Assembly: GCA_963733195.1 (NCBI GenBank)
Contig: CAVTCR010000065.1
Location: forward strand, 78,010 to 142,009
DNA from: an uncultured delta proteobacterium
GTDB taxonomy: Bacteria > Desulfobacterota > Binatia > Bin18
DNA length: 64,000 nt
Reading direction: 5' to 3'
A model generated the notes under the pieces. The model was not told the DNA's origin, did no database searches, and saw nothing but the letters and a program-made list of their open reading frames with translations. Made by a program: the position numbers and the translations under genes. This document shows positions 1 to 64,000 of the stretch, in pieces; the first letter of the stretch is position 1; every line of letters begins with the position of its first letter.

Positions 1-586
1 CGGCGAGAACTTGAGGCAGGTCCTGTATCCCGCCGAGGAATGCTAACCCCAACTGTTGGCGTAACGTTTCTGACGGATGTTGTTTGATGCCGAGCAGCCG
101 CATGCCAAAATGATGTAAGCGTTTTACGATTTCGGTACCGATACTGCCGACGCCAAGAATTGCGACAGTCTTGCCCTGTAACGCAGTGCTCAACGGAGCG
201 CCGAAGAGGCGCTTCTTTACGTTTGCCAATGCAAGGGGAAATTTGCGTGCCAAAGCGAGCATGAGAAAAATGGTGTGTTCAGCAACCGATTCAGCATTAC
301 CAGCCCCTTCGTGTCCTGGAACGTTGGCAACGTAGATCCCACGACGAGTTGCGGCGGGAATATCGACTCCTTCAAGGCCCACTCCAAACTGGTGGATAAT
401 CGTTGCTGACGTTTTGGCTATGACCTTGGCATCAACACGAAACATAGCTGGAATAAGGACATCGACACGTGCTGCCTCTTCCTGGACCTGTTCTGCCGGG
501 CAAGCGCGAATGTTGTCATGCGGAAGATGCTGGCGCAAAATTTCCGCGCAATGCGGGAAATGAGTGGTGCAGATCAAAATTTCCAT
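1..586 (-). CDS. D-isomer-specific 2-hydroxyacid dehydrogenase (runs off the window start)
   Basis: Manual translation from ATG 586: MEILICTTHF...QFGVGLEGVDIPAATRRGIYVANVPG...NAESVAEH...GKTVAILGVGSIG, which has the typical family motifs and a Rossmann GxGxxG. Confidence 0.88.
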   Translation of the reverse strand, partial: MEILICTTHFPHCAEILRQHLPHDNIRACPAEQVQEEAARVDVLIPAMFRVDAKVIAKTSATIIHQFGVGLEGVDIPAATRRGIYVANVPGHEGAGNAESVAEHTIFLMLALARKFPLALANVKKRLFGAPLSTALQGKTVAILGVGSIGTEIVKRLHHFGMRLLGIKQHPSETLRQQLGLAFLGGIQDLPQVLA

Positions 587-677
587 AGTAATAGCTGGGT
601 TATTTTTTGCTCGCAGTGAGAATGAGAGACAACCAGGGGGTACGTCTCTTTTCTTTGTTTCTCATCTCTAAACCTAT

Positions 678-1565
678 CTAAAAGTGCTGCGGCTCGCCTG
701 CTTGCCGATCCTGCGGTTCAAGTTGAATCGTAATGTGGTCAATACCAAAGCGCTCGTAAATCGTCTTCTCAAGAGAATCCAGGAGGGCATGTTGATCATG
801 GTTGCCGTTGACGACCGCGTGCGCTGTCAGAGTGAACAAATTAGAAGTGAGTGTCCACACGTGTAGGTCATGGATTCGCTTGACACCTTCGACTGCTTCC
901 AAGGTGCGCTGCACTTCCGCAAGGTTAATGTGGCGTGGTGTGGCTTGCATGAGGACGTCTACAGACTCTCGGACAAGCTCAAACGAGCTCACTAAGATGA
1001 GAATTCCGATGAGCACACTGGTCAGAGGGTCCACCCAATACCAGCCAGTCCACATAATGAGAACACCCGCGACGATTGCCCCGATTGAACCCAGCACATC
1101 GCTGAGTACATGTAAAAAAACTCCGCGCAGGTTCAAGTTGGTGTGATGAGAATCGTAGAGTAGCCAAACAGAGACCAAATTGATGACGAGGCCAACGCTA
1201 GCAATGAGGACCATGCCCTGTCCATACACGTCAGATGGCGAGAAGAGTCGGTAGTATGCCTCACGAAAAATCACCCCAGCGATCAGCCAAAGGGCAAGAC
1301 CATTGAAGAAAGCTGCTAAAATCTCAGCACGATAGTAGCCAAAAGTTTTTTGTGAATTGACCGGCAGCGTCGCGATATACGCAGCGAAGAGGGACAACCC
1401 CATTGCCGTGACATCGGACAGCATGTGTCCGGCATCAGAAAAGAGGGCAAGACTATTGGTCAGCCAACCGCCAATAAACTCGACCACACAGTAACCGCCC
1501 GTAAGGATGAGCGCGAGTGTTAGCGGTCGGCGGCCGTGGGAATGTTCGTGATCGTGCGCCATCAT
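678..1565 (-). CDS. Cation diffusion facilitator (CzcD/ZitB-like Zn/Co/Cd efflux)
   Basis: His-rich N-terminus, SLALFSDAGHMLSD, TFGYYRAEILAA, HVLSD, IHDLHVW, HITIQLE. Confidence 0.93.
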   Translation of the reverse strand: MMAHDHEHSHGRRPLTLALILTGGYCVVEFIGGWLTNSLALFSDAGHMLSDVTAMGLSLFAAYIATLPVNSQKTFGYYRAEILAAFFNGLALWLIAGVIFREAYYRLFSPSDVYGQGMVLIASVGLVINLVSVWLLYDSHHTNLNLRGVFLHVLSDVLGSIGAIVAGVLIMWTGWYWVDPLTSVLIGILILVSSFELVRESVDVLMQATPRHINLAEVQRTLEAVEGVKRIHDLHVWTLTSNLFTLTAHAVVNGNHDQHALLDSLEKTIYERFGIDHITIQLEPQDRQAGEPQHF

Positions 1566-1590
1566 CTCTCCTCAGTGTCCCCTCTCCAAT

Positions 1591-3120
1591 CTAATGAGCC
1601 CACGGTGGGAGCGTATCAAGGGAAATACCAAAGACAAAAATGCCGATAAGATACACGAGTGCTGTTAAGAGCAGCGCACCAATGATGTCAAGGCCAATAC
1701 CGGCACGTACCATCTGTGGGACGGTGACATGGCCACTAGTAAACACAATCGCATTCGGTCCCGTCGCTGATGGTAACATGAAGTTACAGACTGAGGCGGC
1801 GAACGTTGCTGGAACCATCAGCAACAAAGGGTCCATACCCATGGCGGGGGCAGTTGCGGCGAGTATGGGCATCATCAACGTTGTCGTTGCGGTGTTACTG
1901 GCGAACTCAGTCACCCAAGCAGTGAGTAGAGTGACGAGAAAAATGACGCTCAGTGGGGACAGATGACCAAAGGAAGAGAGTTGCGATCCCAACCAGGAGG
2001 CGAGGCCAGTTTTCTCAACGCCTTCGGCGAGGGCAAGTCCGCCACCGAGCAGGATGAGCACTCCCCAGGGCAGACGTTCGGCAGATTGCCAATCCATCAA
2101 AAATTTTCCACTTTGCCGATTGGCAGGAATAAAGAATAACAGCAATGCCATGACCATCGCGACAGTGGAATCCTGTATCGTGACGGGCATAGGGAGAAGG
2201 CGTGACCACCCTGGGAGAGTCACACTCCCTAACGGCAGATCCGCTCGGAAGATCCATAATAATGCTGTCGTAGCCGCAAGTAGCGCAACTTTTTTCTCCT
2301 CTCGACTCATAGGGCCGAGGGCTTGGAGGCGAGTTTGCAGAAAGTGTTTATCTGCCTGCCATCCCTCAGTGGGATAGGGAAACGAGAGGTAGGTGAGGTA
2401 TACCCAGGTCACAAGGGTTAGGAGTACGGCAGCTGGGACCCCGAATAGCATCCACTGCAAAAAGCCGATGGGCGGAGCGTCGGGAAAGAGTTTGCTGAAA
2501 GCCCCAAGAAAAATCACATTTGGTGGTGTTCCGACTGGAGTCCCGATGCCACCGATAGAAGCTCCGTAGGCGATCATTAGCATTAAGGCGGTCCCAAAGC
2601 CCTTCTTGGTGTCGTAGCCTTGAGACGCAGCATGATCAAGAATCGCCAGCGCGATTGGCAGCATGATCAGCGTCGTTGCCACGTTTGAAACCCACATCGA
2701 TATCGCAGCGGTGGTCGCCATGATGCCGAGGGTTAGCGATTGCGGTGATGCGCCAACTCGGTTGAGCACCTGAAGGGCGATGCGATGATGGAGATGACAT
2801 TTCTCTATCGCCAGCGCGATAATGAAACCGCCGAGAAAAAGGAAAATGACCTGATCGGCGTAGGCTTGGGAGACCTCCTGTGGTGTCAGAATGTGAAGAA
2901 ACGGGAATAACGCCAGCGGCACGAGTGCCGTCACCGATGGATGTACAGCCTCGCTCACCCACCACACTGCCATCAGCGCGGTGGCTGCGGCCATGCGCCA
3001 TGCCTTGGTTTCCATACCAGCAGGTGGAGGGAGAAGAAGAAGGAGAAAGAAAACCCCCAGGCCGAGAAACAAACCAATCAATTGGCGACGCTCGTAGTGA
3101 GGAGAACTCGTATCACTCAT
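1591..3120 (-). CDS. SLC13/DASS sodium:dicarboxylate or sulfate symporter
   Basis: Multiple TM segments; SMWVSNVATT, GGIGTPVGTPPN, EFASNTAT, FMLPSATGPNAI motifs. Confidence 0.92.
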   Translation of the reverse strand: MSDTSSPHYERRQLIGLFLGLGVFFLLLLLPPPAGMETKAWRMAAATALMAVWWVSEAVHPSVTALVPLALFPFLHILTPQEVSQAYADQVIFLFLGGFIIALAIEKCHLHHRIALQVLNRVGASPQSLTLGIMATTAAISMWVSNVATTLIMLPIALAILDHAASQGYDTKKGFGTALMLMIAYGASIGGIGTPVGTPPNVIFLGAFSKLFPDAPPIGFLQWMLFGVPAAVLLTLVTWVYLTYLSFPYPTEGWQADKHFLQTRLQALGPMSREEKKVALLAATTALLWIFRADLPLGSVTLPGWSRLLPMPVTIQDSTVAMVMALLLFFIPANRQSGKFLMDWQSAERLPWGVLILLGGGLALAEGVEKTGLASWLGSQLSSFGHLSPLSVIFLVTLLTAWVTEFASNTATTTLMMPILAATAPAMGMDPLLLMVPATFAASVCNFMLPSATGPNAIVFTSGHVTVPQMVRAGIGLDIIGALLLTALVYLIGIFVFGISLDTLPPWAH

Positions 3121-3135
3121 TGAGGCGCGTCATTG

Positions 3136-4137
3136 CTAGCGTTCTGCTTTCGCCAAGGCAGGAAGGGCAGTCGCCAACAGGCGCGCCATCGCGTCAGCAA
3201 ACAGTCGTGGTAGTTCCTTAGGACGACAGCCTGCGGCCGCCGGATGTCCTCCGCCGCCAAAGGTTTGTGCGAGTATGGACAAATCCGCCTGGCAATCGGG
3301 CGAACGCCGAAGACTGACACCCTCTCCAGTCAGATCAAAGAACGCGAATACGGTCTGTGTTGCCTGTTTTCCCCACGCGTCGCCAATTTCACTCGCATAT
3401 CCGTCGCACACCGCAGTCACTAGGGTGTAGGGGGTACCAGAAACAGGAATACTCACACGGCTGCGTTCGGCTAAAGCAAAACTGTCACGCAGCTCCCCTG
3501 CAACTTTCTCATAGGCGGCTTGCATGGCTGGCGTATAAGTGACGGCGGCATCAATGTTGAGCATGGCATCATAGCCGTCCAAGCTGTCGTGCTCGCCTAG
3601 CTTACGGAGGGTCCACGCAAGTTCACGAGAGCCGGCAATGGCATGAATCCAACGGTCGGTGTCGTCGGCCATCGCCACTGCCTGAGCAAAGTCAGCAAAG
3701 TGGTCATTTTGTTGTTGCGCGGTGGCGAGCTTACGAGCCAAGTATTCATAGGTAAGACGTGAGGCAGCAAACTCTTCACTGATGACTTTGTCGGCGAAAG
3801 GCACGTTGATGGTCCCCGCTGCATAGCGCTTAATCGCTGTGCGATGGTGGTCGATCCAGTAAATTTTCACTCCTTGTGCAGCAAGCTGGCACAAGTGATC
3901 ATCTGTGGCTTGTTCTGTCCAAGAAATATCGGTGATCCACACTTCGCTCCCAGCGGGTGCAGCTTCTGGAGTGATGGAGCGAATAACTTCGTTAATCCGT
4001 TCGTTCCCGGAGAAGTGCGGGACCACGGTGGTATCCGCATAATAGCGAGCGACGGCGACGGCGGCGGCGACGCCATCAAGACAATAGGGGCCGTGGCTAA
4101 CGACATGAACGATGGCAGGGCGCGTAGACTTTTCCAT
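3136..4137 (-). CDS. DHH/DHHA1 family phosphoesterase (NrnB-like)
   Basis: SHGPYCLDG, ITDIS, WIDHH and C-terminal GGGHPAAAG. Confidence 0.85.
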   Translation of the reverse strand: MEKSTRPAIVHVVSHGPYCLDGVAAAVAVARYYADTTVVPHFSGNERINEVIRSITPEAAPAGSEVWITDISWTEQATDDHLCQLAAQGVKIYWIDHHRTAIKRYAAGTINVPFADKVISEEFAASRLTYEYLARKLATAQQQNDHFADFAQAVAMADDTDRWIHAIAGSRELAWTLRKLGEHDSLDGYDAMLNIDAAVTYTPAMQAAYEKVAGELRDSFALAERSRVSIPVSGTPYTLVTAVCDGYASEIGDAWGKQATQTVFAFFDLTGEGVSLRRSPDCQADLSILAQTFGGGGHPAAAGCRPKELPRLFADAMARLLATALPALAKAER

Positions 4138-4260
4138 AAAATGTTGAACTTTACTTTCTTAATCTGCAAACAAAAGAATCATTATAGAAAAGTGCGTACC
4201 GTTCGGCAAACCGGGGAATGAGATTCGGGGGTTCCTAAGGGATGGGTTGTATCTCTGAGG

Positions 4261-5235
4261 TTACACCATCTGCCGTGCGGCATCCATAACTTTTTCGATG
4301 TCGAGCACGCGCGGGCCATCCCACGACCACTCGATTTCCCAACGATCTTCGGCACTAATCGAAAGTTCTCGTTCGCCATCGAGAGCCAAAACTGATGGAC
4401 TGAAACCCACAGGTATTCGCGTTCTCTGCTGCATGAGGACATGGTGCTGGATACCGACTTGAACAACAAGCCCTGGGGCGATGGCTGCCGTAATGGATCG
4501 GCCATGCTCACTGAGTTGTAAATAGAGCCCCCCTGCCTCCTGCGGATGGATGGGGTGCACCATACCGCCAATTGAAGCCATACCAATGTTGGTTGGTCGC
4601 CCCTGCGTGAGAAACAGTTCTTTCAGGCGGTGGACCTCCCACAGGGCACGGGCACCGATGAACTGATAGTCACAGACTGCTACATCCACCAAGGCAACAT
4701 CTTCGAGGGTACCGTTACGATAGATATTCAACCGCTTGGTTGGCTGAGTAAATGCATCAAGAGACAGGCGACGAGTGGCGTAATGTCCTGCCGCGAGCCC
4801 TGCCAAGGTCGATTCGAGAAAACGTGGGAACGCATTATTCGTTCCTGTCGACAAAGGAACAAGCGGCATACTTCCGCAGCCTTTGGCGACAACTCGACTC
4901 GTACCATCGCCGCCGATGACAATGACACACGCGACCCCTTGTTCATGCATGAGTTGCGCAGCGCGGGTGGAGTCGGCAGCCTCATCGTATACCGACATTT
5001 CCAAGAAACGGGTTGTGAGGCGTAGCGGCATATTGATCCCGGATAAGGCTTTATTGCAGATGTTCGCAGGATCGGGAAAGAGTACGACCTCGTCTGCCCC
5101 TGCGCTATCAATTCCGAGGACGGCACGACGGACAATGTACACTTTCTCTTGCGTATCGAGCACCGAGCCGTGCGCAACTAAACGACGGATGTCTTTGCCT
5201 GCGCGGGGATTGGCGATGATTCCTACGGAAGTCAT
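4261..5235 (-). CDS. acoX: AcoX-like acetoin catabolism protein (NAD kinase fold)
   Basis: GIIANPRAGKDIRRLV, GGDGTSR, STGTNNAFP; lies next to acoA/acoB. Confidence 0.8.
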   Translation of the reverse strand: MTSVGIIANPRAGKDIRRLVAHGSVLDTQEKVYIVRRAVLGIDSAGADEVVLFPDPANICNKALSGINMPLRLTTRFLEMSVYDEAADSTRAAQLMHEQGVACVIVIGGDGTSRVVAKGCGSMPLVPLSTGTNNAFPRFLESTLAGLAAGHYATRRLSLDAFTQPTKRLNIYRNGTLEDVALVDVAVCDYQFIGARALWEVHRLKELFLTQGRPTNIGMASIGGMVHPIHPQEAGGLYLQLSEHGRSITAAIAPGLVVQVGIQHHVLMQQRTRIPVGFSPSVLALDGERELSISAEDRWEIEWSWDGPRVLDIEKVMDAARQMV

Positions 5236-5313
5236 AGGGGTTAGGGGTTGGGGGTTAGGGGTTAGGGGGCTAGGGGAAAAACCAGATTCCCAGCACCCAA
5301 CCCCTAGCCCCTA
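5235..5313. repeat. Inverted array of heptamers (TAGGGGT)n/(ACCCCTA)n, STRR-like hairpin
   Basis: taggggttaggggttgggggttaggggttagggggctagggg ... cccagcacccaacccctagccccta fills the acoB-acoX spacer. Confidence 0.85.
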
Positions 5314-6324
5314 AAAGAGCGAAAGTGCTGCTGCGGTAATTTTCTGCGCGTTTGGGAGGTAGTGATCTTCCAGCGGTGGACTGAAAGGTACGGGGGTATG
5401 CGGTGCCGTCACCATCTTGATCGGCCCGTTGAGATAATCAAAGCCTTTGTCTGCCACAAGTGCTGCAATGTCTGTGGCCATACTGCACCGTGGATGAGAC
5501 TCATCGACTACTACTAAGCGTCCGGTCTTTTTGACTGATCCCAGAACAGTTTCTTCATCAAATGGAGAAAGTGTGCGTGGGTCGATGACTTCGGTGCTCC
5601 TTCCCTGTTTTTGCAAATCATCGGCAGCCTTGAGCGCATGATGGACCATCTTGCCGATCGCAACGATGGTCAGATCATCTCCTGGACGCTTGATGTCAGC
5701 TTTGCCGAGCGGAATAGTATACGGTTCTTCTGGCACCGGCCCTTTCATCGCTCCCAGAGTGATATCTTCAAAGAAAATGACCAGATCGTCGTCGCGAATC
5801 GATGAGATGAGAAGTCCTTTGGCATCGTAGGGCGTTGAAGGGACGACTGTCTTCAAGCCTGGGATGTGGGTAAATAGTGAATATAACACTTGCGAATGTT
5901 GGGCGGCAGCACGATAGCCACCACCGCAGATGGTACGAATGACGACCGGCACTTTGGCTTTGCCACCAAACATGTAACGGAGCTTCGCACCTTGATTGAG
6001 CAGTTGATCGAAGCACACACCCATAAAACCGACGAACATCATCTCCGCAATCGGCCGCAGGCCGGTTACTGCGGCACCGACAGCAGCGCCGATAAAGCCC
6101 GACTCACTAATTGGCGTATCGATGATGCGCTCACGGCCAAATTCTTTGACCAACCCTTTAGTGACACCCAAAACACCACCCCATGCCTCGTCACCCTGGA
6201 GATGATCAACGTCGGCTCCGCCCGCGACATCTTCACCCATCAAGATGACCTTGGGATCACGTTGCATCTCTTGGCGCATGGCTTCGTTGAGTGCTTGTCC
6301 GAAGTTTAATTCTCGCTCAGCCAT
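5311..6324 (-). CDS. acoB: Acetoin/2-oxoacid dehydrogenase E1 beta subunit
   Basis: GEDVAGG, AWGGVLGVTKGL, DTPISESGFIG, AAAQHSQ, PFSPPLE. Confidence 0.9.
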   Translation of the reverse strand: MAERELNFGQALNEAMRQEMQRDPKVILMGEDVAGGADVDHLQGDEAWGGVLGVTKGLVKEFGRERIIDTPISESGFIGAAVGAAVTGLRPIAEMMFVGFMGVCFDQLLNQGAKLRYMFGGKAKVPVVIRTICGGGYRAAAQHSQVLYSLFTHIPGLKTVVPSTPYDAKGLLISSIRDDDLVIFFEDITLGAMKGPVPEEPYTIPLGKADIKRPGDDLTIVAIGKMVHHALKAADDLQKQGRSTEVIDPRTLSPFDEETVLGSVKKTGRLVVVDESHPRCSMATDIAALVADKGFDYLNGPIKMVTAPHTPVPFSPPLEDHYLPNAQKITAAALSLF

Positions 6325-6350
6325 TTTTCCCCCTCTCCAAGCTCCCCACC

Positions 6351-6425
6351 TGGGGGTTGGGGATTAGGGGCTAGGGGTTGGTGGGGATTTTTTACTAACC
6401 CCTAACCCCCAGCCCCTAGCCCCTA
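6351..6425. repeat. Second heptamer inverted-repeat hairpin
   Basis: gggggttggggattaggggctaggggttgg ... ctaacccctaacccccagcccctagccccta between acoA and acoB. Confidence 0.85.
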
Positions 6426-7391
6426 GTAGTTGACGTAGACATCCGTGAACGTCTCTTTCACATCCGGGAACGGGCTTTCCTCGGCGAATTTTACGGCATC
6501 GTTGATTTGTGTGGCGACACGATCGTCGATCGCTTGCAAGGCGGACTCGCTCACTATACCACGCGCAATGACACTATCCTTAAAAAGTTTGATTGGGTCC
6601 CGCTCTTTCTGGAATTTTTCCTGATCAGCAGCGATTTTGTAAGTCTGGGCGTCGCCCTCGAAGTGCCCGTTGAAACGATAGGTCTTACATTCCAATAATG
6701 TTGGACCTTGTCCTGCCCGTGCTCGTCTGATGGCCTCACCAGCGGCTTCATACACCGCGAAGATGTCATTCCCGTCGATAGTTACACCCGGCATGTTATA
6801 GGCTGCAGCCCGGTCAGCAATGTTCTCGACGCTGCAGTGATAATGAGCTGGGGTGGATTCGGCGTATCCGTTGTTCTCGGCGACAAAAACGATGGGCAAC
6901 TTCCAAATCGCCGCGAGGTTAAGACTTTCGTGCAAAGTTCCTTGTTCAGAGGCACCGTCGCCGAAGAAACAGATAGTGACTTGATCGGTTTTGTTGAGTT
7001 TAGCCGTCAGGCCAGAACCGCAAGCAAGGGGAGGGCCCCCGCCGACAATGCCATTAGCACCGAGCATTCCTTTATCCATATCGGCAATATGCATGGAACC
7101 GCCTTTGCCTTTGCACGTGCCTGTCGCCTTTCCAAAGAGTTCCGCCATCATTCCGCGTGGGTCCACACCTTTAGCGACGCAATGGCCGTGGCCGCGATGC
7201 GTCGAGGTCATGTAATCAGCATCGGTCAGATGCGCGCAGATACCGACTGCAATCGCCTCTTCCCCGGCGTAGAGATGCACGAAACCGGGAATCTTGGCTT
7301 TGCCAAACTCCACTTTAACGCGATTCTCGAAGGTTCGTATGAGCTGCATCCGCTCATAGATCCACAGCAGTTTGTCCTTACTGATGTCCAT
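6423..7391 (-). CDS. acoA: Acetoin/2-oxoacid dehydrogenase E1 alpha subunit (TPP-dependent)
   Basis: GFVHLYAGEEA, STHRGHGH, GGSMH, FFGDGA, TYRFNGHFEGD; ATG 7391 follows an AAGGAGG RBS. Confidence 0.9.
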   Translation of the reverse strand: MDISKDKLLWIYERMQLIRTFENRVKVEFGKAKIPGFVHLYAGEEAIAVGICAHLTDADYMTSTHRGHGHCVAKGVDPRGMMAELFGKATGTCKGKGGSMHIADMDKGMLGANGIVGGGPPLACGSGLTAKLNKTDQVTICFFGDGASEQGTLHESLNLAAIWKLPIVFVAENNGYAESTPAHYHCSVENIADRAAAYNMPGVTIDGNDIFAVYEAAGEAIRRARAGQGPTLLECKTYRFNGHFEGDAQTYKIAADQEKFQKERDPIKLFKDSVIARGIVSESALQAIDDRVATQINDAVKFAEESPFPDVKETFTDVYVNY

Positions 7392-7533
7392 GCGTGGTCC
7401 CTCCTTCACGGACAGCCAAGTGAGAAACTGTCGCGGTTCATAGCATGAAAGTGAGCGAAGGGTCTACCTGCGTTCGGTAGATCGGCCAAATATTAGCTTT
7501 TTCACGTAGGGCAGTCATGCTAGGGTCGCACGT

Positions 7534-8103
7534 ATGAATACCGCACGACGTCGAGCGACGTATGAAGATTTACTGAAAGTCCCTGACATCCTCATCGCTG
7601 AGATTTTTGATGGAGAGTTGGTGACATCTCCACGCCCTGCGTTTCCTCACGCTCGTGCGACCTCTGTCATCAGAGTAGATATTGATCCCTTTGATCGGCG
7701 GTCTGGCGGTCCTGGCGGACCGGGTGGCTGGTGGATTCTCTTTGAGCCCGAGTTGCATCTGGGGGCAGACATCCTTGTTCCCGATCTTGCTGGTTGGCGC
7801 CGAGAGCGTATGCCTGTTCTCGCAGACGAGCCATATAGTAAACTCGCACCAGATTGGGTATGTGAAGTGGTGTCACCTGGTACTGCGCGTATCGATCGGG
7901 TGCGCAAGATGCCTATCTACGCGCGTGAACGTGTCGGCTATCTCTGGCTGGTTCATCCCGGCTTGCAAACGTTAGAGGTCTATCGCTTAGAAGGCCAACG
8001 GTGGATGGTCGCAAGTTCCCATGTCGGAGCTGAAGGCGCACGCGCGGAGCCATTCGAGGCGATTGAGCTTGACATGAGCCGTTGGTGGCTGGAAGAAGCC
8101 TAA
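7534..8103 (+). CDS. Uma2 family (PD-(D/E)xK) putative endonuclease
   Basis: ATYEDL, AEIFDGEL, EPELHLG..LVPDLAGW, PDWVCEVVSP, KMPIYA. Confidence 0.9.
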   Translation: MNTARRRATYEDLLKVPDILIAEIFDGELVTSPRPAFPHARATSVIRVDIDPFDRRSGGPGGPGGWWILFEPELHLGADILVPDLAGWRRERMPVLADEPYSKLAPDWVCEVVSPGTARIDRVRKMPIYARERVGYLWLVHPGLQTLEVYRLEGQRWMVASSHVGAEGARAEPFEAIELDMSRWWLEEA

Positions 8104-8297
8104 GCCTAATACCCCAATTCTTCGCTCCACATTTCGGTTTCTTGCCAGGCTTCGGCATTGATGAGTAAGAACGGGACCACATTGGATAACCTAATTCCCA
8201 GGATGACCCAGGCCCAATTTCATCAGAGGGAAAAAAGCGCAACGTGTGACTTCGCAAACTATAACGGTTGGGCGAAGTAGGGATACAGCAGGAAACT

Positions 8298-8792
8298 ATG
8301 CAGATCTCACTAATTGACGCGAGAACATCCGCGGTTGACCGCGCGTGGCTGACGAACGTGTATCCATTGTATCTCCACGATTTATCAGAGTTTGACGAGG
8401 AGTATTATCGACTGACCGACCACGGCCTGTGGGAACCTGACTATCTACCTTCTTGGCTCGACGAACAGGATGATTGGCCACTGCTGATTATGGCCGACAG
8501 GCAACGGATCGGCTTTGCGTTGGTGAACCAGGCCCCAAGTCCCCACCTGACACCGGGCATGGATTACCGGATGAGCGAATTCTTCATTCTTCGTCGTTAT
8601 CGCAGGGGTGGCGTTGGAAAACGTGCGGCTTTTGCGGTCTTCGATCGGTTTCCGGGGCAATGGGAGTTGAGTGAGTTACCGCGGAACACAGGAGCCATCG
8701 CTTTCTGGCGGCGGATCATCGCGGAGTACACCGGCGGACACTATACTGAACAGCGCATTAACGGCGCAGTGCAGCAGTGTTTTCACACCTGA
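8298..8792 (+). CDS. GNAT family N-acetyltransferase
   Basis: LYLHDLSEF, SEFFILRRYRRGGVG acetyl-CoA motif, NTGAIAFW. Confidence 0.85.
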   Translation: MQISLIDARTSAVDRAWLTNVYPLYLHDLSEFDEEYYRLTDHGLWEPDYLPSWLDEQDDWPLLIMADRQRIGFALVNQAPSPHLTPGMDYRMSEFFILRRYRRGGVGKRAAFAVFDRFPGQWELSELPRNTGAIAFWRRIIAEYTGGHYTEQRINGAVQQCFHT

Positions 8793-8818
8793 CAATATCC
8801 ATATTTAAGGAAGTCACC

Positions 8819-10221
8819 ATGCTGAAATTTTCGGGAGGGTTGTGGGGGTTTGCCTTGGTGCTCTTTTGTCTGATGGGTTGGGAGGGACAAGCGATGGGCC
8901 AAGTGAAAGGAACCGCTACGTACCGGGAGCGTATGGCGCTGCCGCCCGATGCGGTGTTTGAAGCTACGCTGGAAGATGTCTCAAAAGCCGATGCCCCGGC
9001 TGACGTGATTGGCCAAGCCCGCCTCGACCGGCCCGGCAATCCGCCGTTTCGGTTCGAGATTCCCTATGACCCTTCACGTATCAATCCGCGCCACCGGTAC
9101 GTAGTGCGGGCTCGTATCCTGGTTAGTGGAAAGCTGTTCTTCACCACCGACCAGAGTTACCCCGTGCTCACCGGGGGGCACGGCAATGAGGTGGCGCTGC
9201 TGTTGCGCCGGGCGGGCTCTTCGGGTCCGGTTGGTAAAGGTGCTGAGCCTTTGGGGACTCTGCCCGCGACCTTTGTCGGTGATCTGCCCTGTGCCGATTG
9301 CTCGGGCATTCGCCATCAACTGGAACTGTTTCCGGACCAGGCTTTCTTCCTGACGAATGACGTACCTTGGCAAGGGCGAGGACGCTCTCTTCGATGACAT
9401 CGGCAGCTGGATGGTTGCGAGCGATCAGCGCACCTTGGTGCTCTTCGGCGGCCGAGAGGCACCGCTGAAGTTTGCTATTAAGGATGCCAATACGCTGCGC
9501 AAGCTGGACCTGGAGGGACGCGAGATCGCTTCGTCACTTAACTACGACTTGAGAAAGACTCAGGACCTAGCAGCCCCTGGAACCGCGGTTGCGGATGCGT
9601 GGGATGTACAAGTACTTCGCTGATGCCGGGCGGTTTACCGAATGCCTGACCCGTCAGAACTGGCCGGTAGCCCAGGAACAGGACAATGCGGCGTTGGAGT
9701 CCGCCTATGCCAAGGCCCGGCGCCAGCCAGGCGAGGAACTACTCGTGAACGTGGAAGGGCGTGTGGCGCTGCGGCCCAAGATGGAAGGCGCAGGGCAGCA
9801 ATCTACGCTGGTGGTCGAGCGGTTCAGTGGCATCTGGCCTGGAGAAACCTGCGGGACGCGCTTCGCCACCGAGCCACTGGAAAACACCTACTGGAAACTG
9901 ACCCGCCTGGGCGATGCAGCCGGTCATGGTGGGCGAGAAGCAACGGGAACCGCATTTCATTCTCAATTCGGAGACTCGGCGCGTCGGTGGCTCGGGGGGC
10001 TGCAACCGGCTGGTGGGCAGCTACGAGTTAAAGGGCGACAAGCTGACCTTCGGCCAGATGGCGGGCACCATGATGGCCTGTCTGGAAGGCGGCGACACTG
10101 AGAAGGCATTCCTGGGGGCGCTGGGGCAAGTGAGCAATGGAAGATCGTGGGACAACACCTCGAGTTGTTTGACGCCGCTGGCACCCTGCTGGCCCGCTTT
10201 GAAGCCCGTCACATGAAGTGA
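8819..10221 (+). CDS. Secreted YbaY + NlpE + META(HslJ) multidomain protein (frameshifted)
   Basis: Signal peptide; GTATYRERMALPPDA (YbaY); GDLPCADCSGI (NlpE); GMYKYFADA; LENTYWKL...GSGGCNR...GTMMAC (META); joined across ORFs 8777, 9357, 9589 and 9914. Confidence 0.8.
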
Positions 10222-10361
10222 TCTAGTCGCCATAGTTTCTGGAGAATCCCTCAGCCGAAATGCTAAGAGTCACTCCTGCCGGGGGCATCGACAGGTACCG
10301 TCGCTACTACATGAGTCAAAGTAACAAGGCCGACCTGGCCGGTTAGCGTCTTCCTGCGTTC

Positions 10362-13300
10362 TCATGTACGTAGCGCCTCAAGGAGCGCCTTCGCCTCTTG
10401 CAGATCGGTCGTATCAAACCCTTCGGTGAACCAGCCATAGATTTCTGCCAGAAGTTCTCTGGCTTTTTTCTCTTTCCTTGTTGCTGCCATAACCGACTCA
10501 GGCTCATCGCTGCCCGTAACTCTAACGATTTTGCGTCTTGCTGGCGAGCAATCTCGATCGCTTTGTGAAAACACGCTTCGGCCTCCGCCTGCGCGGAACG
10601 ATGAACGATGAATGATGAGGGATGAATAGGGGAAGCTGCTCGTCCCTTTTTCTTGGTTTTCCGTTCATCATTCTGCATTCTGCGTTCTGCGTTCAGAAGT
10701 AGCTCACCCTTGAGGCGGTACACCTCTGCTGCCCAAAAGGCAGTGGCACTCGTCTCAGTCGTGTGCAACGCTTCCGCTATTGTGGCCAGCCCCTCCTCGA
10801 CGCGATCCACTTGCTGATAGGCGTCCGCCAGAGAAGAGAGATGTAGGGGAAACAAGTGCAATATCTCAGCTCTACGATACTGCGCTACCATTTCCGCAAG
10901 CAGGGAGATCCCTCCTTCAGGCTCTCCACGCCGCACTCGGATACAGGCGAGAAGAATATCTCCCGCCCTGATAAACTCCACGACGCCGTCTTCACGCGCT
11001 AAACTCGCACCTTCCTCAGCAAACCGCTCTGCGTCATTGACTTCACCGCACCAGAGGTGAACCCGCGCCGCATGAATAACGGCTAGGATGAGCGAGAAGC
11101 GATGATCCAGCTCCCTGGCCTGGTGACACGCTTGGTGCGCACGGGCGCGCGCTTGATCAGGCCATCCTGCCAACCACAAGCTCCAGCACGAGACGGCACC
11201 AGCCGTCACCGCTGGATCTATACCAAAGCGTATCACGAGCTCTTGGTGCCACTGGGGATTGTACAGTTCCAACACCCGGGCATGATACTCTAGGGCTTGT
11301 CTCAATGCTCCGCGCGCCATGCTGCTTGTACCCAGATGGGTGTGCAGTTGAATCGCTAACATAGGCTCCTGGATACGTCCCAGCAGACGAAGTTCTTCAC
11401 CCATGAGCTGCTCGATGGCTTCGCGGTCCGCCCGTCGATCGTAAAAGCGGCCCAGGCCCACCAGCACGGACACCAACGTCGCGTCGTCGTTGAGCGCCTG
11501 ACAGAGTTCGCGGGCACGCGCGAGATTCTGTACTAACTCGTCCGTCCCAAAACCTCGGCTTGCGGTGAGGGTCGCAGAGAGAATCATGCGTAGCGCCAGC
11601 TCCTGCCGCTGACGCTCGGGTGTGTCGGGCAATCGCTCCAGCAGGGCGAGCCCTTCGAGACAATGGTCGGTCGCTTGCTGATAGGCACTGCGTCGGAGTG
11701 CACTCTCTGCGGCCTGGCCATGATACTGCGCTGCCCGCCGGTAATCCCGCCCCTCGGTGAAATGGGCTGCCAATTCACTGGCACTCTCCGCTGCCCGCGC
11801 CCCATAATGTTCCTCTTTCCACTCCCCCAACTGCCGGTGCAACCGTATCCGCTGCCCCTGCCCCAGCTGCTCATACACCACCTGCTGATACAAAGCATGC
11901 CGAAACTCGTACCGCACCGTCACTATCCCCTCTACCTCCTCAGCAAGCCCGACCTCCGTAATGAGCTGTTCCTGGCTGGGCTAAGCGGTCATACCCCGCT
12001 TCCACTTCTTCGAGGGGCCGTTCCAGCACGCCCGCCATCTCGGCCGCCGTGAACGTCATCCCGCCCACACTCGCCACTCTTATAGCTGTTGCTCGTCCCC
12101 CGCTAAGCGCTCGAGCTGCCGCAGAATCACTTTCTGCAGTTGGTGGGCACGAGCCGTTTGAGGGTGCTGCGGTCCGCTGTATCTTTACCTGCCGTCACCT
12201 TCACTGAGTACCTCCTGCTGCAGCAGCGCGTCCACAAAACTCACCAGAATAAGGCATTGCCTGGTCGGCGGTAGAGCAGCTGGCTGAGCTCTGTGAGCGC
12301 GGCACTCCGACCAAAGCGCTGCACCAGATACTCCTCCGCTTCTGCTTCGGTGAAAGGGTCGAGCCCTAGTTCCTCACATTGCCGCCGTCCAGCTAGTTCC
12401 TGCACGACCTGCCGCAACGGATGTACTCTCACCACCACGTCTGCGGACCGATACGTTCCCAAAATGTACACCTGCACCGACCGCCGTCGCTGCGCCAAAT
12501 ACTCTATGGCCGCCAGGGTGGCGCCATCACTCCACTGTAAGTCCTCTAGGACCAGCACCAGGACGGAGTCAGCGGCGAGTGCCTCCACCGCCTCGGCGAA
12601 TTCTCGTAACATGCGCTCCTGCCCGCTGCTCTGTACCTGACGCTGTACCGCTTCCTGCTCATCCGCTGGCAACAGGCCAGCGAACTGCACCAGCCATAGC
12701 GGTGCATAGCGGCGCAGCACGGCCAGGATCTCCTCACCATGCGGCCCCTTACACAACTGCCCTAACGCCTCCAGCAGCGGTAAATAGGCTTCGCCCGGCC
12801 CATAGTGTTCAATACATTGCCCGCGGCCAATCCGCACCTGTCCGTCTCCCCGTACTTGATCAAGCAAGCGATCGACCAAGGTGGTCTTGCCGATCCCGGG
12901 CTCGCCGAAGAGGAACACCGTCTGGCGCTCGCCTCGTCGCACACGTTCGAATAACTCACGCAACCGGGCCAGTTCCCGCTCGCGGCCCACAAAATAAGTT
13001 GTCCGTTGCCCGTTCGCAGTTCGCAGTTGTTGAGAGGGAGAGTGCGGCGGTGGGCTACTGGCGACTGGGTACTGACTATTGACTTCTGGCTGGGTAGTCG
13101 TGAGCGAGGCGATGAAGCGATACCCCTGTCTGCCCACTGTCTCGATAAACCGTGGGACAATTGGGTCCTCCTCCAACGCTTGCCGCAACTCCCGCACACA
13201 GACTCTGAGGACCGTCTTGGTGACGTAGATGTCAGGCCATATGCGTTTGAGCAACTCCTTGCTGGTAATGATCTGGCCCGGCCGCTCGGCAAGGTAGCGC

Positions 13301-13440
13301 AAGACGGTTAAGGGCCGCGGCCGCACGGCCATCAAACGGTCTCCCTGCCACAGCCGCTGGGTTCCTTCTACGCGAAAGGGCCCGAAGTACAGGTCAGCCG
13401 CAGTCTGCGTCTGGGTCGGCAGTTGTCTCCTCTGCGCCAT
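10362..13440 (-). CDS. Winged-helix (Trans_reg_C) + AAA ATPase + TPR regulator (frameshifted)
   Basis: [47 protein letters not shown]-terminal [18 protein letters not shown]; ATG 13440 follows AAGGAGG. Confidence 0.85.
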
Positions 13441-13954
13441 CACGACTTTCTTCTTGTCCTCCTTTGCCCCTTCCTGTGTACCCAATCTGAACCGAAATCT
13501 GAACGATAACCCGAACTATAGCTACTACTCCTGAACCATAGCCAGACATAAAGTATCCGCCAGGAAAGGGCAACTCTTGCGTGCGGCGATGAAGCAACAG
13601 GGATGAAGGCAGGACTGCTGGCACGCGGTAACCGCGTGCCAGCGACTTATGGCGCTCGAAACTGACAACGGAGGAGAAACCGTGAACGACAGGAGATTGT
13701 CTCAAGCGAGGCCAAAGGCGGTTCGGCGGTCTCGAGCGGAGGGAAGACCATTATGACCATAGCCGAACTCATATCCTTATGCCGCTTGGAGGAGACGCCA
13801 GCACGGTGAGATCGCCGGTGGAGTAACAGTGGAGCGATGAAGAGGCCCTGGCAGGGCAGTACACCATCAAGAGAAAGAGGAGTCTAAGATGTCGAAAAGA
13901 GATCCCCCTACGAACACGCTGCACACGGTCACAATCGCCTGCAACGGGACAACC

Positions 13955-14001
13955 CGTTCGTGCTGAGTCCTGAGCCCAGTCGAAGGATCGAAGCACGAAC
14001 G
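13955..14001. repeat. REP-like palindromic element
   Basis: CGTTCGTGCT...AGCACGAACG arms around ctgagcccagtcgaagg; a related element lies at ~19665-19700. Confidence 0.6.
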
Positions 14002-14034
14002 ACTGAGAACAACTAAAATTAAAAGGAGACTCCT

Positions 14035-15549
14035 ATGGCAGAGCAAACACAAAAGAAGCCGAACATTCTCGTTATCTGGGGCGATGACATCGGCGTCCAC
14101 AACATCAGCGCCTACAACCACGGCGTCATGGGTTACCGCACGCCCAACATCGATCGCATCGCAAGGAGGGCGCGCTCTTCACCGACGCCTACGCGCAGCA
14201 GAGCTGCACCGCCGGCCGGGCGTCGTTCATCCTCGGGCAGCACCCGTTCCGAACCGGACTTCTCACCATTGGGATGCCGGGATCGGAGCACGGGATCCCG
14301 GACTGGTCGCCGACCATCGCCGACCTGCTCAAGGAGCAGGGCTATGTCTGCGGCCAGTTCGGCAAGAACCACCTCGGCGACCGTGACAAACACCTGCCGA
14401 CCGCGCACGGCTTCGACGAGTTCTTCGGCAATCTCTATCACCTCAATGCCGAGGAAGAACCCGAGACCTACTACTACCCGAAGAATCCCGAGTTCAAGAA
14501 GAAGTACGGGCCGCGCGGCGTGCTCCACTCATTTGCTGGCGGCAAGATCGAAGATACCGGCCCGCTCACGACGAAGCGCATGGAGACAATCGACGACGAG
14601 ATCCACGGCGCCGCCAAGTCCTTCATCGATCGCTCGGTCAAAGATGGCAAGCCGTTCTTCGTGTGGTTCAACACGACGCGCATGCACGTCTGGACCCACC
14701 TGAAGAAAGAGACCTATGGCCGTACCGGCGTCGGCATCTACGCCGACGGCATGTGCGAGCTCGACGACAAGGTCGGCGCTCTGCTCAAGCAGCTCGATGA
14801 CCTGAAGATCGCCGACAACACCATCGTGGTGTTCTCGACCGACAACGGCGCCGAGACATTTTCCTGGCCCGATGGCGGGACGACTCCTTTCCACGGCGAG
14901 AAGGGCACCACCTGGGAAGGAGGTTTCCGCGTGCCGCTGGTCGTGCGCTGGCCGGGCGTCATCAAGCCCGGCACGATCTACAACGACATCATCTCGCAGG
15001 AAGACTGGATGCCAACGCTGCTCGCGGCGGCAGGCGAGCCGGACATCGTCGAGAAATTGAAGAAGGGGTACAAGGCCAACGGGAAGACCTTCAAGATTCA
15101 CGCCGACGGCTACAACTTCCTGCCCTATTTCAAAGGAGAGGTGAAGACGGGGCCACGCCAGGAGATCTACTACTTTAGTCAGGGCGGGGAGTTGAACGCC
15201 ATTCGCGTCCTAAACTGGAAGATTCATTTCGCCACCCAGGTCGGCAACATCGCGACCGGGACGCGCTCGACACCTGGCTGGCCGCTGCTCGTCAACCTGC
15301 GCGCAGACCCCTACGAGAAGGGTCCCGAACGAGGCGGACCTTGGGGTACCTCCGTTGGTACGGGGACAACCTGTGGACCTTTGTTCCCGCCCAGGAGTAC
15401 ATCAAGAAATTCCTGGCGACCATCCCGACTACCCATTCCAGGAAGGCAGCAGCCTGAACGCCGCGGGAATCAACTACCAGACCTTGAAGGCGGGCGCGGC
15501 CCTGAAACGCCTGCACGAACTCGAGACGCTCTCGCTTCCGGCAGCCTGA
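14035..15549 (+). CDS. Arylsulfatase (Cys-type, frameshifted)
   Basis: [22 protein letters not shown] formylglycine motif, [27 protein letters not shown]. Confidence 0.9.
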
Positions 15550-15715
15550 GCGATTCTGTGTACAGAGGCGGACGTACTCGGCGTGGGTCTCCTGATCCCG
15601 CCGAAAACGCCGACCGTAGGTCTCTGGTGCACCCAGTGGAACGGTCAAGAGACCGAGCTGCAGGTCATCAGGCAGCGGCGGTACATGGTTCCGTCGCTGC
15701 CCCAAGGAGCACAAC

Positions 15716-16588
15716 GTGGAAAATCTCCCGGCTTATGTCAAACTCCTCTCCTTCCTCTTCATCATCATTTATATGATCTCGGTCATGTTAGAGACGACCC
15801 GCAGGGACCTGATCGAAACGCTCGGGGATTGGAGCCTGACGGGCCGGGCGCTGGTGGCCAACGTCGTGCTGGTCCCACTGCTCGGCCTTGGCCTGGCACA
15901 ACTGTTCGAGTTGCGCCCGGAAGTGCGCCTCGGCTTCCTCTTGCTCGCCCTCACCCCGGGGGGGCCCTTTGCCCTGCAATTCGCCCGTGTCTCCAAAGGC
16001 AATCGTGTCCTTGCCGTAGCACTCTTAATTCTCCTGTCCATCGTCGCTGTTTTATTTACGCCGACGCTCTCCGAGTGGCTCTTTCCCCCGGGAACAGGTA
16101 GGGTGCCGTTCGTGTGGCTGCTCATGCTGTTGCTAGTGCTGATTATCGCGCCGCTGCTAGTGGGGCGGGCGCTGCAGCGACTCATGCCCGAGATTGCGCC
16201 AAAACTCGGCCGCTTCCTAGGCACGTTGTCGATCGTGATCTTCATCATCGGGGCAGTGAGTACCGGGAGGTACAAAACGCCGGCCGTCAAGTCAATGGGC
16301 GTGGAGGGGCTCGTGGCGATTATCGCCTTGACCGCCGGCGCATGGATTATCGGCTGGCTGCTGGGTGGGCCGGAGATCAGAAATCGCAAGGTGTTCGCGA
16401 TCAGCACGAGTATGCGGAACGTCGGAGTGTGTTTCCCGATCGCGGTCAACTACTTTCCCGGCACGGAGGTCGTTGCCCCCATCCTGGCCTTCAGTGGTAT
16501 TTCGATCCCGATGAATATGCTATTCGCGCTCATCACGGGCCGTACGTTGCGTGACCCGGAGGCAAGCGCCAGACCGGTCAAGGCGTGA
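15716..16588 (+). CDS. Bile acid:sodium symporter family protein
   Basis: Hydrophobic; ANVVLVPL, PGGPFA, SMRNVG motifs. Confidence 0.8.
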   Translation: MENLPAYVKLLSFLFIIIYMISVMLETTRRDLIETLGDWSLTGRALVANVVLVPLLGLGLAQLFELRPEVRLGFLLLALTPGGPFALQFARVSKGNRVLAVALLILLSIVAVLFTPTLSEWLFPPGTGRVPFVWLLMLLLVLIIAPLLVGRALQRLMPEIAPKLGRFLGTLSIVIFIIGAVSTGRYKTPAVKSMGVEGLVAIIALTAGAWIIGWLLGGPEIRNRKVFAISTSMRNVGVCFPIAVNYFPGTEVVAPILAFSGISIPMNMLFALITGRTLRDPEASARPVKA

Positions 16589-16653
16589 ATTCAAGAGTCG
16601 TCAGGATAAACAAAAAGAAGATAAAAGGCGCAGCGGTACGGGAGGAGACACTG

Positions 16654-17103
16654 ATGGGAGAGCCAGGAGCGCAGACCGGTGAAGCCACCGTCACTGCGAT
16701 CACGAGGTGGGTGGAACACGCCGCGACGGGGATCGAGTTACTCGCCGTCGTGATCATCGTGGCGGTGATCCTCACAGCGACCGTCCTGTATGTGTCCCAG
16801 GTCCTGGCCCAGCAGGCGGACGTACTCACCTACAAGAACTACCGTCAGCAGGTCGCACGCGCCTTGCTCCTGGGGCTGGAAATCCTGGTGGCCGCCGATG
16901 TCATCCGCACCGTCGCTCTGGAGCCGACATTACAGAACGTGCTTGTCCTGGGTCTACTGGTGCTGATCCGCACTTTCTTGGGATGGTCACTCGTGGTTGA
17001 GATTGAGGAACGCTGGCCTTGGCAGCCGTTACGAGTGGAAACAGAAGGTAGTCACGCTGGCAGCAAAGGGGCACGCGAGGCTCGCAGTGAAGAGCGCGGG
17101 TGA
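16654..17103 (+). CDS. DUF1622 membrane protein
   Basis: LLLGLEILVAADVIRTV...LIRTFLGWSL.VEIE..WPW. Confidence 0.85.
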   Translation: MGEPGAQTGEATVTAITRWVEHAATGIELLAVVIIVAVILTATVLYVSQVLAQQADVLTYKNYRQQVARALLLGLEILVAADVIRTVALEPTLQNVLVLGLLVLIRTFLGWSLVVEIEERWPWQPLRVETEGSHAGSKGAREARSEERG

Positions 17104-17347
17104 AGGCGGCAGTCGAGAGAACAAGAACAACAGTTTGAGTGAAAGTGGCTTCATCTGTAAAAGTCAAGACTTGATCTGACAAAGTGTGAGATTTCTCTTC
17201 GTTGTCAGGTTGATCACAGTGTCCGCTCGACTACGCCGCTTCGCAGCGTAGAGGGTGCTTCAGAAGCGCACAATTTTGGCATAGAGACACTAGTAGGAAA
17301 TGACTTACTCGCCGTGCAGCCCCGGCGACAAAGATGGCACCAGGTAT

Positions 17348-18210
17348 GAGAATGTTTCTTGGTCATTGTCCTGATAAGCGTGCTGACAACGGCTTGCCGC
17401 TTAACTGGCGTCCAACCCCTTGTTGCCGCTCACCGTCGAGCAACAGTCGCTTCCCCCCGCATCACCATCGTCAGTTGGAACGTTCACAAACAGCGCGACA
17501 CGCGCCTGCAAGCGGATCTCCACGCCCTCCTTCGTCAGCAGCGTCCAGCGTTGGTGTTTCTCCAGGAAGCTACGGCGGCGTTGCTAGACTCAACGCCTAT
17601 GCCTGGCCACTTCGCTCCCAGTTGGCAATACCCATTGCTTGATGGGTCTGCGTCTGGGGTGCTGACCTTCTCGCAGGTCGCTCCGACCCGGAACGAGGTG
17701 ATACCGACGCGCTGGCGGGAACTCTTTCTCGCCACGCCCAAGGTGGCCTTGGCCACGGAGTATCTCCTGCCCGATGGCGCCCGGTTGCTGACTGTCAACG
17801 TGCATTGCCTGAATTTCGAGCGTTGGGGGACGTTGAAGTTCCGCTCGCAGCTCACTGCGCTCCAGGGGCTGATGGCCAAGCATACGGGCCCGATTCTTCT
17901 GGTCGGGGATTTCAACACCTGGAATCAGCGGCGGCTGCGGCTCGTGACGGCCCTGGCGCGGGACCTCCAGCTGATGGAAGTGAGAGGGTTTTCCGGCGCC
18001 CTCAAGACGGGGGATCGCCAGTCCGCGGCTTTGAACTGGCTTTTGGGCATTGATCGAGATCTCTCGCTTGATCGGGTCTACTATCGTGGCTTATCTCTCC
18101 TCTCTGCCACGGTGTTGCCCTTTACGTCGTCTGACCATCGCGCACTGCAGGTGACCTTTGCCGTGGAGGGTGAGGTCCTACGCCCTGGATTCCCGCTTTC
18201 GCGGGAATGA
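17348..18210 (+). CDS. Endonuclease/exonuclease/phosphatase family protein (YafD-like); start uncertain
   Basis: SWNVHK, LQEA, NVHCLNF, GDFNTW, LDRVYYRG, SDH. Confidence 0.85.
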
Positions 18211-18349
18211 TCTTCCCTGGTGCATTTCGGGAAAAACTTGCTTCTAAAAGAAGGGAAAGATAGGAAGATCTTGCAGCCCGCGGTCTATAGCCTTAAGCCT
18301 TGCCCATGGTGACTATTGACTGCTCGATTATACAAAAGGAGGAGAAGTT

Positions 18350-19553
18350 ATGACTAGTCGTTTGCCGTTTATCGACAGTGATGCGCATGTCATAGAGCCG
18401 GTCGGACATGTTCGAGAAATATCTGGAGCCCAAATTTCGCGATCGGATGCCATACGCCTGCGCCGATTATCAAGGAGAACCGTTGGCGTTCGGTTTTGAG
18501 TTAAGAATTCCCGCACCCAATGGCGGCGAATACGTGATGCCCTTTGGTCGTGATCCGCTGACGGGTAAGAATACCATCGATCAGCATTCTCATTTTGCTT
18601 CGCTTGAGGCGGGGTCGCGTATCGCGTTACCCGGCCAGGATGATGCCTATGCGGAATTCGCACGTCAGGGATTTCCGCCTGAGATGTATAAACTGGCGAT
18701 GGAGCGGACAGGGATCGATTACATGGTTGTGTATCCCTCGGCTGGGTTATTGACGACGGCGGTTCCCGACCTCGAAGCGGATAGAGCCGCAGCATATCGT
18801 CGCGCCTATAACAATTGGCTGCACGATTTTTGTTCAGCGACAGAAGGGCGCGTCTTCGGCGCAGCCTCTGTGGATTTGCGCGATGCAGAAGAAGCCGCTC
18901 GCGAAGCCCGCCGGTGTGTGAAGGAGTTCGATTTCAAGGCCGTGCACATCAACCCGGTGCCAGTCGGCGAGCACCGGCTCTACGACGATTTCTATGAACC
19001 CTTATGGAATACGTTGGAAGATCTGAACGTACCGCTCGCGGTCCATACCGGCACCGGAACTACCGCTGATGAGATGCTCTATTACTATCTGCCGCGGTTG
19101 CGGACAGCGCAAACGACAGTGGCCTTTACGATGGGTAACATGCTGGCGTGTACGGCCTTGATCATGGGTGGAGTGCTCGAACGTCATCCCAAGCTTAGGG
19201 TCGTGCATTTGGAGTCTGGCGCCGGCTGGGTGCCGTTTTGGCTCGATCGTCTTGCCGCGAGCGTACAAGGCGGCTTCCGCGGCTTGGATATTCCAGGTCT
19301 GAAGCTGCATCCCATGGAGTACTTCAAGCGGCAGTGCTTCGTCTCCGCCGATCCTGATGATCCGGGGATCAAACAAGTCATTGACTATCTTGGCGACGAG
19401 AACATTGTGACCGCCACCGATTTCAGCCATCCAGAAGGACGCCGCTATGAGGTCGCGGTCAAAGAGATTATGGAGCTGCCGGGCGTGTCGCTCGAAAGCA
19501 AGAAGAAAATCATGTGGGACAATGCGCTGAAGTTGTATCCAATTCGCCCGTAG
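18350..19553 (+). CDS. Amidohydrolase_2 family protein (one frameshift near the 5' end)
   Basis: AGGAGG RBS; IDSDAHVIEP, GGVLERHPKLRVVHLESGAGW, TDFSHPE. Confidence 0.88.
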
Positions 19554-19876
19554 AAAGAGAACCCTGTAGGGCGGGCTATGCCTGCCAGTGAGGGGCTAAA
19601 TCGAACCACAGGAGATTGGCACAGTCCCTGACAGAAATCCCCCCGCGCGAAGCCTGTAGTGAGCCCTTCGACTCCGCTGCGCTGCGCTCAGGACAGGCTT
19701 TGCGAAAGGGGCATTTGGGTTCCTTCCTTTGGCCTGCCACCGGCCACAGGTGGAAAAGGAGGGACAGGGAGGATTTCACAGCAAGTGTAAATGTCTGTGG
19801 AGAAATCGAAGCATCCCTCTGCGTAGGCAGCGAAGCAGCAGCGCGGCATGCATTCAGACAGAAGGAAGAGAGCTTT

Positions 19877-21080
19877 ATGACAAGCAAGACGTACGACATC
19901 ATCACAGTTGGTGGTGGCTTAGGCGGTGCAGCTTGGCCAAGGCGATGGCCGAACATGGGCACGGGTGCTGGTAGTCGAGCGCGAGACAGCAGTTCAAGGA
20001 TCGAGTGCGGGGAGAGTTCTTGGCACCCTGGGGTGTGGCCGAAGCACGGGAACTCGGTATCTACAACCTCCTACGGGACACTTGTGGACAAGATTTACCC
20101 TGGTTTGACCAATATTTTGGAGTGGTGCGAGGAGAGCGCCGGGACTTTGCCGCCACGACCCCGCAGCATCTGCCAGCTTTCACCTTTTACCATCCTGCAA
20201 TGCAAGAAGTGTTACTGCAAGCTACTAGTGAGGCAGGAGCAGAGGTCCGCCGAGGTGCTCACGTGCGCAACGTGAAGCCAGGAAGGACACCATCGGTGAC
20301 GGTGGAATACGACGGCAACGAGGAAGAACTTCATCTCGGCTCGTCATCGGAGTCGATGGCCGAGCCTCGATGGTACGCAATTGGGCGGGCTTTCCTGTGC
20401 AGCATGACCCGGAACAGTTGCTCATAGCCGGAGTGTTGCTTGAGGGGATGAGGGTGCTTGAAGACAATGTCTTCCACATTGTCTCTACCCCAGGAGTGAG
20501 TGGGGTCTTTTTGGCTCCGCAGGGGAATCAGCGAGTGCGCGCATATCTAGTCTGGCATAGAGAGGCGCAATACCGATTGCAAGGGGAAAAGGACTTGTCA
20601 CGTTTCATCGCGGAATCAGTCAGAACTGGTGGCGCAGCAGAATGGTATGCTGGTGTGAGAGCGAACGGTCCACTTGCTACTTTTGAAGGAGCTGACACGT
20701 GGGTGGAGCATCCGTACAAGGAGGGAATAGTCCTTGTCGGAGATGCAGCAGCCGCGACCGATCCAACTTATGGGCAAGGCTTGTCTCTAACCGTGCGCGA
20801 CGTGCGAGTCTTACGCGATGCCCTCCTCAATCACGAGGACTGGGACGTGGCAGGGCATGCCTATGCAGTGGAACGCGACCGATACTACAACGCAATCCAC
20901 ACCATCACGCGCTGGTCAACGCAGGTGTTTTACGAGCCGGGACCGACTGCCGATGCCCGCCGCGCTCAAGCGCTCCCCCTCATTGCGCAAGACCCCACCC
21001 GTGTACCTGACCACGTTTTCAGCGGACCGGAACTGCCAGTGAATGAGACCGTCAGACGACGATTTTTCGGAGAGGAATAG
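19877..21080 (+). CDS. FAD-dependent monooxygenase/oxidoreductase (frameshifted)
   Basis: YDIITVGGGLGG, DRVRGE, VLVGDAAAATDPTYGQGLS. Confidence 0.85.
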
Positions 21081-21156
21081 AAAAATACCCTACAGCCTGG
21101 GAATTTTGTCTCCGCTACTTGATTCCTAGCCGTTTACTTTGTGAAACGTATGAATC

Positions 21157-21489
21157 ATGAAATTGCCTAACGGAGGACGTGCATACCTTGGAACGAAATT
21201 GGAAGAGTACACTCTCAATCCGCTCCATCGCGATGGCAGAAACAAGGCGCGTGTATTTGATTCAGTGCTCGGCATCACCCTCGCTAATGCCGATGTTTTA
21301 CGCGACGCGCTTCACAGCGCTGCGGCTCATACTGACAGTGCTGAATCGAGAGGCGACAATGGCTTTGGCAATGTCTATGTCGTGCGGTTTCCTCTGAGAA
21401 CAACGAAGGGTGCTGCGACCATAATAAGTGGGTGGATTATTCGTCACGGAGAAGACTTTCCTCGACTGACCACTTGCTATATCGTGTGA
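21157..21489 (+). CDS. DUF6883-like protein (putative toxin-like nuclease)
   Basis: MKLPN..A....KL..Y.LNP.H..G..KARVF, C-terminal WII......PRLTT. Confidence 0.75.
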   Translation: MKLPNGGRAYLGTKLEEYTLNPLHRDGRNKARVFDSVLGITLANADVLRDALHSAAAHTDSAESRGDNGFGNVYVVRFPLRTTKGAATIISGWIIRHGEDFPRLTTCYIV

Positions 21490-21492
21490 GGT

Positions 21493-21738
21493 ATGAATGA
21501 CGATATCCATCTGCATGATGTCGTGGCTTTGTTAGAAGACTTAGCAGCCGCGCATTTCGAAACAGGGCAGCCACTCCGCTTGCGCCGCGGTCAAATCGGT
21601 ACAGTTGTCATGACCTACGACGGTGCGACGTTCGAGGTGGAATTTTCTGGGCCGGACGGGCATGCCTACGCGATTCTGCCAGTTGCTGCGAATAAGCTCA
21701 TAGTCCTGCGGGACACACCCGAGGAGGCCGCTGCGTGA
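21493..21738 (+). CDS. DUF4926 domain protein
   Basis: DVVALLED...LRRGQIGTVV...FEVEFS..DG..YA; usual partner of DUF6883. Confidence 0.8.
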   Translation: MNDDIHLHDVVALLEDLAAAHFETGQPLRLRRGQIGTVVMTYDGATFEVEFSGPDGHAYAILPVAANKLIVLRDTPEEAAA

Positions 21739-21800
21739 TCGACGCGCGAGTCTTTCACCGATAGCTTTCTTTCAATACCTTAGAAGAGTTGATTGCCCAT

Positions 21801-21869
21801 TTATGATAATTCCTCCAGCAGCCCCTTCGCCTCTCGCAAGTCCTTCGTGTCAAACCCCTCAGTGAACCA
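21801..21869 (-). pseudogene. Isolated C-terminal remnant of an AAA-TPR family gene
   Basis: Translates to [22 protein letters not shown]. Confidence 0.85.
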
Positions 21870-21943
21870 AGTGTTCAATGCACTGTCCCTGACCCACCCA
21901 GAGGGCAGGCTTGAGACTTTGGGATATAGGATTTAGATGAAGA

Positions 21944-22013
21944 GTAGGGTGGGTACCTCCCACCGTGCCTACCCCGGCGAACTCCTCTTCATGGTGGGCC
22001 AAGCTCACCCTAC
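21944..22013. repeat. GTAG-type REP pair
   Basis: GTAGGGTGGG..CCCACC ... GGTGGG..CACCCTAC inverted pair. Confidence 0.6.
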
Positions 22014-22119
22014 GTTGAGAGAGGCTCTGTAAAAATTAGAGGAATTGGTGGCGTTCTTTGTTCACATTCTGGGGCAAGAGCAGTGGCCATGCGGGCCATA
22101 ACCGGGAATACCCTGAAAA

Positions 22120-22160
22120 TGTTCAGTCGGAATGAACAATTTGTTCACCCTATTGTTACG
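22120..22160 (+). promoter_or_regulatory. Conserved upstream motif, copy 1
   Basis: TGTTCA-gtcggaa-TGAACA-att-TGTTCA-ccctattg-TTACG, 50 nt before ATG 22210. Confidence 0.7.
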
Positions 22161-22209
22161 CTTACATCATAAGCAAACCAAAAAAATCCTAACGAAGGAG
22201 GGATATCAT

Positions 22210-22584
22210 ATGGCAGCAGGAAAACAGGTCGGGGAATTTTCGCTCAAGACCACCTCACTCACCTTGACGCCTGGACCAGGTGGTAGTGTTCTCGTGCAAG
22301 GGAATTTCGAAGGATCCTCCGCAGCCTTTGGGACCATCCTCCGCACGGCAACGTTCGTGAGTGTGGGGGCTAAGAGCGGGACCTATAGTGTGTGTGCGGC
22401 GGCGTACCTGGAGAATGGTGACAGCCTCACTGGCAACGGTCAGGGGACCTTTGAGAGTATCGGCCGCCACAAATGGCGTGCCCAGGAGTTGATCCACATC
22501 TCCGATGGCCGGACCTTCAATGTCGAAAGTGAGATTGACTTTGCCACGCGCACGTGGACCGGGAAGATCTTCGAGAGAAGCTGA
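22210..22584 (+). CDS. Hypothetical beta-rich protein
   Basis: AAGGAGG RBS; 124-aa ORF MAAGKQVGEFSLK...; followed by a hairpin. Confidence 0.7.
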   Translation: MAAGKQVGEFSLKTTSLTLTPGPGGSVLVQGNFEGSSAAFGTILRTATFVSVGAKSGTYSVCAAAYLENGDSLTGNGQGTFESIGRHKWRAQELIHISDGRTFNVESEIDFATRTWTGKIFERS

Positions 22585-22599
22585 GCGGACTGAGGGTCA

Positions 22600-22631
22600 C
22601 CGGTCGGGTGGGTCACGACCCATCCGACCGG
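22600..22631. terminator. Strong hairpin (possible terminator or processing site)
   Basis: ccggtcgggtgggtc-ac-gacccatccgaccgg; no U-tract. Confidence 0.45.
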
Positions 22632-22651
22632 GCTCTGTGAGGAGTGAAACT

Positions 22652-23433
22652 ATGGAGCTTGTCGAACGAGTGAGCGCTGCCTATGCGTGGCAGCGCGCCC
22701 TGGGCCACCAGGCCGTACAGGATTCCCTCTGCTGTATCGTGAGGGACCCTGAGCATCCAGATGTATGGGACGCTAATCACGTCAGTAGCGTGCGTGCAAG
22801 CGCAACGGCAGAAATCGACCAGGTGCTACAGCGGGGAGACGAGGCCCTGCCCATTGCCACCACCGTCTCTTTATCATCGATCCGCTCACCCCACCGGCGT
22901 TCGTGGCACGGCTGGCATTAGATGATTACCAGGAGCTGACACCTACGATTCAGCTCGTACTGGATGGCTCGTTGCGAGCCAAACCTCGAAGCATTGATCT
23001 TCGTCCGGTGATAACCGAGGCAGACTGGCAATCTCTTTCCATGCTCGTCCGACACAACCATGCCGAAGGAGCGAGTACCCAAGGCGTGAGTGTCCCTCCG
23101 GAAGTCACGCAAGGACTCGTCGCCAGCTATCGCAAGAAATGGCCAGCGTGTCAGTTTTTCCTGGTGCATGAGGACGGCGTAGACTGTGCCTATGGTGCTG
23201 GTGTGCTCTGTGCCAATGGGATGGGTATGGTTGAAGACTTGTTTACCCTGCCAGACTTTCGCAAGCGTGGCATTGCGACGGCGATCATCGCACAGGCGAT
23301 CTCTCATGTGCGCAGTCAAGGTGCAGAACAAATCTTGATCGGAGCCCTCGCGACCGAAGCGCTAAAACGGCTCTATGTCGCGCTCGGATTTATACCTATC
23401 TGTGTGACACGGGAATATATCAAGCATTTATGA
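22652..23433 (+). CDS. GNAT family acetyltransferase (frameshifted)
   Basis: GAGGAG RBS; VEDLFTLPDFRKRGIAT, LYVALGF. Confidence 0.8.
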
Positions 23434-23670
23434 CAAAGAATTCTTCGCAAGGTTGGAGTGGCGTTGATCGGCGACGCTGCAGCAACGTGCAACCCGAATC
23501 TCTGGCCAGGGACTTTCTCTCACCCTGCGTAGCGTTCGGCTCTTACGCCATCAGCTCCTCAATCATGAAAATTGAGACGTCGCTGAGCATGCGTCGCCGC
23601 CATTACCATGTGAGGCTGAATGTCGTATAGATTGTCTCTCGTGCATTACCGTGGTAATTGCCATAGCATT

Positions 23671-23931
23671 ATGACGATTGCACATTCAAAACTCACCGCT
23701 CAGGGACAAATCTCCGTACCAGTAGAAGTGCGGCGGAGACTGGGCATTGGTCCAGGGTCGGTACTGGAATGGGACGAAGACGATGGGCAGATCATTGTTC
23801 GTCGTGTGGGCCGCTACACTTCGGAGGAGGTGCATAAAGCGTTGTTCCCAGAATCGCCGAAGCCGCGGACGCTCGATGAGATGAAAGAAGGAGTACGACG
23901 ATATATGAAGGGGCGCTATGCGCGCCGTTGA
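23671..23931 (+). CDS. AbrB/MazE/SpoVT family antitoxin
   Basis: SKLTAQGQISVPVEVRRRLGIGPG; upstream near-palindrome ATTACCGTGGTAAT. Confidence 0.9.
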   Translation: MTIAHSKLTAQGQISVPVEVRRRLGIGPGSVLEWDEDDGQIIVRRVGRYTSEEVHKALFPESPKPRTLDEMKEGVRRYMKGRYARR

Positions 23932-24298
23932 CACCAACGTCTTGGTGCGGCTCGCGACACGGGACGATGCCAAGCAAGTGGCGGCAGCAGAGGCGTTCAT
24001 CGCTACAGGAGCATGGGTATCGCATCTCGTTCTGGTGGAGGCCATGTGGGTGTTGGCCTCGGTGTACGACCTTGGTCCAGCAGCCATTGCAACCGCAGTC
24101 GAGATGTTTCTCAACCACAGAGATCTCTCATTGCAAGATGCAGACGTAGTCGCGGCTGCGCTTGCGCATTTTCGCAAACGGCCCAAGCTCGGCTTCTCTG
24201 ATTGCCTAGTGCTGGAAGTGGCTCGGAAGGCTGGTCATGTGCCGCTCGGTACGTTTGACCACGAGCTGAGTAAACTCGATGGTGCACAGCGATTGTGA
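23918..24298 (+). CDS. vapC: VapC PIN-domain toxin
   Basis: AVDTNVLVR, VLVE, GFSDCL, TFD; overlaps the antitoxin. Confidence 0.9.
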   Translation: MRAVDTNVLVRLATRDDAKQVAAAEAFIATGAWVSHLVLVEAMWVLASVYDLGPAAIATAVEMFLNHRDLSLQDADVVAAALAHFRKRPKLGFSDCLVLEVARKAGHVPLGTFDHELSKLDGAQRL

Positions 24299-24343
24299 TT
24301 CTATCGGGAAAACGCACCAATTGATAAAGAAGGAGCGAGCAGG

Positions 24344-24486
24344 ATGAAGTTCTCCGAGATGGCAGCAGCAAGGCAAGAAGGACAAAGCCCGACAGATGTT
24401 GGCGGAGGTTTACAACTGGTTCACTGAGGGGTTTGTTACGAAGGATTTGCAGGATGCAAAAGCGCCTTCTCGATGAACTCCAATAG
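24344..24486 (+). pseudogene. Internally deleted AAA-TPR/cyclase family gene (start fused to C-terminus)
   Basis: MKFSE joined to [39 protein letters not shown]. Confidence 0.85.
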
Positions 24487-24510
24487 ACAACCAGAAAGGA
24501 TCGACAAGGT

Positions 24511-24798
24511 ATGACCCGTATCCATATCGAGTCCGACCAAAAAGAAACAGTTGCTACACTCGTGGGAAATTCGCTGGTGATGCAGCAAAAGCTGCTGCTG
24601 GCTGGACTCAGACGCACCAAGGCCCGACTTAAAGCCTTCGAGAAAGAATTTGGTCAATCCAGCCAGAAGTTCTACCGCGCCTACCAAGCAGGAACGATGG
24701 GAGACGAGGAAAAAATCATGGAATGGGCAGGGGAGTGGGAAACCTACCAAGAGCTGACAAGGGCTCTGGCGTTGCTGAAGGAAGCTGAAGTTTGTTGA
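24511..24798 (+). CDS. Small protein, probable antitoxin partner of the DUF6516 gene
   Basis: L.AFEKEFGQSSQKFY..YQAG.MGD...MEWAG pattern; overlaps the next ORF. Confidence 0.65.
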   Translation: MTRIHIESDQKETVATLVGNSLVMQQKLLLAGLRRTKARLKAFEKEFGQSSQKFYRAYQAGTMGDEEKIMEWAGEWETYQELTRALALLKEAEVC

Positions 24799-25193
24799 TC
24801 GACCAGTACTTTGTTCGTCTGGAGCAGACGCTTGCTTCTCACCCTCATGTGGTGCAGACGACCCTTATTAAGGACAAACGTGCTCCTCACATTGGTTTTG
24901 TGAAGGGGACCATCCTGTTTTCCCAAGGAATTCAGCTCTCCCTGATGGAATTCGTTCAGACCGAACCGCGACTGGTGAAGACCAAGTACCGCTATCACTG
25001 CCAAGATGCCAAGGGGAAACTCCTGTTCCGGTACGACAATGCTCCTCATCACCAGACCAGCACGTTCCCGCACCATAAGCATATACGGATGGGCGCCAAG
25101 GGAGAAACAATCGGTGCCAGCTCGCCCCCTTCGATAGAGGTTCTCTTGGATGAGGTCGTAGACCTTCTAGAGCAAGAAACTCACGATTCTTGA
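24792..25193 (+). CDS. DUF6516 (TumE-like) putative toxin
   Basis: KYRYH.QD..G.LLFRYDNAPHH..STFPHHKH. Confidence 0.8.
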   Translation: MLIDQYFVRLEQTLASHPHVVQTTLIKDKRAPHIGFVKGTILFSQGIQLSLMEFVQTEPRLVKTKYRYHCQDAKGKLLFRYDNAPHHQTSTFPHHKHIRMGAKGETIGASSPPSIEVLLDEVVDLLEQETHDS

Positions 25194-25347
25194 AAGGAGG
25201 GATGTCAGCTAATCTCTGTTGCGCCATTACATCGCACCACGAGCAAACAATGTCATAAACCCTAATCACAATACTATAGGAGTTGCTCATGAAGCTCGCA
25301 CGCTTCACCAAAGAGCATGAAAATCTATTTTCATGGGAGGGACCTAT

Positions 25348-26408
25348 ATGAAAGCACTGGCCTTTTTAGGCATTGGGAAAGTTGGCATCGTTGAGAAGCC
25401 TATTCCCGGACCCGGGGCCGAATGACGCAGTCATTAAAACTACGGCGTGCATTGATCTGCACGTCAGATGTCCATATGGTGCGCGGTGTTATTCCGCCTG
25501 CCGGAAGGACGTGGGCTCGGGCACGAAAGCGTTGGCATTGTCTATAAAGCGGGTGCGAATTTCTCGCGTTGTAAAGAAGGCGATCGCGTCACGGTTTGCG
25601 CCATCACGCCATGTGGTAAATGCAAGGATTGTCAGCGTGGCTTTCCCTCACAGTGTGGCGGAGTCATGCTCGGCGGGATACAAGTTCACGACCCAACGTG
25701 AGGGAAATATGGCGGAATACTTTTTCGGTCAATGATGCTAACTACAATCTGACGCCAATTCCGAAGACCCTCACTGACGAACAAGCCTTGTACATAACGG
25801 ACATGCTGACCACTGGATTAGCGGGCGCGGAGAATGCTGAGATCCCTCCTGGTGGGACTGTCGCAGTTTTTGCCCAAGGGCCAGTTGGTTTGTGTGCGAC
25901 GATGATGGCGAGGCTGTTGGGCGCGGGCTTCGTGATCGCTGTTGAATCAAAACCTGATCGCAAAGCGTTCGCGCAGAAAGTTGGGGCTGATGTAGTGGTT
26001 GATCCCAGTCAAGGTGATGTGGTCGAACAGATTAGACAACTGACTGGTGGGGAAGGCGTGGATTCTGCCATTGAGGCGCTCGGTCATCCGGTAACGTTCG
26101 AGAATTGCCTCAAGGTGACACGCCCAGGCGGGGTGATTTCCAACATTGGCTTTCATGGCGAGGAGGGCAATACCTTGAGTATTCCACTACCCGAGTTCGG
26201 CCTCGGCATGGGCGACAAGAAGATTCGCACGGCGCTCTGCCCAGGCGGGCGCGAGCGCATGAGCCGTCTCTTACGGCTGCTGGAAAACGGGCGCGTCGAT
26301 CCTACCCCGCTCACGACACATCGGTTCCCGTTCACTCAGGTCGAGCGCGCGTTTCATATGATGGAGACAAAGGAAGATAACATCATCAAGCCACTGATTA
26401 CGTTTTAG
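25348..26408 (+). CDS. Zn-dependent alcohol dehydrogenase (frameshifted)
   Basis: ICTSDVH, LGHESVG, CGKCKDC..G..SQC, DMLTTG, AQGPVGL, IIKPLITF. Confidence 0.88.
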
Positions 26409-26501
26409 ATGGCAGGTCAGCGCAGAAACTTGCATCGACGGATACATCTCTGGTAACCAAAAGAGTGGCACCCACCGCTTGATAAAGAGGGAGCGAGCAG
26501 G

Positions 26502-27033
26502 ATGAAGTTTTCCGAAATGGTCGATCAAGCCAGGGAGTTTCTGCAACGCAGAGAACGCGTTTCGTATAGGGTGCTGAAACGCGAATTCGACCTGGATGAC
26601 GAGTCACTCGAAGATCTGAAAGCGGAACTGATCGATGCCCAGCGCAGCGCCGTCGATGAAGATGGGAAAGTGTTCGTCTGGGCAAACAGTTTAGCGTCTA
26701 GTGTCCAGAGTCTAGGGTCTGGAGTCCGAACAAATCAGAGAGGGTAAAGAGCAAAAATCAAAAGTCAGAAAATACCGATCCCCGACCCCTAACCCCCGAT
26801 CCCCAAAGCCGAAGCCGAGATGTGTTTCCTCAAAGCTATAGAGATCTCAGAAGCAACAGGCCAAGTCGCTCGAACTCCGTGCGTCAACCAGCCTTGCGCG
26901 TCTGTGGCAGCAGCAAGGCAAGAAGGACGAAGCCCGACAGATACTGGCGGAGATTTACAACTGGTTCACCGAAGGATTTGATACGAAAGACTTGCAAGAG
27001 GCGAGGACGTTGTTGGACGAGTTGAAAGGTTAG
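26502..27033 (+). pseudogene. Second internally deleted cyclase/AAA-TPR family gene
   Basis: MKFSEMVDQAREFLQRRERVSYRVLKREFDLDD.. then a heptamer linker, then [31 protein letters not shown]. Confidence 0.8.
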
Positions 27034-27054
27034 CAACCAGATTCATACCGCTGG

Positions 27055-27654
27055 CTACTGCAGCTTGTCCAGTTCGCGTAAATACTCGGCAGTAGATGGG
27101 AGCCCACCAAGAGAACCGGTGGTGTGCACGTAGCGAATCAGACCGGCTTTATCAATGAGAAAGACCGCCTGTTGTTCCATATCTGTCAAACCGTAACGTT
27201 TCATAGGAACCATAGGAAAAGCGGTCTTTTCACCACGGAACAAGCGATCACTCACCATCGCCACCATACCGCTAGCCATCTCAGCGGTACGCTCTCCGAT
27301 TCCCACGCGCACGATACTCACTCCATAAAGAGGGTATACGGCTCGGTCGGCATCACACAAATAGGGGAACGAGAGCGGATATTGACGGAAGTATAATTGA
27401 GCCTCCGGCTGAGTGCTCCAGGTGACCTGTAGGATCTCGGTGTTTCGCTCCTGGAGTTCGCGATATCCAAAGCGCAGCTGTGTCATGTACCGCCGACAGA
27501 ATGGGCAAAAGAGCCCCTTCGATAACCACAAGAGTACGTTGCGTTGTCCGCGGTAATCTTCTAGCGCGATGTCAGGTCCCTGAGCCGAAGCGAGACAGAA
27601 GTTAGGAGCTAACGTGCCAACAGAGAGGACACCAGTTGTCTCTTGTTGCTCCAT
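27055..27654 (-). CDS. AhpC/TSA peroxiredoxin-like redoxin
   Basis: VGTLAPNF.L, FCPFC, FLIDKAG.IRY. Confidence 0.8.
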   Translation of the reverse strand: MEQQETTGVLSVGTLAPNFCLASAQGPDIALEDYRGQRNVLLWLSKGLFCPFCRRYMTQLRFGYRELQERNTEILQVTWSTQPEAQLYFRQYPLSFPYLCDADRAVYPLYGVSIVRVGIGERTAEMASGMVAMVSDRLFRGEKTAFPMVPMKRYGLTDMEQQAVFLIDKAGLIRYVHTTGSLGGLPSTAEYLRELDKLQ

Positions 27655-27684
27655 CTTTATCCTCCCCTTTTCCCAGCCGTTCTC

Positions 27685-30600
27685 TCAACAGAGGAACGGT
27701 AGCATGATCAACGTGTCCGGCGAATAGCCGGTTTTCTGACAAATCTCCTGACCCTTTGCCAGGTATTCCTCGGCTTTGACCGTGTCTCCTCGGGCAAGGG
27801 AGAGCGTAGCCAGCCCGTCGTAACATGGAAACAGTTGCTGTGGTTCACCAACCTCTTCGGCAATGGCGCATGCCTCCAAATAATAACGCTCACTTTCGTC
27901 CAGGCGATCCTGGCATTGATAGATCTGCGCTAGCAAGATCAACGGAATCGGCAGATGGTTGCGTTGGCCAAGTTGCTGATCGAGCGCGATAGAAGCCTCG
28001 GCCGCTTCGATTCCTTGGGAGCAATCTCCTACCAGCGAACAGAAGCTGCTAGCCACGCTAGCGTGGAGCCAAGATTGTTGAGAAAGGTCTCCGATCTTCT
28101 TGGCCAACGCTAGACCTTCGTGACAGTAGGACAACGCCTGTTCCCGATCAATTGCCGCCAGCAGCATTCCTAAGTTCGTGTAGGCTCGGCAGGCGGCCGC
28201 GAGATAGTCGTGCTGCAAAGCAACCTGCAGGCTCTGTTCGACTTTGGCGATTCCTTCTTCCAATTCGCCCCGACGGGCGAGAGAGATCCCGAGCGTATTG
28301 AAGGCGTGGGAGAGGACCTCTGGCGCACTGAGTCGTTGTCCCGCCTCTAAAGCTTTTTGCGCCCACACGATCGCTTGTTGATCATCGCCGCTGCGGAAGT
28401 GAAGACGACCCATCTCGTGATATAAGAGTGCCGCCTCACTGTTTTCCGGCTGTTCAGCGAGGAGATCAAGGCCGTGCTGAAAATACGCAATGGCCTTTTC
28501 TCGATTGCCCTGTCCCCACCAGTGCAGGCCGATCTTCCGATGCACAGCCGCTAAGCGTTCCTTCTGCCCTAATGTTTCATAACGTGCCAAGGCAGCCTGC
28601 CAGAATTCCAAAGCAGCCTCTGGCTCTCCCAAGGAGTCGTGAGTGTCGGCCAGCTTTTCCAGGACTTCTGCTTTGAGCTCGGGCTGGTCGTCCTGTTGCG
28701 CAAGCAGCTCCAGGGCGCGGCGATAACAACCGACAGCGTCCAGATTGGCATACATCCTGGCGGCGCTATCCCCAAAACGCAGGAGATACTGGAGAGCCCG
28801 CACTCGATCGTCACTCCGACTATAATGATGCGCGAGTTGAGGAAGATATTTATCGAGATGCTGGGCATAGAGACGTTCCATAGCCTCAGCGCTTTGCTTA
28901 TGGAGGAGTGCGCGACGTTTTCGCAACAGGCTGTTATACGCCACTTCTTGAATCAGCGTATTGCGAAAACGATATTCAGTCGGCTGTCCAGCAGTTCCGG
29001 GGATTTCGCTCAGGAGATCAGCACGGAGTAACGTTTCCAAATGGGTTTGTAGTTCTTGGGGTCGAGTGGCGATCTGTCGGAGCAGTGCAAGCTCAAAGTT
29101 GGTCCCGATCACAGCGGCTTCTAGCAGAAGCTGCTTCGCTGCCGCTTCTAGACTATCTAAGCGGGAGAGAACAACCCCCTGAACTGTGGTGGGAACCTCC
29201 AGGTTTGTCAAATCTCCGGAGAAACGAGTCCCTTCAGCAGTCTTCTGGAGAATACCGGTGTCAATGAGTGAGTGGACCGCTTCTTCCAGAAAGAAGGGAT
29301 TCCCAGCAGCGCGACGGGTCAGCAAATCTCGTAGGGTAGGTTGGAAAGGTGAGACCAACGGACCAATCAACGCTTCTAAGAGAGCTTCGCTGTCCTCCGC
29401 AGTCAACGGTTGGAGATGGATGTTCGTTGAGTCCACTTTGGCGCCATACATCACGCTTATCTGTGCCGTCGGCCTGGCTACGAGGAGCAAGAGCAGTGGA
29501 CGGTCAGAAACTCGATCAACCAAGGAACGGAGCAGTTCCACAGAAGCGGCATCGGCCCATTGGAAGTCTTCTACAACCAGAACGACAGGGCGCTGTTCAC
29601 ACTGGCACTGGCAAATCTCTTTCATAGCCAAGAAGAGTTGGCGTTTGAGCTGTTCAGGATCAAGATGCTCAAAGTGCAGCTCTTTCGCCGCAAAACCGAG
29701 CAGGTTCTCCACTACCGGGATGATCGGTTCACTCGGAGCGCCTATTGCCTGTAGGATCGTTGCAATTTTGTCTCTGGCCTGTGTCGCGCTATCTTCCGGC
29801 GTGAGGGCGAAGCATGTCCGAAAGAAGTCGATCAGAACGTGATAAGCTTCACTTCCCAAAGCTGAACACACGGTCTGATACACAGTGATCTGGTTCAGCA
29901 GACCGTCGGTGCTCAATTGGTGAAGGAACTCAGCCAAGAGCCGAGATTTCCCGATACCGGCTTCGCCAATGAGACTGACTACCTGAGTCCTTCCCTTACG
30001 GGCCCGTGCGAATAACTCCATGAGTTGCCGCAGTTCCTCATCACGTCCGATCAAGGGAGATCTCAGTAATTCAGCTTCCAGGATAGAAGCGCGCCCCACC
30101 CTGGGGCCGATCACCTCAAAGGCCTGAGTCGGCTGTGCCTTCCCTTTTAACGAAACCGCACCCAAGGGGCGACAGTCAAAGGATTTGCGGATGAATCGAT
30201 GCGTCTCCTCACTAATAGTCACCTGTCCCGGCGCTCCAATCTGCTGCATCCGAGCTGCCACATTGACCGCATCTCCAACGACCCCGTAGTCTTTTCCTTC
30301 GCCCACCGTGCCAGCAACCACCAAGCCGGTATTGATGCCGATGCGCATGGTGAGCGCTCCAGCAGTCGCACCACTTGTGCTGGTCCGTATCTGCTGCAAC
30401 CGGACTTGCATGCCTAATGCCGCTCTCACTGCTCGCTCAGGATCATCTTCGTGGGCAACTGGTGCGCCGAAGACAGCCAAAATAGCATCACCGATGAATT
30501 TCTCGATGAAGCCACCGTAGTGACGGATTTCCTCGGCTAGCGTTTGGAAGCAGCCCATCATCAGGCTTCTGAGTTCCTCTGGGTCGAGCTGTTCAGCCAG

Positions 30601-30909
30601 ACTGGTGAAACCCACGACGTCAGCAAACAATACTGTGACTGGCCGCCGTTCCGCCTCGACAACTATCGGGTGCGTACCTGCGACAGAAGCTATCTCTGTC
30701 TGTTGAACTGTAGGATGATGAACAGGAGCCGAGCGTTCGGGTGTCGTCGCACTTCTTGGCGAAATCCCCGTGCCGCACTTGGGGCAATAAAGAAACTCCA
30801 AAGGACAAACGTAGCCACACTGTGGACAGTCCCGGCTCAGCTTATTGCCGCACTTGGGGCAGAACTGAAAGTCCGCTGCAACTTCGAATTGGCAAGTAGG
30901 ACAAGACAT
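27685..30909 (-). CDS. Double zinc-ribbon + class III adenylate/guanylate cyclase + AAA ATPase + TPR protein
   Basis: Four CxxC motifs, ERRPVTVLFADVVGFT, KFIGDA, GDAVNVAAR, GEAGIGKSRL, TPR-like C-terminus; intact ORF. Confidence 0.92.
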   Translation of the reverse strand: MSCPTCQFEVAADFQFCPKCGNKLSRDCPQCGYVCPLEFLYCPKCGTGISPRSATTPERSAPVHHPTVQQTEIASVAGTHPIVVEAERRPVTVLFADVVGFTSLAEQLDPEELRSLMMGCFQTLAEEIRHYGGFIEKFIGDAILAVFGAPVAHEDDPERAVRAALGMQVRLQQIRTSTSGATAGALTMRIGINTGLVVAGTVGEGKDYGVVGDAVNVAARMQQIGAPGQVTISEETHRFIRKSFDCRPLGAVSLKGKAQPTQAFEVIGPRVGRASILEAELLRSPLIGRDEELRQLMELFARARKGRTQVVSLIGEAGIGKSRLLAEFLHQLSTDGLLNQITVYQTVCSALGSEAYHVLIDFFRTCFALTPEDSATQARDKIATILQAIGAPSEPIIPVVENLLGFAAKELHFEHLDPEQLKRQLFLAMKEICQCQCEQRPVVLVVEDFQWADAASVELLRSLVDRVSDRPLLLLLVARPTAQISVMYGAKVDSTNIHLQPLTAEDSEALLEALIGPLVSPFQPTLRDLLTRRAAGNPFFLEEAVHSLIDTGILQKTAEGTRFSGDLTNLEVPTTVQGVVLSRLDSLEAAAKQLLLEAAVIGTNFELALLRQIATRPQELQTHLETLLRADLLSEIPGTAGQPTEYRFRNTLIQEVAYNSLLRKRRALLHKQSAEAMERLYAQHLDKYLPQLAHHYSRSDDRVRALQYLLRFGDSAARMYANLDAVGCYRRALELLAQQDDQPELKAEVLEKLADTHDSLGEPEAALEFWQAALARYETLGQKERLAAVHRKIGLHWWGQGNREKAIAYFQHGLDLLAEQPENSEAALLYHEMGRLHFRSGDDQQAIVWAQKALEAGQRLSAPEVLSHAFNTLGISLARRGELEEGIAKVEQSLQVALQHDYLAAACRAYTNLGMLLAAIDREQALSYCHEGLALAKKIGDLSQQSWLHASVASSFCSLVGDCSQGIEAAEASIALDQQLGQRNHLPIPLILLAQIYQCQDRLDESERYYLEACAIAEEVGEPQQLFPCYDGLATLSLARGDTVKAEEYLAKGQEICQKTGYSPDTLIMLPFLC

Positions 30910-31213
30910 TTTGTAAGCTCTTAGCTGCTCAGCTAGCAGCAACACGAAGAAAATTTCTCGATTTCCTCAGTTGTCTAGTTTGGCAATAGCAGGTCGAGGC
31001 TCATCTTTCCATGTCTTTGCTAAGAGCTGAGGGCTGAAAGTTGAATACAAAGCTGATATTACCTGAGTTCGGCTTCGTCGCTCCGATCTGGAAATACAAC
31101 GGATTATTGACAGTGTGCTGCCGCTCGATGACTCGCAATGCGCGTCAGGAATGGGGTTGGGAGCCCACGTATACACTAGTATTTCATCTCATTGATTCGG
31201 ATGGGTCTGATTT

Positions 31214-31311
31214 CGTCATGCCAGCGAAAGCTGGCATCCAGGAGCATACTGCACTGGCCTCTGGTTCTGCCTCCTGGATTCCGGGTCTCGCGCTGCTCGC
31301 CCGGAATGACG
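31214..31311. repeat. GTCAT...ATCCA / TGGAT...ATGAC-type REP doublet
   Basis: cgtcatgccagcgaaagctggcatccagga ... tcctggattccggg...cccggaatgacg; a half copy lies at ~18186-18210. Confidence 0.75.
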
Positions 31312-31423
31312 CCGCCTCACCCCTCAAATCCATTGGGATGGAATACTAGAGCGCATGGTGGAAGATTTTCTCGACAAACTACGGACGTATCCGCAGCCGC
31401 TGCCAAATGGTGATGTCTGAGCG

Positions 31424-31500
31424 TTGTCCAGATTGTCCCTTGTACACTACCGTGGTAATTGCCGTAGCCTTATGACGATTGCGCATTCAAAACTCACCGC
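31424..31500 (+). pseudogene. Truncated copy of the AbrB antitoxin promoter and first codons
   Basis: Near-identical to 23621-23699; encodes MTIAHSKLTA and then diverges. Confidence 0.8.
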
Positions 31501-31604
31501 ACCTGAAAATATCGATATTTAATGAAAACTCTTGTTCTTGATACTCATTTATCAATGCCGCCGCCACACGCTATCCATCAAATCTCAATTGACTGCCTCT
31601 AATC

Positions 31605-31643
31605 TTACAGTTCTTCAATCAGCACTTTCGCCTCCTGTAAACC
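31605..31643 (-). pseudogene. Short C-terminal remnant of an AAA-TPR family gene
   Basis: GLQEAKVLIEEL*, abutting the amidase stop codon. Confidence 0.6.
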
Positions 31644-32331
31644 TTATCCAAGACAGGACGACGACTTTTTCCGTGTGGCACGAATCTTATCCGCCGGGAC
31701 AGCTGCGCTGACTAACCGATGAAACGGTTGCGCTTCGTGGGCTGTAGAGAGAACCAGAGATTGAAATCTATCCCATGGAAAATGTATCCCTGGATCAACG
31801 CGACGCTTGGGATCAAGTCTAGCGTGTGACACGATGTGACGCAGATTGGGATACTTGGCCCAACAGTAACGCACAATCTGTGCTGTGATCATGATTTGCC
31901 AGTCAGAAAACGCGTCAGTGCCTGCTTGGATATTCACAAGCTCGATGCCAAGCGACCAATGATTCACGCGATCTTTTCCGCCATTTACAGCGGGGTGTGA
32001 TTTATCGTTGCGCACATGCCAGGCGGCGAGTGCTTCTGGTGCACAGGCCCAGACGAGTTGCCCGTGTTGAGGCTCGTCTTCATCTGGCACTAACCAATGG
32101 AAACTGGCCGTGCCAGCCTTCATGACCGAGACCGCTCCGGCCGAGTTCCCTCCGGCTGTGGCGTGGATAACAATCGCACGAATGCCATTAATCGGATGGA
32201 CCGAACGTTTCGTGGTACAGACTGACCAGAAATCGCGAATACCAGGGTACCAGGTTTCTGGGAGGTTCACGTCCGTTGGTCGGCCAGTGGTGGGAAGATC
32301 GAATTGATAGGTTTTCGGGATCGTTTGGCAT
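31644..32331 (-). CDS. N-acetylmuramoyl-L-alanine amidase (Amidase_2); probable start 32331 with one frameshift
   Basis: AIVIHAT, ASFHWLV, AWHV, N..SLGIE, IVSH..LDP.R..DPG..FPW. Confidence 0.88.
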
Positions 32332-32465
32332 AGCGGTTGTCCTTTCCGATGGTGTCATTCTGCTTGTGGTTGGTGTGCCCAACGGGGACGGTTGCCGAAT
32401 GCTCTCTTAAATGCCTGTGGAGGTCGTAATGTAAAAGGCTGACAGGTTATCCTATTTCCCGCAGC

Positions 32466-32675
32466 TTATTCCTTCTTTGTCGATTGCCTGACCTTCTGGC
32501 CATGTGGCCGTAGCCCTGCCCAACGAAGTAGCTCTGCCCCTACCAATGAACGATGTTCGCTGTGGCCTATCGGCGGAATGGGAGTGCCGAAGCGAAGCCA
32601 AGTATTGAGGGCTTCGTAGTTGACGAATACCGCTCCCCGCTTAACTGGGTCTCTTGTTTCTTCTCTGTCTCTCAT
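32466..32675 (-). CDS. Small hypothetical protein
   Basis: Purine-rich RBS and the conserved motif directly upstream. Confidence 0.5.
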   Translation of the reverse strand: MRDREETRDPVKRGAVFVNYEALNTWLRFGTPIPPIGHSEHRSLVGAELLRWAGLRPHGQKVRQSTKKE

Positions 32676-32698
32676 GAATTCCCCCTTACCTCATTCTA

Positions 32699-32739
32699 CG
32701 TAAAAAAGGTCAGAACAGATTGTTCATTTGGGATGAACA
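32699..32739 (-). promoter_or_regulatory. Conserved upstream motif, copy 2
   Basis: Plus strand CGTAA-aaaaggtc-AGAACA-gat-TGTTCA-tttggga-TGAACA. Confidence 0.7.
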
Positions 32740-32913
32740 AATGTCAGGTCTTCCGGTGTAGTTGCCGGGTGAAGCAGAGGGAGAAGGTGTCGTGCCCTTG
32801 CTCTTTACCCTCATCAGTGACTACCCGAGGATCCGTATGGCAAAGATGTCGAGTGCCCGCGTGGTACTCAGTGCCCCCTATGTTCATTCGCACTGAACGC
32901 ATGACGACCGCAG

Positions 32914-33966
32914 CTAAAAAATGCGATAAATGTCGGTTGCCTCGGTAAAGTTTTTTAAGTGCTGGCGTCCGACTTTTTCGACCTGATAGCGATTCTCGAG
33001 TCGCTGCACGGTCTCCGGACCGACCAAAATCTGATTGGTTGTTGCCGTTCCCGCGAGCCGGGCAGCCAGGTTTGTTACTGGGCCGCTCGCAGTGAAAGTC
33101 CAACGCGTACTGTGGAGCCCTTCGAAGCGTACAGAGCCGACCAAGGCGACGCCGGAGTTGATTCCCATGTGAATGGACAATGGCGGTTCACCGCTCGTCT
33201 GGTTCAAGACTGCGGTGGTCGCGAGCAGTGCAATCGCGGTCTCTACTGCCTTCTGTGAATGCAGACGGTGATCTGCAGCCTGGAAGATTGCCATAAAGCC
33301 GTCGCCAGCCGTTTCATTGATGTCACCTCCGGCTTCTTGGATATCGTCCAGGAACGCCGAAAAATAACGTTCTACTAATCGGTTCAGGGTGTTCGGAGGC
33401 AACTGTTCACTCAGGTGCGTATAATCACTGATATCGACAAACAGGACCGATACGTCGTATTCGTGCAAGGCAAGATCTGGTACTTGTGGGTTGGCGATGA
33501 CCAGACGTTTCACCATCTCTGGCACGAACTTAGCGAAGTGGTCTTTGATGCAGTGCAGCTCACCAACTTTGTTCTCCACCGCTCGCTTCCATCTCACGGC
33601 TGTTTGAATCCTGGCTTGTAACTCTCGGGGGTTCACTGGTTTGGTGAGGAAATCATCGGCTCCAGCCTCGATTCCCTGGATGCGGTCTTCCGGTGCGCCT
33701 AGGGCAGTCATCATCACAACCGGGATAAGCTGGGTTTCCACCTGCTCCTTCAAGCGGCGGCAGACGGTAAACCCATCCATGCCGGGCATCATGACGTCCA
33801 ACAGAATCAGGTCAGGAGTTTCAGATGCGACCTTTGCTAACGCTTCTTCCCCGCTTTTTGCACTTACTGTTTGATATCCTAGATCTTCTAGCTCCTGTTC
33901 CAGATAGTCGACGTTCAAAGGCACGTCATCGACGATCAGGATTTTAGGCGGCAGATTCATGTTCAT
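32914..33966 (-). CDS. Response regulator receiver + class III adenylate/guanylate cyclase
   Basis: ILIVDD, LLDVMMPGMDG, FLTKP; VLFVDIS, AGDGFMA, GPVTNLAARL. Confidence 0.92.
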   Translation of the reverse strand: MNMNLPPKILIVDDVPLNVDYLEQELEDLGYQTVSAKSGEEALAKVASETPDLILLDVMMPGMDGFTVCRRLKEQVETQLIPVVMMTALGAPEDRIQGIEAGADDFLTKPVNPRELQARIQTAVRWKRAVENKVGELHCIKDHFAKFVPEMVKRLVIANPQVPDLALHEYDVSVLFVDISDYTHLSEQLPPNTLNRLVERYFSAFLDDIQEAGGDINETAGDGFMAIFQAADHRLHSQKAVETAIALLATTAVLNQTSGEPPLSIHMGINSGVALVGSVRFEGLHSTRWTFTASGPVTNLAARLAGTATTNQILVGPETVQRLENRYQVEKVGRQHLKNFTEATDIYRIF

Positions 33967-33976
33967 ATAAATCAGG

Positions 33977-34015
33977 CGTAAAAAGAGAGAGAACAAAATG
34001 TTCATGGAGTGAACA
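33977..34015 (-). promoter_or_regulatory. Conserved upstream motif, copy 3
   Basis: Plus strand CGTAA-aaagagag-AGAACA-aaa-TGTTCA-tggag-TGAACA. Confidence 0.65.
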
Positions 34016-34172
34016 ACGGAGGGAAGCACTCAGCCGTCAGCTTTCAGCTTTTACTGGAGTCTTGAGGTCCGCCTCTTTTGGCTGACCACTGACTGCTGAT
34101 CACTGAGTACTTCTTCTGCTGGCTGGCTGCTGAGAGCTAATAGCTGAATGCTTGCTTGGAGGGCAGAAGAAT

Positions 34173-34547
34173 CTAGGGACCGGGGCGTACCCCAAGATAC
34201 TGGGCCAGTTTCTGAAACAACAGTTCTTCATCGAGTGGTTTACTGAGGTAGTCATCACAACCAGCCTGTCGGGCTTTTTCCTCATCCCCGCGCATGGCGT
34301 GGGAAGACAGAGCAATAATCGGAATACGCTGGAGCGTGGCATTGGCTTTGATACGGCGAGTGGCTTCCCATCCATCGATCCCAGGTAATGAGAGATCCAT
34401 GATAATCAGATCCGGCTGTTCACGTTCGGTTGTCGCGATTCCAGTTGCACCATCAGGGGCGGTGAGAACTTTGTAGGTGTCCTCTAGAAGTTGAACGAGC
34501 AGGTCACGGTTGAAGTCGATGTCTTCGACAATCAGGATGCGTTTCAT
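34173..34547 (-). CDS. Single-domain response regulator (DivK/CheY-like)
   Basis: ILIVED, IMDLSLP..DGWEA, AGCDDYLSKP. Confidence 0.93.
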   Translation of the reverse strand: MKRILIVEDIDFNRDLLVQLLEDTYKVLTAPDGATGIATTEREQPDLIIMDLSLPGIDGWEATRRIKANATLQRIPIIALSSHAMRGDEEKARQAGCDDYLSKPLDEELLFQKLAQYLGVRPGP

Positions 34548-37500
34548 GTGTTTCCACTTTCTGCTGATAGCGATTGTTGCTTGTGATAGACGACTGGAAC
34601 GGTAACCGTAAACGTTGAACCCTTGCCAAGATCACTCTCGACTGCAATTGATCCGCCTAACAACTCGGCCCACCGTTTAGCAATTGGCAATCCCAGCCCC
34701 GTGCCTTGGCGTCCCTGCGCCTCCTGGGGTAACTGTTTGAACTCTTCGAAGATATCCTCAAGGGCCTCAGCGGCGATGCCCACCCCGGTGTCAGCAACAG
34801 CAATCACGAGTCGTGCTTCGCCTCGCGCCCACTCTACTTGGCGCGCACGAACCACCACTTCGCCAGCTTCGGTAAACTTAATCGCGTTGCTCAAGAGATT
34901 GAGCACGATCTGTCGCAGTCCGTCTTCGTCTGTATACGCTTGCCTGACCTCGTCGGAAACCTCATGCCGCAGTTGTACCCCCGGTTTGACTAGGGGAACC
35001 ACGGTATCACAGCACGTCTGAATAAATCGCTCGATAGCGAAATCGATCGGACGCACCTCCATCCGCCCCGCTTCGATCTTCGAGAGATCAAGAAGATCGT
35101 TGATAAGATTGAGCAGGTGGTCGGCGCTCTCTTTGACTTTGACCAGATTGTCCCGCTGACGCTCTGGGAGTACATCTCCGGTCCGCCGCAAGACGAGGCG
35201 AGTGAAACCAATAATGGCATTCATCGGCGTGCGTAGCTGGTGCGACATCCCAGCCAGGAACTGTGATTTCCGTCGGGTCACTTCCATGACCTGCTGATTG
35301 GCCATCTCCAGTTCCCAGTTCTTCTCCTCTAACGCCCGTGTCCGTTCTTCGACCTTCTGTTCCAGGGTCTTACTGTAATCTGCTAACTGCGTGTTAGTCT
35401 CTTCGAGACTTCCGTACAGACGGGCATTCTCGATCGCAATCGCTGCCTCAGCACCTAACAGGTGCAAAACCTCCAACCGATCAGGGGTAAAAGCTCCCGT
35501 GGTCAGATTGTTCTCCAGATACAGAAGGCCGGTGAGTTTGCCCTGTGCAACAAGGGGCGTGCATAAGATAGATTTTGGTTGTACTGCACTAATGTACGGA
35601 TCAGTTGCGAATCTTGCTTCCTTTGTTGCATCAGTCAAGACAACCTGCTCCTTCATTCTTTCGACGTAGCGGAGAATGGCAAGCGGCAAGTCATTCTGCG
35701 TTTCCACTGGAACAGATTGCAGGGTTTGTACTTCGCTGCGTTCAATCGCCTTTTCGGCTTCGATGACCAAATGTCCATCTTTTTCGAGGATAAGAACGCC
35801 TCTTTGCGCCCCCGCATTTTCAATCATGAGGGCCATCAATTTAGTGAGGAGTTTATCCAGGTGAATCTCGCTCGAAATAGCCTGCGAGGCGTGAAGGATA
35901 CTGGTGAAGTCGAAAGCGTTTGACAGCCGTTGCTCAGTACTGGCAGTAAACATGCCCCCTCCAGATTGAGAAAAACTAGGGCTAGTGTGAGCAAGAAGTT
36001 GAGGATAGCGGGTTTCTAAGTCTTTAACCTTTGCTAACGCACCCCAGCGCACATAGGCATAGTGAGCATCTCGCAGATAGTGTTGCGCAAGTCGGACTGG
36101 CCTCTGGCCAGATAAAATTTGCCGCCAGTTCATTGGCTAAGGCTTCTTCGTTGACATATTCATGTCTTGCGCCAGATCGATGGCTTGGTCGTAGTATTCT
36201 CTGGCATCGCGATCATTCCCCAACACCCGCGCACGTTCCGCTTCCACCAGATAGAATTTATGCAGATAAGTTCATCGGGGCGTGCTGCGCCCAGAGCTTC
36301 ATCTTTTCCTGGTTGGCCGCAACCTTTTCAAGGATGCTTTTCTGTTCAGACTCCTGGTGTCGGGAAATATGGCCAGCCTGGCCAGGGAATCGTACAAGTG
36401 AAAGGCGGGAACAGCCGCGGTTCCGACTAAACTATCCAAATACTTTTCTGCTACGGCCGCATGTTCAATGGCTTGGGCGTATTCTTGAAACAGATGACAG
36501 AGGACGAGTTTGGTAGATATATGTGGCAAATGGTATTCTCATCGTTAGCTTTAAGTCGAAGAGGTAGATGTAGTCTCCTCGTCGTAGCTTTCACCGATTA
36601 ATTGGCATGGATTTTTAGCTCGCCCCAGCAAATTTAGGAAAACTTGCCTATATAATTCATTGAGATTCAGAGCATGACCTTGCTTGAGTTGGCGTATAGC
36701 ATCATTGTATTTTGTCATCTCCTGTTCTAGCCCGGTCAGTCCATGCCCATCCAAAATGCCTGAAAACCGTAGCCTTGCAAGTTGAAGGCGGCAAAAATCA
36801 GATCGCCGGTTTCCAGCCCTATTTGATATCCTTCCAGAAAAGGTGGAAGCGTTTCTTTAATATGTTCCTTCCAGTGCCGGATGAAGGCATTCACCATGTA
36901 GGTGACACTCGATTTGAGCCCCCGTGCGTTGAGCCGTTCTACCAGGTTCAATGCTAAGGTGCCGAACTGATAGCCAGCATCGATATCTCCTACTGCTCCA
37001 CAGAGAATAATCCCATACGTGGCATATGCTTGGGCCGAAAGAGGTATATTGCCACGTTGCGCCGACAAATTAACCATACGAAACACAATGAGGGGAAAGA
37101 GCTTAGGGAACGCTACATACGAAGGATGCAGCGTAGCTGAGAGAATGCGCATTTTGGCTATTGCATACGGATCCGTCATGGCTGGCAGATGAAGAAGCTC
37201 TTCGACGCACTTGCCGGCCAGAACTTGCCTTGTCTCTTCGAGACCGCGCAAAATATCTGCCTGGCTCGGCTCCTCAGGGAGCCGCTCCCCTAATAGCTCC
37301 AGAACCTGGAGGCCTGTCTTCAATCCTTCCAAAGATTGCTCTGGGCGGAAGAGGCATGGAGCATCACTTCATAGGCTCTGACTCTATCTAACGGAGCTTT
37401 CGCCCATCGCAGCACGAGTGCGGTCAAGTGCTCCATCTGCTGAAAGTCGCCGCTGAGATAGGCGGCTTCTGCGGCCTCGACATGAAGCGTTAACGCTAGT

Positions 37501-39866
37501 TCATACTGTTGCTCCCAAGCGTCTTCCGGTAACAACTCCAGACCAGATTGGAAATACCTGAAGGCGGGCTCGTAGGCTGCTGCCGCTTTTGCTTTCTTCC
37601 CAGCCGTCAAGTTTAAGGCCGCCAGTTCATTTTGCTGCCAGGGGTGTCGTATCGACTCTCTCCCTGAGTTCAGATGGTTAGCAATCAGAAAAATCTTTGC
37701 CTCCTGCTCGTCTTGTGAAGTTCGGCGCAAGAGCAGTTGCCCACCTGCCAGTGAACCGCTTGCTTATCCGCTGAGGGAATGAGGGAATACACTGCTTGCT
37801 GAATACGGTCATGGGCAAACTTGTACTCCACCGAGACTTCATCAAAGAGCCCCTGTACGTCAAGGCCTGCCAATGTGTACGCATCACCAAGAGGGAGAAC
37901 GAACCCGTCTGCGAGGGCTGGCCACAGCTCCGTGGCGGTCTCCGAGAACGACTTTTCATAGACAGTGGCGAGGGTGCGCAGATCGAACTGGTTGCCTAGG
38001 CATGCCGCCAGCTTCAGTACCTCTTGCGTCTCTACGCCGAGTTTTTGTACCTTGCCAACCATCAATTCGACGACATTGTCGGTGATATTCTGTGCACGAA
38101 TGTGCGCCACATCCCACTGCCACTCACGCCTCTGGGTATCGAAGGCGAGGAGTTCCGCTGTGGAAAGCGATTTGAGAAACTCAGCGACGAAGAAGGGATT
38201 CCCAGCAGTTTTGGCCAGCACCAGTTCCGCCAATGGTGTAGCCTTTTCTGGCGGACAGGTCAGGGTGTCAGCAATGAACTGCTGGAGGTGCGGGAGGTCT
38301 AACGGGCCTAGGGCAATATGATTGACCATTCCTCCCTCTTTGCGAATGTCGTTCACCGTCAACTGTACTGGGTGGGCTTCTGTCACCTCGTTATCGCGGT
38401 AGGCGCAGATGACAAAGAGATAGGAATTCTCCGCGTGCGGTCAGCAAAAGTTGCAAGAGGTGTAACGACGCACTGTCAGCCCACTGCAGATCGTCGAGAA
38501 AAAGGATCAACGGCCGGTCAGGTCCGGTAAACACGCGGACAAAATTCTGGAAGGCCAGGTGCAAGCGATTTTGCGCTTCTGCTGGTGGGCGGGGGGAATC
38601 GCAGGCTGTGGCCCAACAATCAGTTCAACTTCAGGGATGACATCAATTACAACCTGGAGGTTAGGCCCAAGGGCGACAATCAAGGCATTTTTCCAAGCAG
38701 TGATCTGCTCCTCACTTTCTGTTAGGATCTGTTGGACCAGAGCGCGAAAGGCTTGGGCCAAAGCGGCGTACGGAATGTTTCTCTGGAATTGATCAAATTT
38801 CCCCGCAATGAAATATCCACGTTGCTGTGCCATGGGTCGGTACACTTCCCGCACTAGGGCGGTTTTGCCGACACCCGCAGAACCGGACACCAACATAAGC
38901 TCACGAGCGCCCTGGCTGACGCGGGTAAACGCTCTCACTAAGGTATCGATATCTTGCTCGCGCCCGTACAGCCTTTGCGGAATCTGGAGTTGCGCTCTTA
39001 CTTCCTGCTGACCAAGCGAGAAAGCAACAATCTCTCCTGTCGTTTGCCATTGCCGCAGGCATTCCTGCAAATCGGCAATGAGTCCAGGGGCCGATTGATA
39101 CCGATCCTCAGCATTCTTCGCTAACAGCTTCATCACAACCGCAGAGAGAGGAAGGGGAATCTCTGGTACCAATTCATGCGGTGGGGGTGGCTGCTGCGCA
39201 ATATGCGCATGGACAAGGGCAAGTGCATCCGTCCCGAGAAAAGGCACGCGACCGGTCAGTAACTCATAGAGTGTGACACCTAGCGAGTAGAAGTCAGTAC
39301 GATAATCCACCACGCGATTCATGCGTCCAGTTTGCTCTGGCGACATGTAGGCAAGCGTTCCTTCTAAACCAGTAGGGTGTTGGAAAGGGGAATTTTCGCG
39401 ACTGAGCTGCGTAGCAATGCCGAAGTCGATCAACTTGAGCTGCCCCGTTTGCAGATTTAGCACGAAATTCGTAGGATTCACGTCTTTGTGGATCACCTGC
39501 TGCTGGTGCACTTGCTCAACAATATCGATAAGCTGGATTGCTAGAGGCAGGAGCGTCGTGAGGGGAACTCGACCATTCCGTAGAAGCTGCACCAGCGACT
39601 CGCCGCCGAAATCTTCTAATACCATGACTGGACGATGCTGGTCAGCGGTGAGCTCGTAGGCGCGAATGACTCCTGGCAGTTGGAGGCTGCAGAGCAACTG
39701 GTATTCGCGCCGAAAAGCGGCGAGCTTTCGTGGCGAGGGGTATTCTTCTCTAAGCGTTTTGAGAATGACAAACTGCGGCTCTGCTTCCTTGCGCACGGTA
39801 GATGAGCGAGAAGCGACTCTCATAGATTTTTTCCTTAACCTGACAAACCGCAATAGTCGTGATCAT
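34544..39866 (-). CDS. Ser/Thr kinase + AAA ATPase + TPR + GAF + histidine kinase, copy B (frameshifted)
   Basis: [65 protein letters not shown]. Confidence 0.9.
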
Positions 39867-39949
39867 TGTTGGGATCTCGCGCCTGTTGCAATCCTATGCT
39901 CGACGAAGCGACATGGTCTGATGACCTTATAAACCGTTACTATTCACTC

Positions 39950-40085
39950 TACAAACAATATATTAAAGCTCGACGCGGTCTATCAGTTGCGTTGCGCTTC
40001 GGCCCGGCCTTATGCAGCGTGCGACAGTGGTGCACAATCACCTCACCGGCCAAGACCGGACACGCAACAGCTGAGTCTCCACCCC
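39950..40085 (-). pseudogene. Degenerate 3' remnant of a PhyH dioxygenase
   Basis: Translates to SAVACPVLAGEVIVHHCRTLHKAGPKRNATDRPRRAL, homologous to 45864-46010. Confidence 0.8.
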
Positions 40086-40161
40086 CCGCCGTTCGTGCGC
40101 ATGGCGCACGCTACGAGGGACAGGCCAATGGAGCACCTGTACGAATCTCGTGTGGTCTGAT

Positions 40162-40537
40162 TTAGGGACCGGGACTCGCCCCGAGAAACTGGGTCAGTTT
40201 CTCGAACAACAGTTCTTCGTCGAGTGGTTTACTGAGGTAGTCATCGCAACCGGCCTGTCGGGCTTTTTCCTCGTCCCCCCGCATCGCATGTGAGGACAGG
40301 GCGATAATCGGGATATGCTGTAGCGTCGGGTCGGCTTTGATCCGGCGGGTGGCTTCCCAGCCATCGAGAACTGGCAATGAGAGGTCCATGATAATCAGGT
40401 CCGGGATGTTCACGTTCGGCTGACGTGATCCCGGCTGCTCCATCATTAGCAGTGAGGACTTCGTAGTTATCCTCTAAAAGCTGCACCAGGAGGTCCCGAT
40501 TAAAATCTACGTCTTCGACAATCAGAATCCGTTTCAT
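40162..40537 (-). CDS. Single-domain response regulator, paralog of 34173-34547 (one frameshift)
   Basis: [17 protein letters not shown]... IMDLSLPVLDGWEA...AGCDDYLSKP. Confidence 0.9.
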
Positions 40538-43500
40538 TAGTCCGCACTTTCTGCACAGCGATTTCTTGCGGCTTTCGGTAGACGAGCGGAATCGTAACGG
40601 TAAATGTCGAACCTTTTCCAGGCTCACTCTCTACCGTAATTGATCCGCCCAGCAGTACAGCCCACCGTTTGGCAATCGGCAATCCCAGCCCCGTGCCTTG
40701 GCGTTCCTGCGCATCCCGGGGTAATTGTTTGAACTCTTCGAAGATATCCTCAAGAGCCTCGGCGGCGATGCCGACCCCGGTGTCGGCAACGGCAATCACG
40801 AGCCTTGCTTCGCCGCGCGCCTGCTCTACTTGCCGCGCACGAACCACCACCTCGCCAGCTTCGGTAAACTTAATCGCGTTGCTCAAGAGGTTGAGCACGA
40901 TCTGTCGGAGTCCGTCTTCGTCCGTATATGCTTCCCTGACCTCGTCGGAAACCTCATGCCGCAGTTGCACCCCCGACCCGACAAGGGGAGACACCGTCTC
41001 ACAACATGTCTGAATGAAGCGGTTGACATCGAAAGATTCAGGACGCACCTCCATCCGCCCCGCTTCGATCTTCGAGAGATCCAGAAGATCGTTGATAAGA
41101 TTGAGCAGGTGGTCGGCGCTCTCTTTGACTTTGACCAGATTGTCCCGCTGACGCTCTGGGAGCACATCTCCGGTCCGCCGCAAGACGAGGCGAGTGAAAC
41201 CGATAATGGCATTCATCGGCGTGCGTAGCTGGTGCGACATCCCAGCCAGGAACTGCGATTTCCGTCGGGTCACTTCCATGACCTGCTGATTGGCCATCTC
41301 CAGTTCCCAGTTCTTCTCCTCCAACGCCCGTGTCCGTTCTTCGACCTTCTGTTCCAGGGTCTTACTGTAATCTGCTAACTGCGCGTTAGTCTCTTCGAGA
41401 CTTCCGTACAGACGGGCATTCTCGATCGCAATCGCTGCCTCAGCACCTAACAGGTGCAAAACTTCCAACCGATCAGGGGTAAAAGCTCCCGTGGTCAGAT
41501 TGTTCTCCAGATACAGAAGGCCGGTGAGTTTGCCCTGTGCGATAAGGGGCGTGCATAAGATAGATTTTGGTTGTACCGCACTAATGTACGGATCAGTTGC
41601 GAATCTTGCTTCCTTTGTTGCATCAGTCAAGACAACCTGCTCCTTCATTCTTTCGACGTAACGAAGAATGGCAAGCGGCAAGTCGTTCTGCGTTTCCACT
41701 GGAACAGATTGCAGGGTTTGTACTTCGCTGCGGTCAATCGCCTTTTCGGCTTCGATGACCAACTGTCCATCTTTTTCGAGGATAAGAACACCTCTTTGCG
41801 CCCCCGCATTTTCAATCATGAGGGTCATCAATTTAGTAAGAAGTTTATCCAGGTGGATCTCACTCGAAATAGCCTGCGAGGCGTGAAGGATACTGGTGAA
41901 GTCGAAAGCGTTTGACAGCCGTTGCTCGGTACTTGTAGTAAACATGCCCCCTCCAGATTGAGAAAAACTTGGGCTACTGTGAGCAAGAAATTGCGGATAG
42001 CGGGTCTCTAAGTCTTTGACCTTCGCCAGCGCTCCCCAGCGCATGTAGGCATAACGAGCATCGTGCAGATAATGCTGGGCAATCGGCTCTTGGCCTCTGG
42101 CCAGATAAAATTTGCCGCCAGTTCATTGGCCAAGGCTTCTTCGTTAACGTACTCATGTTTCTTGCGCCAGATCGATGGCTTGGTCATAGTATTCTCTGGC
42201 ATCCCGTCATTGCCCAAGACCCGTGCACGTTCGGCTTCCACCAGATAGAATTTATGCAGAAAGTTCATCGGGGCGTGCTGCGCCCAGTTCTTCATTTTCT
42301 CCTGATCAGCAGTGACCTGTGTGAGAACGTCTCTTGTCGGATACCGGAAGGTCAGACAATATGGCCAATCTCGCTAAAGAACTATGAAATAGAGACGGGA
42401 ACGTATGGCCGTCCCCGGCACTCCCTCTAAATAATTTTCTGCTTTATCGGCATGGGCAATGCTTGAGGAAATCGTGAAACATATAACACAGCATCAATTT
42501 GTGGAGTAAATTAGGGATAGCGCATTCCTGTTATTTGCTTCACAGAAGAAGTGGAAGTTTCGTTTCCTCATTGTAGTTGTCGCCGATCAATCGACAGGAG
42601 TCTGAGACAGGGGTGGTAAATTCAAGACAATTTGATGGTGCAGGGAAATTAAATTAGAGACAGTTTCCTGCTTCAGTTGATCCGCAATCTCACTGTATTT
42701 CGATATGCTATGTTCTAGCTCTGCCAATTTCTCACCGCTCCAATACGCCTTGAAAGCAATAGTCGAACGCCGCCTGGGTCCAATACTTACATCCCCTGTC
42801 TCTAAAGCAATTCTGTATGCCTCGAGTGAAGGTTTTAAGGTATCTCTAACATGTCTTTCCAAAGTCTGACAAACCCGTTGACCATAAATATAGCACTCGC
42901 TTGGATCTCTTTGGCATTGAATCGCTCCCCAAGGGTCAAAGCGAGTTGACCAAACGATAGCCGTGTCAATATCTCCCAGCGATCGTAGATAAAATAAACC
43001 CGTAAGAAGCATACGCTCGGGCCGAATGGGTGTATTGCCATACCACCGATAATTTGACTACGTACACACAATGAGGGGAAAGAGATCAGGCGCGCCAATG
43101 TAGGCGGGGTGAAACAGTCGCATCAGGATCTTCATTGCTGCCAATTGATAGGGATCTGTCATCTCGGGTAGATTGAATAGGTCTTCGATTTTTTTCCGAC
43201 CAAAGCTCGCTGTGTTTCCTCCAACCTTGAAAATATCTTCTTGGCTCGGTTTTTCAGGAAGCTGTATCCCCAACAATTCCAAGACCTGTAGACCGACTCT
43301 AATTCCCTCTTGTTTATCCTGTATAGCATAAGTGGCATAGACGTATCTCGTACACTTTCACTTTGTCGAGCAGAGTTTTGGCTTGTTGCAGGACAACATC
43401 AGTCAATCGCTCCATCTGCTCATAGTCGCCGACAAGGTAGGCTGCTTCCGCCGCCTCGGTATGAAGTGCCAGGGCCAGGTCGTACTGTCGCTCCCAGGTA

Positions 43501-45827
43501 TCTTCCCCTAACAGACTCAAGCCAACCTGGAGATAATCGAGGGCCGGCCCATATGCCGCTTCTGCCTTTGCCTTTCTGCCGGCTATGAGATTGAGCTCTG
43601 CTAACTCATCCTGCCTTGCCTGTTGGCGAGCCAATCGCGTCCCAGATTGAGATGGTTAACAATAGCAAAGATCTTTTGCTCGCGATCGTCTGCTACACAT
43701 TCTGCAGGAGCAGTTGACCTATTTGCCAGTGTACACCCTGTTTGTCCGCGTCGGGAACAAGGGAATAGGCGGCGTGTTGGATTCGGTCATGGGAAAACTG
43801 GTACTCAACCGTCACTTTCTCCGCCAACCCTTGAACATCGAGATTCATGAGCATGTAGGCACTCCCCAGAGGCGAGACCAAACCTTCTTCCATCGCATCC
43901 CACAAATCAGCCGCGGTTTCTCTAGCAGAATGCTCATACACGATTGCGAGCGTTTGCAGGTCAAACTGATTACCCATACACGCTGCTAACTTCAAGAACT
44001 GTTGTGTTTGCTGCCGAGCTTTTGCATCTTTCCGCCATTAGTTCGACGACATTATCGGTTATATGTTGCGCCCGAATATGCGCGAAGTCCCACCGCCACT
44101 CACGCTGGAAATCGAACGTCAATAGCCCCTCAGTGTAAAGCGATTTCAAGAACGCATGACAAAAAAAGGATTCCCGTCGGTCTTGGCGAGCACCAATTCT
44201 GCCAACGGACGGCCTCCTCTTTGGTGCACTTGAGTGAGTCAGCAATCAACTGACACACGTCAGGAATCCAGCGGTTGCAGAACAATATGATTCACAACCT
44301 GCCCGCCTTTCTGAATCTCGTCGAGCGTAATTTCAACGGATGGGCTTCGTCACTTCGTTATCCCGATACGCACCGATAACAAACAGATAATGGTTTTCCG
44401 GCGCAGTCATAAAGGGTCGAAGCAGATTCAGCGAAGCAGAGTCGGCCCATTGCAAATCGTCGAGGAAGAGTACAAACGGACGTTCGTCCTGTAAACACGC
44501 GAATGAAGTTCTGGAACACCAGGGTAAAGCGATTTTGCGCCTCTGCCGGAGGAAGGCGGCACGGCCGGCTGCGGGCCAACAATCAGTGCGATTTCAGGAA
44601 CGAGGCCAACCATAACCTGACGATTCGGTCCGAGTGCGGCGAGCAGTTTCTCTCGCCACGCGGCAATCTGACTCGCTTTCTGTTAATAGCTGCCGCATCA
44701 GAGACCGAAAGGCCTGCGTTAACGGTGCATAAGGAATTTCTTGTGGAATTGATCGAATTTGCCTGTGATAAAGTACCCTCGCTGTCGTGTAATTGGCTTA
44801 TAGACTTCCTGCACCAAGGTGGATTTGCCAATGCCAGCGTGTCCGGAAACAAGCATCATTTCGCCGGCTCCCTGGCTGACGCGCGCAAAAGCGGTCAGGA
44901 GTGTCTAATATCTCGTTCGCGTCCGTACAGCTTTTGCGGGATACGAAATTGGTCCGCACGTCCTGCCCGCCAAGCGGAAAGAGATCAATCGCCCTCTCGC
45001 TTGCCGTTGCCGATGCATTCCTCTAGGTCTGCCTTCAGGCCATACGCCGACTGGTAGCGATCTTCGGCATTCTTCGCCATCAGTTTCATCACGATAGCGG
45101 AGAGAAGCTTGAGGAATGTCAGGGAGGAGCTCGTGGGGTGCACGAGGTTGCTTGGCGAGATGGGCGTGCATGAGTTCCAATGCATCGACGGTCGGAAAGG
45201 GTAATTGTCCTGTCAGCAATTCATAGAAACTGACACCGAGCGAATATAAATCGGTCCGATAGTCCATGGTCCGGTTCATACGCCCGGTTTGCTCCGGCGA
45301 GATGTATGCTAACGTTCCTTCCCCTACCGTCGGGTTACGCACGATCTGGATTTTCGCGTGACAGGACTGTGGCAATACCAAAGTCGATCAGTTTGACTTG
45401 GTCCGTTTGCGGATTCCACACGATATTGGAGGGATTCACATCTTATGCATCACATGCTGCTGATGCACGTGGCTCAAAATGTCAGCGATCTGAATGGCCA
45501 GCGGGAAGAAACTCGGCTGGCAGGGAATCGTCTTTGTCTCTTCTTCAGATGCAGTTCGAGCGACTCACCGCCAAAATCCTCTAGCACCATGACGGGACGG
45601 TGCTGATCAGTTGTCAGGCTATAGGCGTTGATGACCCCTTCCAGTCGAAAGCTCCGGGTCAGTTCGTACTCCCGTCTGAACCAGGCAACTTTTTCCGGCG
45701 GAGGGTAGGGCTGTTTCAGGATTTTAAGGATGACGGACTGCTCTTCCTCCTCCCGACGACCGCGATAGATGAGCGAGTGTTCACTCTCATAGATCTGTTC
45801 CTGAACATGGTAGCCTGCGATAAGCAT
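40537..45827 (-). CDS. Ser/Thr kinase + AAA ATPase + TPR + GAF + histidine kinase, copy A (heavily frameshifted)
   Basis: Kinase motifs ([17 protein letters not shown]), FSHDRIQ, and a GAF/HK C-terminus nearly identical to copy B. Confidence 0.88.
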
Positions 45828-45863
45828 GGGTATCTCTCGGACCCTCGACTGGCTGCGATCTTT

Positions 45864-46545
45864 CTAGCAGTCTCCTATCACTTGACAGACGACCACTAAT
45901 GCTCGACGAGGCTTATCAGTCTTATTAGGCCCGGCAGAATGTAAGGTGCGACAGTGATGAACGATAGCCTCGCCAGCCGCCACCGGACAGGCGACAGCTT
46001 CCGAGAATTCGACATTCTCTGCCACAAGATGATCATCATGGGGATGATGCGGGAGGACGTCTCCCAAATGCGAGCGCCCTATGTAAGAGAGACAACCTAC
46101 TTTCGGACGTTGCAGGGTCTAATGGCATCCATACACTAGCGCCGTGATACGGAGGTGGACGATACGCGGCGTCTTGGTGCCAGGGAGTCTCACTGCCGTG
46201 GGCTGGTTTGCAGAATATGCGCCATCCATTGAGAAGGTGTGTTTCCTCGACGTCGAGAAGACGTGCAACCGCCTTGCGTGCGTTCCGCAAGAAGAGCGTA
46301 CTTTTCAATGCAGGAACCACTCCTTCGGGTGACAGAATTGCTACCAAGGCAGGAGGTGGGTGTCCACCAAGCAAAAGAGTTAACTCCTCCGGAGTATACC
46401 CTTTCCTCTGCTTGCAAATCATATCGTAGGCATCTTTAAGCCACGCAAGTTCCTGGTCAGTGGTGACGCGACCGAGGTTGAGGAATCCCTGTTCTTGGAA
46501 ACAACGGACGTGTTCATCTCTTAAGTCAATACAGGCGTCTTCCAT
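45864..46545 (-). CDS. PhyH-family Fe(II)/2-oxoglutarate dioxygenase (one frameshift)
   Basis: KPAHGSETPWHQDAAY (HxD), VWMPLD, HHCRTLHSAGPN..PRRA. Confidence 0.88.
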
Positions 46546-46593
46546 GTTCCGTCGTCTCCTTATTCCTGTGGGCTAAGGTCTGCATGTGAACGA

Positions 46594-48865
46594 CTAGAAA
46601 AAAAAGTGCCGAGGGTTCAACTGGTCTTCGGCCAAGGGGTTGCACCCGCCAGCCCATTTGTACAGGCACCTCATAGAGTCGGCCACGAGCAAACCGAGGC
46701 CAAAAGTGTCGTAACCCTGGAACAATAACCTTTACGACATGAAGTCCAATGTCCGGTCGGGTCTGGTCCAATACCAGTGTTTCAAGCCCTTTCTGTGCGG
46801 CACTCCCTACGCAGGTCATTACATCCACATAGAGATCATCAGTCCACTGCCGAGGATAGTCACGCTGTTTCTTCGGAGCCAAAGTCTCGTCAGGCATCAA
46901 ATAGGGTTGGTTTTCGCGGGTAGCAGTTTTCCACCATGAAATCGCCTCGGGGTCAGCGGACAGATATTGTCCGTCTTGTGCAGGCGAGCAAGGGGACACA
47001 GCCGGCAGCAATTGATTCACTTCCGTCAGGGCGCGAAGAAGAGCGATGTATGGGTCAAAGTGAGTACCGAACCCCAAAAGAATGTCTTCAACCTCCTTAT
47101 CGTTTCGGCGTGAGATCGCGGCAAAGGCGGGGATGTTGAAATCGCTTGTGATATCCAGCACCCACAAGTCGCGATGTAGTATCTTGTAATAGTCTTGCAG
47201 TTCCTGGAAGTATGGTTCGGAAAAACTGGAAAGATCTACCGCCGGTTTTTGTAAGCGGTTGTACCACCATAACGCGACACAATCACGCTCTATGAGTTCC
47301 ATGAAGCCCTGGAGTATGGCTTCTTCTTTGCTGTGGCCAGCGGCGCATCCGTTTGAATCTGCACGGGCGAACCAACTATAGTGCTTTCGCGAATACCCGT
47401 AGTAGCAGTAAGCGGTTGGAACGTAACGCGGTTCGCCATGGGTCAGCGACCACACTGGACTCCACTCGATCTCTTGAGCATCCTCAAAGGGCTCTGGCAC
47501 CCAACTCGACGGAGAGCCAATCGCATTCCAGGCTTTACGATCCTTCAACTGGGTCTCACTAAAAAGCATACAGTCACGAGGATGGATAGCCGCGCCGCCG
47601 AAATCTTTGAGCCTGGCGCAGAATACGGGCTTCGTCACCCTGAAAGACACCCGAGTAGCGTTCAATGGCTTCACATAAGGCACTGGCTTTGGCTTGGCTA
47701 GAATCCTGCCCTTGCCGGCTGAAGCATCACGCAAAGTTGCCTGAAGAAAATCCATGTCCCAGGTGTAATCTTTCGACGCATGAATAAAATTATGACCCGT
47801 GACATAGGACAGCACCAAGCCATGCTCTCCCATCCATGGTGTAGTCGGCTGAATCGTGTGCACGATGCCAGAGATGGACTAATGTGATGCTCAAGCTTCT
47901 TGAGTGTTTCTTCAGGGGAAAGGGTGCGATGTCCACCGTCAATGGTAAACACCTTCTTCCGGCTTTGCAGTATTATTGGCGCAGCTTGTCCAGATGCAAA
48001 AGCGGTCGGATCGCCACAGTGCGAGCACTGAGATCGTCGTACCACTGTATGACTACGTCGTGCCAACGAAAAAGAAGGTTGACAGAAACAACATGACTTT
48101 CGAGGTCTTCATTTCGTCCACGAACAATCCACTTGGCCGTCTCGGTTGCAGCGATGTTAAGCGCCGTGTGGATCGTTGGAAGGGAGAGCTGCCACAGCGC
48201 GAGCCATTGGGGGAGCAACATTCAACTTTTCTTGTACATAGCTTTCGACTTTACGAGCCCCGCGGAGCCGGTGGGCAAGGCACGCCCAACAGGCTGTCTT
48301 GCTGGAAGAAAGAGCGGCCCTAGCCACACCTCTGTCCCCACCGGTTTGACTAACAACCACGGGCGGTCACTGGCGAGAGCTTGTCGGTTGAATGTCTCCA
48401 AATCTGGGTGCAGGTAATCCTTGGTGAGAACGACCCAGTATTCCCCATTGTCCACGACTCGAACACCGAGTGACGTCAGAATCGTACGGAAGGGAAGAGG
48501 ATCGATGTCGCCACAGGAGATAACGGAGACAGGCACTTCCTGCAGACGCCTGGCAGCCTTTTCTGCGCCCCCATCAAACATGTCCCAGAAGGCCGCTTGC
48601 TCCAAGGGGAGAGACAGGGGTTCATCAACAAGATAACCCCTGCTACGTAACCTCATGAGGGCCGAGAAGATCTCCGAGGCAGGAAACTCATCCTGTAGGC
48701 GATTGATGATCTCATCGACCATGTGTTGACCGTTGAGAAGTGGCACCAGATAAGTGTACACGCCGCTGCGAAGCGGGACGTGTCCCTGTTCCGACAAGAG
48801 AACACGCCTTCTCCAGGAACAATCGCCCAACGAAACCACGGCTTGAATTGCGGTCGGGGGATCAT
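46594..48865 (-). CDS. TOMM leader-binding (RRE/ocin-ThiF-like) + YcaO cyclodehydratase fusion (frameshifted)
   Basis: PWLLVKPVG..WLGPLF...TACWACL..RL; DGGHR..PEETL; SNGCAAG; ELIERD; RALTEVNQ; DQTRPDIGL.VVKV.VPGLRHFW.RF..GRLY.VPV. Confidence 0.9.
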
Positions 48866-48929
48866 GGCTTCTCGGCTCCGTCGTCTTCTCATAGCCAAAC
48901 CGCCGAAAAGATCTATGCTCTCCGCGGGG

Positions 48930-49227
48930 TCAGCAGGTCAGCCGAAGAAAGAACTTAAAAAGAAGCGCTGCTGTACCATCTATGATACTTAGGAGCTGAG
49001 CATCAGAAAAATCGCGAGGGAGCAGGCGGATTAAACAATCTCAAAAAGACTATCAAGTAAGTAATATCAACATTAGCGAGATTTAATATTGCGGCGCATT
49101 TTCTTTGACCGCTTCATTGGGATCTGTCTCGAATAGGTCTTTGAAAGACGCATCGTTGTCAAGCTTGACTACTTCACCAGATAAACGCATATATTCGACC
49201 CCAATCGTCTGGCTTTATCGCTGTCAT
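48930..49227 (-). CDS. Putative NHLP-like RiPP precursor 2 (frameshifted)
   Basis: AGGGAG RBS; joined frames give MTAIKPDDWGRIYAFIW..DNDASFKDLFETDPNEAVK...RDFSDAQLLSIIDG-TAALLFKFFLRLTC*. Confidence 0.65.
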
Positions 49228-49239
49228 AATCGAGTCTCC

Positions 49240-49653
49240 CTGTGAAAAATAGCAAATTACTGACCTAACTGAACCAAGCGCATTAAGACTTTCTACAAAT
49301 AGCTCTCTTAAAGTAGAGCTACTTGCCCTATACCGTACCAGAAAGACCTCAGGGGACTTCTTCAGCTCATTATGCAGTATTGATTTGCCGTTCATGATAA
49401 TGGCCAAAAGCTGGGGGCAGTCATCTGGCTAAATTTCGTCTCTCCTTGCGCGAAAATATCGTCTTCATAGAACTCTATGTTGGGGATCACAGGATGAGGA
49501 AGAGGCCCGCCGAATTGCCCCTGAATCTGCCGATATGCTAGAAGCGGGTCGGTTTCGAGTTTCACTTTGAAGGAAGGATCTGTGCCAGCCTCCCGTAATA
49601 GCCTTGGCCCATGCTCGGGCCCAATACTTTCTCTCTAGGTCTCCGTTTGCCAT
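49240..49653 (-). CDS. Putative NHLP-like RiPP precursor 1 (frameshifted, 3' end uncertain)
   Basis: AAGGAG RBS; MANGDLERKYWARAWAKA..EAGTDPSFKVKLETDPLLAYRQIQ...QLLAIIMNG; paralogous to precursor 2. Confidence 0.6.
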
Positions 49654-49700
49654 AGCTCTTCTCCTTTCTTCCGCTAGGTTTCATCGCCTATGGGCCGACA

Positions 49701-51322
49701 TTATCCGTTCATCGCCTTAATGGATGGTGCAAAAAAGTAGCCGCCTCCTGTGGGGATTACCCAACGAGGCTGCGGTAAAGCCACTTCTTCAGTACCATCT
49801 CCAAACGCAATGCGAAACTTCCGAGGGAGGTTTCTATTATTTTGCCCGATGATCGGATCGTAACCTGGCTCCTTCTTATCTCTGAACCAAGAAGAATTCG
49901 CTACGTGTTTGTATATGTTCAAATTGATTTTCAATCGAGGTTTGGTAAGCAATGAAGAAGAGACCTCGGTCAACGGTATCGTCGATAGGGTCAGTAAATG
50001 TTGAGAGGGACCGCGGGCCGTACGGAATCCCGCGACGTAGCAGGCGGTGAGTCAATGTTTCATTTGTATCTTGATCGTCGCGGGGATTAGTCCTGCGTAT
50101 ATGAGAGGCAAAGGGGCAAACTTTTCCGTCAGGATCATCCTTTTGAAACTCGAAGGCGTTAATTCTAGGGTCCTTTTGAACTATATCTTTGCTATCCTTT
50201 TTAGGGTCGGAGAAAATTGGGGCTCCGTTCAGCCCGGCGACCAACACACATTTCGCCGAATTGCTGGGCTGTAAACTTGTATTGCTCGGCTTTATCTTTG
50301 TATTGCTCGGCTTTATCTTTGTATTGCCTGGCTTTATCGTGAAGAAACTTGTGGAAAGCTCCTACGTCCTGCCGTAGGCGGCGGATGACAAGGAAAGAAC
50401 CATTCCTGGCGAATTCCCGAATTTTATCATCAATCGCATTGAGGGAGTTTGTCCCTTCGTTCTTAGAATTCGTTGGATCTTGCCTAGGATACCCGAAGAC
50501 AAACTCGCCTGGCCACACGAGCTTCTGTCCGGGTTTGCCTTCATCTTCAGCAAGGGGGTCTTCACAGGGAGAGAGATAGTCATCTTTAGCGGGGGAGGGC
50601 TTCTTTGAGAACCTTCCTCGCACGCCTGGCTGTGATATTCCGTCACGAAAGCCAAAGTGCTCGTGTCCAGTGAATGGCTCAGGCAGGTTGGCGCCGTGCT
50701 GCTTGAAGATGATCCGGACACCGCTCCAGTCGGGCATCTCCTCGTTCGTTTTTGGCAGCGCGTATGTATAGATGCTGTCCTCGATACGGGCTACTTCATT
50801 GTACAGGTCAAGCTGATCGTCGCTTGCGACGATCAAGACGATGTCTGCTTCGTTCTTTGGTCCTCCTACTACCCAGGTTCGCTGGGTCCCCTTCTCTCCC
50901 ATCTATTGGGTCGCCGAGAATTTCCTTAGCCCGCTGCCAAAGCCCTGCCGGAAAAGGCGTATCCTTAAAGTCCCCATCTTTTTGAAGTCACTTCTAGCTT
51001 CCCAGGAGCGCAGAGTGCGAAAACGCGATATTTAGCCAGGTAGTTCTTCTTTGGGGGGCTTCCCCTGCCGCTTCCTTCTTTCGTAAGTAAACGTCCGAAA
51101 GCAAGCACCTGTTCCATAGTCGTAAGGGATAGAGTTCTCAGCCAGCGCCTGAAACTTATTCCCCATCCTCAATCTTCAGGAAAAGAAATGCCTGAAAGTC
51201 TTTGTTAAACCCGGGAATGATGTTGCCCTGGATATTCTTAATGTCGAGTACTGGCTCGTTAGCGTTGTTGTTCAGATAAACCCATCCTCTCGTTGATAGT
51301 AGATATGGTCATGTTCAGGCAT
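49701..51322 (-). CDS. Dyp-type heme peroxidase (frameshifted)
   Basis: IQGNIIPGFNKD, EHFGFRDGISQP (GxxDG), NGSFLVIRRLRQDV, CPFASHIRRTNPRD, LLRRGIPYG, GGGYFFAPSI. Confidence 0.9.
50277..50339. repeat. In-frame 21-bp tandem repeat x3 inside the Dyp gene
   Basis: ttgtattgctcggctttatct x2 plus one variant; encodes DKARQYK DKAEQYK DKAEQYK. Confidence 0.85.
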
Positions 51323-51349
51323 GGGATTTTCTCCTTCTTTTCAATAAGG

Positions 51350-51390
51350 CGTAACAACACCCTGAACAAATTGTTCATTTCGACTGAACA
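51350..51390 (-). promoter_or_regulatory. Conserved upstream motif, copy 4 (in front of the Dyp-RiPP operon)
   Basis: Plus strand CGTAA-caacaccc-TGAACA-aat-TGTTCA-tttcgac-TGAACA. Confidence 0.72.
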
Positions 51391-51411
51391 ATTAAAAAAG
51401 AGCAGCAATAA

Positions 51412-52404
51412 TCAGAGCTGCCACGGGCTTGGGAGGTTGAGGTTAGGGATATAGGAACAGGACATGCCAGTCTTAATTGTGGTCTTCAGATGGAGCCACA
51501 ATTCTGGATCAAGGGGCTCAATCTTCTGCAAGGCGGCATCGATGGCGCGCTTGACGTTGACCCGCGCTCTTTCAATGTGGGCTCCGTCGAATCTATCGTG
51601 ACCATTCATTCCAACCGCGTGGCGCAGTTGATCCTGCAACGCGTCAATTTCCTGCTCGATTCGCTCAGCTTGCTGCGGGTTATTTCTCTTTGCCGCTGCC
51701 AAGGTTTCTTGTAACTCGTTCAGTCGTTGCCAATAGGCAGCCTTGGCCTTTGCATCAAGAACTTCTCCTGCATGACCAAGGTCTTCATGAATGCTTCCCT
51801 CAGGAAAAACTTCTCGGGACCCCTCGCCAATGGCAGTCGTATCTAAGTCGCGAACATGGATAGCGCGGTGTGGGTGGCGAAGGAGATAGGCAATATGGTG
51901 GAGACCTTTGCTATCCCTCAAGCGATTCACTTTTCCCTTATAGGCAACCGTCCAAAGCTCTCCTTCTTTATGGAAGACTCGGGTGGGTGCCGTATGTTCT
52001 TGAATTCTCCGATCAATCAGCTGTTTGTGGGTTACAGCGCTGCGAACACGGGCGAGAAGTTCGCGATCATCGACAGGTTTAGTAAGGAAGTCATCTGCAC
52101 CAGCCTCGATTCCTCTCACCCGATCTTCTATTGCCCCAAGGGCAGTCATAATGATGACTGGAATCAGCTGTGTGTCTTCTCGCTCCTTCAAGGCACGACA
52201 GGCCGAAAAGCCATCCATCTCAGGCATCAGCACATCAAGGAGGATAACTGTGGGTGAATGGGTCACCGCCTTTGCCAAGGCTTCTGTGCCGTTGGTTGCG
52301 CTGACGGTCTGATAGCCTTGCTCTTCGAGTTCCTGCTCTAAGTAATTAATGTTATTGGGCTCATCATCGACGATGAGGATCGTAGCTGTTGAATGTATGG
52401 CCAT
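51412..52404 (-). CDS. Response regulator with a putative C-terminal DNA-binding/output domain
   Basis: Receiver domain (ILIVDD, LLDVLMP, FLTKP) + FHKEGELWTVAY..LRDSKGL...ERARVNV.RAI..AL..I...TG..CSY. Confidence 0.85.
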   Translation of the reverse strand: MAIHSTATILIVDDEPNNINYLEQELEEQGYQTVSATNGTEALAKAVTHSPTVILLDVLMPEMDGFSACRALKEREDTQLIPVIIMTALGAIEDRVRGIEAGADDFLTKPVDDRELLARVRSAVTHKQLIDRRIQEHTAPTRVFHKEGELWTVAYKGKVNRLRDSKGLHHIAYLLRHPHRAIHVRDLDTTAIGEGSREVFPEGSIHEDLGHAGEVLDAKAKAAYWQRLNELQETLAAAKRNNPQQAERIEQEIDALQDQLRHAVGMNGHDRFDGAHIERARVNVKRAIDAALQKIEPLDPELWLHLKTTIKTGMSCSYIPNLNLPSPWQL

Positions 52405-52724
52405 GACTTGACTCCCCCGGCCAGTTGCTGAGAATGTGTTAGTATGCCTCTCAGCTAGGCAATCTGCATTGGTGTGTCAGCTCGACCGCTGAGCCGGGCA
52501 TTCTCGTTTCCGCGGCTCTGTTGGCTATGGAACCGATGCGAGGATGCTCTCAGCATGCGAGACGATCTCCACCAAGGGTTATAAAGTAAAGTTTCGGTTA
52601 TTTCCCGTATTCCTCACTCTGACTGCGCCCCTCCACGAGCAGGTTGTTGATGTTGCTCTCTTTACGAAAAGATGAGCGTTGCTGTCAAGGTTCGTAGGAG
52701 TACAGTTTTATCTGAGGAATCCCC

Positions 52725-53147
52725 CTAGTTACGAGCGCCGAGGGACACGCCGAGTTGTTGCAGGAGACCCAGCGCATCCCAGTTAATCCACATTTCCTTA
52801 AGCTTGCCGTTGGCGATGTGACACGTCATCGTGCCCGTGGTCGTTGCCTGTTTCCGGGTTGGTGCGATCCCCATTATCTCTCCCAGGTGCGTGCCATGGG
52901 CGGTCCAGCGCCACACCACGATATCGTTTTCGGCAATCACTTCCTCGACGGTGTACTGCAGATCAGGAAATGCGTTGCGGACCATTGCGTTGTGTTGCCT
53001 GACGCCGTCGGAGCCGTGGATGTCTGCTCCAGTCGGATCGTGACCGATGAAACCTGGGGCGATCAGCTCATCGGTGAGCGCCGCGTTCCCTTTGTTCAAT
53101 ACCTCTTCGATATAACGACGGACCAGAGTTTTATTCGTAGCTGACAT
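52725..53147 (-). CDS. SnoaL-like ester cyclase
   Basis: NKTLVRRYIEEV, AFPDL, GTHLGE.MGIAPT, WDALGLLQQLG; AGGAGG RBS. Confidence 0.88.
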   Translation of the reverse strand: MSATNKTLVRRYIEEVLNKGNAALTDELIAPGFIGHDPTGADIHGSDGVRQHNAMVRNAFPDLQYTVEEVIAENDIVVWRWTAHGTHLGEIMGIAPTRKQATTTGTMTCHIANGKLKEMWINWDALGLLQQLGVSLGARN

Positions 53148-53175
53148 ACGAGTACCTCCTTTCCTGTTGTTTAGG

Positions 53176-53373
53176 TTACTTTGTCATGTCTGACCGCAAG
53201 CGGCGTAAGGTGGCGAAGGCGAGCTGTTCGGTTTTCCGAGAACTGACCCCGGGACTGGTAGGGACTGGAAATGACTTTCCGGTCGTCCAGGCGAGCAGCC
53301 AGGCCTGCAGAGCCGGTTTGTTGATGATGACACTCTTATCTTTGTGTCCTATCTGACTGGGGGGTAACATCAT
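53176..53373 (-). CDS. Small hypothetical protein
   Basis: AAAGGA RBS; lies upstream of the ester cyclase on the same strand. Confidence 0.5.
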   Translation of the reverse strand: MMLPPSQIGHKDKSVIINKPALQAWLLAWTTGKSFPVPTSPGVSSRKTEQLAFATLRRLRSDMTK

Positions 53374-53452
53374 TGACGTCCTTTCTTACCCTTGTACTTG
53401 TGAGTCCTCTCACTGTGTGAACGGAAGATACGCGCGTGAGAACAGAAAAGTC

Positions 53453-53491
53453 CTGAGGAAATTCTGAGGCGTTTCTGAGGTTCTTCTGTAG
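53453..53491. promoter_or_regulatory. 11-bp-phased CTGAGG direct repeats (putative wHTH operator)
   Basis: CTGAGG at 53453, 53464 and 53475, CTGTAG at 53486. Confidence 0.65.
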
Positions 53492-53774
53492 CGCTGCTGG
53501 GGCGAGTCAGACTGCTCGCCCCACTCCTGGGTGTTTGCCGTGGATCTTCGCAGTATGACGTCATAGTCTCCACCCTACCAGCGCGCATCTATATTATGCA
53601 GCCTCACGTCGCTTGGTAGAGGAAGGTGTTGCGTCAACTTTAAGTTTCACTGTCCGCTCTGTCATAACGGTTGCTTTTCTCTTGCTCTTCGCTGCAGCAT
53701 GTGAAAGAGAATAAAACCGGCGGGGAAAAAAGTCCTGAAGAAGAGGTAAGGTGCTTCTGAGGTCGGTCTGAGGG

Positions 53775-55028
53775 TAGGGTGATTGCACTAAAAAGCGTGT
53801 CCAAAAACGAGGTTAGCGAGGTACACCTCATCCCAGCCAGCCTTGAGCCGTTTGTTCTGAATCCCAAGTTTCGTGTGCGTGTCTTGGCGTAAGAGATTAA
53901 GCGCGATATGGCGCAACACGGCGAAATTCTCAGGGCCATGGCCTACGCGGATGCGGGAGTCATCTTCGCGAAACGCCACATCCAAGACCCAGTGGACACA
54001 ATTCTCAATCCCCCAATGAGCGCGGACCGCATGGGCAAACAACTGGACCTCATTGGGGATGCTCGCAATGTAATACCGCTGCTCAATAGTGACTTCCCCC
54101 TTGAGGTGGCGTTCCGATTCGACCATCCCCACGCAGCGGAGCTGGAGCCAGGCGCCTTTCTGCACGAGGTCTGGCGGGACCTCTAGTGTCCAGTGGCGGC
54201 GAATCTCCACCCGCCCGTGCTGTTGCTCTTCCGTCTCATAGGCCTGAAGAGAGATTTCCTCACTAATCGTGTCACGCGCTGCCTGAAACTGCTGAACCAC
54301 GGCCTCGTACAACGTGCCATGGTTCTGTTTGAGCGCCAGGACATAGTCCGCGTCTTGCTCGACAATTTGCTGGGCAATGGCTTTCTGGCACCCCATCGCA
54401 TCAATCGTCACAATACATCCGCTGACATCCAGGACGTTGAGCAACGCCGGAATCGCGGTGATCTCGTTTGATTTCTCCTCCGTCTTTACTTGGCCCAAGA
54501 CCACGCGATTGTGGGTGGCCCACGCACTGACCATATGGATGGCAGCTTTGGCCGAGCGCTGATCATAGGACCGGCGGAGCGTTTTCCCGTCAATCGCGAC
54601 AACCTGCCCCTGCGTCACCTGGGCCACCGCCTGAATCCAGCTCAGAAAACAAGCCTGCAACGCCTGGGGGGAGAGCACCGCGAATACCCGCCCAAACGTA
54701 TCGTGCGACGGAATCCCATGGGCAAGTCCCAAAAAACGGGCGAACCATTCTCGCTTCGCTCGCCCAAAGGTTTCCACCGCCACCCAGTCGTTGGCGCCAC
54801 ACAAGATGGCACAGATGGCGATGACCAGCACGTCTATCAGTTTGTGTTCTTTGTGCCGGTCGATCCGCGGATCAGCGAGGTCCCTAAAATGCTCCAGCAA
54901 AGCGGCGGTTCGATGCTCTTTCATGCGCAGACTCCTTGTCCCAACAACTTTCCTCCTCAAGAGTCTGCCATATCTCTCCCCCTCTGCTAATCTCTTGTTA
55001 TCTCTTAACTTTTAGTGCAATCCCCCTA
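53775..55028 (-). mobile_element. ISAs1 family insertion sequence
   Basis: 19-bp terminal inverted repeats TAGGG(T/G)GATTGCACTAAAA at 53775-53793 and 55010-55028 (18/19 match) flanking a transposase. Confidence 0.92.
53788..54924 (-). CDS. ISAs1 family DDE transposase
   Basis: [55 protein letters not shown]; intact. Confidence 0.95.
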
Positions 55029-55074
55029 GGTTGAAGAATAGAGAAGGTGCTTCTGAGGTCGGTCTGAGGACGAT

Positions 55075-58000
55075 ATGAAGAAACTGAGAGTGAAAACTCC
55101 TCAATCTGACAGTGTTCCGTTACGTCTGGACGAAGAGAATGGAGAGTTCTGGAAAGGTGATGAGCGCCTGCGGCTGAGTCGTAAACCCTTCGCGATGCTG
55201 CGCCTTCTGGTGGAGCGCCGTCCGAAATGGGTCTCAAAAGACGACTTCTATAATGAGATCTGGAAGCCAAAAGATGAAGACGTCATGGACTGGACGTTCA
55301 CGACGTATGTGTACGACATCCGTAAAGCGTTAGGGGACGAGACGAAACCGCATCGCTACATCGAAACCGGAGCGAACAAAGGGTACCGTTTTATTGGATC
55401 TAATCACTCATAGTGATCAATCGCATCAAACCCCAGAGGTGAAAGTTGCAGAGCCTCCTGCGACTCACCACGGCCCTCAATTCAAGATCGACCCTACTCC
55501 CCAGCCGCCACTCCCGTACGTGGTAGGGAGAGAGGTGGAGCTGGGACGACTGCATAAGTGGTTCGATCGGGCGCTGACGGGTGAACGTCAGTTGGTCTTT
55601 GTGACCGGTGAACCTGGCATAGGGAAGACGACTCTTGTTCGTTCCTTTCTCCGAGATGTGGCAACTCGTGGAGTTGCAGCGATTGGGCGCGGCCAGTGTA
55701 TCGAACATTATGGGCCAGGCGAAGCCTACCTTCCGGTACTTGAAGCTATCGGACGCTTGTGCCGTGATCCTCGTGGAAGCTTCCTTGTCGAATGGATGAA
55801 GCAACACACGCCCACATGGTTAGTACAGATGCCTACGCTGCTGAACGCAACCGATCTGGAGGACGTACAGCGTAAAGTCCAAGGTGCCACACAGGAGCGA
55901 ATGCTCCGAGAAATGAGCGAAGGGTTTGAGGTACTGACCGAGCAGATCCCCTTTATTCTCGTCCTAGAAGATCTTCATTGGAGCGATGTGTCCACGCTCG
56001 ATTTATTGTCCTCTTTGGCACAGCGGACAGATCGCGCTCGGCTGCTTATCATTGGTACGTATCGCCCAGAGGAAGGACTCGTCGAGAGGCATCCGCTACG
56101 AGCGATTACCCAAGAGCTTCAAGGGAAACGGCTCTGTCAGGAGCTTCCGTTACCACTGCTCGACGAAGTTGCCGTGAGTGAGTATCTACAACAGCGATTT
56201 CCCACGGCAATGTTGCCGACACGCTTGCCGGAAACACTCCATCGCAATACTGAAGGGAATCCTTTTTTCTTAACCGCGGTTGTGGACGATTTGCTGGAAC
56301 GTGGTGTGATTACACAGATTGATGGACGCTGGGTATTGCAGGGGCAGGTGGACTCTGTTGCCGCTGAGGTTCCGGTGAGTATTCGACAACTGCTGACCCG
56401 GCAGATAGATCGACTTCATGACAAAGAACAACAGATTTTGCAGGCAGCGAGTGTCGCCGGGTTAGAGTTCTCCACCGCAGCCGTGGCGGCTGCTGCCGGG
56501 ATCGAGACCGCAGCCGTAGAAGCGTGTTGCGAGATCTTGGTCCGTCGGCAGCAATTCCTTCGACGTGTTGGTGTCAGCGAGTGGCCGGATGGGACACAAA
56601 CCGGCCGCTATGGTTTTTTGCACGCTTTATATCAACAGCTGTGGCACGAGCGTGTGCCTCAGCATCGCTGTCAACGGCTCCATCTCAAGATCGGTGAGAG
56701 GCTGGAGCAAGCGTATGGAAGTCGCGTGGGAGAACTTGCCACCGAACTCGCTGTGCATTTTGATCAGGGGCGCGATACTCAACGGGCAATTCATTATTAT
56801 CAACACGCGGCTGGAACGGCGACCCAGCGACATGCATATCAAGAGGCCATTGCTCATCTCACCGCCGCGCTCTCTTTGCTCAAAAGCTTACCGGAAACCG
56901 CCGCGCGCCACCAACGAGAATTGCAACTCCAATTTTCTCTGCATTGGATGCTCGGCCGCAGCAAGGGGGAGGCCGCGCCGGAGCTTGACGGCGTGGTGGC
57001 CCGCGAGCGCGAGCTCCTGCAATGGAGCGAGGAGACCCCCCAATTGTTCGGGCCCGTGTTCGGCTTGTTCGATTTCTATCTCGTCCGCGGGGAGTTAGCG
57101 TCCGTGCGCTTCTTTGCCGACTACGCGCTGCGCTTGGCCCGGCGCTTCCCCGAAGAGCCGTTGCTGGGCGCGGCTTCGATGATGATGGGCATCTGTGAGT
57201 TTCTGGAGGGCGAGTTGCTCTCCGCCCGCACTTCCCTCGAGCAGGGAATGGCCGTTTATACCCAGTCCCAAACTGAGGCTTCCCTTTTCTGGGAAACCGG
57301 CCTGGGATGTTTCTTGTACGCTGGCTTGACCTTGTGGCATCTAGGTTTCCCGGACCAAGCGCTCCACTGCGCCGCAGAGACTATCACCAGAGCCCGTATA
57401 TGTGGGGCGCGGTTTGTTGAAGCATGGGGTCTGAACTACCTTGCTTGGGTGCAGATATTGCGCGGTGATGTCGCGGCAGTGCGGACCCACGCCACCGCCG
57501 CCCTCCAGCTCGCGGAAGCGCAGGGCTTCGCTTCGATGCGGGAGGCGGGGCGGATCTATCAGGGATGGGCTCTAAGCATGCAAGAAGACGAGCACAAGGG
57601 AACTTTACAGATTCAGCAAGGCATAGCAGCTCTCCACTCTACTAGCGGGATAACTTTTCGGACGTTCTATCTGGCTTTACTGGCTGAGGCCTATGGGAGA
57701 ACAGGGCAGACAGAAGAGGGACTGAGCGTGCTGGCCGAAGCGCTGACTCTCGTGGACAAAACCGGAGAACGTTTCTACGAGGCGGAGCTATATCGACTCA
57801 AGGGAGCGCTAATACTTCAGTCTCAGACCAGTCGAGAACGACCCAAAGCAAGTCTCAGACAAGTCAAAGCAAGTCAAGACAGGTCTGAAGATGCCGACCC
57901 CCGACCCCTGACCCCTGACCCCCAAGTCGAAGCGTCTTTTCTCAAGGCAATTGAAATCGCTCGCCGTCAGCAATCCAAGTCGCTCGAACTCCGCGCGGTG

Positions 58001-58186
58001 ATGAGTTTGGTACGCTTGCGACAACGACGAGTTTCCGAACACGCAATACGTACCACGCAACACGTACTACGCACAAGACTTGCCGAGGCACACAAGATGT
58101 TATCAGAGACCTACAACTGGTTTACCGAAGGACTCGATACCGTGGATTTACAAGAAGCAAAAGAGTTGCTTGCTGAATTATCTTAA
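55075..58186 (+). CDS. wHTH + AAA ATPase + TPR regulator, copy 1 (single frameshift at ~55402)
   Basis: IRKALGD..PHRYIET..KGYRF; GEPGIGKT; LEDLHWSD; WFTEGLDTVDLQEAKELL. Confidence 0.88.
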
Positions 58187-58201
58187 GGGCGAAGTTATCC
58201 T

Positions 58202-58237
58202 ATGAAGGCGTTAGTCCTTGGGGCGACCGGGCACATC
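58202..58237 (+). pseudogene. N-terminal stub of an NAD-dependent epimerase/SDR gene
   Basis: MKALVLGATGHI, cut exactly where the repeated upstream block begins. Confidence 0.6.
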
Positions 58238-58462
58238 CCGCGGTTTGTCACTCTGCTTTCCCGAGAATCACCCCCTTTCATCGTCGCGTGATCAGCACAC
58301 GTCATTCAGCGCCGGCTCACGGCGCACGCGTCACTGTCCGCTCTGTCATAACGGTTGCGTTTCTCTTGCTCTTCGCTGCAGCATGTGAAAGAGAATAAAA
58401 CCGGCAAGGAAAAAATCCTGAAGAAGAGAGTAAGGTGCTTCTGAGGTCGGTCTGAGGACGAT
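58238..58462. repeat. Duplicated ~225-bp upstream block
   Basis: Near-identical to 62499-62721; partial copy at ~53648-53773. Confidence 0.9.
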
Positions 58463-61400
58463 ATGAAGAAACTGAGAGTGAAAACTCCTCAATCTGACAG
58501 TGTTCCGTTACGTCTGGACGAAGAGAATGAAGAGTTCTGGAAAGGTGATGAGCGCCTGCGGCTGAGTCGGAAACCCTTCGCCATGCTGCGCCTTCTGGTG
58601 GAGCGCCGTCCGAAATGGGTCTCCAAAGACGACTTCTATAATGAGATCTGGAAGCCAAAAGATGAAGACGTCATGGACTGGACGTTCACGACGTATGTGT
58701 ACGACATCCGTAAAGCGTTAGGGGACGAGACGAAACCGCATCGCTACGTCGAAACCGGAGCGAACAAAGGGTATCGTTTTATTGGATCTAATCACTCATA
58801 GTGATCAATCCGATCAAAACCCGGAGGCGCAACGCCGAAGAGCCACCTGCGCCGTCGCCAAGCATCTCCAATTCAAGCTCGCTCCCAATCCTCAGCCACC
58901 ACTCCCTTATGTAGTAGGGAGAGAGAGCGGAGCTGGAACGACTGCACAAGTGGTTAGATCGGGCGCTGGCGGGTGAACGTCAGCTGATATTTATCACCGG
59001 TGAACCCGGTATTGGCAAGACCACGCTTGTTCGCACTTTTCTGCGGGAAGTCGCGACGAATGGAGCTGCGGTGATTGGGCGCGGTCAGTGTATCGAGCAG
59101 TATGGGCCAGGCGAGGCGTATCTCCCCGTACTTGAAGCTATTGGACGGTTAGCCCGCGACCCTCGTGGGGGAGTTTTTGTGGAGTGGATGAAGCAACACA
59201 CCCCTGCTTGGTTAGTGCAGATGCCCACGCTGCTGAACCCCACCGAGCTGGAGGAGGTGCAGCGGAAAGTTCCAGGTGCCACGCAGGAGCGGATGTTGCG
59301 GGAGATGAGCGAAGGGCTTGAGGTGTTGACAGAGCAGGTCCCTTTCATCCTCGTTCTTGAGGATCTCCACTGGAGCGATGTGTCGACGCTTGACTTGCTC
59401 TCGTCCTTGGCGCAGCGGACAGAACCCGCTCGGCTGCTCATCATTGGCACGTATCGGCCAGAGGAGGGGCTTGCCGAGGGGCATCCGCTCCGGGCGATTA
59501 CCCAAGAGATCCAGGGGCACCGGCAATGTCAGGAGCTTGCATTGCCACTGCTCAGTGAAGCTGCCGTGCGTGAGTATATACAACAGCGATTTCCTGCGGC
59601 GACGTTACCGACTCGCTTGCCAGAAACACTCCATCGCAATACTGAGGGGAGTCCGCTCTTTGTGACTGCGGTGGTGGACGATTTGCTGGAACGAGGTGTG
59701 ATCACACAAGATTGAGGGACGCTGGGTATTACAGGGACCGGTGGACGCTCTTGTCGCAGAGGTTCCGGTGAGTATTCGGCAGCTCCTCACCCGGCAGATT
59801 GATCGGCTCAACGAAAAAGAACAACAGATTATGCAGGCGGCGAGCGTCGCTGGACAAGAGTTCTCCTGCGCAGCCGTAGCTGCTGCCGTCGGGATCGACA
59901 CCACAGACGTAGAGGAATGTTGCGAGATCTTGGTACGTCGGCAGCAATTTCTGCGCCCAGCGGGATACAGCGAGTGGCCCGATGGGGTCCAGGCAGCTCG
60001 TTATGGCTTTCGGCATGCGTTGTATCAATACCTCTGGAACGAACGGGTTCCTATCAGTCAACGGCAACAGTTTCATCATGCGGATCGGTGAGCGGCTCGA
60101 GAAAGGCTATGGCAGTCGAGCGAGTGAGATCGCGGCTGAGTTGGCGGTGCATTTTGAGGAGGGGAAAGACTACAAACGGGCAGTAGCGGTATCTGCAACA
60201 AGCGGCACGGAATGCCTTGCGACGGTCTGCTCATTCTGAGGCCGCTAACCTCCTTGCGAGGGGGATAAAGTTACTTAAAACGCTGCCCGAAACGCCTGAA
60301 CGTATACAGCAGGAACTCATATTGCTTCTTGCCCGCGGAGGGCCGCTTATCGCAACCAAAGGCTACGGAGCGCCTGAGGTGGAAAACACTTATGCTCGAG
60401 CATTTGAATTGTGTCGCCAATCAAAGGAAACACCCTATCTACTCCAGGCTCAGCAAGGGTTGGCTGCTTTCTATTCAATACGGGGACAATTCCAGAAGGC
60501 ACGCCAATTAGGAGAGCAGTGCCTTGTCTCGGCCCAACAGATGGAGGATCCTTCTCGCCTTCTCCAAGCCGAATGGACGCTCGGGCAGACACTGTTTCAC
60601 CTCGGAGATTTTGTCTCTGCTCGCCAGCATGTGGAGCACGCTCTTGCTTTGTACGATCCTCGCCAGCATCGATCCCGTGCGCGTGCAGGACCTGGGAGTG
60701 ACGAGCCACAGCTATTTAGCGTGGGGCTTATGGTTCCTTGGTTATCCGGAGCAAGCTCTCGCAACGAATCACAAGGCGCTTACTCTTGCGCAAGAGTTAT
60801 CTCACTCCTTCAGTGTGGCGTATGCCCTGATTTTTGCCGCTGGCATTTATCAATTCTGTGGCGATGGACATATGGCCCAAGAGATTGCCGAGAAGGCAAT
60901 TGCACTCTGTCGGGAACAAGAGTTTCCGATGTGGTTAGCGTTTGGTGAGATTTTCCGTGGTTGGGCACTGGTACGGCAAGGACAAGAAGAGGAAGGAATA
61001 GCACAGATGCTCCAAGGACTCACGGCTTGGAAGGCGACAGGGGCAGAAGCGTCGCGTCCGCTCGTGCTTGCCATGTTGGCTGAGGCGTATGGAAGAGTAG
61101 GAAAAATTGAAGAGGGATTGCAGCATACTAGAAGAAGCGCTGACCATCGTGCGTGAAAACGAAGAACGTTACTACGAAGCCGAGCTATACCGGCTCAAGG
61201 GAGAACTGACACTAAAACAGTCCAGGGAGGACGGAATTCACGGTCCGTAGTCCAACTGGAAGCGGAAAAATGTTTTTTGCAGGCGATTGATGTCGCCCGT
61301 CATCTGAGCATGAAATCGCTCGAGCTGCGAGCAGTGATGAGTTTGAGCCAACTGTGGAAGCAACAAGGGAAGACAAAAGAAGCAAAGCAGATGTTGGCAG

Positions 61401-61510
61401 AAATCTACGACTGGTTTACCGAAGGGTTTGATACTGCGGACCTGAAAACTGCTAAGGCATTGTTGGCGCAGTTATCAAGAAAATCCTCTGAACGGATACC
61501 CATAAAATAG
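58463..61510 (+). CDS. wHTH + AAA ATPase + TPR regulator, copy 2 (frameshifted)
   Basis: Same architecture; C-terminus [18 protein letters not shown]. Confidence 0.85.
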
Positions 61511-61524
61511 CAGGAGGGAATGAT

Positions 61525-61923
61525 ATGGGGTTTCTGAGAGAATACGAAGCACTGTCTTCCGCGGACGCACGACGAGCCTTGCTTTTCCAGTGGTTGAATC
61601 AACGCCGACATGAACTGTACGCGGAATTACGAGAGAGTGCTCCAGTCTTTGCTACGCCTGACTTCTTTTTGGTGACACGCTATGAGGATGCAAGGAGAAT
61701 TCTTGAGGATAGCCAGTGTTTCAAGGTGCGAGCTTATCCGACCAGCGGGAACTTCGTGTTGGGGAAAGACAGAGAGGATGGGCACGATGCTGATCGCAAG
61801 GTTCTCTCCAGACTATTTCCCAAGAAAGATTACAAGAGGATACGTGACATTGCCGCAAAAAAAGCGCAAGAACTAATCGACGTGGCATCGGGCAAAGGAG
61901 GAGCGCTTCAGGCTGTAGTATGA
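61525..61923 (+). pseudogene. Truncated cytochrome P450 N-terminal fragment
   Basis: AGGAGG RBS; LYAELRESAPVF...LVTRYED...IL...F, VLG.D...H...R; no heme-binding Cys region. Confidence 0.6.
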
Positions 61924-62005
61924 GGTGTTCCATATAATACTCCTGAGAAACTCTCTCTTTGTGAGAGTCAGCCTGTAGGGTGGATTATGCTCTCCCCTAG
62001 AGGCG

Positions 62006-62455
62006 TTAATGCACTCCTAAATCCGCGCGCTTGACATCAATGATATCCAGCGTACGTGTGTTGCTAAGGAGTGCGGTGATTTCCATGTCCTTAAAGAGGT
62101 TCGCCTCGGCACTCAGCTGCTGCACTACCTCTTCCTTGCCTCGCACCCATAATCGTGGCGGCCACGCCAATCGCTGCCAACGGTTGGCCTGGCTCACCCA
62201 GCTCACCCGCAGGACCAACTGGCCCTGCTTGTGGACGAGTTGATAGAGAGTCAACTCACCAGGGTGGAGTTTCCGTACCTCCTCAAGAATACAATCGACA
62301 CAAACCACGGTCCCGCGAATGTGTACGGGGCCGGTATTGCTCGGCCCAAACGCCGGGCCGGTATCGCCGATATCTCCTTGCGCTCCTGTGGTAAGGCCGG
62401 TGAGGAGTAGGGTTGCGGCGAGACTCGTTCTGAGTGTTTTGCCAACGAAGACCAT
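62006..62455 (-). CDS. Hypothetical secreted protein
   Basis: AAGGAGG RBS before ATG 62455; signal-peptide-like N-terminus; CxxC (VVCVDC). Confidence 0.65.
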   Translation of the reverse strand: MVFVGKTLRTSLAATLLLTGLTTGAQGDIGDTGPAFGPSNTGPVHIRGTVVCVDCILEEVRKLHPGELTLYQLVHKQGQLVLRVSWVSQANRWQRLAWPPRLWVRGKEEVVQQLSAEANLFKDMEITALLSNTRTLDIIDVKRADLGVH

Positions 62456-62721
62456 AAGTGACCTCCTTGTTAATGGTGAGAGCCAACGTGTTCCTTTGCC
62501 GCGGTTTGTCACTCTGCTTTCCCGAGAATCACCCCCTTTCATCGTCGCGTGATCAGCAAACGTCATTCAGCGCCGGCTCACGGCGCACGCGTCACTGTCC
62601 ACTCACATAACGGTTGCGTTTCTCTTGCTCTTCGCTGCAGCATGTGAAAGAGAATAAAACCGGCAAGGAAAAAAGTCCTGAAGAATAGGGAAGGTGCTTC
62701 TGAGGTCGGTCTGAGGACGAT

Positions 62722-64000
62722 ATGAAGAAACTGAGAGAGAAAACTCCTCAATCTGACAGTGTTCCGTTACGTCTGGACGAAGAAAATGAAGAGTTCTGGA
62801 AAGGTGATGAGCGCCTGCGGCTGAGCCGTAAACCCTTCGCCATGCTGCGCCTTCTGGTGGAGCGACGTCCGAAATGGGTCTCCAAGGACGACTTCTATAA
62901 TGAGATCTGGAAGCCAAAAGATGAAGACGTCATGGACTGGACGTTCACGACGTATGTGTACGACATCCGTAAAGCGTTAGGGGACGAGACGAAACCGCAT
63001 CGATACATCGAAACCAGGGCGAACAAAGGGTATCGGTTTATTGGATCTATCACTCATAGCGATCAATCCGAATCAAAGCCCGGAGGCCAACGCCGGGCAT
63101 CCTCACCGGTGTAAGCAGATCGAATTCGAGCTCACTCCCGATCCTCGTCCACCAATCCCTTATGTGGTAGGGAGGGAGAGTGGAGCTCGAGCGACTGCAC
63201 AAGTGGTTCGATCGGGCGCTGGCGGGTGAACGTCAGCTGATATTTATCACCGGTGAACCCGGTATCGGCAAGACCACGCTTGTGCGCACCTTTCTTCGAG
63301 AAGTGGCGACAAGGGCGCTGCGGTGATTGGGCGCGGCCAGTGTATCGAGCAGTATGGACCAGGCGAGGCGTATCGCCCCGTACTTGAAGCTATTGGGCGC
63401 TTAGCCCGCGACCCTCGTGGGGGAGTTTTTGTGGAGTGGATGAAGCACCACACTCCTGCTTGGTTAGTGCAGATGCCCACGCTGCTGAACCCCACCGAGC
63501 TGGCGGAGGTGCAGCGGAAAGTTCCAGGTGCGACGCAAGAGCGGATGTTGCGGGAGATGAGCGAAGGGCTGGAGGTGTTGACCGAGCAGATTCCCTTTAT
63601 CCTCGTTCTTGAGGATCTCCACTGGAGCGATGTATCGACGCTTGACTTGCTCTCGTCCTTGGCGCAGCGGACAGAACCCGCTCGGCTGCTCATCATTGGG
63701 ACGTATCGGCCAGAGGAGGGGCTTGCCGAGGGGCATCCGCTCCGCGCGATTACCCAAGAGCTTCAGGGGAAACGGCACTGTCAGGAGCTTCCGTTACCAC
63801 TCCTCAACGAAGTTGCCGTGCGTGAGTATCTACAACAGCGATTTCCTGCGGCGATGTTACCGACTCGCTTGCCAGAAACACTCCATCGCAATACTGAGGG
63901 GAGTCCGCTTTTTGTGACTGCGGTAGTGGACGATTTGCTGGAACGAGGGGTGATCACACAAGTTGATGGACGTTGGGTATTACAGGGACCGGTGGATGCT
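62722..64000 (+). CDS. wHTH + AAA ATPase regulator, copy 3 (partial, frameshifted, runs off the window)
   Basis: Near-identical wHTH; GEPGIGKT; LEDLHWSD. Confidence 0.85.

Follow-up and report, generated by a model that had tools for sequence, protein, structure and literature searches.

A kinase-linked YcaO gene cluster of an uncultured Binatia bacterium and its probable target, the two C-terminal residues of a small two-part protein

Introduction

The NHLP-Burk TOMM systems of Burkholderia, Delftia, and Acidovorax were described from genomes by Haft, Basu, and Mitchell in 2010 (PMC2887384); according to the part of that paper that deals with them, they combine a precursor of two NHLP modules, split or fused, with a terminal Cys; a fused cyclodehydratase; and a large Ser/Thr kinase. 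They are represented by the NCBIfam models TIGR03795, TIGR03882/TIGR03604, and TIGR03903, and we found no experimental characterization of them in the literature.

Here we analyze a locus of comparable layout in a 64,000-nucleotide stretch of DNA (the window) from an uncultured Binatia bacterium whose assembly (G000) is 93% complete. We propose that its gene cluster probably acts on the two C-terminal residues of a small protein made in two parts by means of a ring-forming YcaO enzyme, a heme peroxidase, and an iron dioxygenase. On balance, and with modest confidence, we assign the locus to the kinase-linked YcaO cassettes of the NHLP-Burk type, of which it would form the Binatia branch; this overall explanation takes in the mechanism set out below and the attribution of the many frameshifts to assembly errors.

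Organization of the locus

Domain profile and homology matches establish a real minus-strand gene run at positions 32914 to 52404 and recovered every element listed in the first-pass annotation, whose gene-by-gene anatomy was correct (Table 1). The run begins with a response regulator, a Dyp peroxidase, NHLP-like modules A and B, a leader-binding/E1-like/YcaO fusion, and PhyH; the signaling part that follows consists of a Ser/Thr kinase-AAA16/TPR-GAF-His kinase protein plus a receiver, present twice, and then a receiver-cyclase. The PhyH 3′ remnant is an additional element, absent from the earlier list. A DDE transposase gene lies 1.4 kb upstream of the run, and the window contains four further STAND/AAA16-TPR and cyclase genes, in which the genome is rich. 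The absence of SagB, peptidase, and exporter genes from the run, as previously reported, was borne out: the SagB family (TIGR03605, E ≤ 0.01) has no match anywhere in G000, and neither a peptidase nor an exporter is present in the run or among the annotated ORFs between 20 and 64 kb of the window.

Table 1. Features of the gene run, in order of transcription (positions in the window)
Feature	Position	Strand	Evidence	Frame switches
Response regulator, 330 aa, intact	51412-52404	-	PF00072, 106.7 bits	
Dyp-type heme peroxidase, in pieces	49704-51312	-	PF20628, PF21105	at least 3
Precursor module A, NHLP-like, without C-terminal Cys	49270-49653	-	three-frame reading	at least 2
Precursor module B, NHLP-like, end ...RLTC	48930-49227	-	homology to split B genes	at least 3
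Fused wHTH leader-binding/E1-like/YcaO cyclodehydratase	46594-48892	-	profile matches	at least 7
PhyH-family Fe(II)/2-oxoglutarate dioxygenase	45864-46545	-	PF05721, 34.9 and 51.4 bits	1
Giant sensor copy 2, Ser/Thr kinase-AAA16 STAND-TPR-like-GAF-HisKA-HATPase	40500-45827	-	tblastn chain	24
Single-domain receiver copy 2	40165-40537	-	87-89% identical to G001 receiver, two frames	1
PhyH 3′-end remnant, upstream of kinase copy 1	39952-40110	-	translation; blastn	
Giant sensor copy 1, same architecture as copy 2	34544-39866	-	profile matches	13 (no in-frame stop required)
Single-domain receiver copy 1, intact	34176-34547	-	PF00072, 94.9 bits; 91% identical to G001	
Receiver-class III nucleotide cyclase, 371 aa, intact	32914-34029	-	PF00072, 112.6 bits; PF00211, 72.9 bits	

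The two-part precursor

Two small paralogous NHLP-like ORFs had been proposed between Dyp and YcaO, and homology to the split A and B genes of two related loci (L018 and L033) supports this; in relatives, A and B are themselves paralogous (HHalign probability 97.4%, E = 9e-12). For module A, HSPs were obtained with the L018 and L033 A genes and with the precursor P0022; its 3′ boundary is uncertain, and in this assembly A runs into B with no intervening stop. Module B, which alone in the genome matches the B-module profile, has GGGAGA upstream of its ATG, is 76% identical to L018 B2 over its first 17 residues, and has a tail that aligns with ...TRLTC and ...VRLCC; it is the presumed YcaO substrate. 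Separate A and B modules occur in the window, L018, and L033, and a fused form occurs in G001, G010, and G022.

The precursors elude the curated family models. The two modules (49653 to 48930) score 15.1 bits with TIGR04509, below its cutoff of 34, and TIGR03793 (NHLP/proteusin; cutoff, 50.9 bits) has no match in the window pieces and scores 17.2 bits with P0022. A six-frame search of G000 recovered no TIGR03795 match (cutoff, 41 bits) on the window precursor, nor is there one in P0011 or P0022, the best score anywhere being 19.3 bits for the single-module L019 precursor; the fused precursors of G001 and G010 and P0006 matched no NCBIfam family.

The C terminus is conserved. In an alignment of 18 fused precursors, every sequence has L-[S/T/C]-C at its end, with an invariant terminal Cys; the products of the split B genes finish with ...RLTC or ...RLCC; and single-module relatives end in CC in four cases and TC in one, the L032 single-module precursor ending in ...RFT, without Cys. 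A Cys/Ser/Thr-rich core is absent, and the last two residues are the only candidate modification sites. The fused precursor is predicted to adopt a compact fold (pLDDT, 92.8; pTM, 0.89).

The modifying enzymes

The pieces of the YcaO fusion match PF21084 (38.9 bits), TIGR03882 (51.4 bits), PF02624 (299.4 bits), and TIGR03604 (233.8 bits; cutoff, 219) and are ~60% identical to intact orthologs of 756 to 762 aa, of which that of G001 scores 162.9 bits with TIGR03882 and 254.7 bits with TIGR03604. The Dyp pieces match PF20628 at 35.5 bits and, on a 50-aa piece, PF21105 at 23.4 bits, which is under the cutoff of 27.5; they are 39 to 52% identical to the intact G001 Dyp (tblastn), and the Dyp ortholog scores 132.9 bits with TIGR01413 (cutoff, 100.5). 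FGFRDG, SHIRRTNPR, and RRGIPYG, which we take to be Dyp motifs (catalytic Asp/Arg and proximal His), are legible in these pieces, as are WHQD and HHCRTLH in PhyH, which is 42 to 45% identical to the PhyH genes located after YcaO-SagB in L020 and L025. Catalytic motifs are legible in all five enzymes, namely, YcaO, Dyp, PhyH, the kinase, and the cyclase.

The signaling genes

In the response regulator, the receiver is followed by a conserved C-terminal domain of ~200 aa with no assigned fold (AlphaFold model pLDDT, only 58.6); G010 and G022 have orthologs with 51 to 53% identity immediately upstream of their precursor genes. Copy 1 of the giant sensor, orthologous to a single G001 gene, matches Pkinase (124.9 bits), AAA_16 (95.9), GAF (59.5), HisKA (78.7), and HATPase (99.9), and its stop is overlapped by the downstream receiver by 4 nt. 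For copy 2, the tblastn chain spans 1745 of the 1774 residues of the G001 ortholog, with GAF, HisKA, and HATPase matches on an intact 3′ part. TIGR03903 matches only the STAND/TPR part of the giant-sensor ortholog, at 172.7 bits against a cutoff of 705.75. The PhyH remnant aligns with the PhyH gene (blastn, 39964 to 40072 versus 45897 to 45999, 71.6% identity) and marks an old tandem duplication of a unit comprising the PhyH 3′ end, kinase, and receiver.

The last gene had been called a receiver-adenylate cyclase. The receiver-cyclase architecture stands, and both metal-binding Asp residues and the transition-state Asn and Arg are kept; the adenylate label is less certain, since the specificity pair is Glu/Thr, not Lys/Asp, with the purine-specifying Lys replaced by a Glu that aligns with the Glu of PDB 2w01, and the product may be either cAMP or cGMP.

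Conservation of the cassette

The reading of these genes as one system presupposed that they recur together elsewhere, and YcaO homologs do recur with Dyp (four loci), PhyH (four loci), and the giant kinase-STAND protein (eight loci) across Binatia, Anaerolineales, a cyanobacterium, and Acidobacteriota. The gene order is Dyp-fused precursor-YcaO-kinase/HK-receiver-receiver/cyclase in G001; response regulator-precursor-YcaO-kinase/HK-receiver-animal-type heme peroxidase-receiver/cyclase in G010; and precursor-YcaO-kinase start in G022 and L030. Among loci with at least 56% YcaO identity and sequence continuing past the YcaO stop, the kinase comes after YcaO in seven of nine; a single gene intervenes in L021 (P450) and in L032 (amidohydrolase-like). 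Besides a His kinase, the output of the kinase-STAND-GAF protein can be a cyclase, as in L021 (Anaerolineales), or a PP2C phosphatase, as in L032 and L019.

Heme enzymes are present in 6 of 11 loci (Dyp in four, an animal-type peroxidase in one, and a P450 in one). Since the G010 peroxidase lies amid signaling genes, it may serve signaling rather than tailoring. Dyp is absent from G010 and from the 1.8 kb upstream of the G022 precursor. PhyH is accessory: it is found in 4 of 15 loci and recurs in L020, L025, and L031, but none of the three nearest loci with the kinase (G001, G010, and G022) has it. Most related contigs are short, so such absences from related loci are weak evidence. A replacement of SagB by heme enzymes was also considered and is unsupported at the genome level because SagB-family genes occur elsewhere in the G001, G010, G022, and G018 genomes.

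Proposed function and alternatives

We propose that modules A and B, small nitrile-hydratase-like modules made separately here and as a fusion in some relatives, would fold together, and that the fused leader-binding/E1-like/YcaO enzyme would use ATP to cyclodehydrate the C-terminal [S/T/C]-Cys of B (Thr-Cys here). By analogy with the known chemistry of the enzyme family, this would yield a single azoline or a pair, with a thiazoline-carboxylate at the terminus, and the heme peroxidase (Dyp here) and PhyH dioxygenase could then oxidize or hydroxylate the tail. The matured protein would stay in the cell and work with the giant Ser/Thr-kinase/STAND/TPR/GAF/His-kinase sensors, which may relay through the receivers to the nucleotide cyclase and to the response regulator with its uncharacterized output domain.

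An intracellular role for the product, already suggested in the first-pass annotation, is plausible judging from the lack of a Gly-Gly cleavage motif, a protease, and an exporter and from the conserved kinase coupling; as this cassette has no SagB, protease, or exporter, the matured protein is most likely intracellular. Only tentatively, and with considerable doubt, do we extend this to the idea that RiPP-type chemistry here builds a signaling component and not an antibiotic. The A/B protein, with its YcaO-made C-terminal azol(in)e-carboxylate oxidized by the heme peroxidase and hydroxylated by PhyH, would be a cofactor or ligand (perhaps redox or metal sensing) that switches the kinase-STAND-GAF sensors, whose phosphorelay would drive the Glu-type, possibly cGMP-making, cyclase.

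The product could instead be an ordinary secreted or cleaved RiPP of the proteusin or azoline type, with unlinked genes cleaving the leader and exporting the product and with the kinases and cyclase regulating only production or immunity. We consider this unlikely. It draws support from L014, a more distant relative with the same YcaO type that has SagB, ABC transporters, and HlyD, and large regulators commonly adjoin biosynthetic clusters. Moreover, NHLP-type leaders are folded and are nonetheless normally cleaved, according to the relevant part of PMC12537861, so the confident fold of the precursor is no proof that the protein itself is the product. Against these points, no Gly-Gly motif is seen before the tail in the aligned precursors (two alignments), the core would hold only two modifiable residues, a protease or exporter is found neither in the run nor in the full 20 kb around G010, and the kinase module remains linked in four phyla despite changes in its output domain.

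A decidedly less probable account is that the cassette in this genome is a decaying relic, its frameshifts real and its genes nonfunctional. The run genes have at least 54 frame switches, at a density of ~2.8 per kb, roughly five times that of rpoB (~0.5 per kb) in this assembly, and a homopolymer is present at only one of nine sharply located sites; the upstream transposase and the lack of the cassette in the same-genus genome G002 point the same way. Yet none of these disruptions requires an in-frame stop, and amino acid similarity is kept throughout, reaching 92% in blocks. Because the essential rpoB is itself split, into three frames, assembly indels are the likelier cause, and the frameshifts most likely arose through assembly error and not through decay of the genes; at least kinase copy 2 might have genuinely decayed.

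It is also conceivable, if highly improbable, that the Hanks-type kinase domain is a biosynthetic enzyme that phosphorylates precursor Ser/Thr in the manner of class III/IV lanthionine synthetases, with the STAND, GAF, and HK parts controlling it. Its catalytic motifs are kept, and the penultimate precursor residue is often Ser or Thr; however, that residue is Cys in several aligned members, there is no lyase or cyclase to act as its partner in a phospho-elimination route, and the weak matches of the kinase domain to the NCBIfam LanL/LanKC models (74.8 and 27.9 bits, far below the cutoffs) reflect general kinase similarity. That the signaling genes are mere chance neighbors of a small YcaO operon is scarcely credible even in a genome so rich in STAND/AAA16-TPR and cyclase genes, given the YcaO-kinase adjacency in eight loci of four phyla with 18- to 40-bp spacers or a 4-nt overlap.

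Comparison with known systems

Canonical azol(in)e RiPP clusters (TOMM/LAP and cyanobactin type) have a fused E1-like/YcaO heterocyclase together with a SagB dehydrogenase. Such clusters, including L014, L019, L025, and L031, share with our locus an enzyme matching TIGR03882 and TIGR03604 and an NHLP-type leader region, whereas the present run has no SagB, Cys/Ser/Thr-rich core, protease, or exporter. In the cyanobacterial locus L032, a Dyp gene lies beside an NHLP-like protein, the fused YcaO is 58% identical, and the kinase-STAND-GAF giant is 43 to 48% identical. It differs in that its precursor is a single module that ends without Cys, an amidohydrolase-like gene takes the place of PhyH, the output is PP2C rather than a His kinase, and the Dyp is only 27% identical and lies on the opposite strand.

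As far as the published account of the NHLP-Burk systems goes, these share with our locus a precursor built of two NHLP-like modules, in tandem or fused, of which one has Cys or Cys-Cys at its end (...RLTC in window module B), a fused cyclodehydratase-docking (E1-like/YcaO) enzyme, for which both TIGR03882 and TIGR03604 are matched in the window, and a large Ser/Thr kinase, here with a STAND part homologous to TIGR03903, with nucleotide-cyclase output. In contrast to them, the window precursor has no TIGR03795 match, the TIGR03903 cutoff is not reached, and the kinase carries GAF and His kinase domains in place of a fused cyclase, the cyclase being on a separate receiver protein that would be reached via phosphorelay. 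Further differences are the presence of a Dyp or animal-type peroxidase, PhyH, and an additional response regulator and the lineage, Binatia instead of Burkholderiales. The RiPP system that had been put forward as undescribed is not new in kind: its layout matches that given by Haft et al. (2010; PMC2887384) for the NHLP-Burk TOMM, the closest known system, of which this locus is a variant.

Organization of the cassette

Mapping the minus strand of the window from stop to stop, combined with Pfam and NCBIfam scans, recovered the whole of the co-directional run at 32914-52404 that the first-pass annotation had proposed. Also upheld were the absences it had claimed: the SagB model TIGR03605 had no match at E ≤ 0.01 in the whole genome (93% complete), and neither a peptidase nor an exporter was found among the annotated open reading frames (ORFs) at 20 to 64 kb of the window, which encode STAND ATPases, a Zn-ribbon-cyclase-AAA16-TPR protein, a peroxiredoxin, an amidase, a SnoaL-like protein, and a DDE transposase. 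The C-terminal domain of the response regulator matched only unnamed clusters in the ESM Atlas (at about 0.9), and its AlphaFold model has a pLDDT of 58.6. Counts from a promoter and terminator scan were at chance level (13 versus 14.5; 20 versus 19.5). The transposase and SnoaL-like genes lie directly upstream of the cassette, and several AAA16/TPR genes or fragments are also found upstream; an intact 1,086-aa Zn-ribbon-cyclase (Lys-type)-AAA16-TPR protein is encoded just downstream, and the flanks are crowded with more STAND genes.

Features of the cassette and its flanks in the window
Feature	Coordinates	Strand	Remarks
AhpC/TSA peroxiredoxin	27055-27654		flank
STAND gene	27685-30945	minus	flank
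Receiver-cyclase	34029-32914	minus	intact; cyclase domain 32917-33492
Receiver of kinase copy 1	34547-34176	minus	
Kinase copy 1	39866-34544	minus	
Receiver of kinase copy 2	40537-40165	minus	
Kinase copy 2	45827-40500	minus	kinase-AAA16-TPR-GAF-HisKA-HATPase
PhyH	46545-45864	minus	
Fused wHTH/E1-like/YcaO enzyme	48892-46594	minus	TIGR03604, 233.8 bits versus cut-off of 219
Two NHLP-like modules	49653-48930	minus	
Dyp peroxidase	about 51312-49704	minus	
Response regulator	52404-51412	minus	intact; receiver + C-terminal domain
SnoaL-like protein	52728-53183	minus	flank
DDE transposase (PF01609/PF13808)	53788-54960	minus	flank
STAND gene	55394-58186	plus	flank
STAND gene	59071-59715	plus	flank
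STAND gene	60217-60948	plus	flank
STAND gene	63323-64000	plus	flank

Frameshifts and duplication

Frame switches were counted from ungapped TBLASTN blocks against intact orthologues. Giant kinase copies 1 and 2 have 13 and 24, respectively; the YcaO gene has at least seven, Dyp at least three, and the two precursor modules together at least five; PhyH and receiver 2 have one each, and the response regulator, receiver 1, and the receiver-cyclase have none. No block of the frameshifted genes requires an in-frame stop, because each in-block stop sits where the neighboring block in another frame takes over. The rpoB gene of the same assembly (G000:C71:137166-141235, outside the window) is itself broken into three reading frames; indel errors in this assembly therefore reach even an essential gene, and such errors are to be expected assembly-wide, so that gene calls in this genome need frameshift-tolerant reading. 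Two observations count against assembly error as the cause: the density of frame switches in the cassette is about five times that of rpoB, and an origin in homopolymers was rejected, with only one of nine sharply placed sites lying in a homopolymer. Assembly error is still the likelier explanation, ahead of real indels.

The two kinase-receiver units (34171-39842 and 40160-45809) are old paralogues, with 75% nucleotide identity overall and 59 to 71% over most of their length. Within them, a stretch of about 0.9 kb, the GAF-HisKA region at 35064-35963, is 95 to 98% identical, suggesting gene conversion or cross-talk in the assembly. Upstream of kinase copy 1 lies a remnant of a PhyH 3′ end (39964-40072, versus 45897-45999); thus, the duplicated unit starts inside PhyH.

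Conservation and partners of the YcaO locus

Among 41 related genomes searched, G001, G010, G018, and G022, all from the window's family, have a YcaO of this type that is about 60% identical. The best identity in the same-genus genome G002 was only 25%, and 400 sampled genomes of the phylum gave matches of only 35 to 42%. A scan of public genomes added 12 loci and a metagenome scan queried with the YcaO alignment only 5, the close ones among them being from Candidatus Binatia MAGs. The anatomy is conserved in the relatives: G001 has the order Dyp, 274-aa precursor, YcaO, 1,774-aa kinase with a His-kinase output, receiver, and receiver-cyclase; G010 has response regulator, 238-aa precursor, YcaO, kinase with a His-kinase output, receiver, animal-type heme peroxidase (PF03098), and receiver-cyclase; and G022 has response regulator, 251-aa precursor, YcaO, and the start of the kinase.

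We then compared 11 loci, namely, the window and ten whose YcaO shares 56% identity or more with the Binatia reference (G001, G010, G022, G018, and the scanned loci L018, L021, L030, L031, L032, and L033). The association of YcaO with kinase, Dyp, and PhyH genes, on which the first-pass annotation had built its proposal, recurs across them. Seven of the 11 (window, G001, G010, G022, L030, L021, and L032) have, after YcaO, a gene for a giant Ser/Thr kinase with a STAND part (kinase-STAND). A SagB-like gene follows YcaO in G018 and L031, where the contig ends within 2.2 kb; the L018 and L033 contigs break off within YcaO itself. Heme enzymes accompany six loci: Dyp in four (window, G001, L033, and L032), the animal-type peroxidase in G010, and a P450 in L021. 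PhyH is present in 4 of 15 loci (window, L031, L020, and L025) when L019, L020, L025, and L014 are added to the 11; in L020 and L025, whose YcaO belongs to a 45% identity tier, it overlaps the SagB stop.

The giant of L021 (Anaerolineales) is 57% identical over residues 1 to 1485, ends in a Lys/Asp-type cyclase, and is preceded by the P450; the output domain in L032 and L019 is a PP2C phosphatase. At L021:4076-7471 and 13731-19166, the kinase-STAND-GAF part is fused directly to the cyclase (1,811 aa), with the P450 between YcaO and the kinase.

No locus examined, many of them on short contigs, combines a heme enzyme with SagB. A replacement of SagB by heme enzymes accordingly holds within loci but fails at the genome level, as G001, G010, G022, and G018 have SagB-family genes elsewhere. 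SagB-family frames of 516 to 543 aa were seen on contigs away from the cassette (G001:C694, G010:C77, G018:C469, and G018:C62), the domain matching twice in all but the last.

The precursor

A profile built from six fused precursors, run against 1.84 billion proteins, yielded no more than 21 representatives. The last residue is Cys in all 18 aligned precursors, the penultimate one is Ser, Thr, or Cys, and the one before that is usually Leu; the wide precursor alignment contains no conserved stretch. The two halves, A and B (the presumed YcaO substrate), have the NHLP motif-1 region in common (HHalign probability, 97.4%). In the window's closest branch (L018 and L033) they are separate genes, with B ending in RLTC or RLCC; the order in L033 is Dyp-A-B-YcaO, and the Binatia contig L018 (2-1481) carries two consecutive A/B pairs ahead of YcaO, both B copies ending in TRLTC. 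The first 17 residues of the window's B, the only B-type match in its genome, are 76% identical to the second L018 B, and it ends in RLTC. Given this resemblance and the split in the closest branch, the first-pass reading of two small paralogous ORFs stands, yet the assembly has no stop between them; a single fused ORF, which the assembly fits equally, was superseded once L018 and L033 were recovered. L021 has a one-module precursor of 106 aa that ends in GTCC.

The fused form is predicted to adopt one compact fold (pLDDT, 92.8; pTM, 0.89). Foldseek recovered no solved counterpart in the PDB at E ≤ 0.001, the sole relevant match being local (36 columns) to the nitrile hydratase alpha chain (E = 5.3). 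NHLP leaders are reported to fold (PMC12537861); therefore, a fold by itself is no proof that the precursor protein is the end product.

Enzymes, signaling, and proposed function

The YcaO enzyme retains EAIERY and ELIERD stretches; Dyp retains FGFRDG, SHIR, and RRGIPYG; PhyH retains WHQD and HHCRTLH; and kinase copy 1 retains HKD..N, DFG, SPE, and a GxGKT loop, which are invariant in relatives. The receiver-cyclase keeps both metal-binding Asp residues, the Asn, and the Arg. We take all of these to be the characteristic motifs of their families. At the position of the CyaB (3r5g) Lys the cyclase has a Glu, and the second purine-specifying position is Thr, as against the usual Lys/Asp pair; the G010 orthologue has the same Glu/Thr. 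As this Glu aligns with the Glu of PDB 2w01, the product may be other than cAMP. Complex prediction for the fused precursor and the TPR-like sensor part (residues 640 to 1335) of the G001 kinase returned a score of 0.00, which speaks neither for nor against binding.

We infer that azolines are formed at the precursor tail and that Dyp and PhyH would tailor it oxidatively. As the first-pass annotation suggested, the product is probably kept inside the cell, with the cassette functionally coupled to the phosphorelay and cyclase. One kinase-STAND-GAF module accompanies the YcaO-precursor pair in Binatia, Chloroflexota, a cyanobacterium, and one unassigned metagenome contig, its output domain changing between a His kinase, a cyclase, and a PP2C phosphatase. 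The invariant [S/T/C]-Cys at the C terminus narrows the substrate site, and a heme oxidase recurs in three unrelated forms. Together, these features define a concrete mass spectrometry test and raise the possibility of a signaling system whose ligand is a posttranslationally cyclized protein tail.

Comparison with NHLP-Burk

Cassettes of the NHLP-Burk type were predicted from genomes in 2010 (Haft et al., PMC2887384). Their precursors, as described there, form tandem pairs in Burkholderia and are single fusions in Delftia and Acidovorax, with one member ending in Cys or Cys-Cys. They adjoin fusion proteins of the cyclodehydratase-docking type as well as a large Ser/Thr kinase, which NCBIfam lists as TIGR03903 (TOMM system kinase/cyclase fusion protein). 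The available text of Cox et al. 2015 (PMC4603692) adds no characterization of such systems, and our literature searches for NHLP-Burk-type cassettes found no paper on their product, their purpose, or the present variant. The "undescribed variant" of the first-pass annotation shares its layout with the cassettes of PMC2887384. The models separate the two: the precursor model TIGR03795 does not match the window-type precursor, its matches in the window's own genome being of only 12 to 13 bits and all away from that precursor, and the TIGR03903 match, confined to the STAND part, reaches 172.7 bits where the cut-off is 705.75. The cassette is therefore a new variant of the known yet uncharacterized NHLP-Burk kind.

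Follow-up and report, generated by a model that had tools for sequence, protein, structure and literature searches.

A frame-broken pair of NHLP-like modules beside a fused cyclodehydratase in an uncultured Binatia genome: a candidate bipartite YcaO substrate

Background

The closest described counterparts of the locus reported here are the NHLP-Burk TOMM systems, which consist of TIGR03795 precursors, a TIGR03882/TIGR03604 fused cyclodehydratase and a TIGR03903 large kinase (according to the available sections of PMC2887384 and of Cox et al. 2015, PMC4603692). In the accessible sections of Haft et al. 2010 (PMC2887384), NHLP-Burk precursors are described as tandem pairs, which some genomes carry fused; one of the two members terminates in Cys or Cys-Cys. 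Those sections note that NHLP-Burk species lack a close homolog of any of the three types of NHLP export gene, consider a two-peptide product as well, and show, in a figure legend, that a large Ser/Thr kinase accompanies the system. It is known of NHLP leaders that they are long, have a defined structure and are bound in this form by a YcaO protein (PMC12455567, as excerpted). The papers searched on YcaO systems of the NHLP-Burk type yielded no product or function.

The DNA analyzed here, referred to as the window, is a stretch of 64,000 nucleotides from an uncultured delta proteobacterium of the Binatia (GCA_963733195.1, contig CAVTCR010000065.1). A sequence-only reading of it had proposed that two paralogous NHLP-like precursor peptides, each preceded by a ribosome binding site, are masked by single-base shifts. 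We refer to the two modules as A and B. Positions of all features are collected in Table 1.

Table 1. Features of the A/B locus (window coordinates)
Feature	Position	Strand	Remarks
A/B feature, two paralogous NHLP-like modules	ATG 49653 to TGA 48932-48930	(-)	724 nt
Module A (NHLP-like partner)	49257..49653	(-)	~131 aa if ending at TAA 49259-49257
A/B junction	49228..49295	(-)	frame 1 open in assembly; TAA 49259-49257 one base out of frame
Module B (precursor-like)	48930..49227	(-)	~98 aa; ATG 49227, TGA 48932-48930
C-terminal tail ('core') TAALLFKFFLRLTC of module B	48933..48974	(-)	terminal Thr-Cys, proposed cyclodehydration site
Frame break 1	49584..49599	(-)	frame 1 to frame 2; one surplus base in assembly
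Frame break 2	49413..49417	(-)	frame 2 to frame 1; run of five C; one base missing
Frame break 3	49174..49179	(-)	frame 1 to frame 2; directly past ..YAFIW; one surplus base
Frame break 4	49083..49113	(-)	frame 2 to frame 1; probably near 49090-49094; one base missing
Frame break 5	49007..49011	(-)	frame 1 to frame 2; run of five T; one surplus base
Fused cyclodehydratase (winged-helix RRE, E1-like, YcaO domains)	46526..48898	(-)	3 frame changes; downstream of A/B
PhyH-like Fe(II)/2-oxoglutarate dioxygenase fragment	46036..46545	(-)	
Large Ser/Thr kinase - AAA_16 - GAF - histidine kinase protein, copy 1	40500..45827	(-)	several frame changes
Second large kinase	35069..39853	(-)	same architecture as copy 1; 3 frame changes
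Dyp-type peroxidase	49710..51218	(-)	directly upstream of A/B; 3 frame changes
Response regulator	51412..52404	(-)	intact

Results

Two paralogous modules read through five frame breaks

Reading through A/B requires five single-base frame changes that alternate between two frames, of which the second is flanked by stops at 49431-49429 and 49394-49392 and the fifth is bounded by 49040 and 49003. When the five breaks are bridged by X, no in-frame stop is left, and the resulting protein matches the profile of one fused subfamily of relatives at 63.2 bits in a single domain, against 2.3 bits for the best of 200 shuffles, and the profile of the other fused subfamily at 34.0 bits; the best shuffle across both fused-profile searches reached 4.2 bits. 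A fused-family profile found nothing when run on the genome itself, where divergence and fragmentation put the broken copy out of its reach.

Module A contains WARAWA (frame 1), DPSFKVKLETDP (frame 2) and QLLAIIMNG (frame 1), and its start codon is preceded by AAGGAG at a distance of 7-8 nt. Module B, which is preceded by GGGAG at 49240-49236, 8 nt upstream of its ATG (both sites read by eye), contains MTAIKPDDWGRIYAFIW, WGRIYA (frame 1) and DASFKDLFETDP (frame 2). Its leader-like body ends in ..QLLSIIDG (frame 2), followed by a hydrophobic tail of 14 residues, so that the C-terminus reads FSDAQLLSIIDG-TAALLFKFFLRLTC*; the only cyclisable residues of the tail are Thr1 and the terminal Thr-Cys. 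The shared motifs, the two ribosome binding sites, the C-terminal sequence and the sparse set of cyclisable residues quoted in the sequence-only reading are all present, and the existence of two paralogous modules behind single-base shifts is borne out by motifs, frames and profile matches after bridging.

Bridged module A matches the profile of the relatives' A genes at 24.8 bits (positions 8-98) and is 43% identical to the partial A protein of one split relative, L027. It has no C-terminal Cys; the ~45 residues beyond QLLAIIMNG can in part be aligned with the conserved C-terminal region found in A genes of relatives. Module B matches the B-gene profile over its entire length (positions 1-92 of 92, 58.8 bits, E 3.7e-20), with the match beginning exactly at Met 49227, and a genome search recovers the same two pieces of module B. 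The two halves of the fused form align to each other as half-profiles built from relatives (hhalign E 1.3e-10 and 1.4e-8), as do the split A and split B families (hhalign E 9e-8 over 82 columns). By these profile comparisons, the internal repeat is beyond chance.

Neighboring genes and homologous loci

The pieces of the window's cyclodehydratase match TIGR03604 (233.8 bits; cut-off 219.25), TIGR03882 (50.9 bits; cut-off 36.9) and PF02624, with a match to PF21084 that represents the winged helix; an intact relative's enzyme scores 272.9 bits for TIGR03604 and 165.1 bits for TIGR03882. Against intact relatives, the gene runs through frames -1/-3/-2/-1, and its N-terminal part is 71% identical to that of L027, 60-61% to those of L025 and L026 and 51-56% to those of fused-type loci. 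A Dyp peroxidase gene is adjacent in three of the six loci with upstream sequence, and L008, L010 and L011 have an ortholog of the response regulator upstream of their precursor gene. The PhyH-like dioxygenase is absent from the corresponding position in L008 and L009. Pfam domains of the kinases are Pkinase, AAA_16, GAF and HisKA; the window's copy has HATPase_c, and a cyclase domain is not listed. The first ~700 residues of the second kinase are 83.5% identical to the kinase downstream of the cyclodehydratase in a genome of the same genus (G001). A SagB-type dehydrogenase (TIGR03605) gave no match at E <= 0.001 in the window's own genome, which is 93% complete and frameshift-ridden, and none was seen in the relatives' loci. 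Near the window's locus there is no protease or exporter gene.

Homologs next to YcaO genes, which the sequence-only reading had asked to be sought, do exist: an A/B gene stands immediately upstream of the cyclodehydratase in all eight loci examined (the window, L008-L011 and L025-L027). The family is rare, with 24 representatives among 1.84 billion, plus a few split B genes, and its hosts are Candidatus Binatia and metagenomes. Family-wide, the leader ends in a single invariant Gly (..IIDG, ..IIAG, ..IIKG), followed by a conserved hydrophobic tail. The C-terminus is [S/T/C]-Cys in 34 of 40 distinct family sequences, the other six being fragments or without a C-terminus; every one of the 34 sequences that reach the C-terminus of the profile thus has it, giving the family a nearly invariant two-residue target at its extreme C-terminus. 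The A proteins of relatives end in ..GDHEIY, ..GSLKIH and ..GDLEIY, with no Cys.

One gene or two

Relatives carry A and B in one of two forms: as adjacent genes, which is the case in the three closest loci, or joined in a single protein of 195-271 aa. The split loci are organized as A1-B1-A2-B2 (L025), Dyp-A-B (L026) and partial A-B (L027), each followed by the cyclodehydratase, and stop, SD and ATG are present at their A/B junctions. The fused loci (L008, L009, L010 and L011) have a single ORF of 229-251 aa between the regulator or Dyp gene and a cyclodehydratase of 756-762 aa; the ORF of L009 measures 274 aa and was read from its 248-aa Met. The A family matches the N-half of the fused form at E 4.2e-12 and the B family its C-half at E 1.2e-23, which makes the two forms a clear Rosetta-stone relation.

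In the window, frame 1 crosses the junction within an open stretch of 84 codons; a 29-nt AT-rich spacer at the junction contains the GGGAG site. As the assembly has no stop between the modules, the two-ORF reading needs a sixth error, and otherwise A/B is one gene; a sixth single-base indel at the junction would turn A and B into separate genes, so that one base decides. The open frame favors fusion. The split state of the closest relatives and the retained Met of B, SD site and out-of-frame TAA favor a split pair. Two DNA alignments of the junction disagree on which window bases face the stop codons of the relatives, the precursors being only 26-46% identical. We put two genes here at slightly better than an even chance, and a single fused gene at somewhat below even.

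Assembly error or decay

The frame breaks of A/B are most likely assembly errors and not biology. That this assembly contains indel errors is proven by the essential genes rpoB, rpoC and leuS, which are broken likewise: rpoB is found in three frame pieces, rpoC in several and leuS in two, with secA whole, and rpoC, leuS and secA are each single ORFs in the relatives' genomes G002 and G010. That the locus is instead a true pseudogene cluster, with precursor, cyclodehydratase, Dyp and kinase genes decaying and some of the frame changes real, is unlikely, although several observations point that way. There are 5-6 breaks in the 724 nt of A/B versus nine in ~8.5 kb of three neighboring genes (Dyp peroxidase, cyclodehydratase and second kinase, with three each), or ~7-8 against ~1 per kb, an excess that by Poisson arithmetic has P ~0.001-0.002 and leaves room for decay on top of assembly error. 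Only two of the A/B breaks fall in runs of >=5 bases. Furthermore, a transposase gene lies at 53788-54960, and comparison with the same-genus genome gives the impression of a recent exchange of the cassette. Against decay, besides the broken housekeeping genes, bridged A/B is free of in-frame stops and retains conserved family residues, including the terminal Thr-Cys, and the region exceeds its surroundings in AT content (45% GC) and in homopolymers, with 6.9 runs of >=5 bases per kb versus 2.7 for the whole window. For genome annotation, the case illustrates that indel-rich long assemblies hide short genes such as A/B.

Predicted structures

Prediction of a complex between A2 and B2 of L025 gave a score of 0.84, compared with 0.02 for the best of three controls. 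As a rough guide, with our own alignments used, 116 of 157 solved complexes attained a mark of 0.84, as did 2 of 215 mismatched pairs. Agreement between runs extends to at least 73% of contacts, the partner's pLDDT is at least 83, and residues 91-92 of B lie outside the confident contacts. The A and B proteins of this relative are thus predicted to form a tight heterodimer with one extensive interface. A fused relative is likewise predicted to be compact (pLDDT 81, pTM 0.82). To the family these models add a strong prediction, namely that A and B make up one folded unit.

Neither Foldseek nor VIA-align found a clear fold match to any known structure, and structure searches returned no complex resembling A-B. 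The fused relative's model (pLDDT 81) has no Foldseek match at E <= 0.001; its best VIA-align Z is 3.8, and the NHLP-clan protein Os1348 (6lk7_A) appears at rank 16 with Z 3.4, tied with unrelated chains. A second model (pLDDT 73) also lacks a fold match at E <= 0.001, and its similarity to nitrile hydratase alpha is confined to short local matches (31-38 residues in Foldseek, 0.6-2.2 A, E 1.3 or worse). The B, A and first fused-family profiles matched nothing relevant among PDB sequences at E <= 1, and Pfam gave nothing significant on the six window pieces and the intact fused ORFs.

Discussion

A probable bipartite substrate and its alternatives

A/B is probably a bipartite NHLP-clan substrate of the adjacent fused cyclodehydratase, with breaks that are most likely assembly errors. 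The substrate role is suggested by gene position and the conserved C-terminus. In this proposal, module A would be a partner subunit that is left unmodified, and module B its paralog, with a leader-like body ending in ..IIDG and a 14-residue tail ending in Thr-Cys. A and B would associate tightly as a heterodimer or, if fused, fold as a single protein, and the cyclodehydratase would dock on the folded leader body and, with ATP, convert the exposed C-terminal Thr-Cys to a thiazoline, perhaps to a methyloxazoline-thiazoline pair. The ring may remain an azoline, because the SagB-type dehydrogenase was not found; alternatively, it could be oxidized by the neighboring Dyp peroxidase or PhyH-like oxygenase. 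The proposal makes a testable chemical prediction, a loss of 18 or 36 Da at the Thr-Cys of B with A present.

The sequence-only reading had taken the modules as two precursors; on such a model they would be independent, each with its own leader and core, and would be cleaved and heterocyclized separately. In its favor, motif-1 and motif-2-like sequences as well as an SD site are found in both modules, the three closest relatives carry A and B as individual genes, and the available text of Haft et al. 2010 (PMC2887384) considers a two-peptide product. We nevertheless regard independence as improbable, and equivalence of the two does not survive the comparison: relatives' A proteins end without Cys, and QLLAIIMNG is followed by ~45 conserved residues, not by a short variable core. 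Most family members are fused, the others pair the two as genes, and mutual binding is predicted (0.84 versus 0.02 for the best control). Less probable still is that A/B is a nitrile-hydratase-like accessory or regulatory protein, with the true YcaO substrate elsewhere or encoded by another small ORF. The folded body predicted for A/B, which is not that of a free peptide, would suit such a role, as would the lack of nearby protease and exporter genes and the absence from NHLP-Burk species of close homologs of the three types of NHLP export gene, noted in PMC2887384. The position of A/B directly upstream of the cyclodehydratase in 8/8 loci and the preservation of the [STC]-Cys end across very divergent members speak against it, as does the knowledge that NHLP leaders are long, structured and YcaO-bound as such (PMC12455567, as excerpted).

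The bipartite-substrate reading can be extended, rather speculatively, to function. A/B might be a folded heterodimer and not a secreted peptide, on which the YcaO enzyme makes a C-terminal azoline-carboxylate that serves as a metal- or redox-reactive cofactor, possibly processed by the Dyp peroxidase, and that reports to the neighboring Ser/Thr-kinase/GAF/histidine-kinase proteins and response regulator. We consider this extension unlikely as it stands; if true, it would represent YcaO modification at the protein level for signaling, not for antibiotic production. More generally, the A/B data suggest that such systems modify a small protein complex and not a peptide for release.

Comparison with known systems

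The sequence-only reading's NHLP kinship stands as distant homology, with every NCBIfam NHLP-clan match below cut-off and no curated family model reached. Nitrile hydratase alpha (TIGR01323; PDB 2ahj_A and relatives) is matched by the fused-subfamily profile along two colinear segments with E 3.2e-5 (query 10-35 to residues 58-83 and query 145-203 to residues 131-192). However, TIGR01323 scores are 11-16 bits versus a cut-off of 249.85, the CxxCSC metal site (motif as given in the available part of Cox et al. 2015, PMC4603692) is absent from family sequences, and there is no overall fold match; A/B is not an enzyme subunit. A C-terminal C..L.C in some members was considered as a relic of the metal site and rejected, because the tail follows the motif-2 equivalent, far downstream of where the metal site lies in the enzyme.

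With NHLP/proteusin leaders (TIGR03793), the family shares motif 1 (W..AW.D..FK..L..DP), a motif-2-like L..II.G ahead of the tail, and a long structured leader. The fused-subfamily profile matches the NHLP leader chain 8tb1_A at E 1.6e-3, all seven fused-subfamily members match TIGR03793 (best E 4e-4; P0024 at 17.2 bits), and B2 of L025 aligns to model positions 16-77 of 77 at 15 bits. These scores of 15-17 bits compare with a cut-off of 50.9, and the window pieces gave no match to this model. Differences include one conserved Gly where those leaders have Gly-Gly, a conserved tail in which only the last two residues are cyclisable, as opposed to a hypervariable core rich in Cys, Ser and Thr, and the need for a second, Cys-less paralog as partner.

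The likeness to NHLP-Burk systems, as these are described in the available sections of PMC2887384, is one of arrangement. Tandem or fused nitrile-hydratase-like paralogs lie beside a fused cyclodehydratase-docking protein in the window, L025-L027 and L008-L011; one member of the pair is Cys-ended, as is B of the window (Thr-Cys), and A proteins do not end in Cys; a very large Ser/Thr kinase is nearby and an NHLP-type exporter is absent. The sequences themselves differ. TIGR03795 (the BMA_0021/BMA_0022 family) matches four of seven fused-subfamily members, with a best E of 0.043, but neither the window region (at E <= 1) nor the L008/L009 fused ORFs nor the L025 A/B ORFs; its cut-off of 41 bits is reached by no family member. 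The kinase downstream in L008 scores 192.5 bits for TIGR03903, over model positions 482-972 only, versus a cut-off of 705.75, and the kinases here have AAA_16, GAF and histidine-kinase domains, with the Pfam cyclase domain not listed. The hosts are Candidatus Binatia and metagenomes in place of Burkholderiales, and the adjacent Dyp peroxidase (3/6 family loci) is a further difference. On the strength of the profile matches, kinship of A/B with the NHLP clan is real but distant. The family is a second, very rare and deeply divergent one that follows the logic of NHLP-Burk, an arrangement itself known since 2010.

Reading frames of modules A and B

A three-frame reading of the minus strand from 49720 to 48900, together with a stop-to-stop listing, finds the sequence open in six pieces, with frames 1 and 2 taking turns (see table). 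All motifs by which the sequence-only reading had proposed two NHLP-like precursors hidden by frameshifts occur in these frames, and its claim of ribosome-binding sites is borne out by a Shine-Dalgarno-like site 7-8 nt before both Met codons, 49653 and 49227. When the five breaks are bridged with X, the read-through contains no in-frame stop and scores 63.2 bits, as a single domain, against the profile of a divergent subgroup of fused relatives; none of 200 shuffles exceeded 2.3 bits. For module B, the match of the read-through to the B-gene profile extends over its whole length, first Met to last Cys (positions 1-92 of 92, 58.8 bits). In module A, about 13 extra residues (..PEVFLVRYRASSS..) lie ahead of the conserved end, as compared with the A genes of two split loci, L025 and L027. 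This stretch loosely resembles the following ..TLRELFVES.. and may have arisen by a small duplication, or else reflect additional compensating errors.

Features of the precursor region, its surroundings and broken essential genes (window positions unless a contig is named)
Feature	Position	Strand, frame	Remarks
Module A	49257-49653 (if A ends at TAA 49259-49257)	-	
Extra residues in A	49261-49350	-	absent from A genes of L025 and L027
Module B	48930-49227	-	
Piece 1	ATG 49653	-, frame 1	opens MANGDLERKYWARAWAKA..
Piece 2		-, frame 2	..GTDPSFKVKLETDP..
Piece 3		-, frame 1	..QLLAIIMNGKS.., 84 codons as far as ..MTAIKPDDWGRIYAFIW
Piece 4		-, frame 2	..LDNDASFKDLFETDPNEAVKENAPQY
Piece 5		-, frame 1	..AAILNLANVDITY..
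Piece 6	stop 48932-48930	-, frame 2	ends ..FSDAQLLSIIDGTAALLFKFFLRLTC
Fused cyclodehydratase	46526-48898	-	RRE/E1-like/YcaO protein
Second large kinase	39835-37739 (stretch compared with L009)		
SnoaL-like protein	52725-53147	-	just past response regulator
DDE transposase	53788-54960	-	PF01609, PF13808; just past response regulator
Cassette, within the region compared with L009	35069-51218		looks exchanged or inserted
rpoB, rpoC	C71:133111-141235		split into frame pieces
leuS	C41:42252-44899		split into frame pieces

Fused and split relatives

DNA and protein searches of related genomes recovered cyclodehydratases of 51-56% identity in G001, G010, G018 and G022, in each case with one intact ORF of 229-251 aa directly upstream (that of L009, the G001 locus, is 274 aa and was taken from its Met as 248 aa). 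Each fused ORF carries two W.R.(W/Y)A...F...L...P repeats, with endings such as ..CVSLSC or ..RICLCC. In a search of 1.84 billion proteins, the fused-ORF profile has only 24 matching representatives (E <= 0.001), nearly all 195-271 aa long, and a divergent subgroup ending in ..WMVTKCC or ..LLRLCC is closest to the window. One protein from this search, P0027 (94 aa, starting MAN..IEREDWARVWAKA), resembles module A alone; it may come from an A gene standing on its own, or be a fragment cut off at the end of a contig.

Among the species genomes scanned, separate genes were found in L025, a Candidatus Binatia contig, in the order A1-B1-A2-B2 followed by the cyclodehydratase. Its A proteins (119 and 122 aa) lack a C-terminal Cys, and its B proteins (91 and 92 aa; B2 has the N-terminus MSAITDADWGRIYAFIW) both end in ..FLQTRLTC. 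Metagenome contigs L026 (Dyp-A-B) and L027 (partial A, then B) likewise continue into a cyclodehydratase. Over its N-terminal part, the window's cyclodehydratase shares 71% identity with that of L027 and 60-61% with those of L025 and L026, which makes the split loci its nearest kin. In profile comparisons, the A family matches the N-terminal half of the fused form (E 4.2e-12), the B family its C-terminal half (E 1.2e-23), and A matches B (E 9e-8, 82 columns), as the two fused halves match one another. The modules are thus rightly called paralogous; they are not, however, the two equal precursors first proposed, A being the partner and B the precursor.

As assembled, the window reads as a fusion, with frame 1 open from mid-A through the Met of B. 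Pointing instead to a split are the arrangement in the nearest relatives, the B Met at the family start position with GGGAG 8 nt ahead, and a TAA (49259-49257) that misses the frame by a single base, close to the expected end of A; one further indel within 49295-49257 would produce two genes. At this junction two DNA alignments differ on the window bases facing the relatives' stop codons, and the precursors are only 26-46% identical. We lean slightly towards two genes, and give a single fused gene somewhat less than an even chance.

Origin of the frame breaks

In the genome of the window, G000 (of which the window is part of contig C65), rpoB lies in three frame pieces, rpoC in several and leuS in two, with secA whole; rpoC, leuS and secA are each one open frame in same-genus G002 and same-family G010. 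A living cell cannot have broken essential genes, so indel errors must occur throughout this assembly, and its short-gene calls need care. Relative to intact relatives, the cyclodehydratase, Dyp and second kinase genes have three frame changes apiece. Some real decay of A and B is nevertheless possible, as they hold 5-6 breaks per 724 nt against 9 per ~8.5 kb in neighbouring genes (P ~0.001-0.002 by our own Poisson arithmetic), only two of them located in runs of five or more bases. The A/B region is AT-richer (45% GC), with 6.9 such runs per kb against 2.7 in the window. We regard the frameshift 'masking' of A and B as most likely an artefact. In the closest relative, too, the A gene shifts frame where eight A stand in a row (L027:150-210), the reading ..EALELLEDLDVLR* carrying on in a different frame; the cause may be an error in that contig or a real slippery site.

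Gene neighborhood

Downstream of A/B on the same strand, the fused cyclodehydratase occupies at least three frame pieces, which match TIGR03604 (233.8 bits) and TIGR03882 (50.9 bits) above their cut-offs, along with PF02624 (YcaO) and, at the N-terminus, the winged helix PF21084. Beyond it come a PhyH-like fragment and two proteins of very large size that contain Ser/Thr kinase, AAA_16, GAF and histidine-kinase domains. On the upstream side, a Dyp-type peroxidase broken into three pieces is followed, farther out, by an intact response regulator. The second large kinase is 83.5% identical over ~700 residues to the cassette-side kinase of L009 in same-genus G001, whereas the Dyp, precursor and cyclodehydratase genes are only 41-56% identical to those of L009, whose precursor is of the fused type, and the window has an additional kinase and PhyH-like gene. 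By this comparison the window cassette looks exchanged or inserted. Across G000 as a whole, the TOMM kinase/cyclase model TIGR03903 has 53 matches, none of which reaches its cut-off; they point to a large expansion of kinase/AAA_16-type proteins.

Predicted complex and proposed modification

Each of the 34 family sequences extending to the C-terminus closes with (S/T/C)-Cys, and the tail ahead of it is conserved and hydrophobic rather than variable. A complex model of A2 and B2 from L025 scored 0.84 (best of three controls, 0.02), a mark that 116 of 157 solved complexes attained, as did 2 of 215 mismatched pairs; these counts apply only roughly here, as the model was run with our own alignments. 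Contacts agree at 73% or more between runs and partner pLDDT is at least 83. The model supports, but does not demonstrate, binding of A2 to B2, a result likely beforehand because they correspond to halves of a gene fused elsewhere; structure searches returned no solved complex like A-B. B tail residues 82-90 lie in the modelled interface, the last two residues not being listed. A fused relative has a compact predicted fold (pTM 0.82), with low confidence at the last residues. From the complex model and this fold, we infer that A-B forms one folded unit.

The cyclodehydratase would dock on this unit, which fits a 2025 report that structured NHLP leaders are recognised by protein/protein contacts (PMC12455567), and would then cyclodehydrate the exposed terminal Thr-Cys. 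Because no SagB-type dehydrogenase was found in the G000 genome (93% complete), we speculate that the ring stays an azoline or is oxidised by a neighbour. The A/B system offers a testable chemical prediction.

Relation to known precursor families

The kinship with NHLP leaders proposed by the sequence-only reading is distant: no curated model matches at its cut-off, but the weak, consistent matches all belong to the NHLP clan, namely TIGR03793 in seven of seven fused-subgroup members, TIGR01323 in five, and TIGR04509, NF038399 and TIGR03795 in four each. With the subgroup profile, two colinear stretches align to nitrile hydratase alpha chains (E 3.2e-5), and there is a match to an NHLP leader chain (E 1.6e-3). 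In structure searches no overall match emerged; a local superposition of 31-38 residues on nitrile hydratase alpha was all that they gave.

According to Haft et al. (2010, PMC2887384), NHLP-Burk precursors form tandem pairs in Burkholderia and are fused into one in Delftia and Acidovorax, with Cys or Cys-Cys ending one member of the pair; their neighbours are a large Ser/Thr kinase and a fused cyclodehydratase, and for the three types of NHLP export gene their host species lack close homologues. Cox et al. (2015, PMC4603692) give the same account. This kind of system is known from genomes but uncharacterised in the literature searched. Set against these descriptions, the window's A and B share the NHLP-Burk architecture but fall outside the family as modelled; the system is a rare, divergent variant from a different phylum, with a clear split/fused relation.
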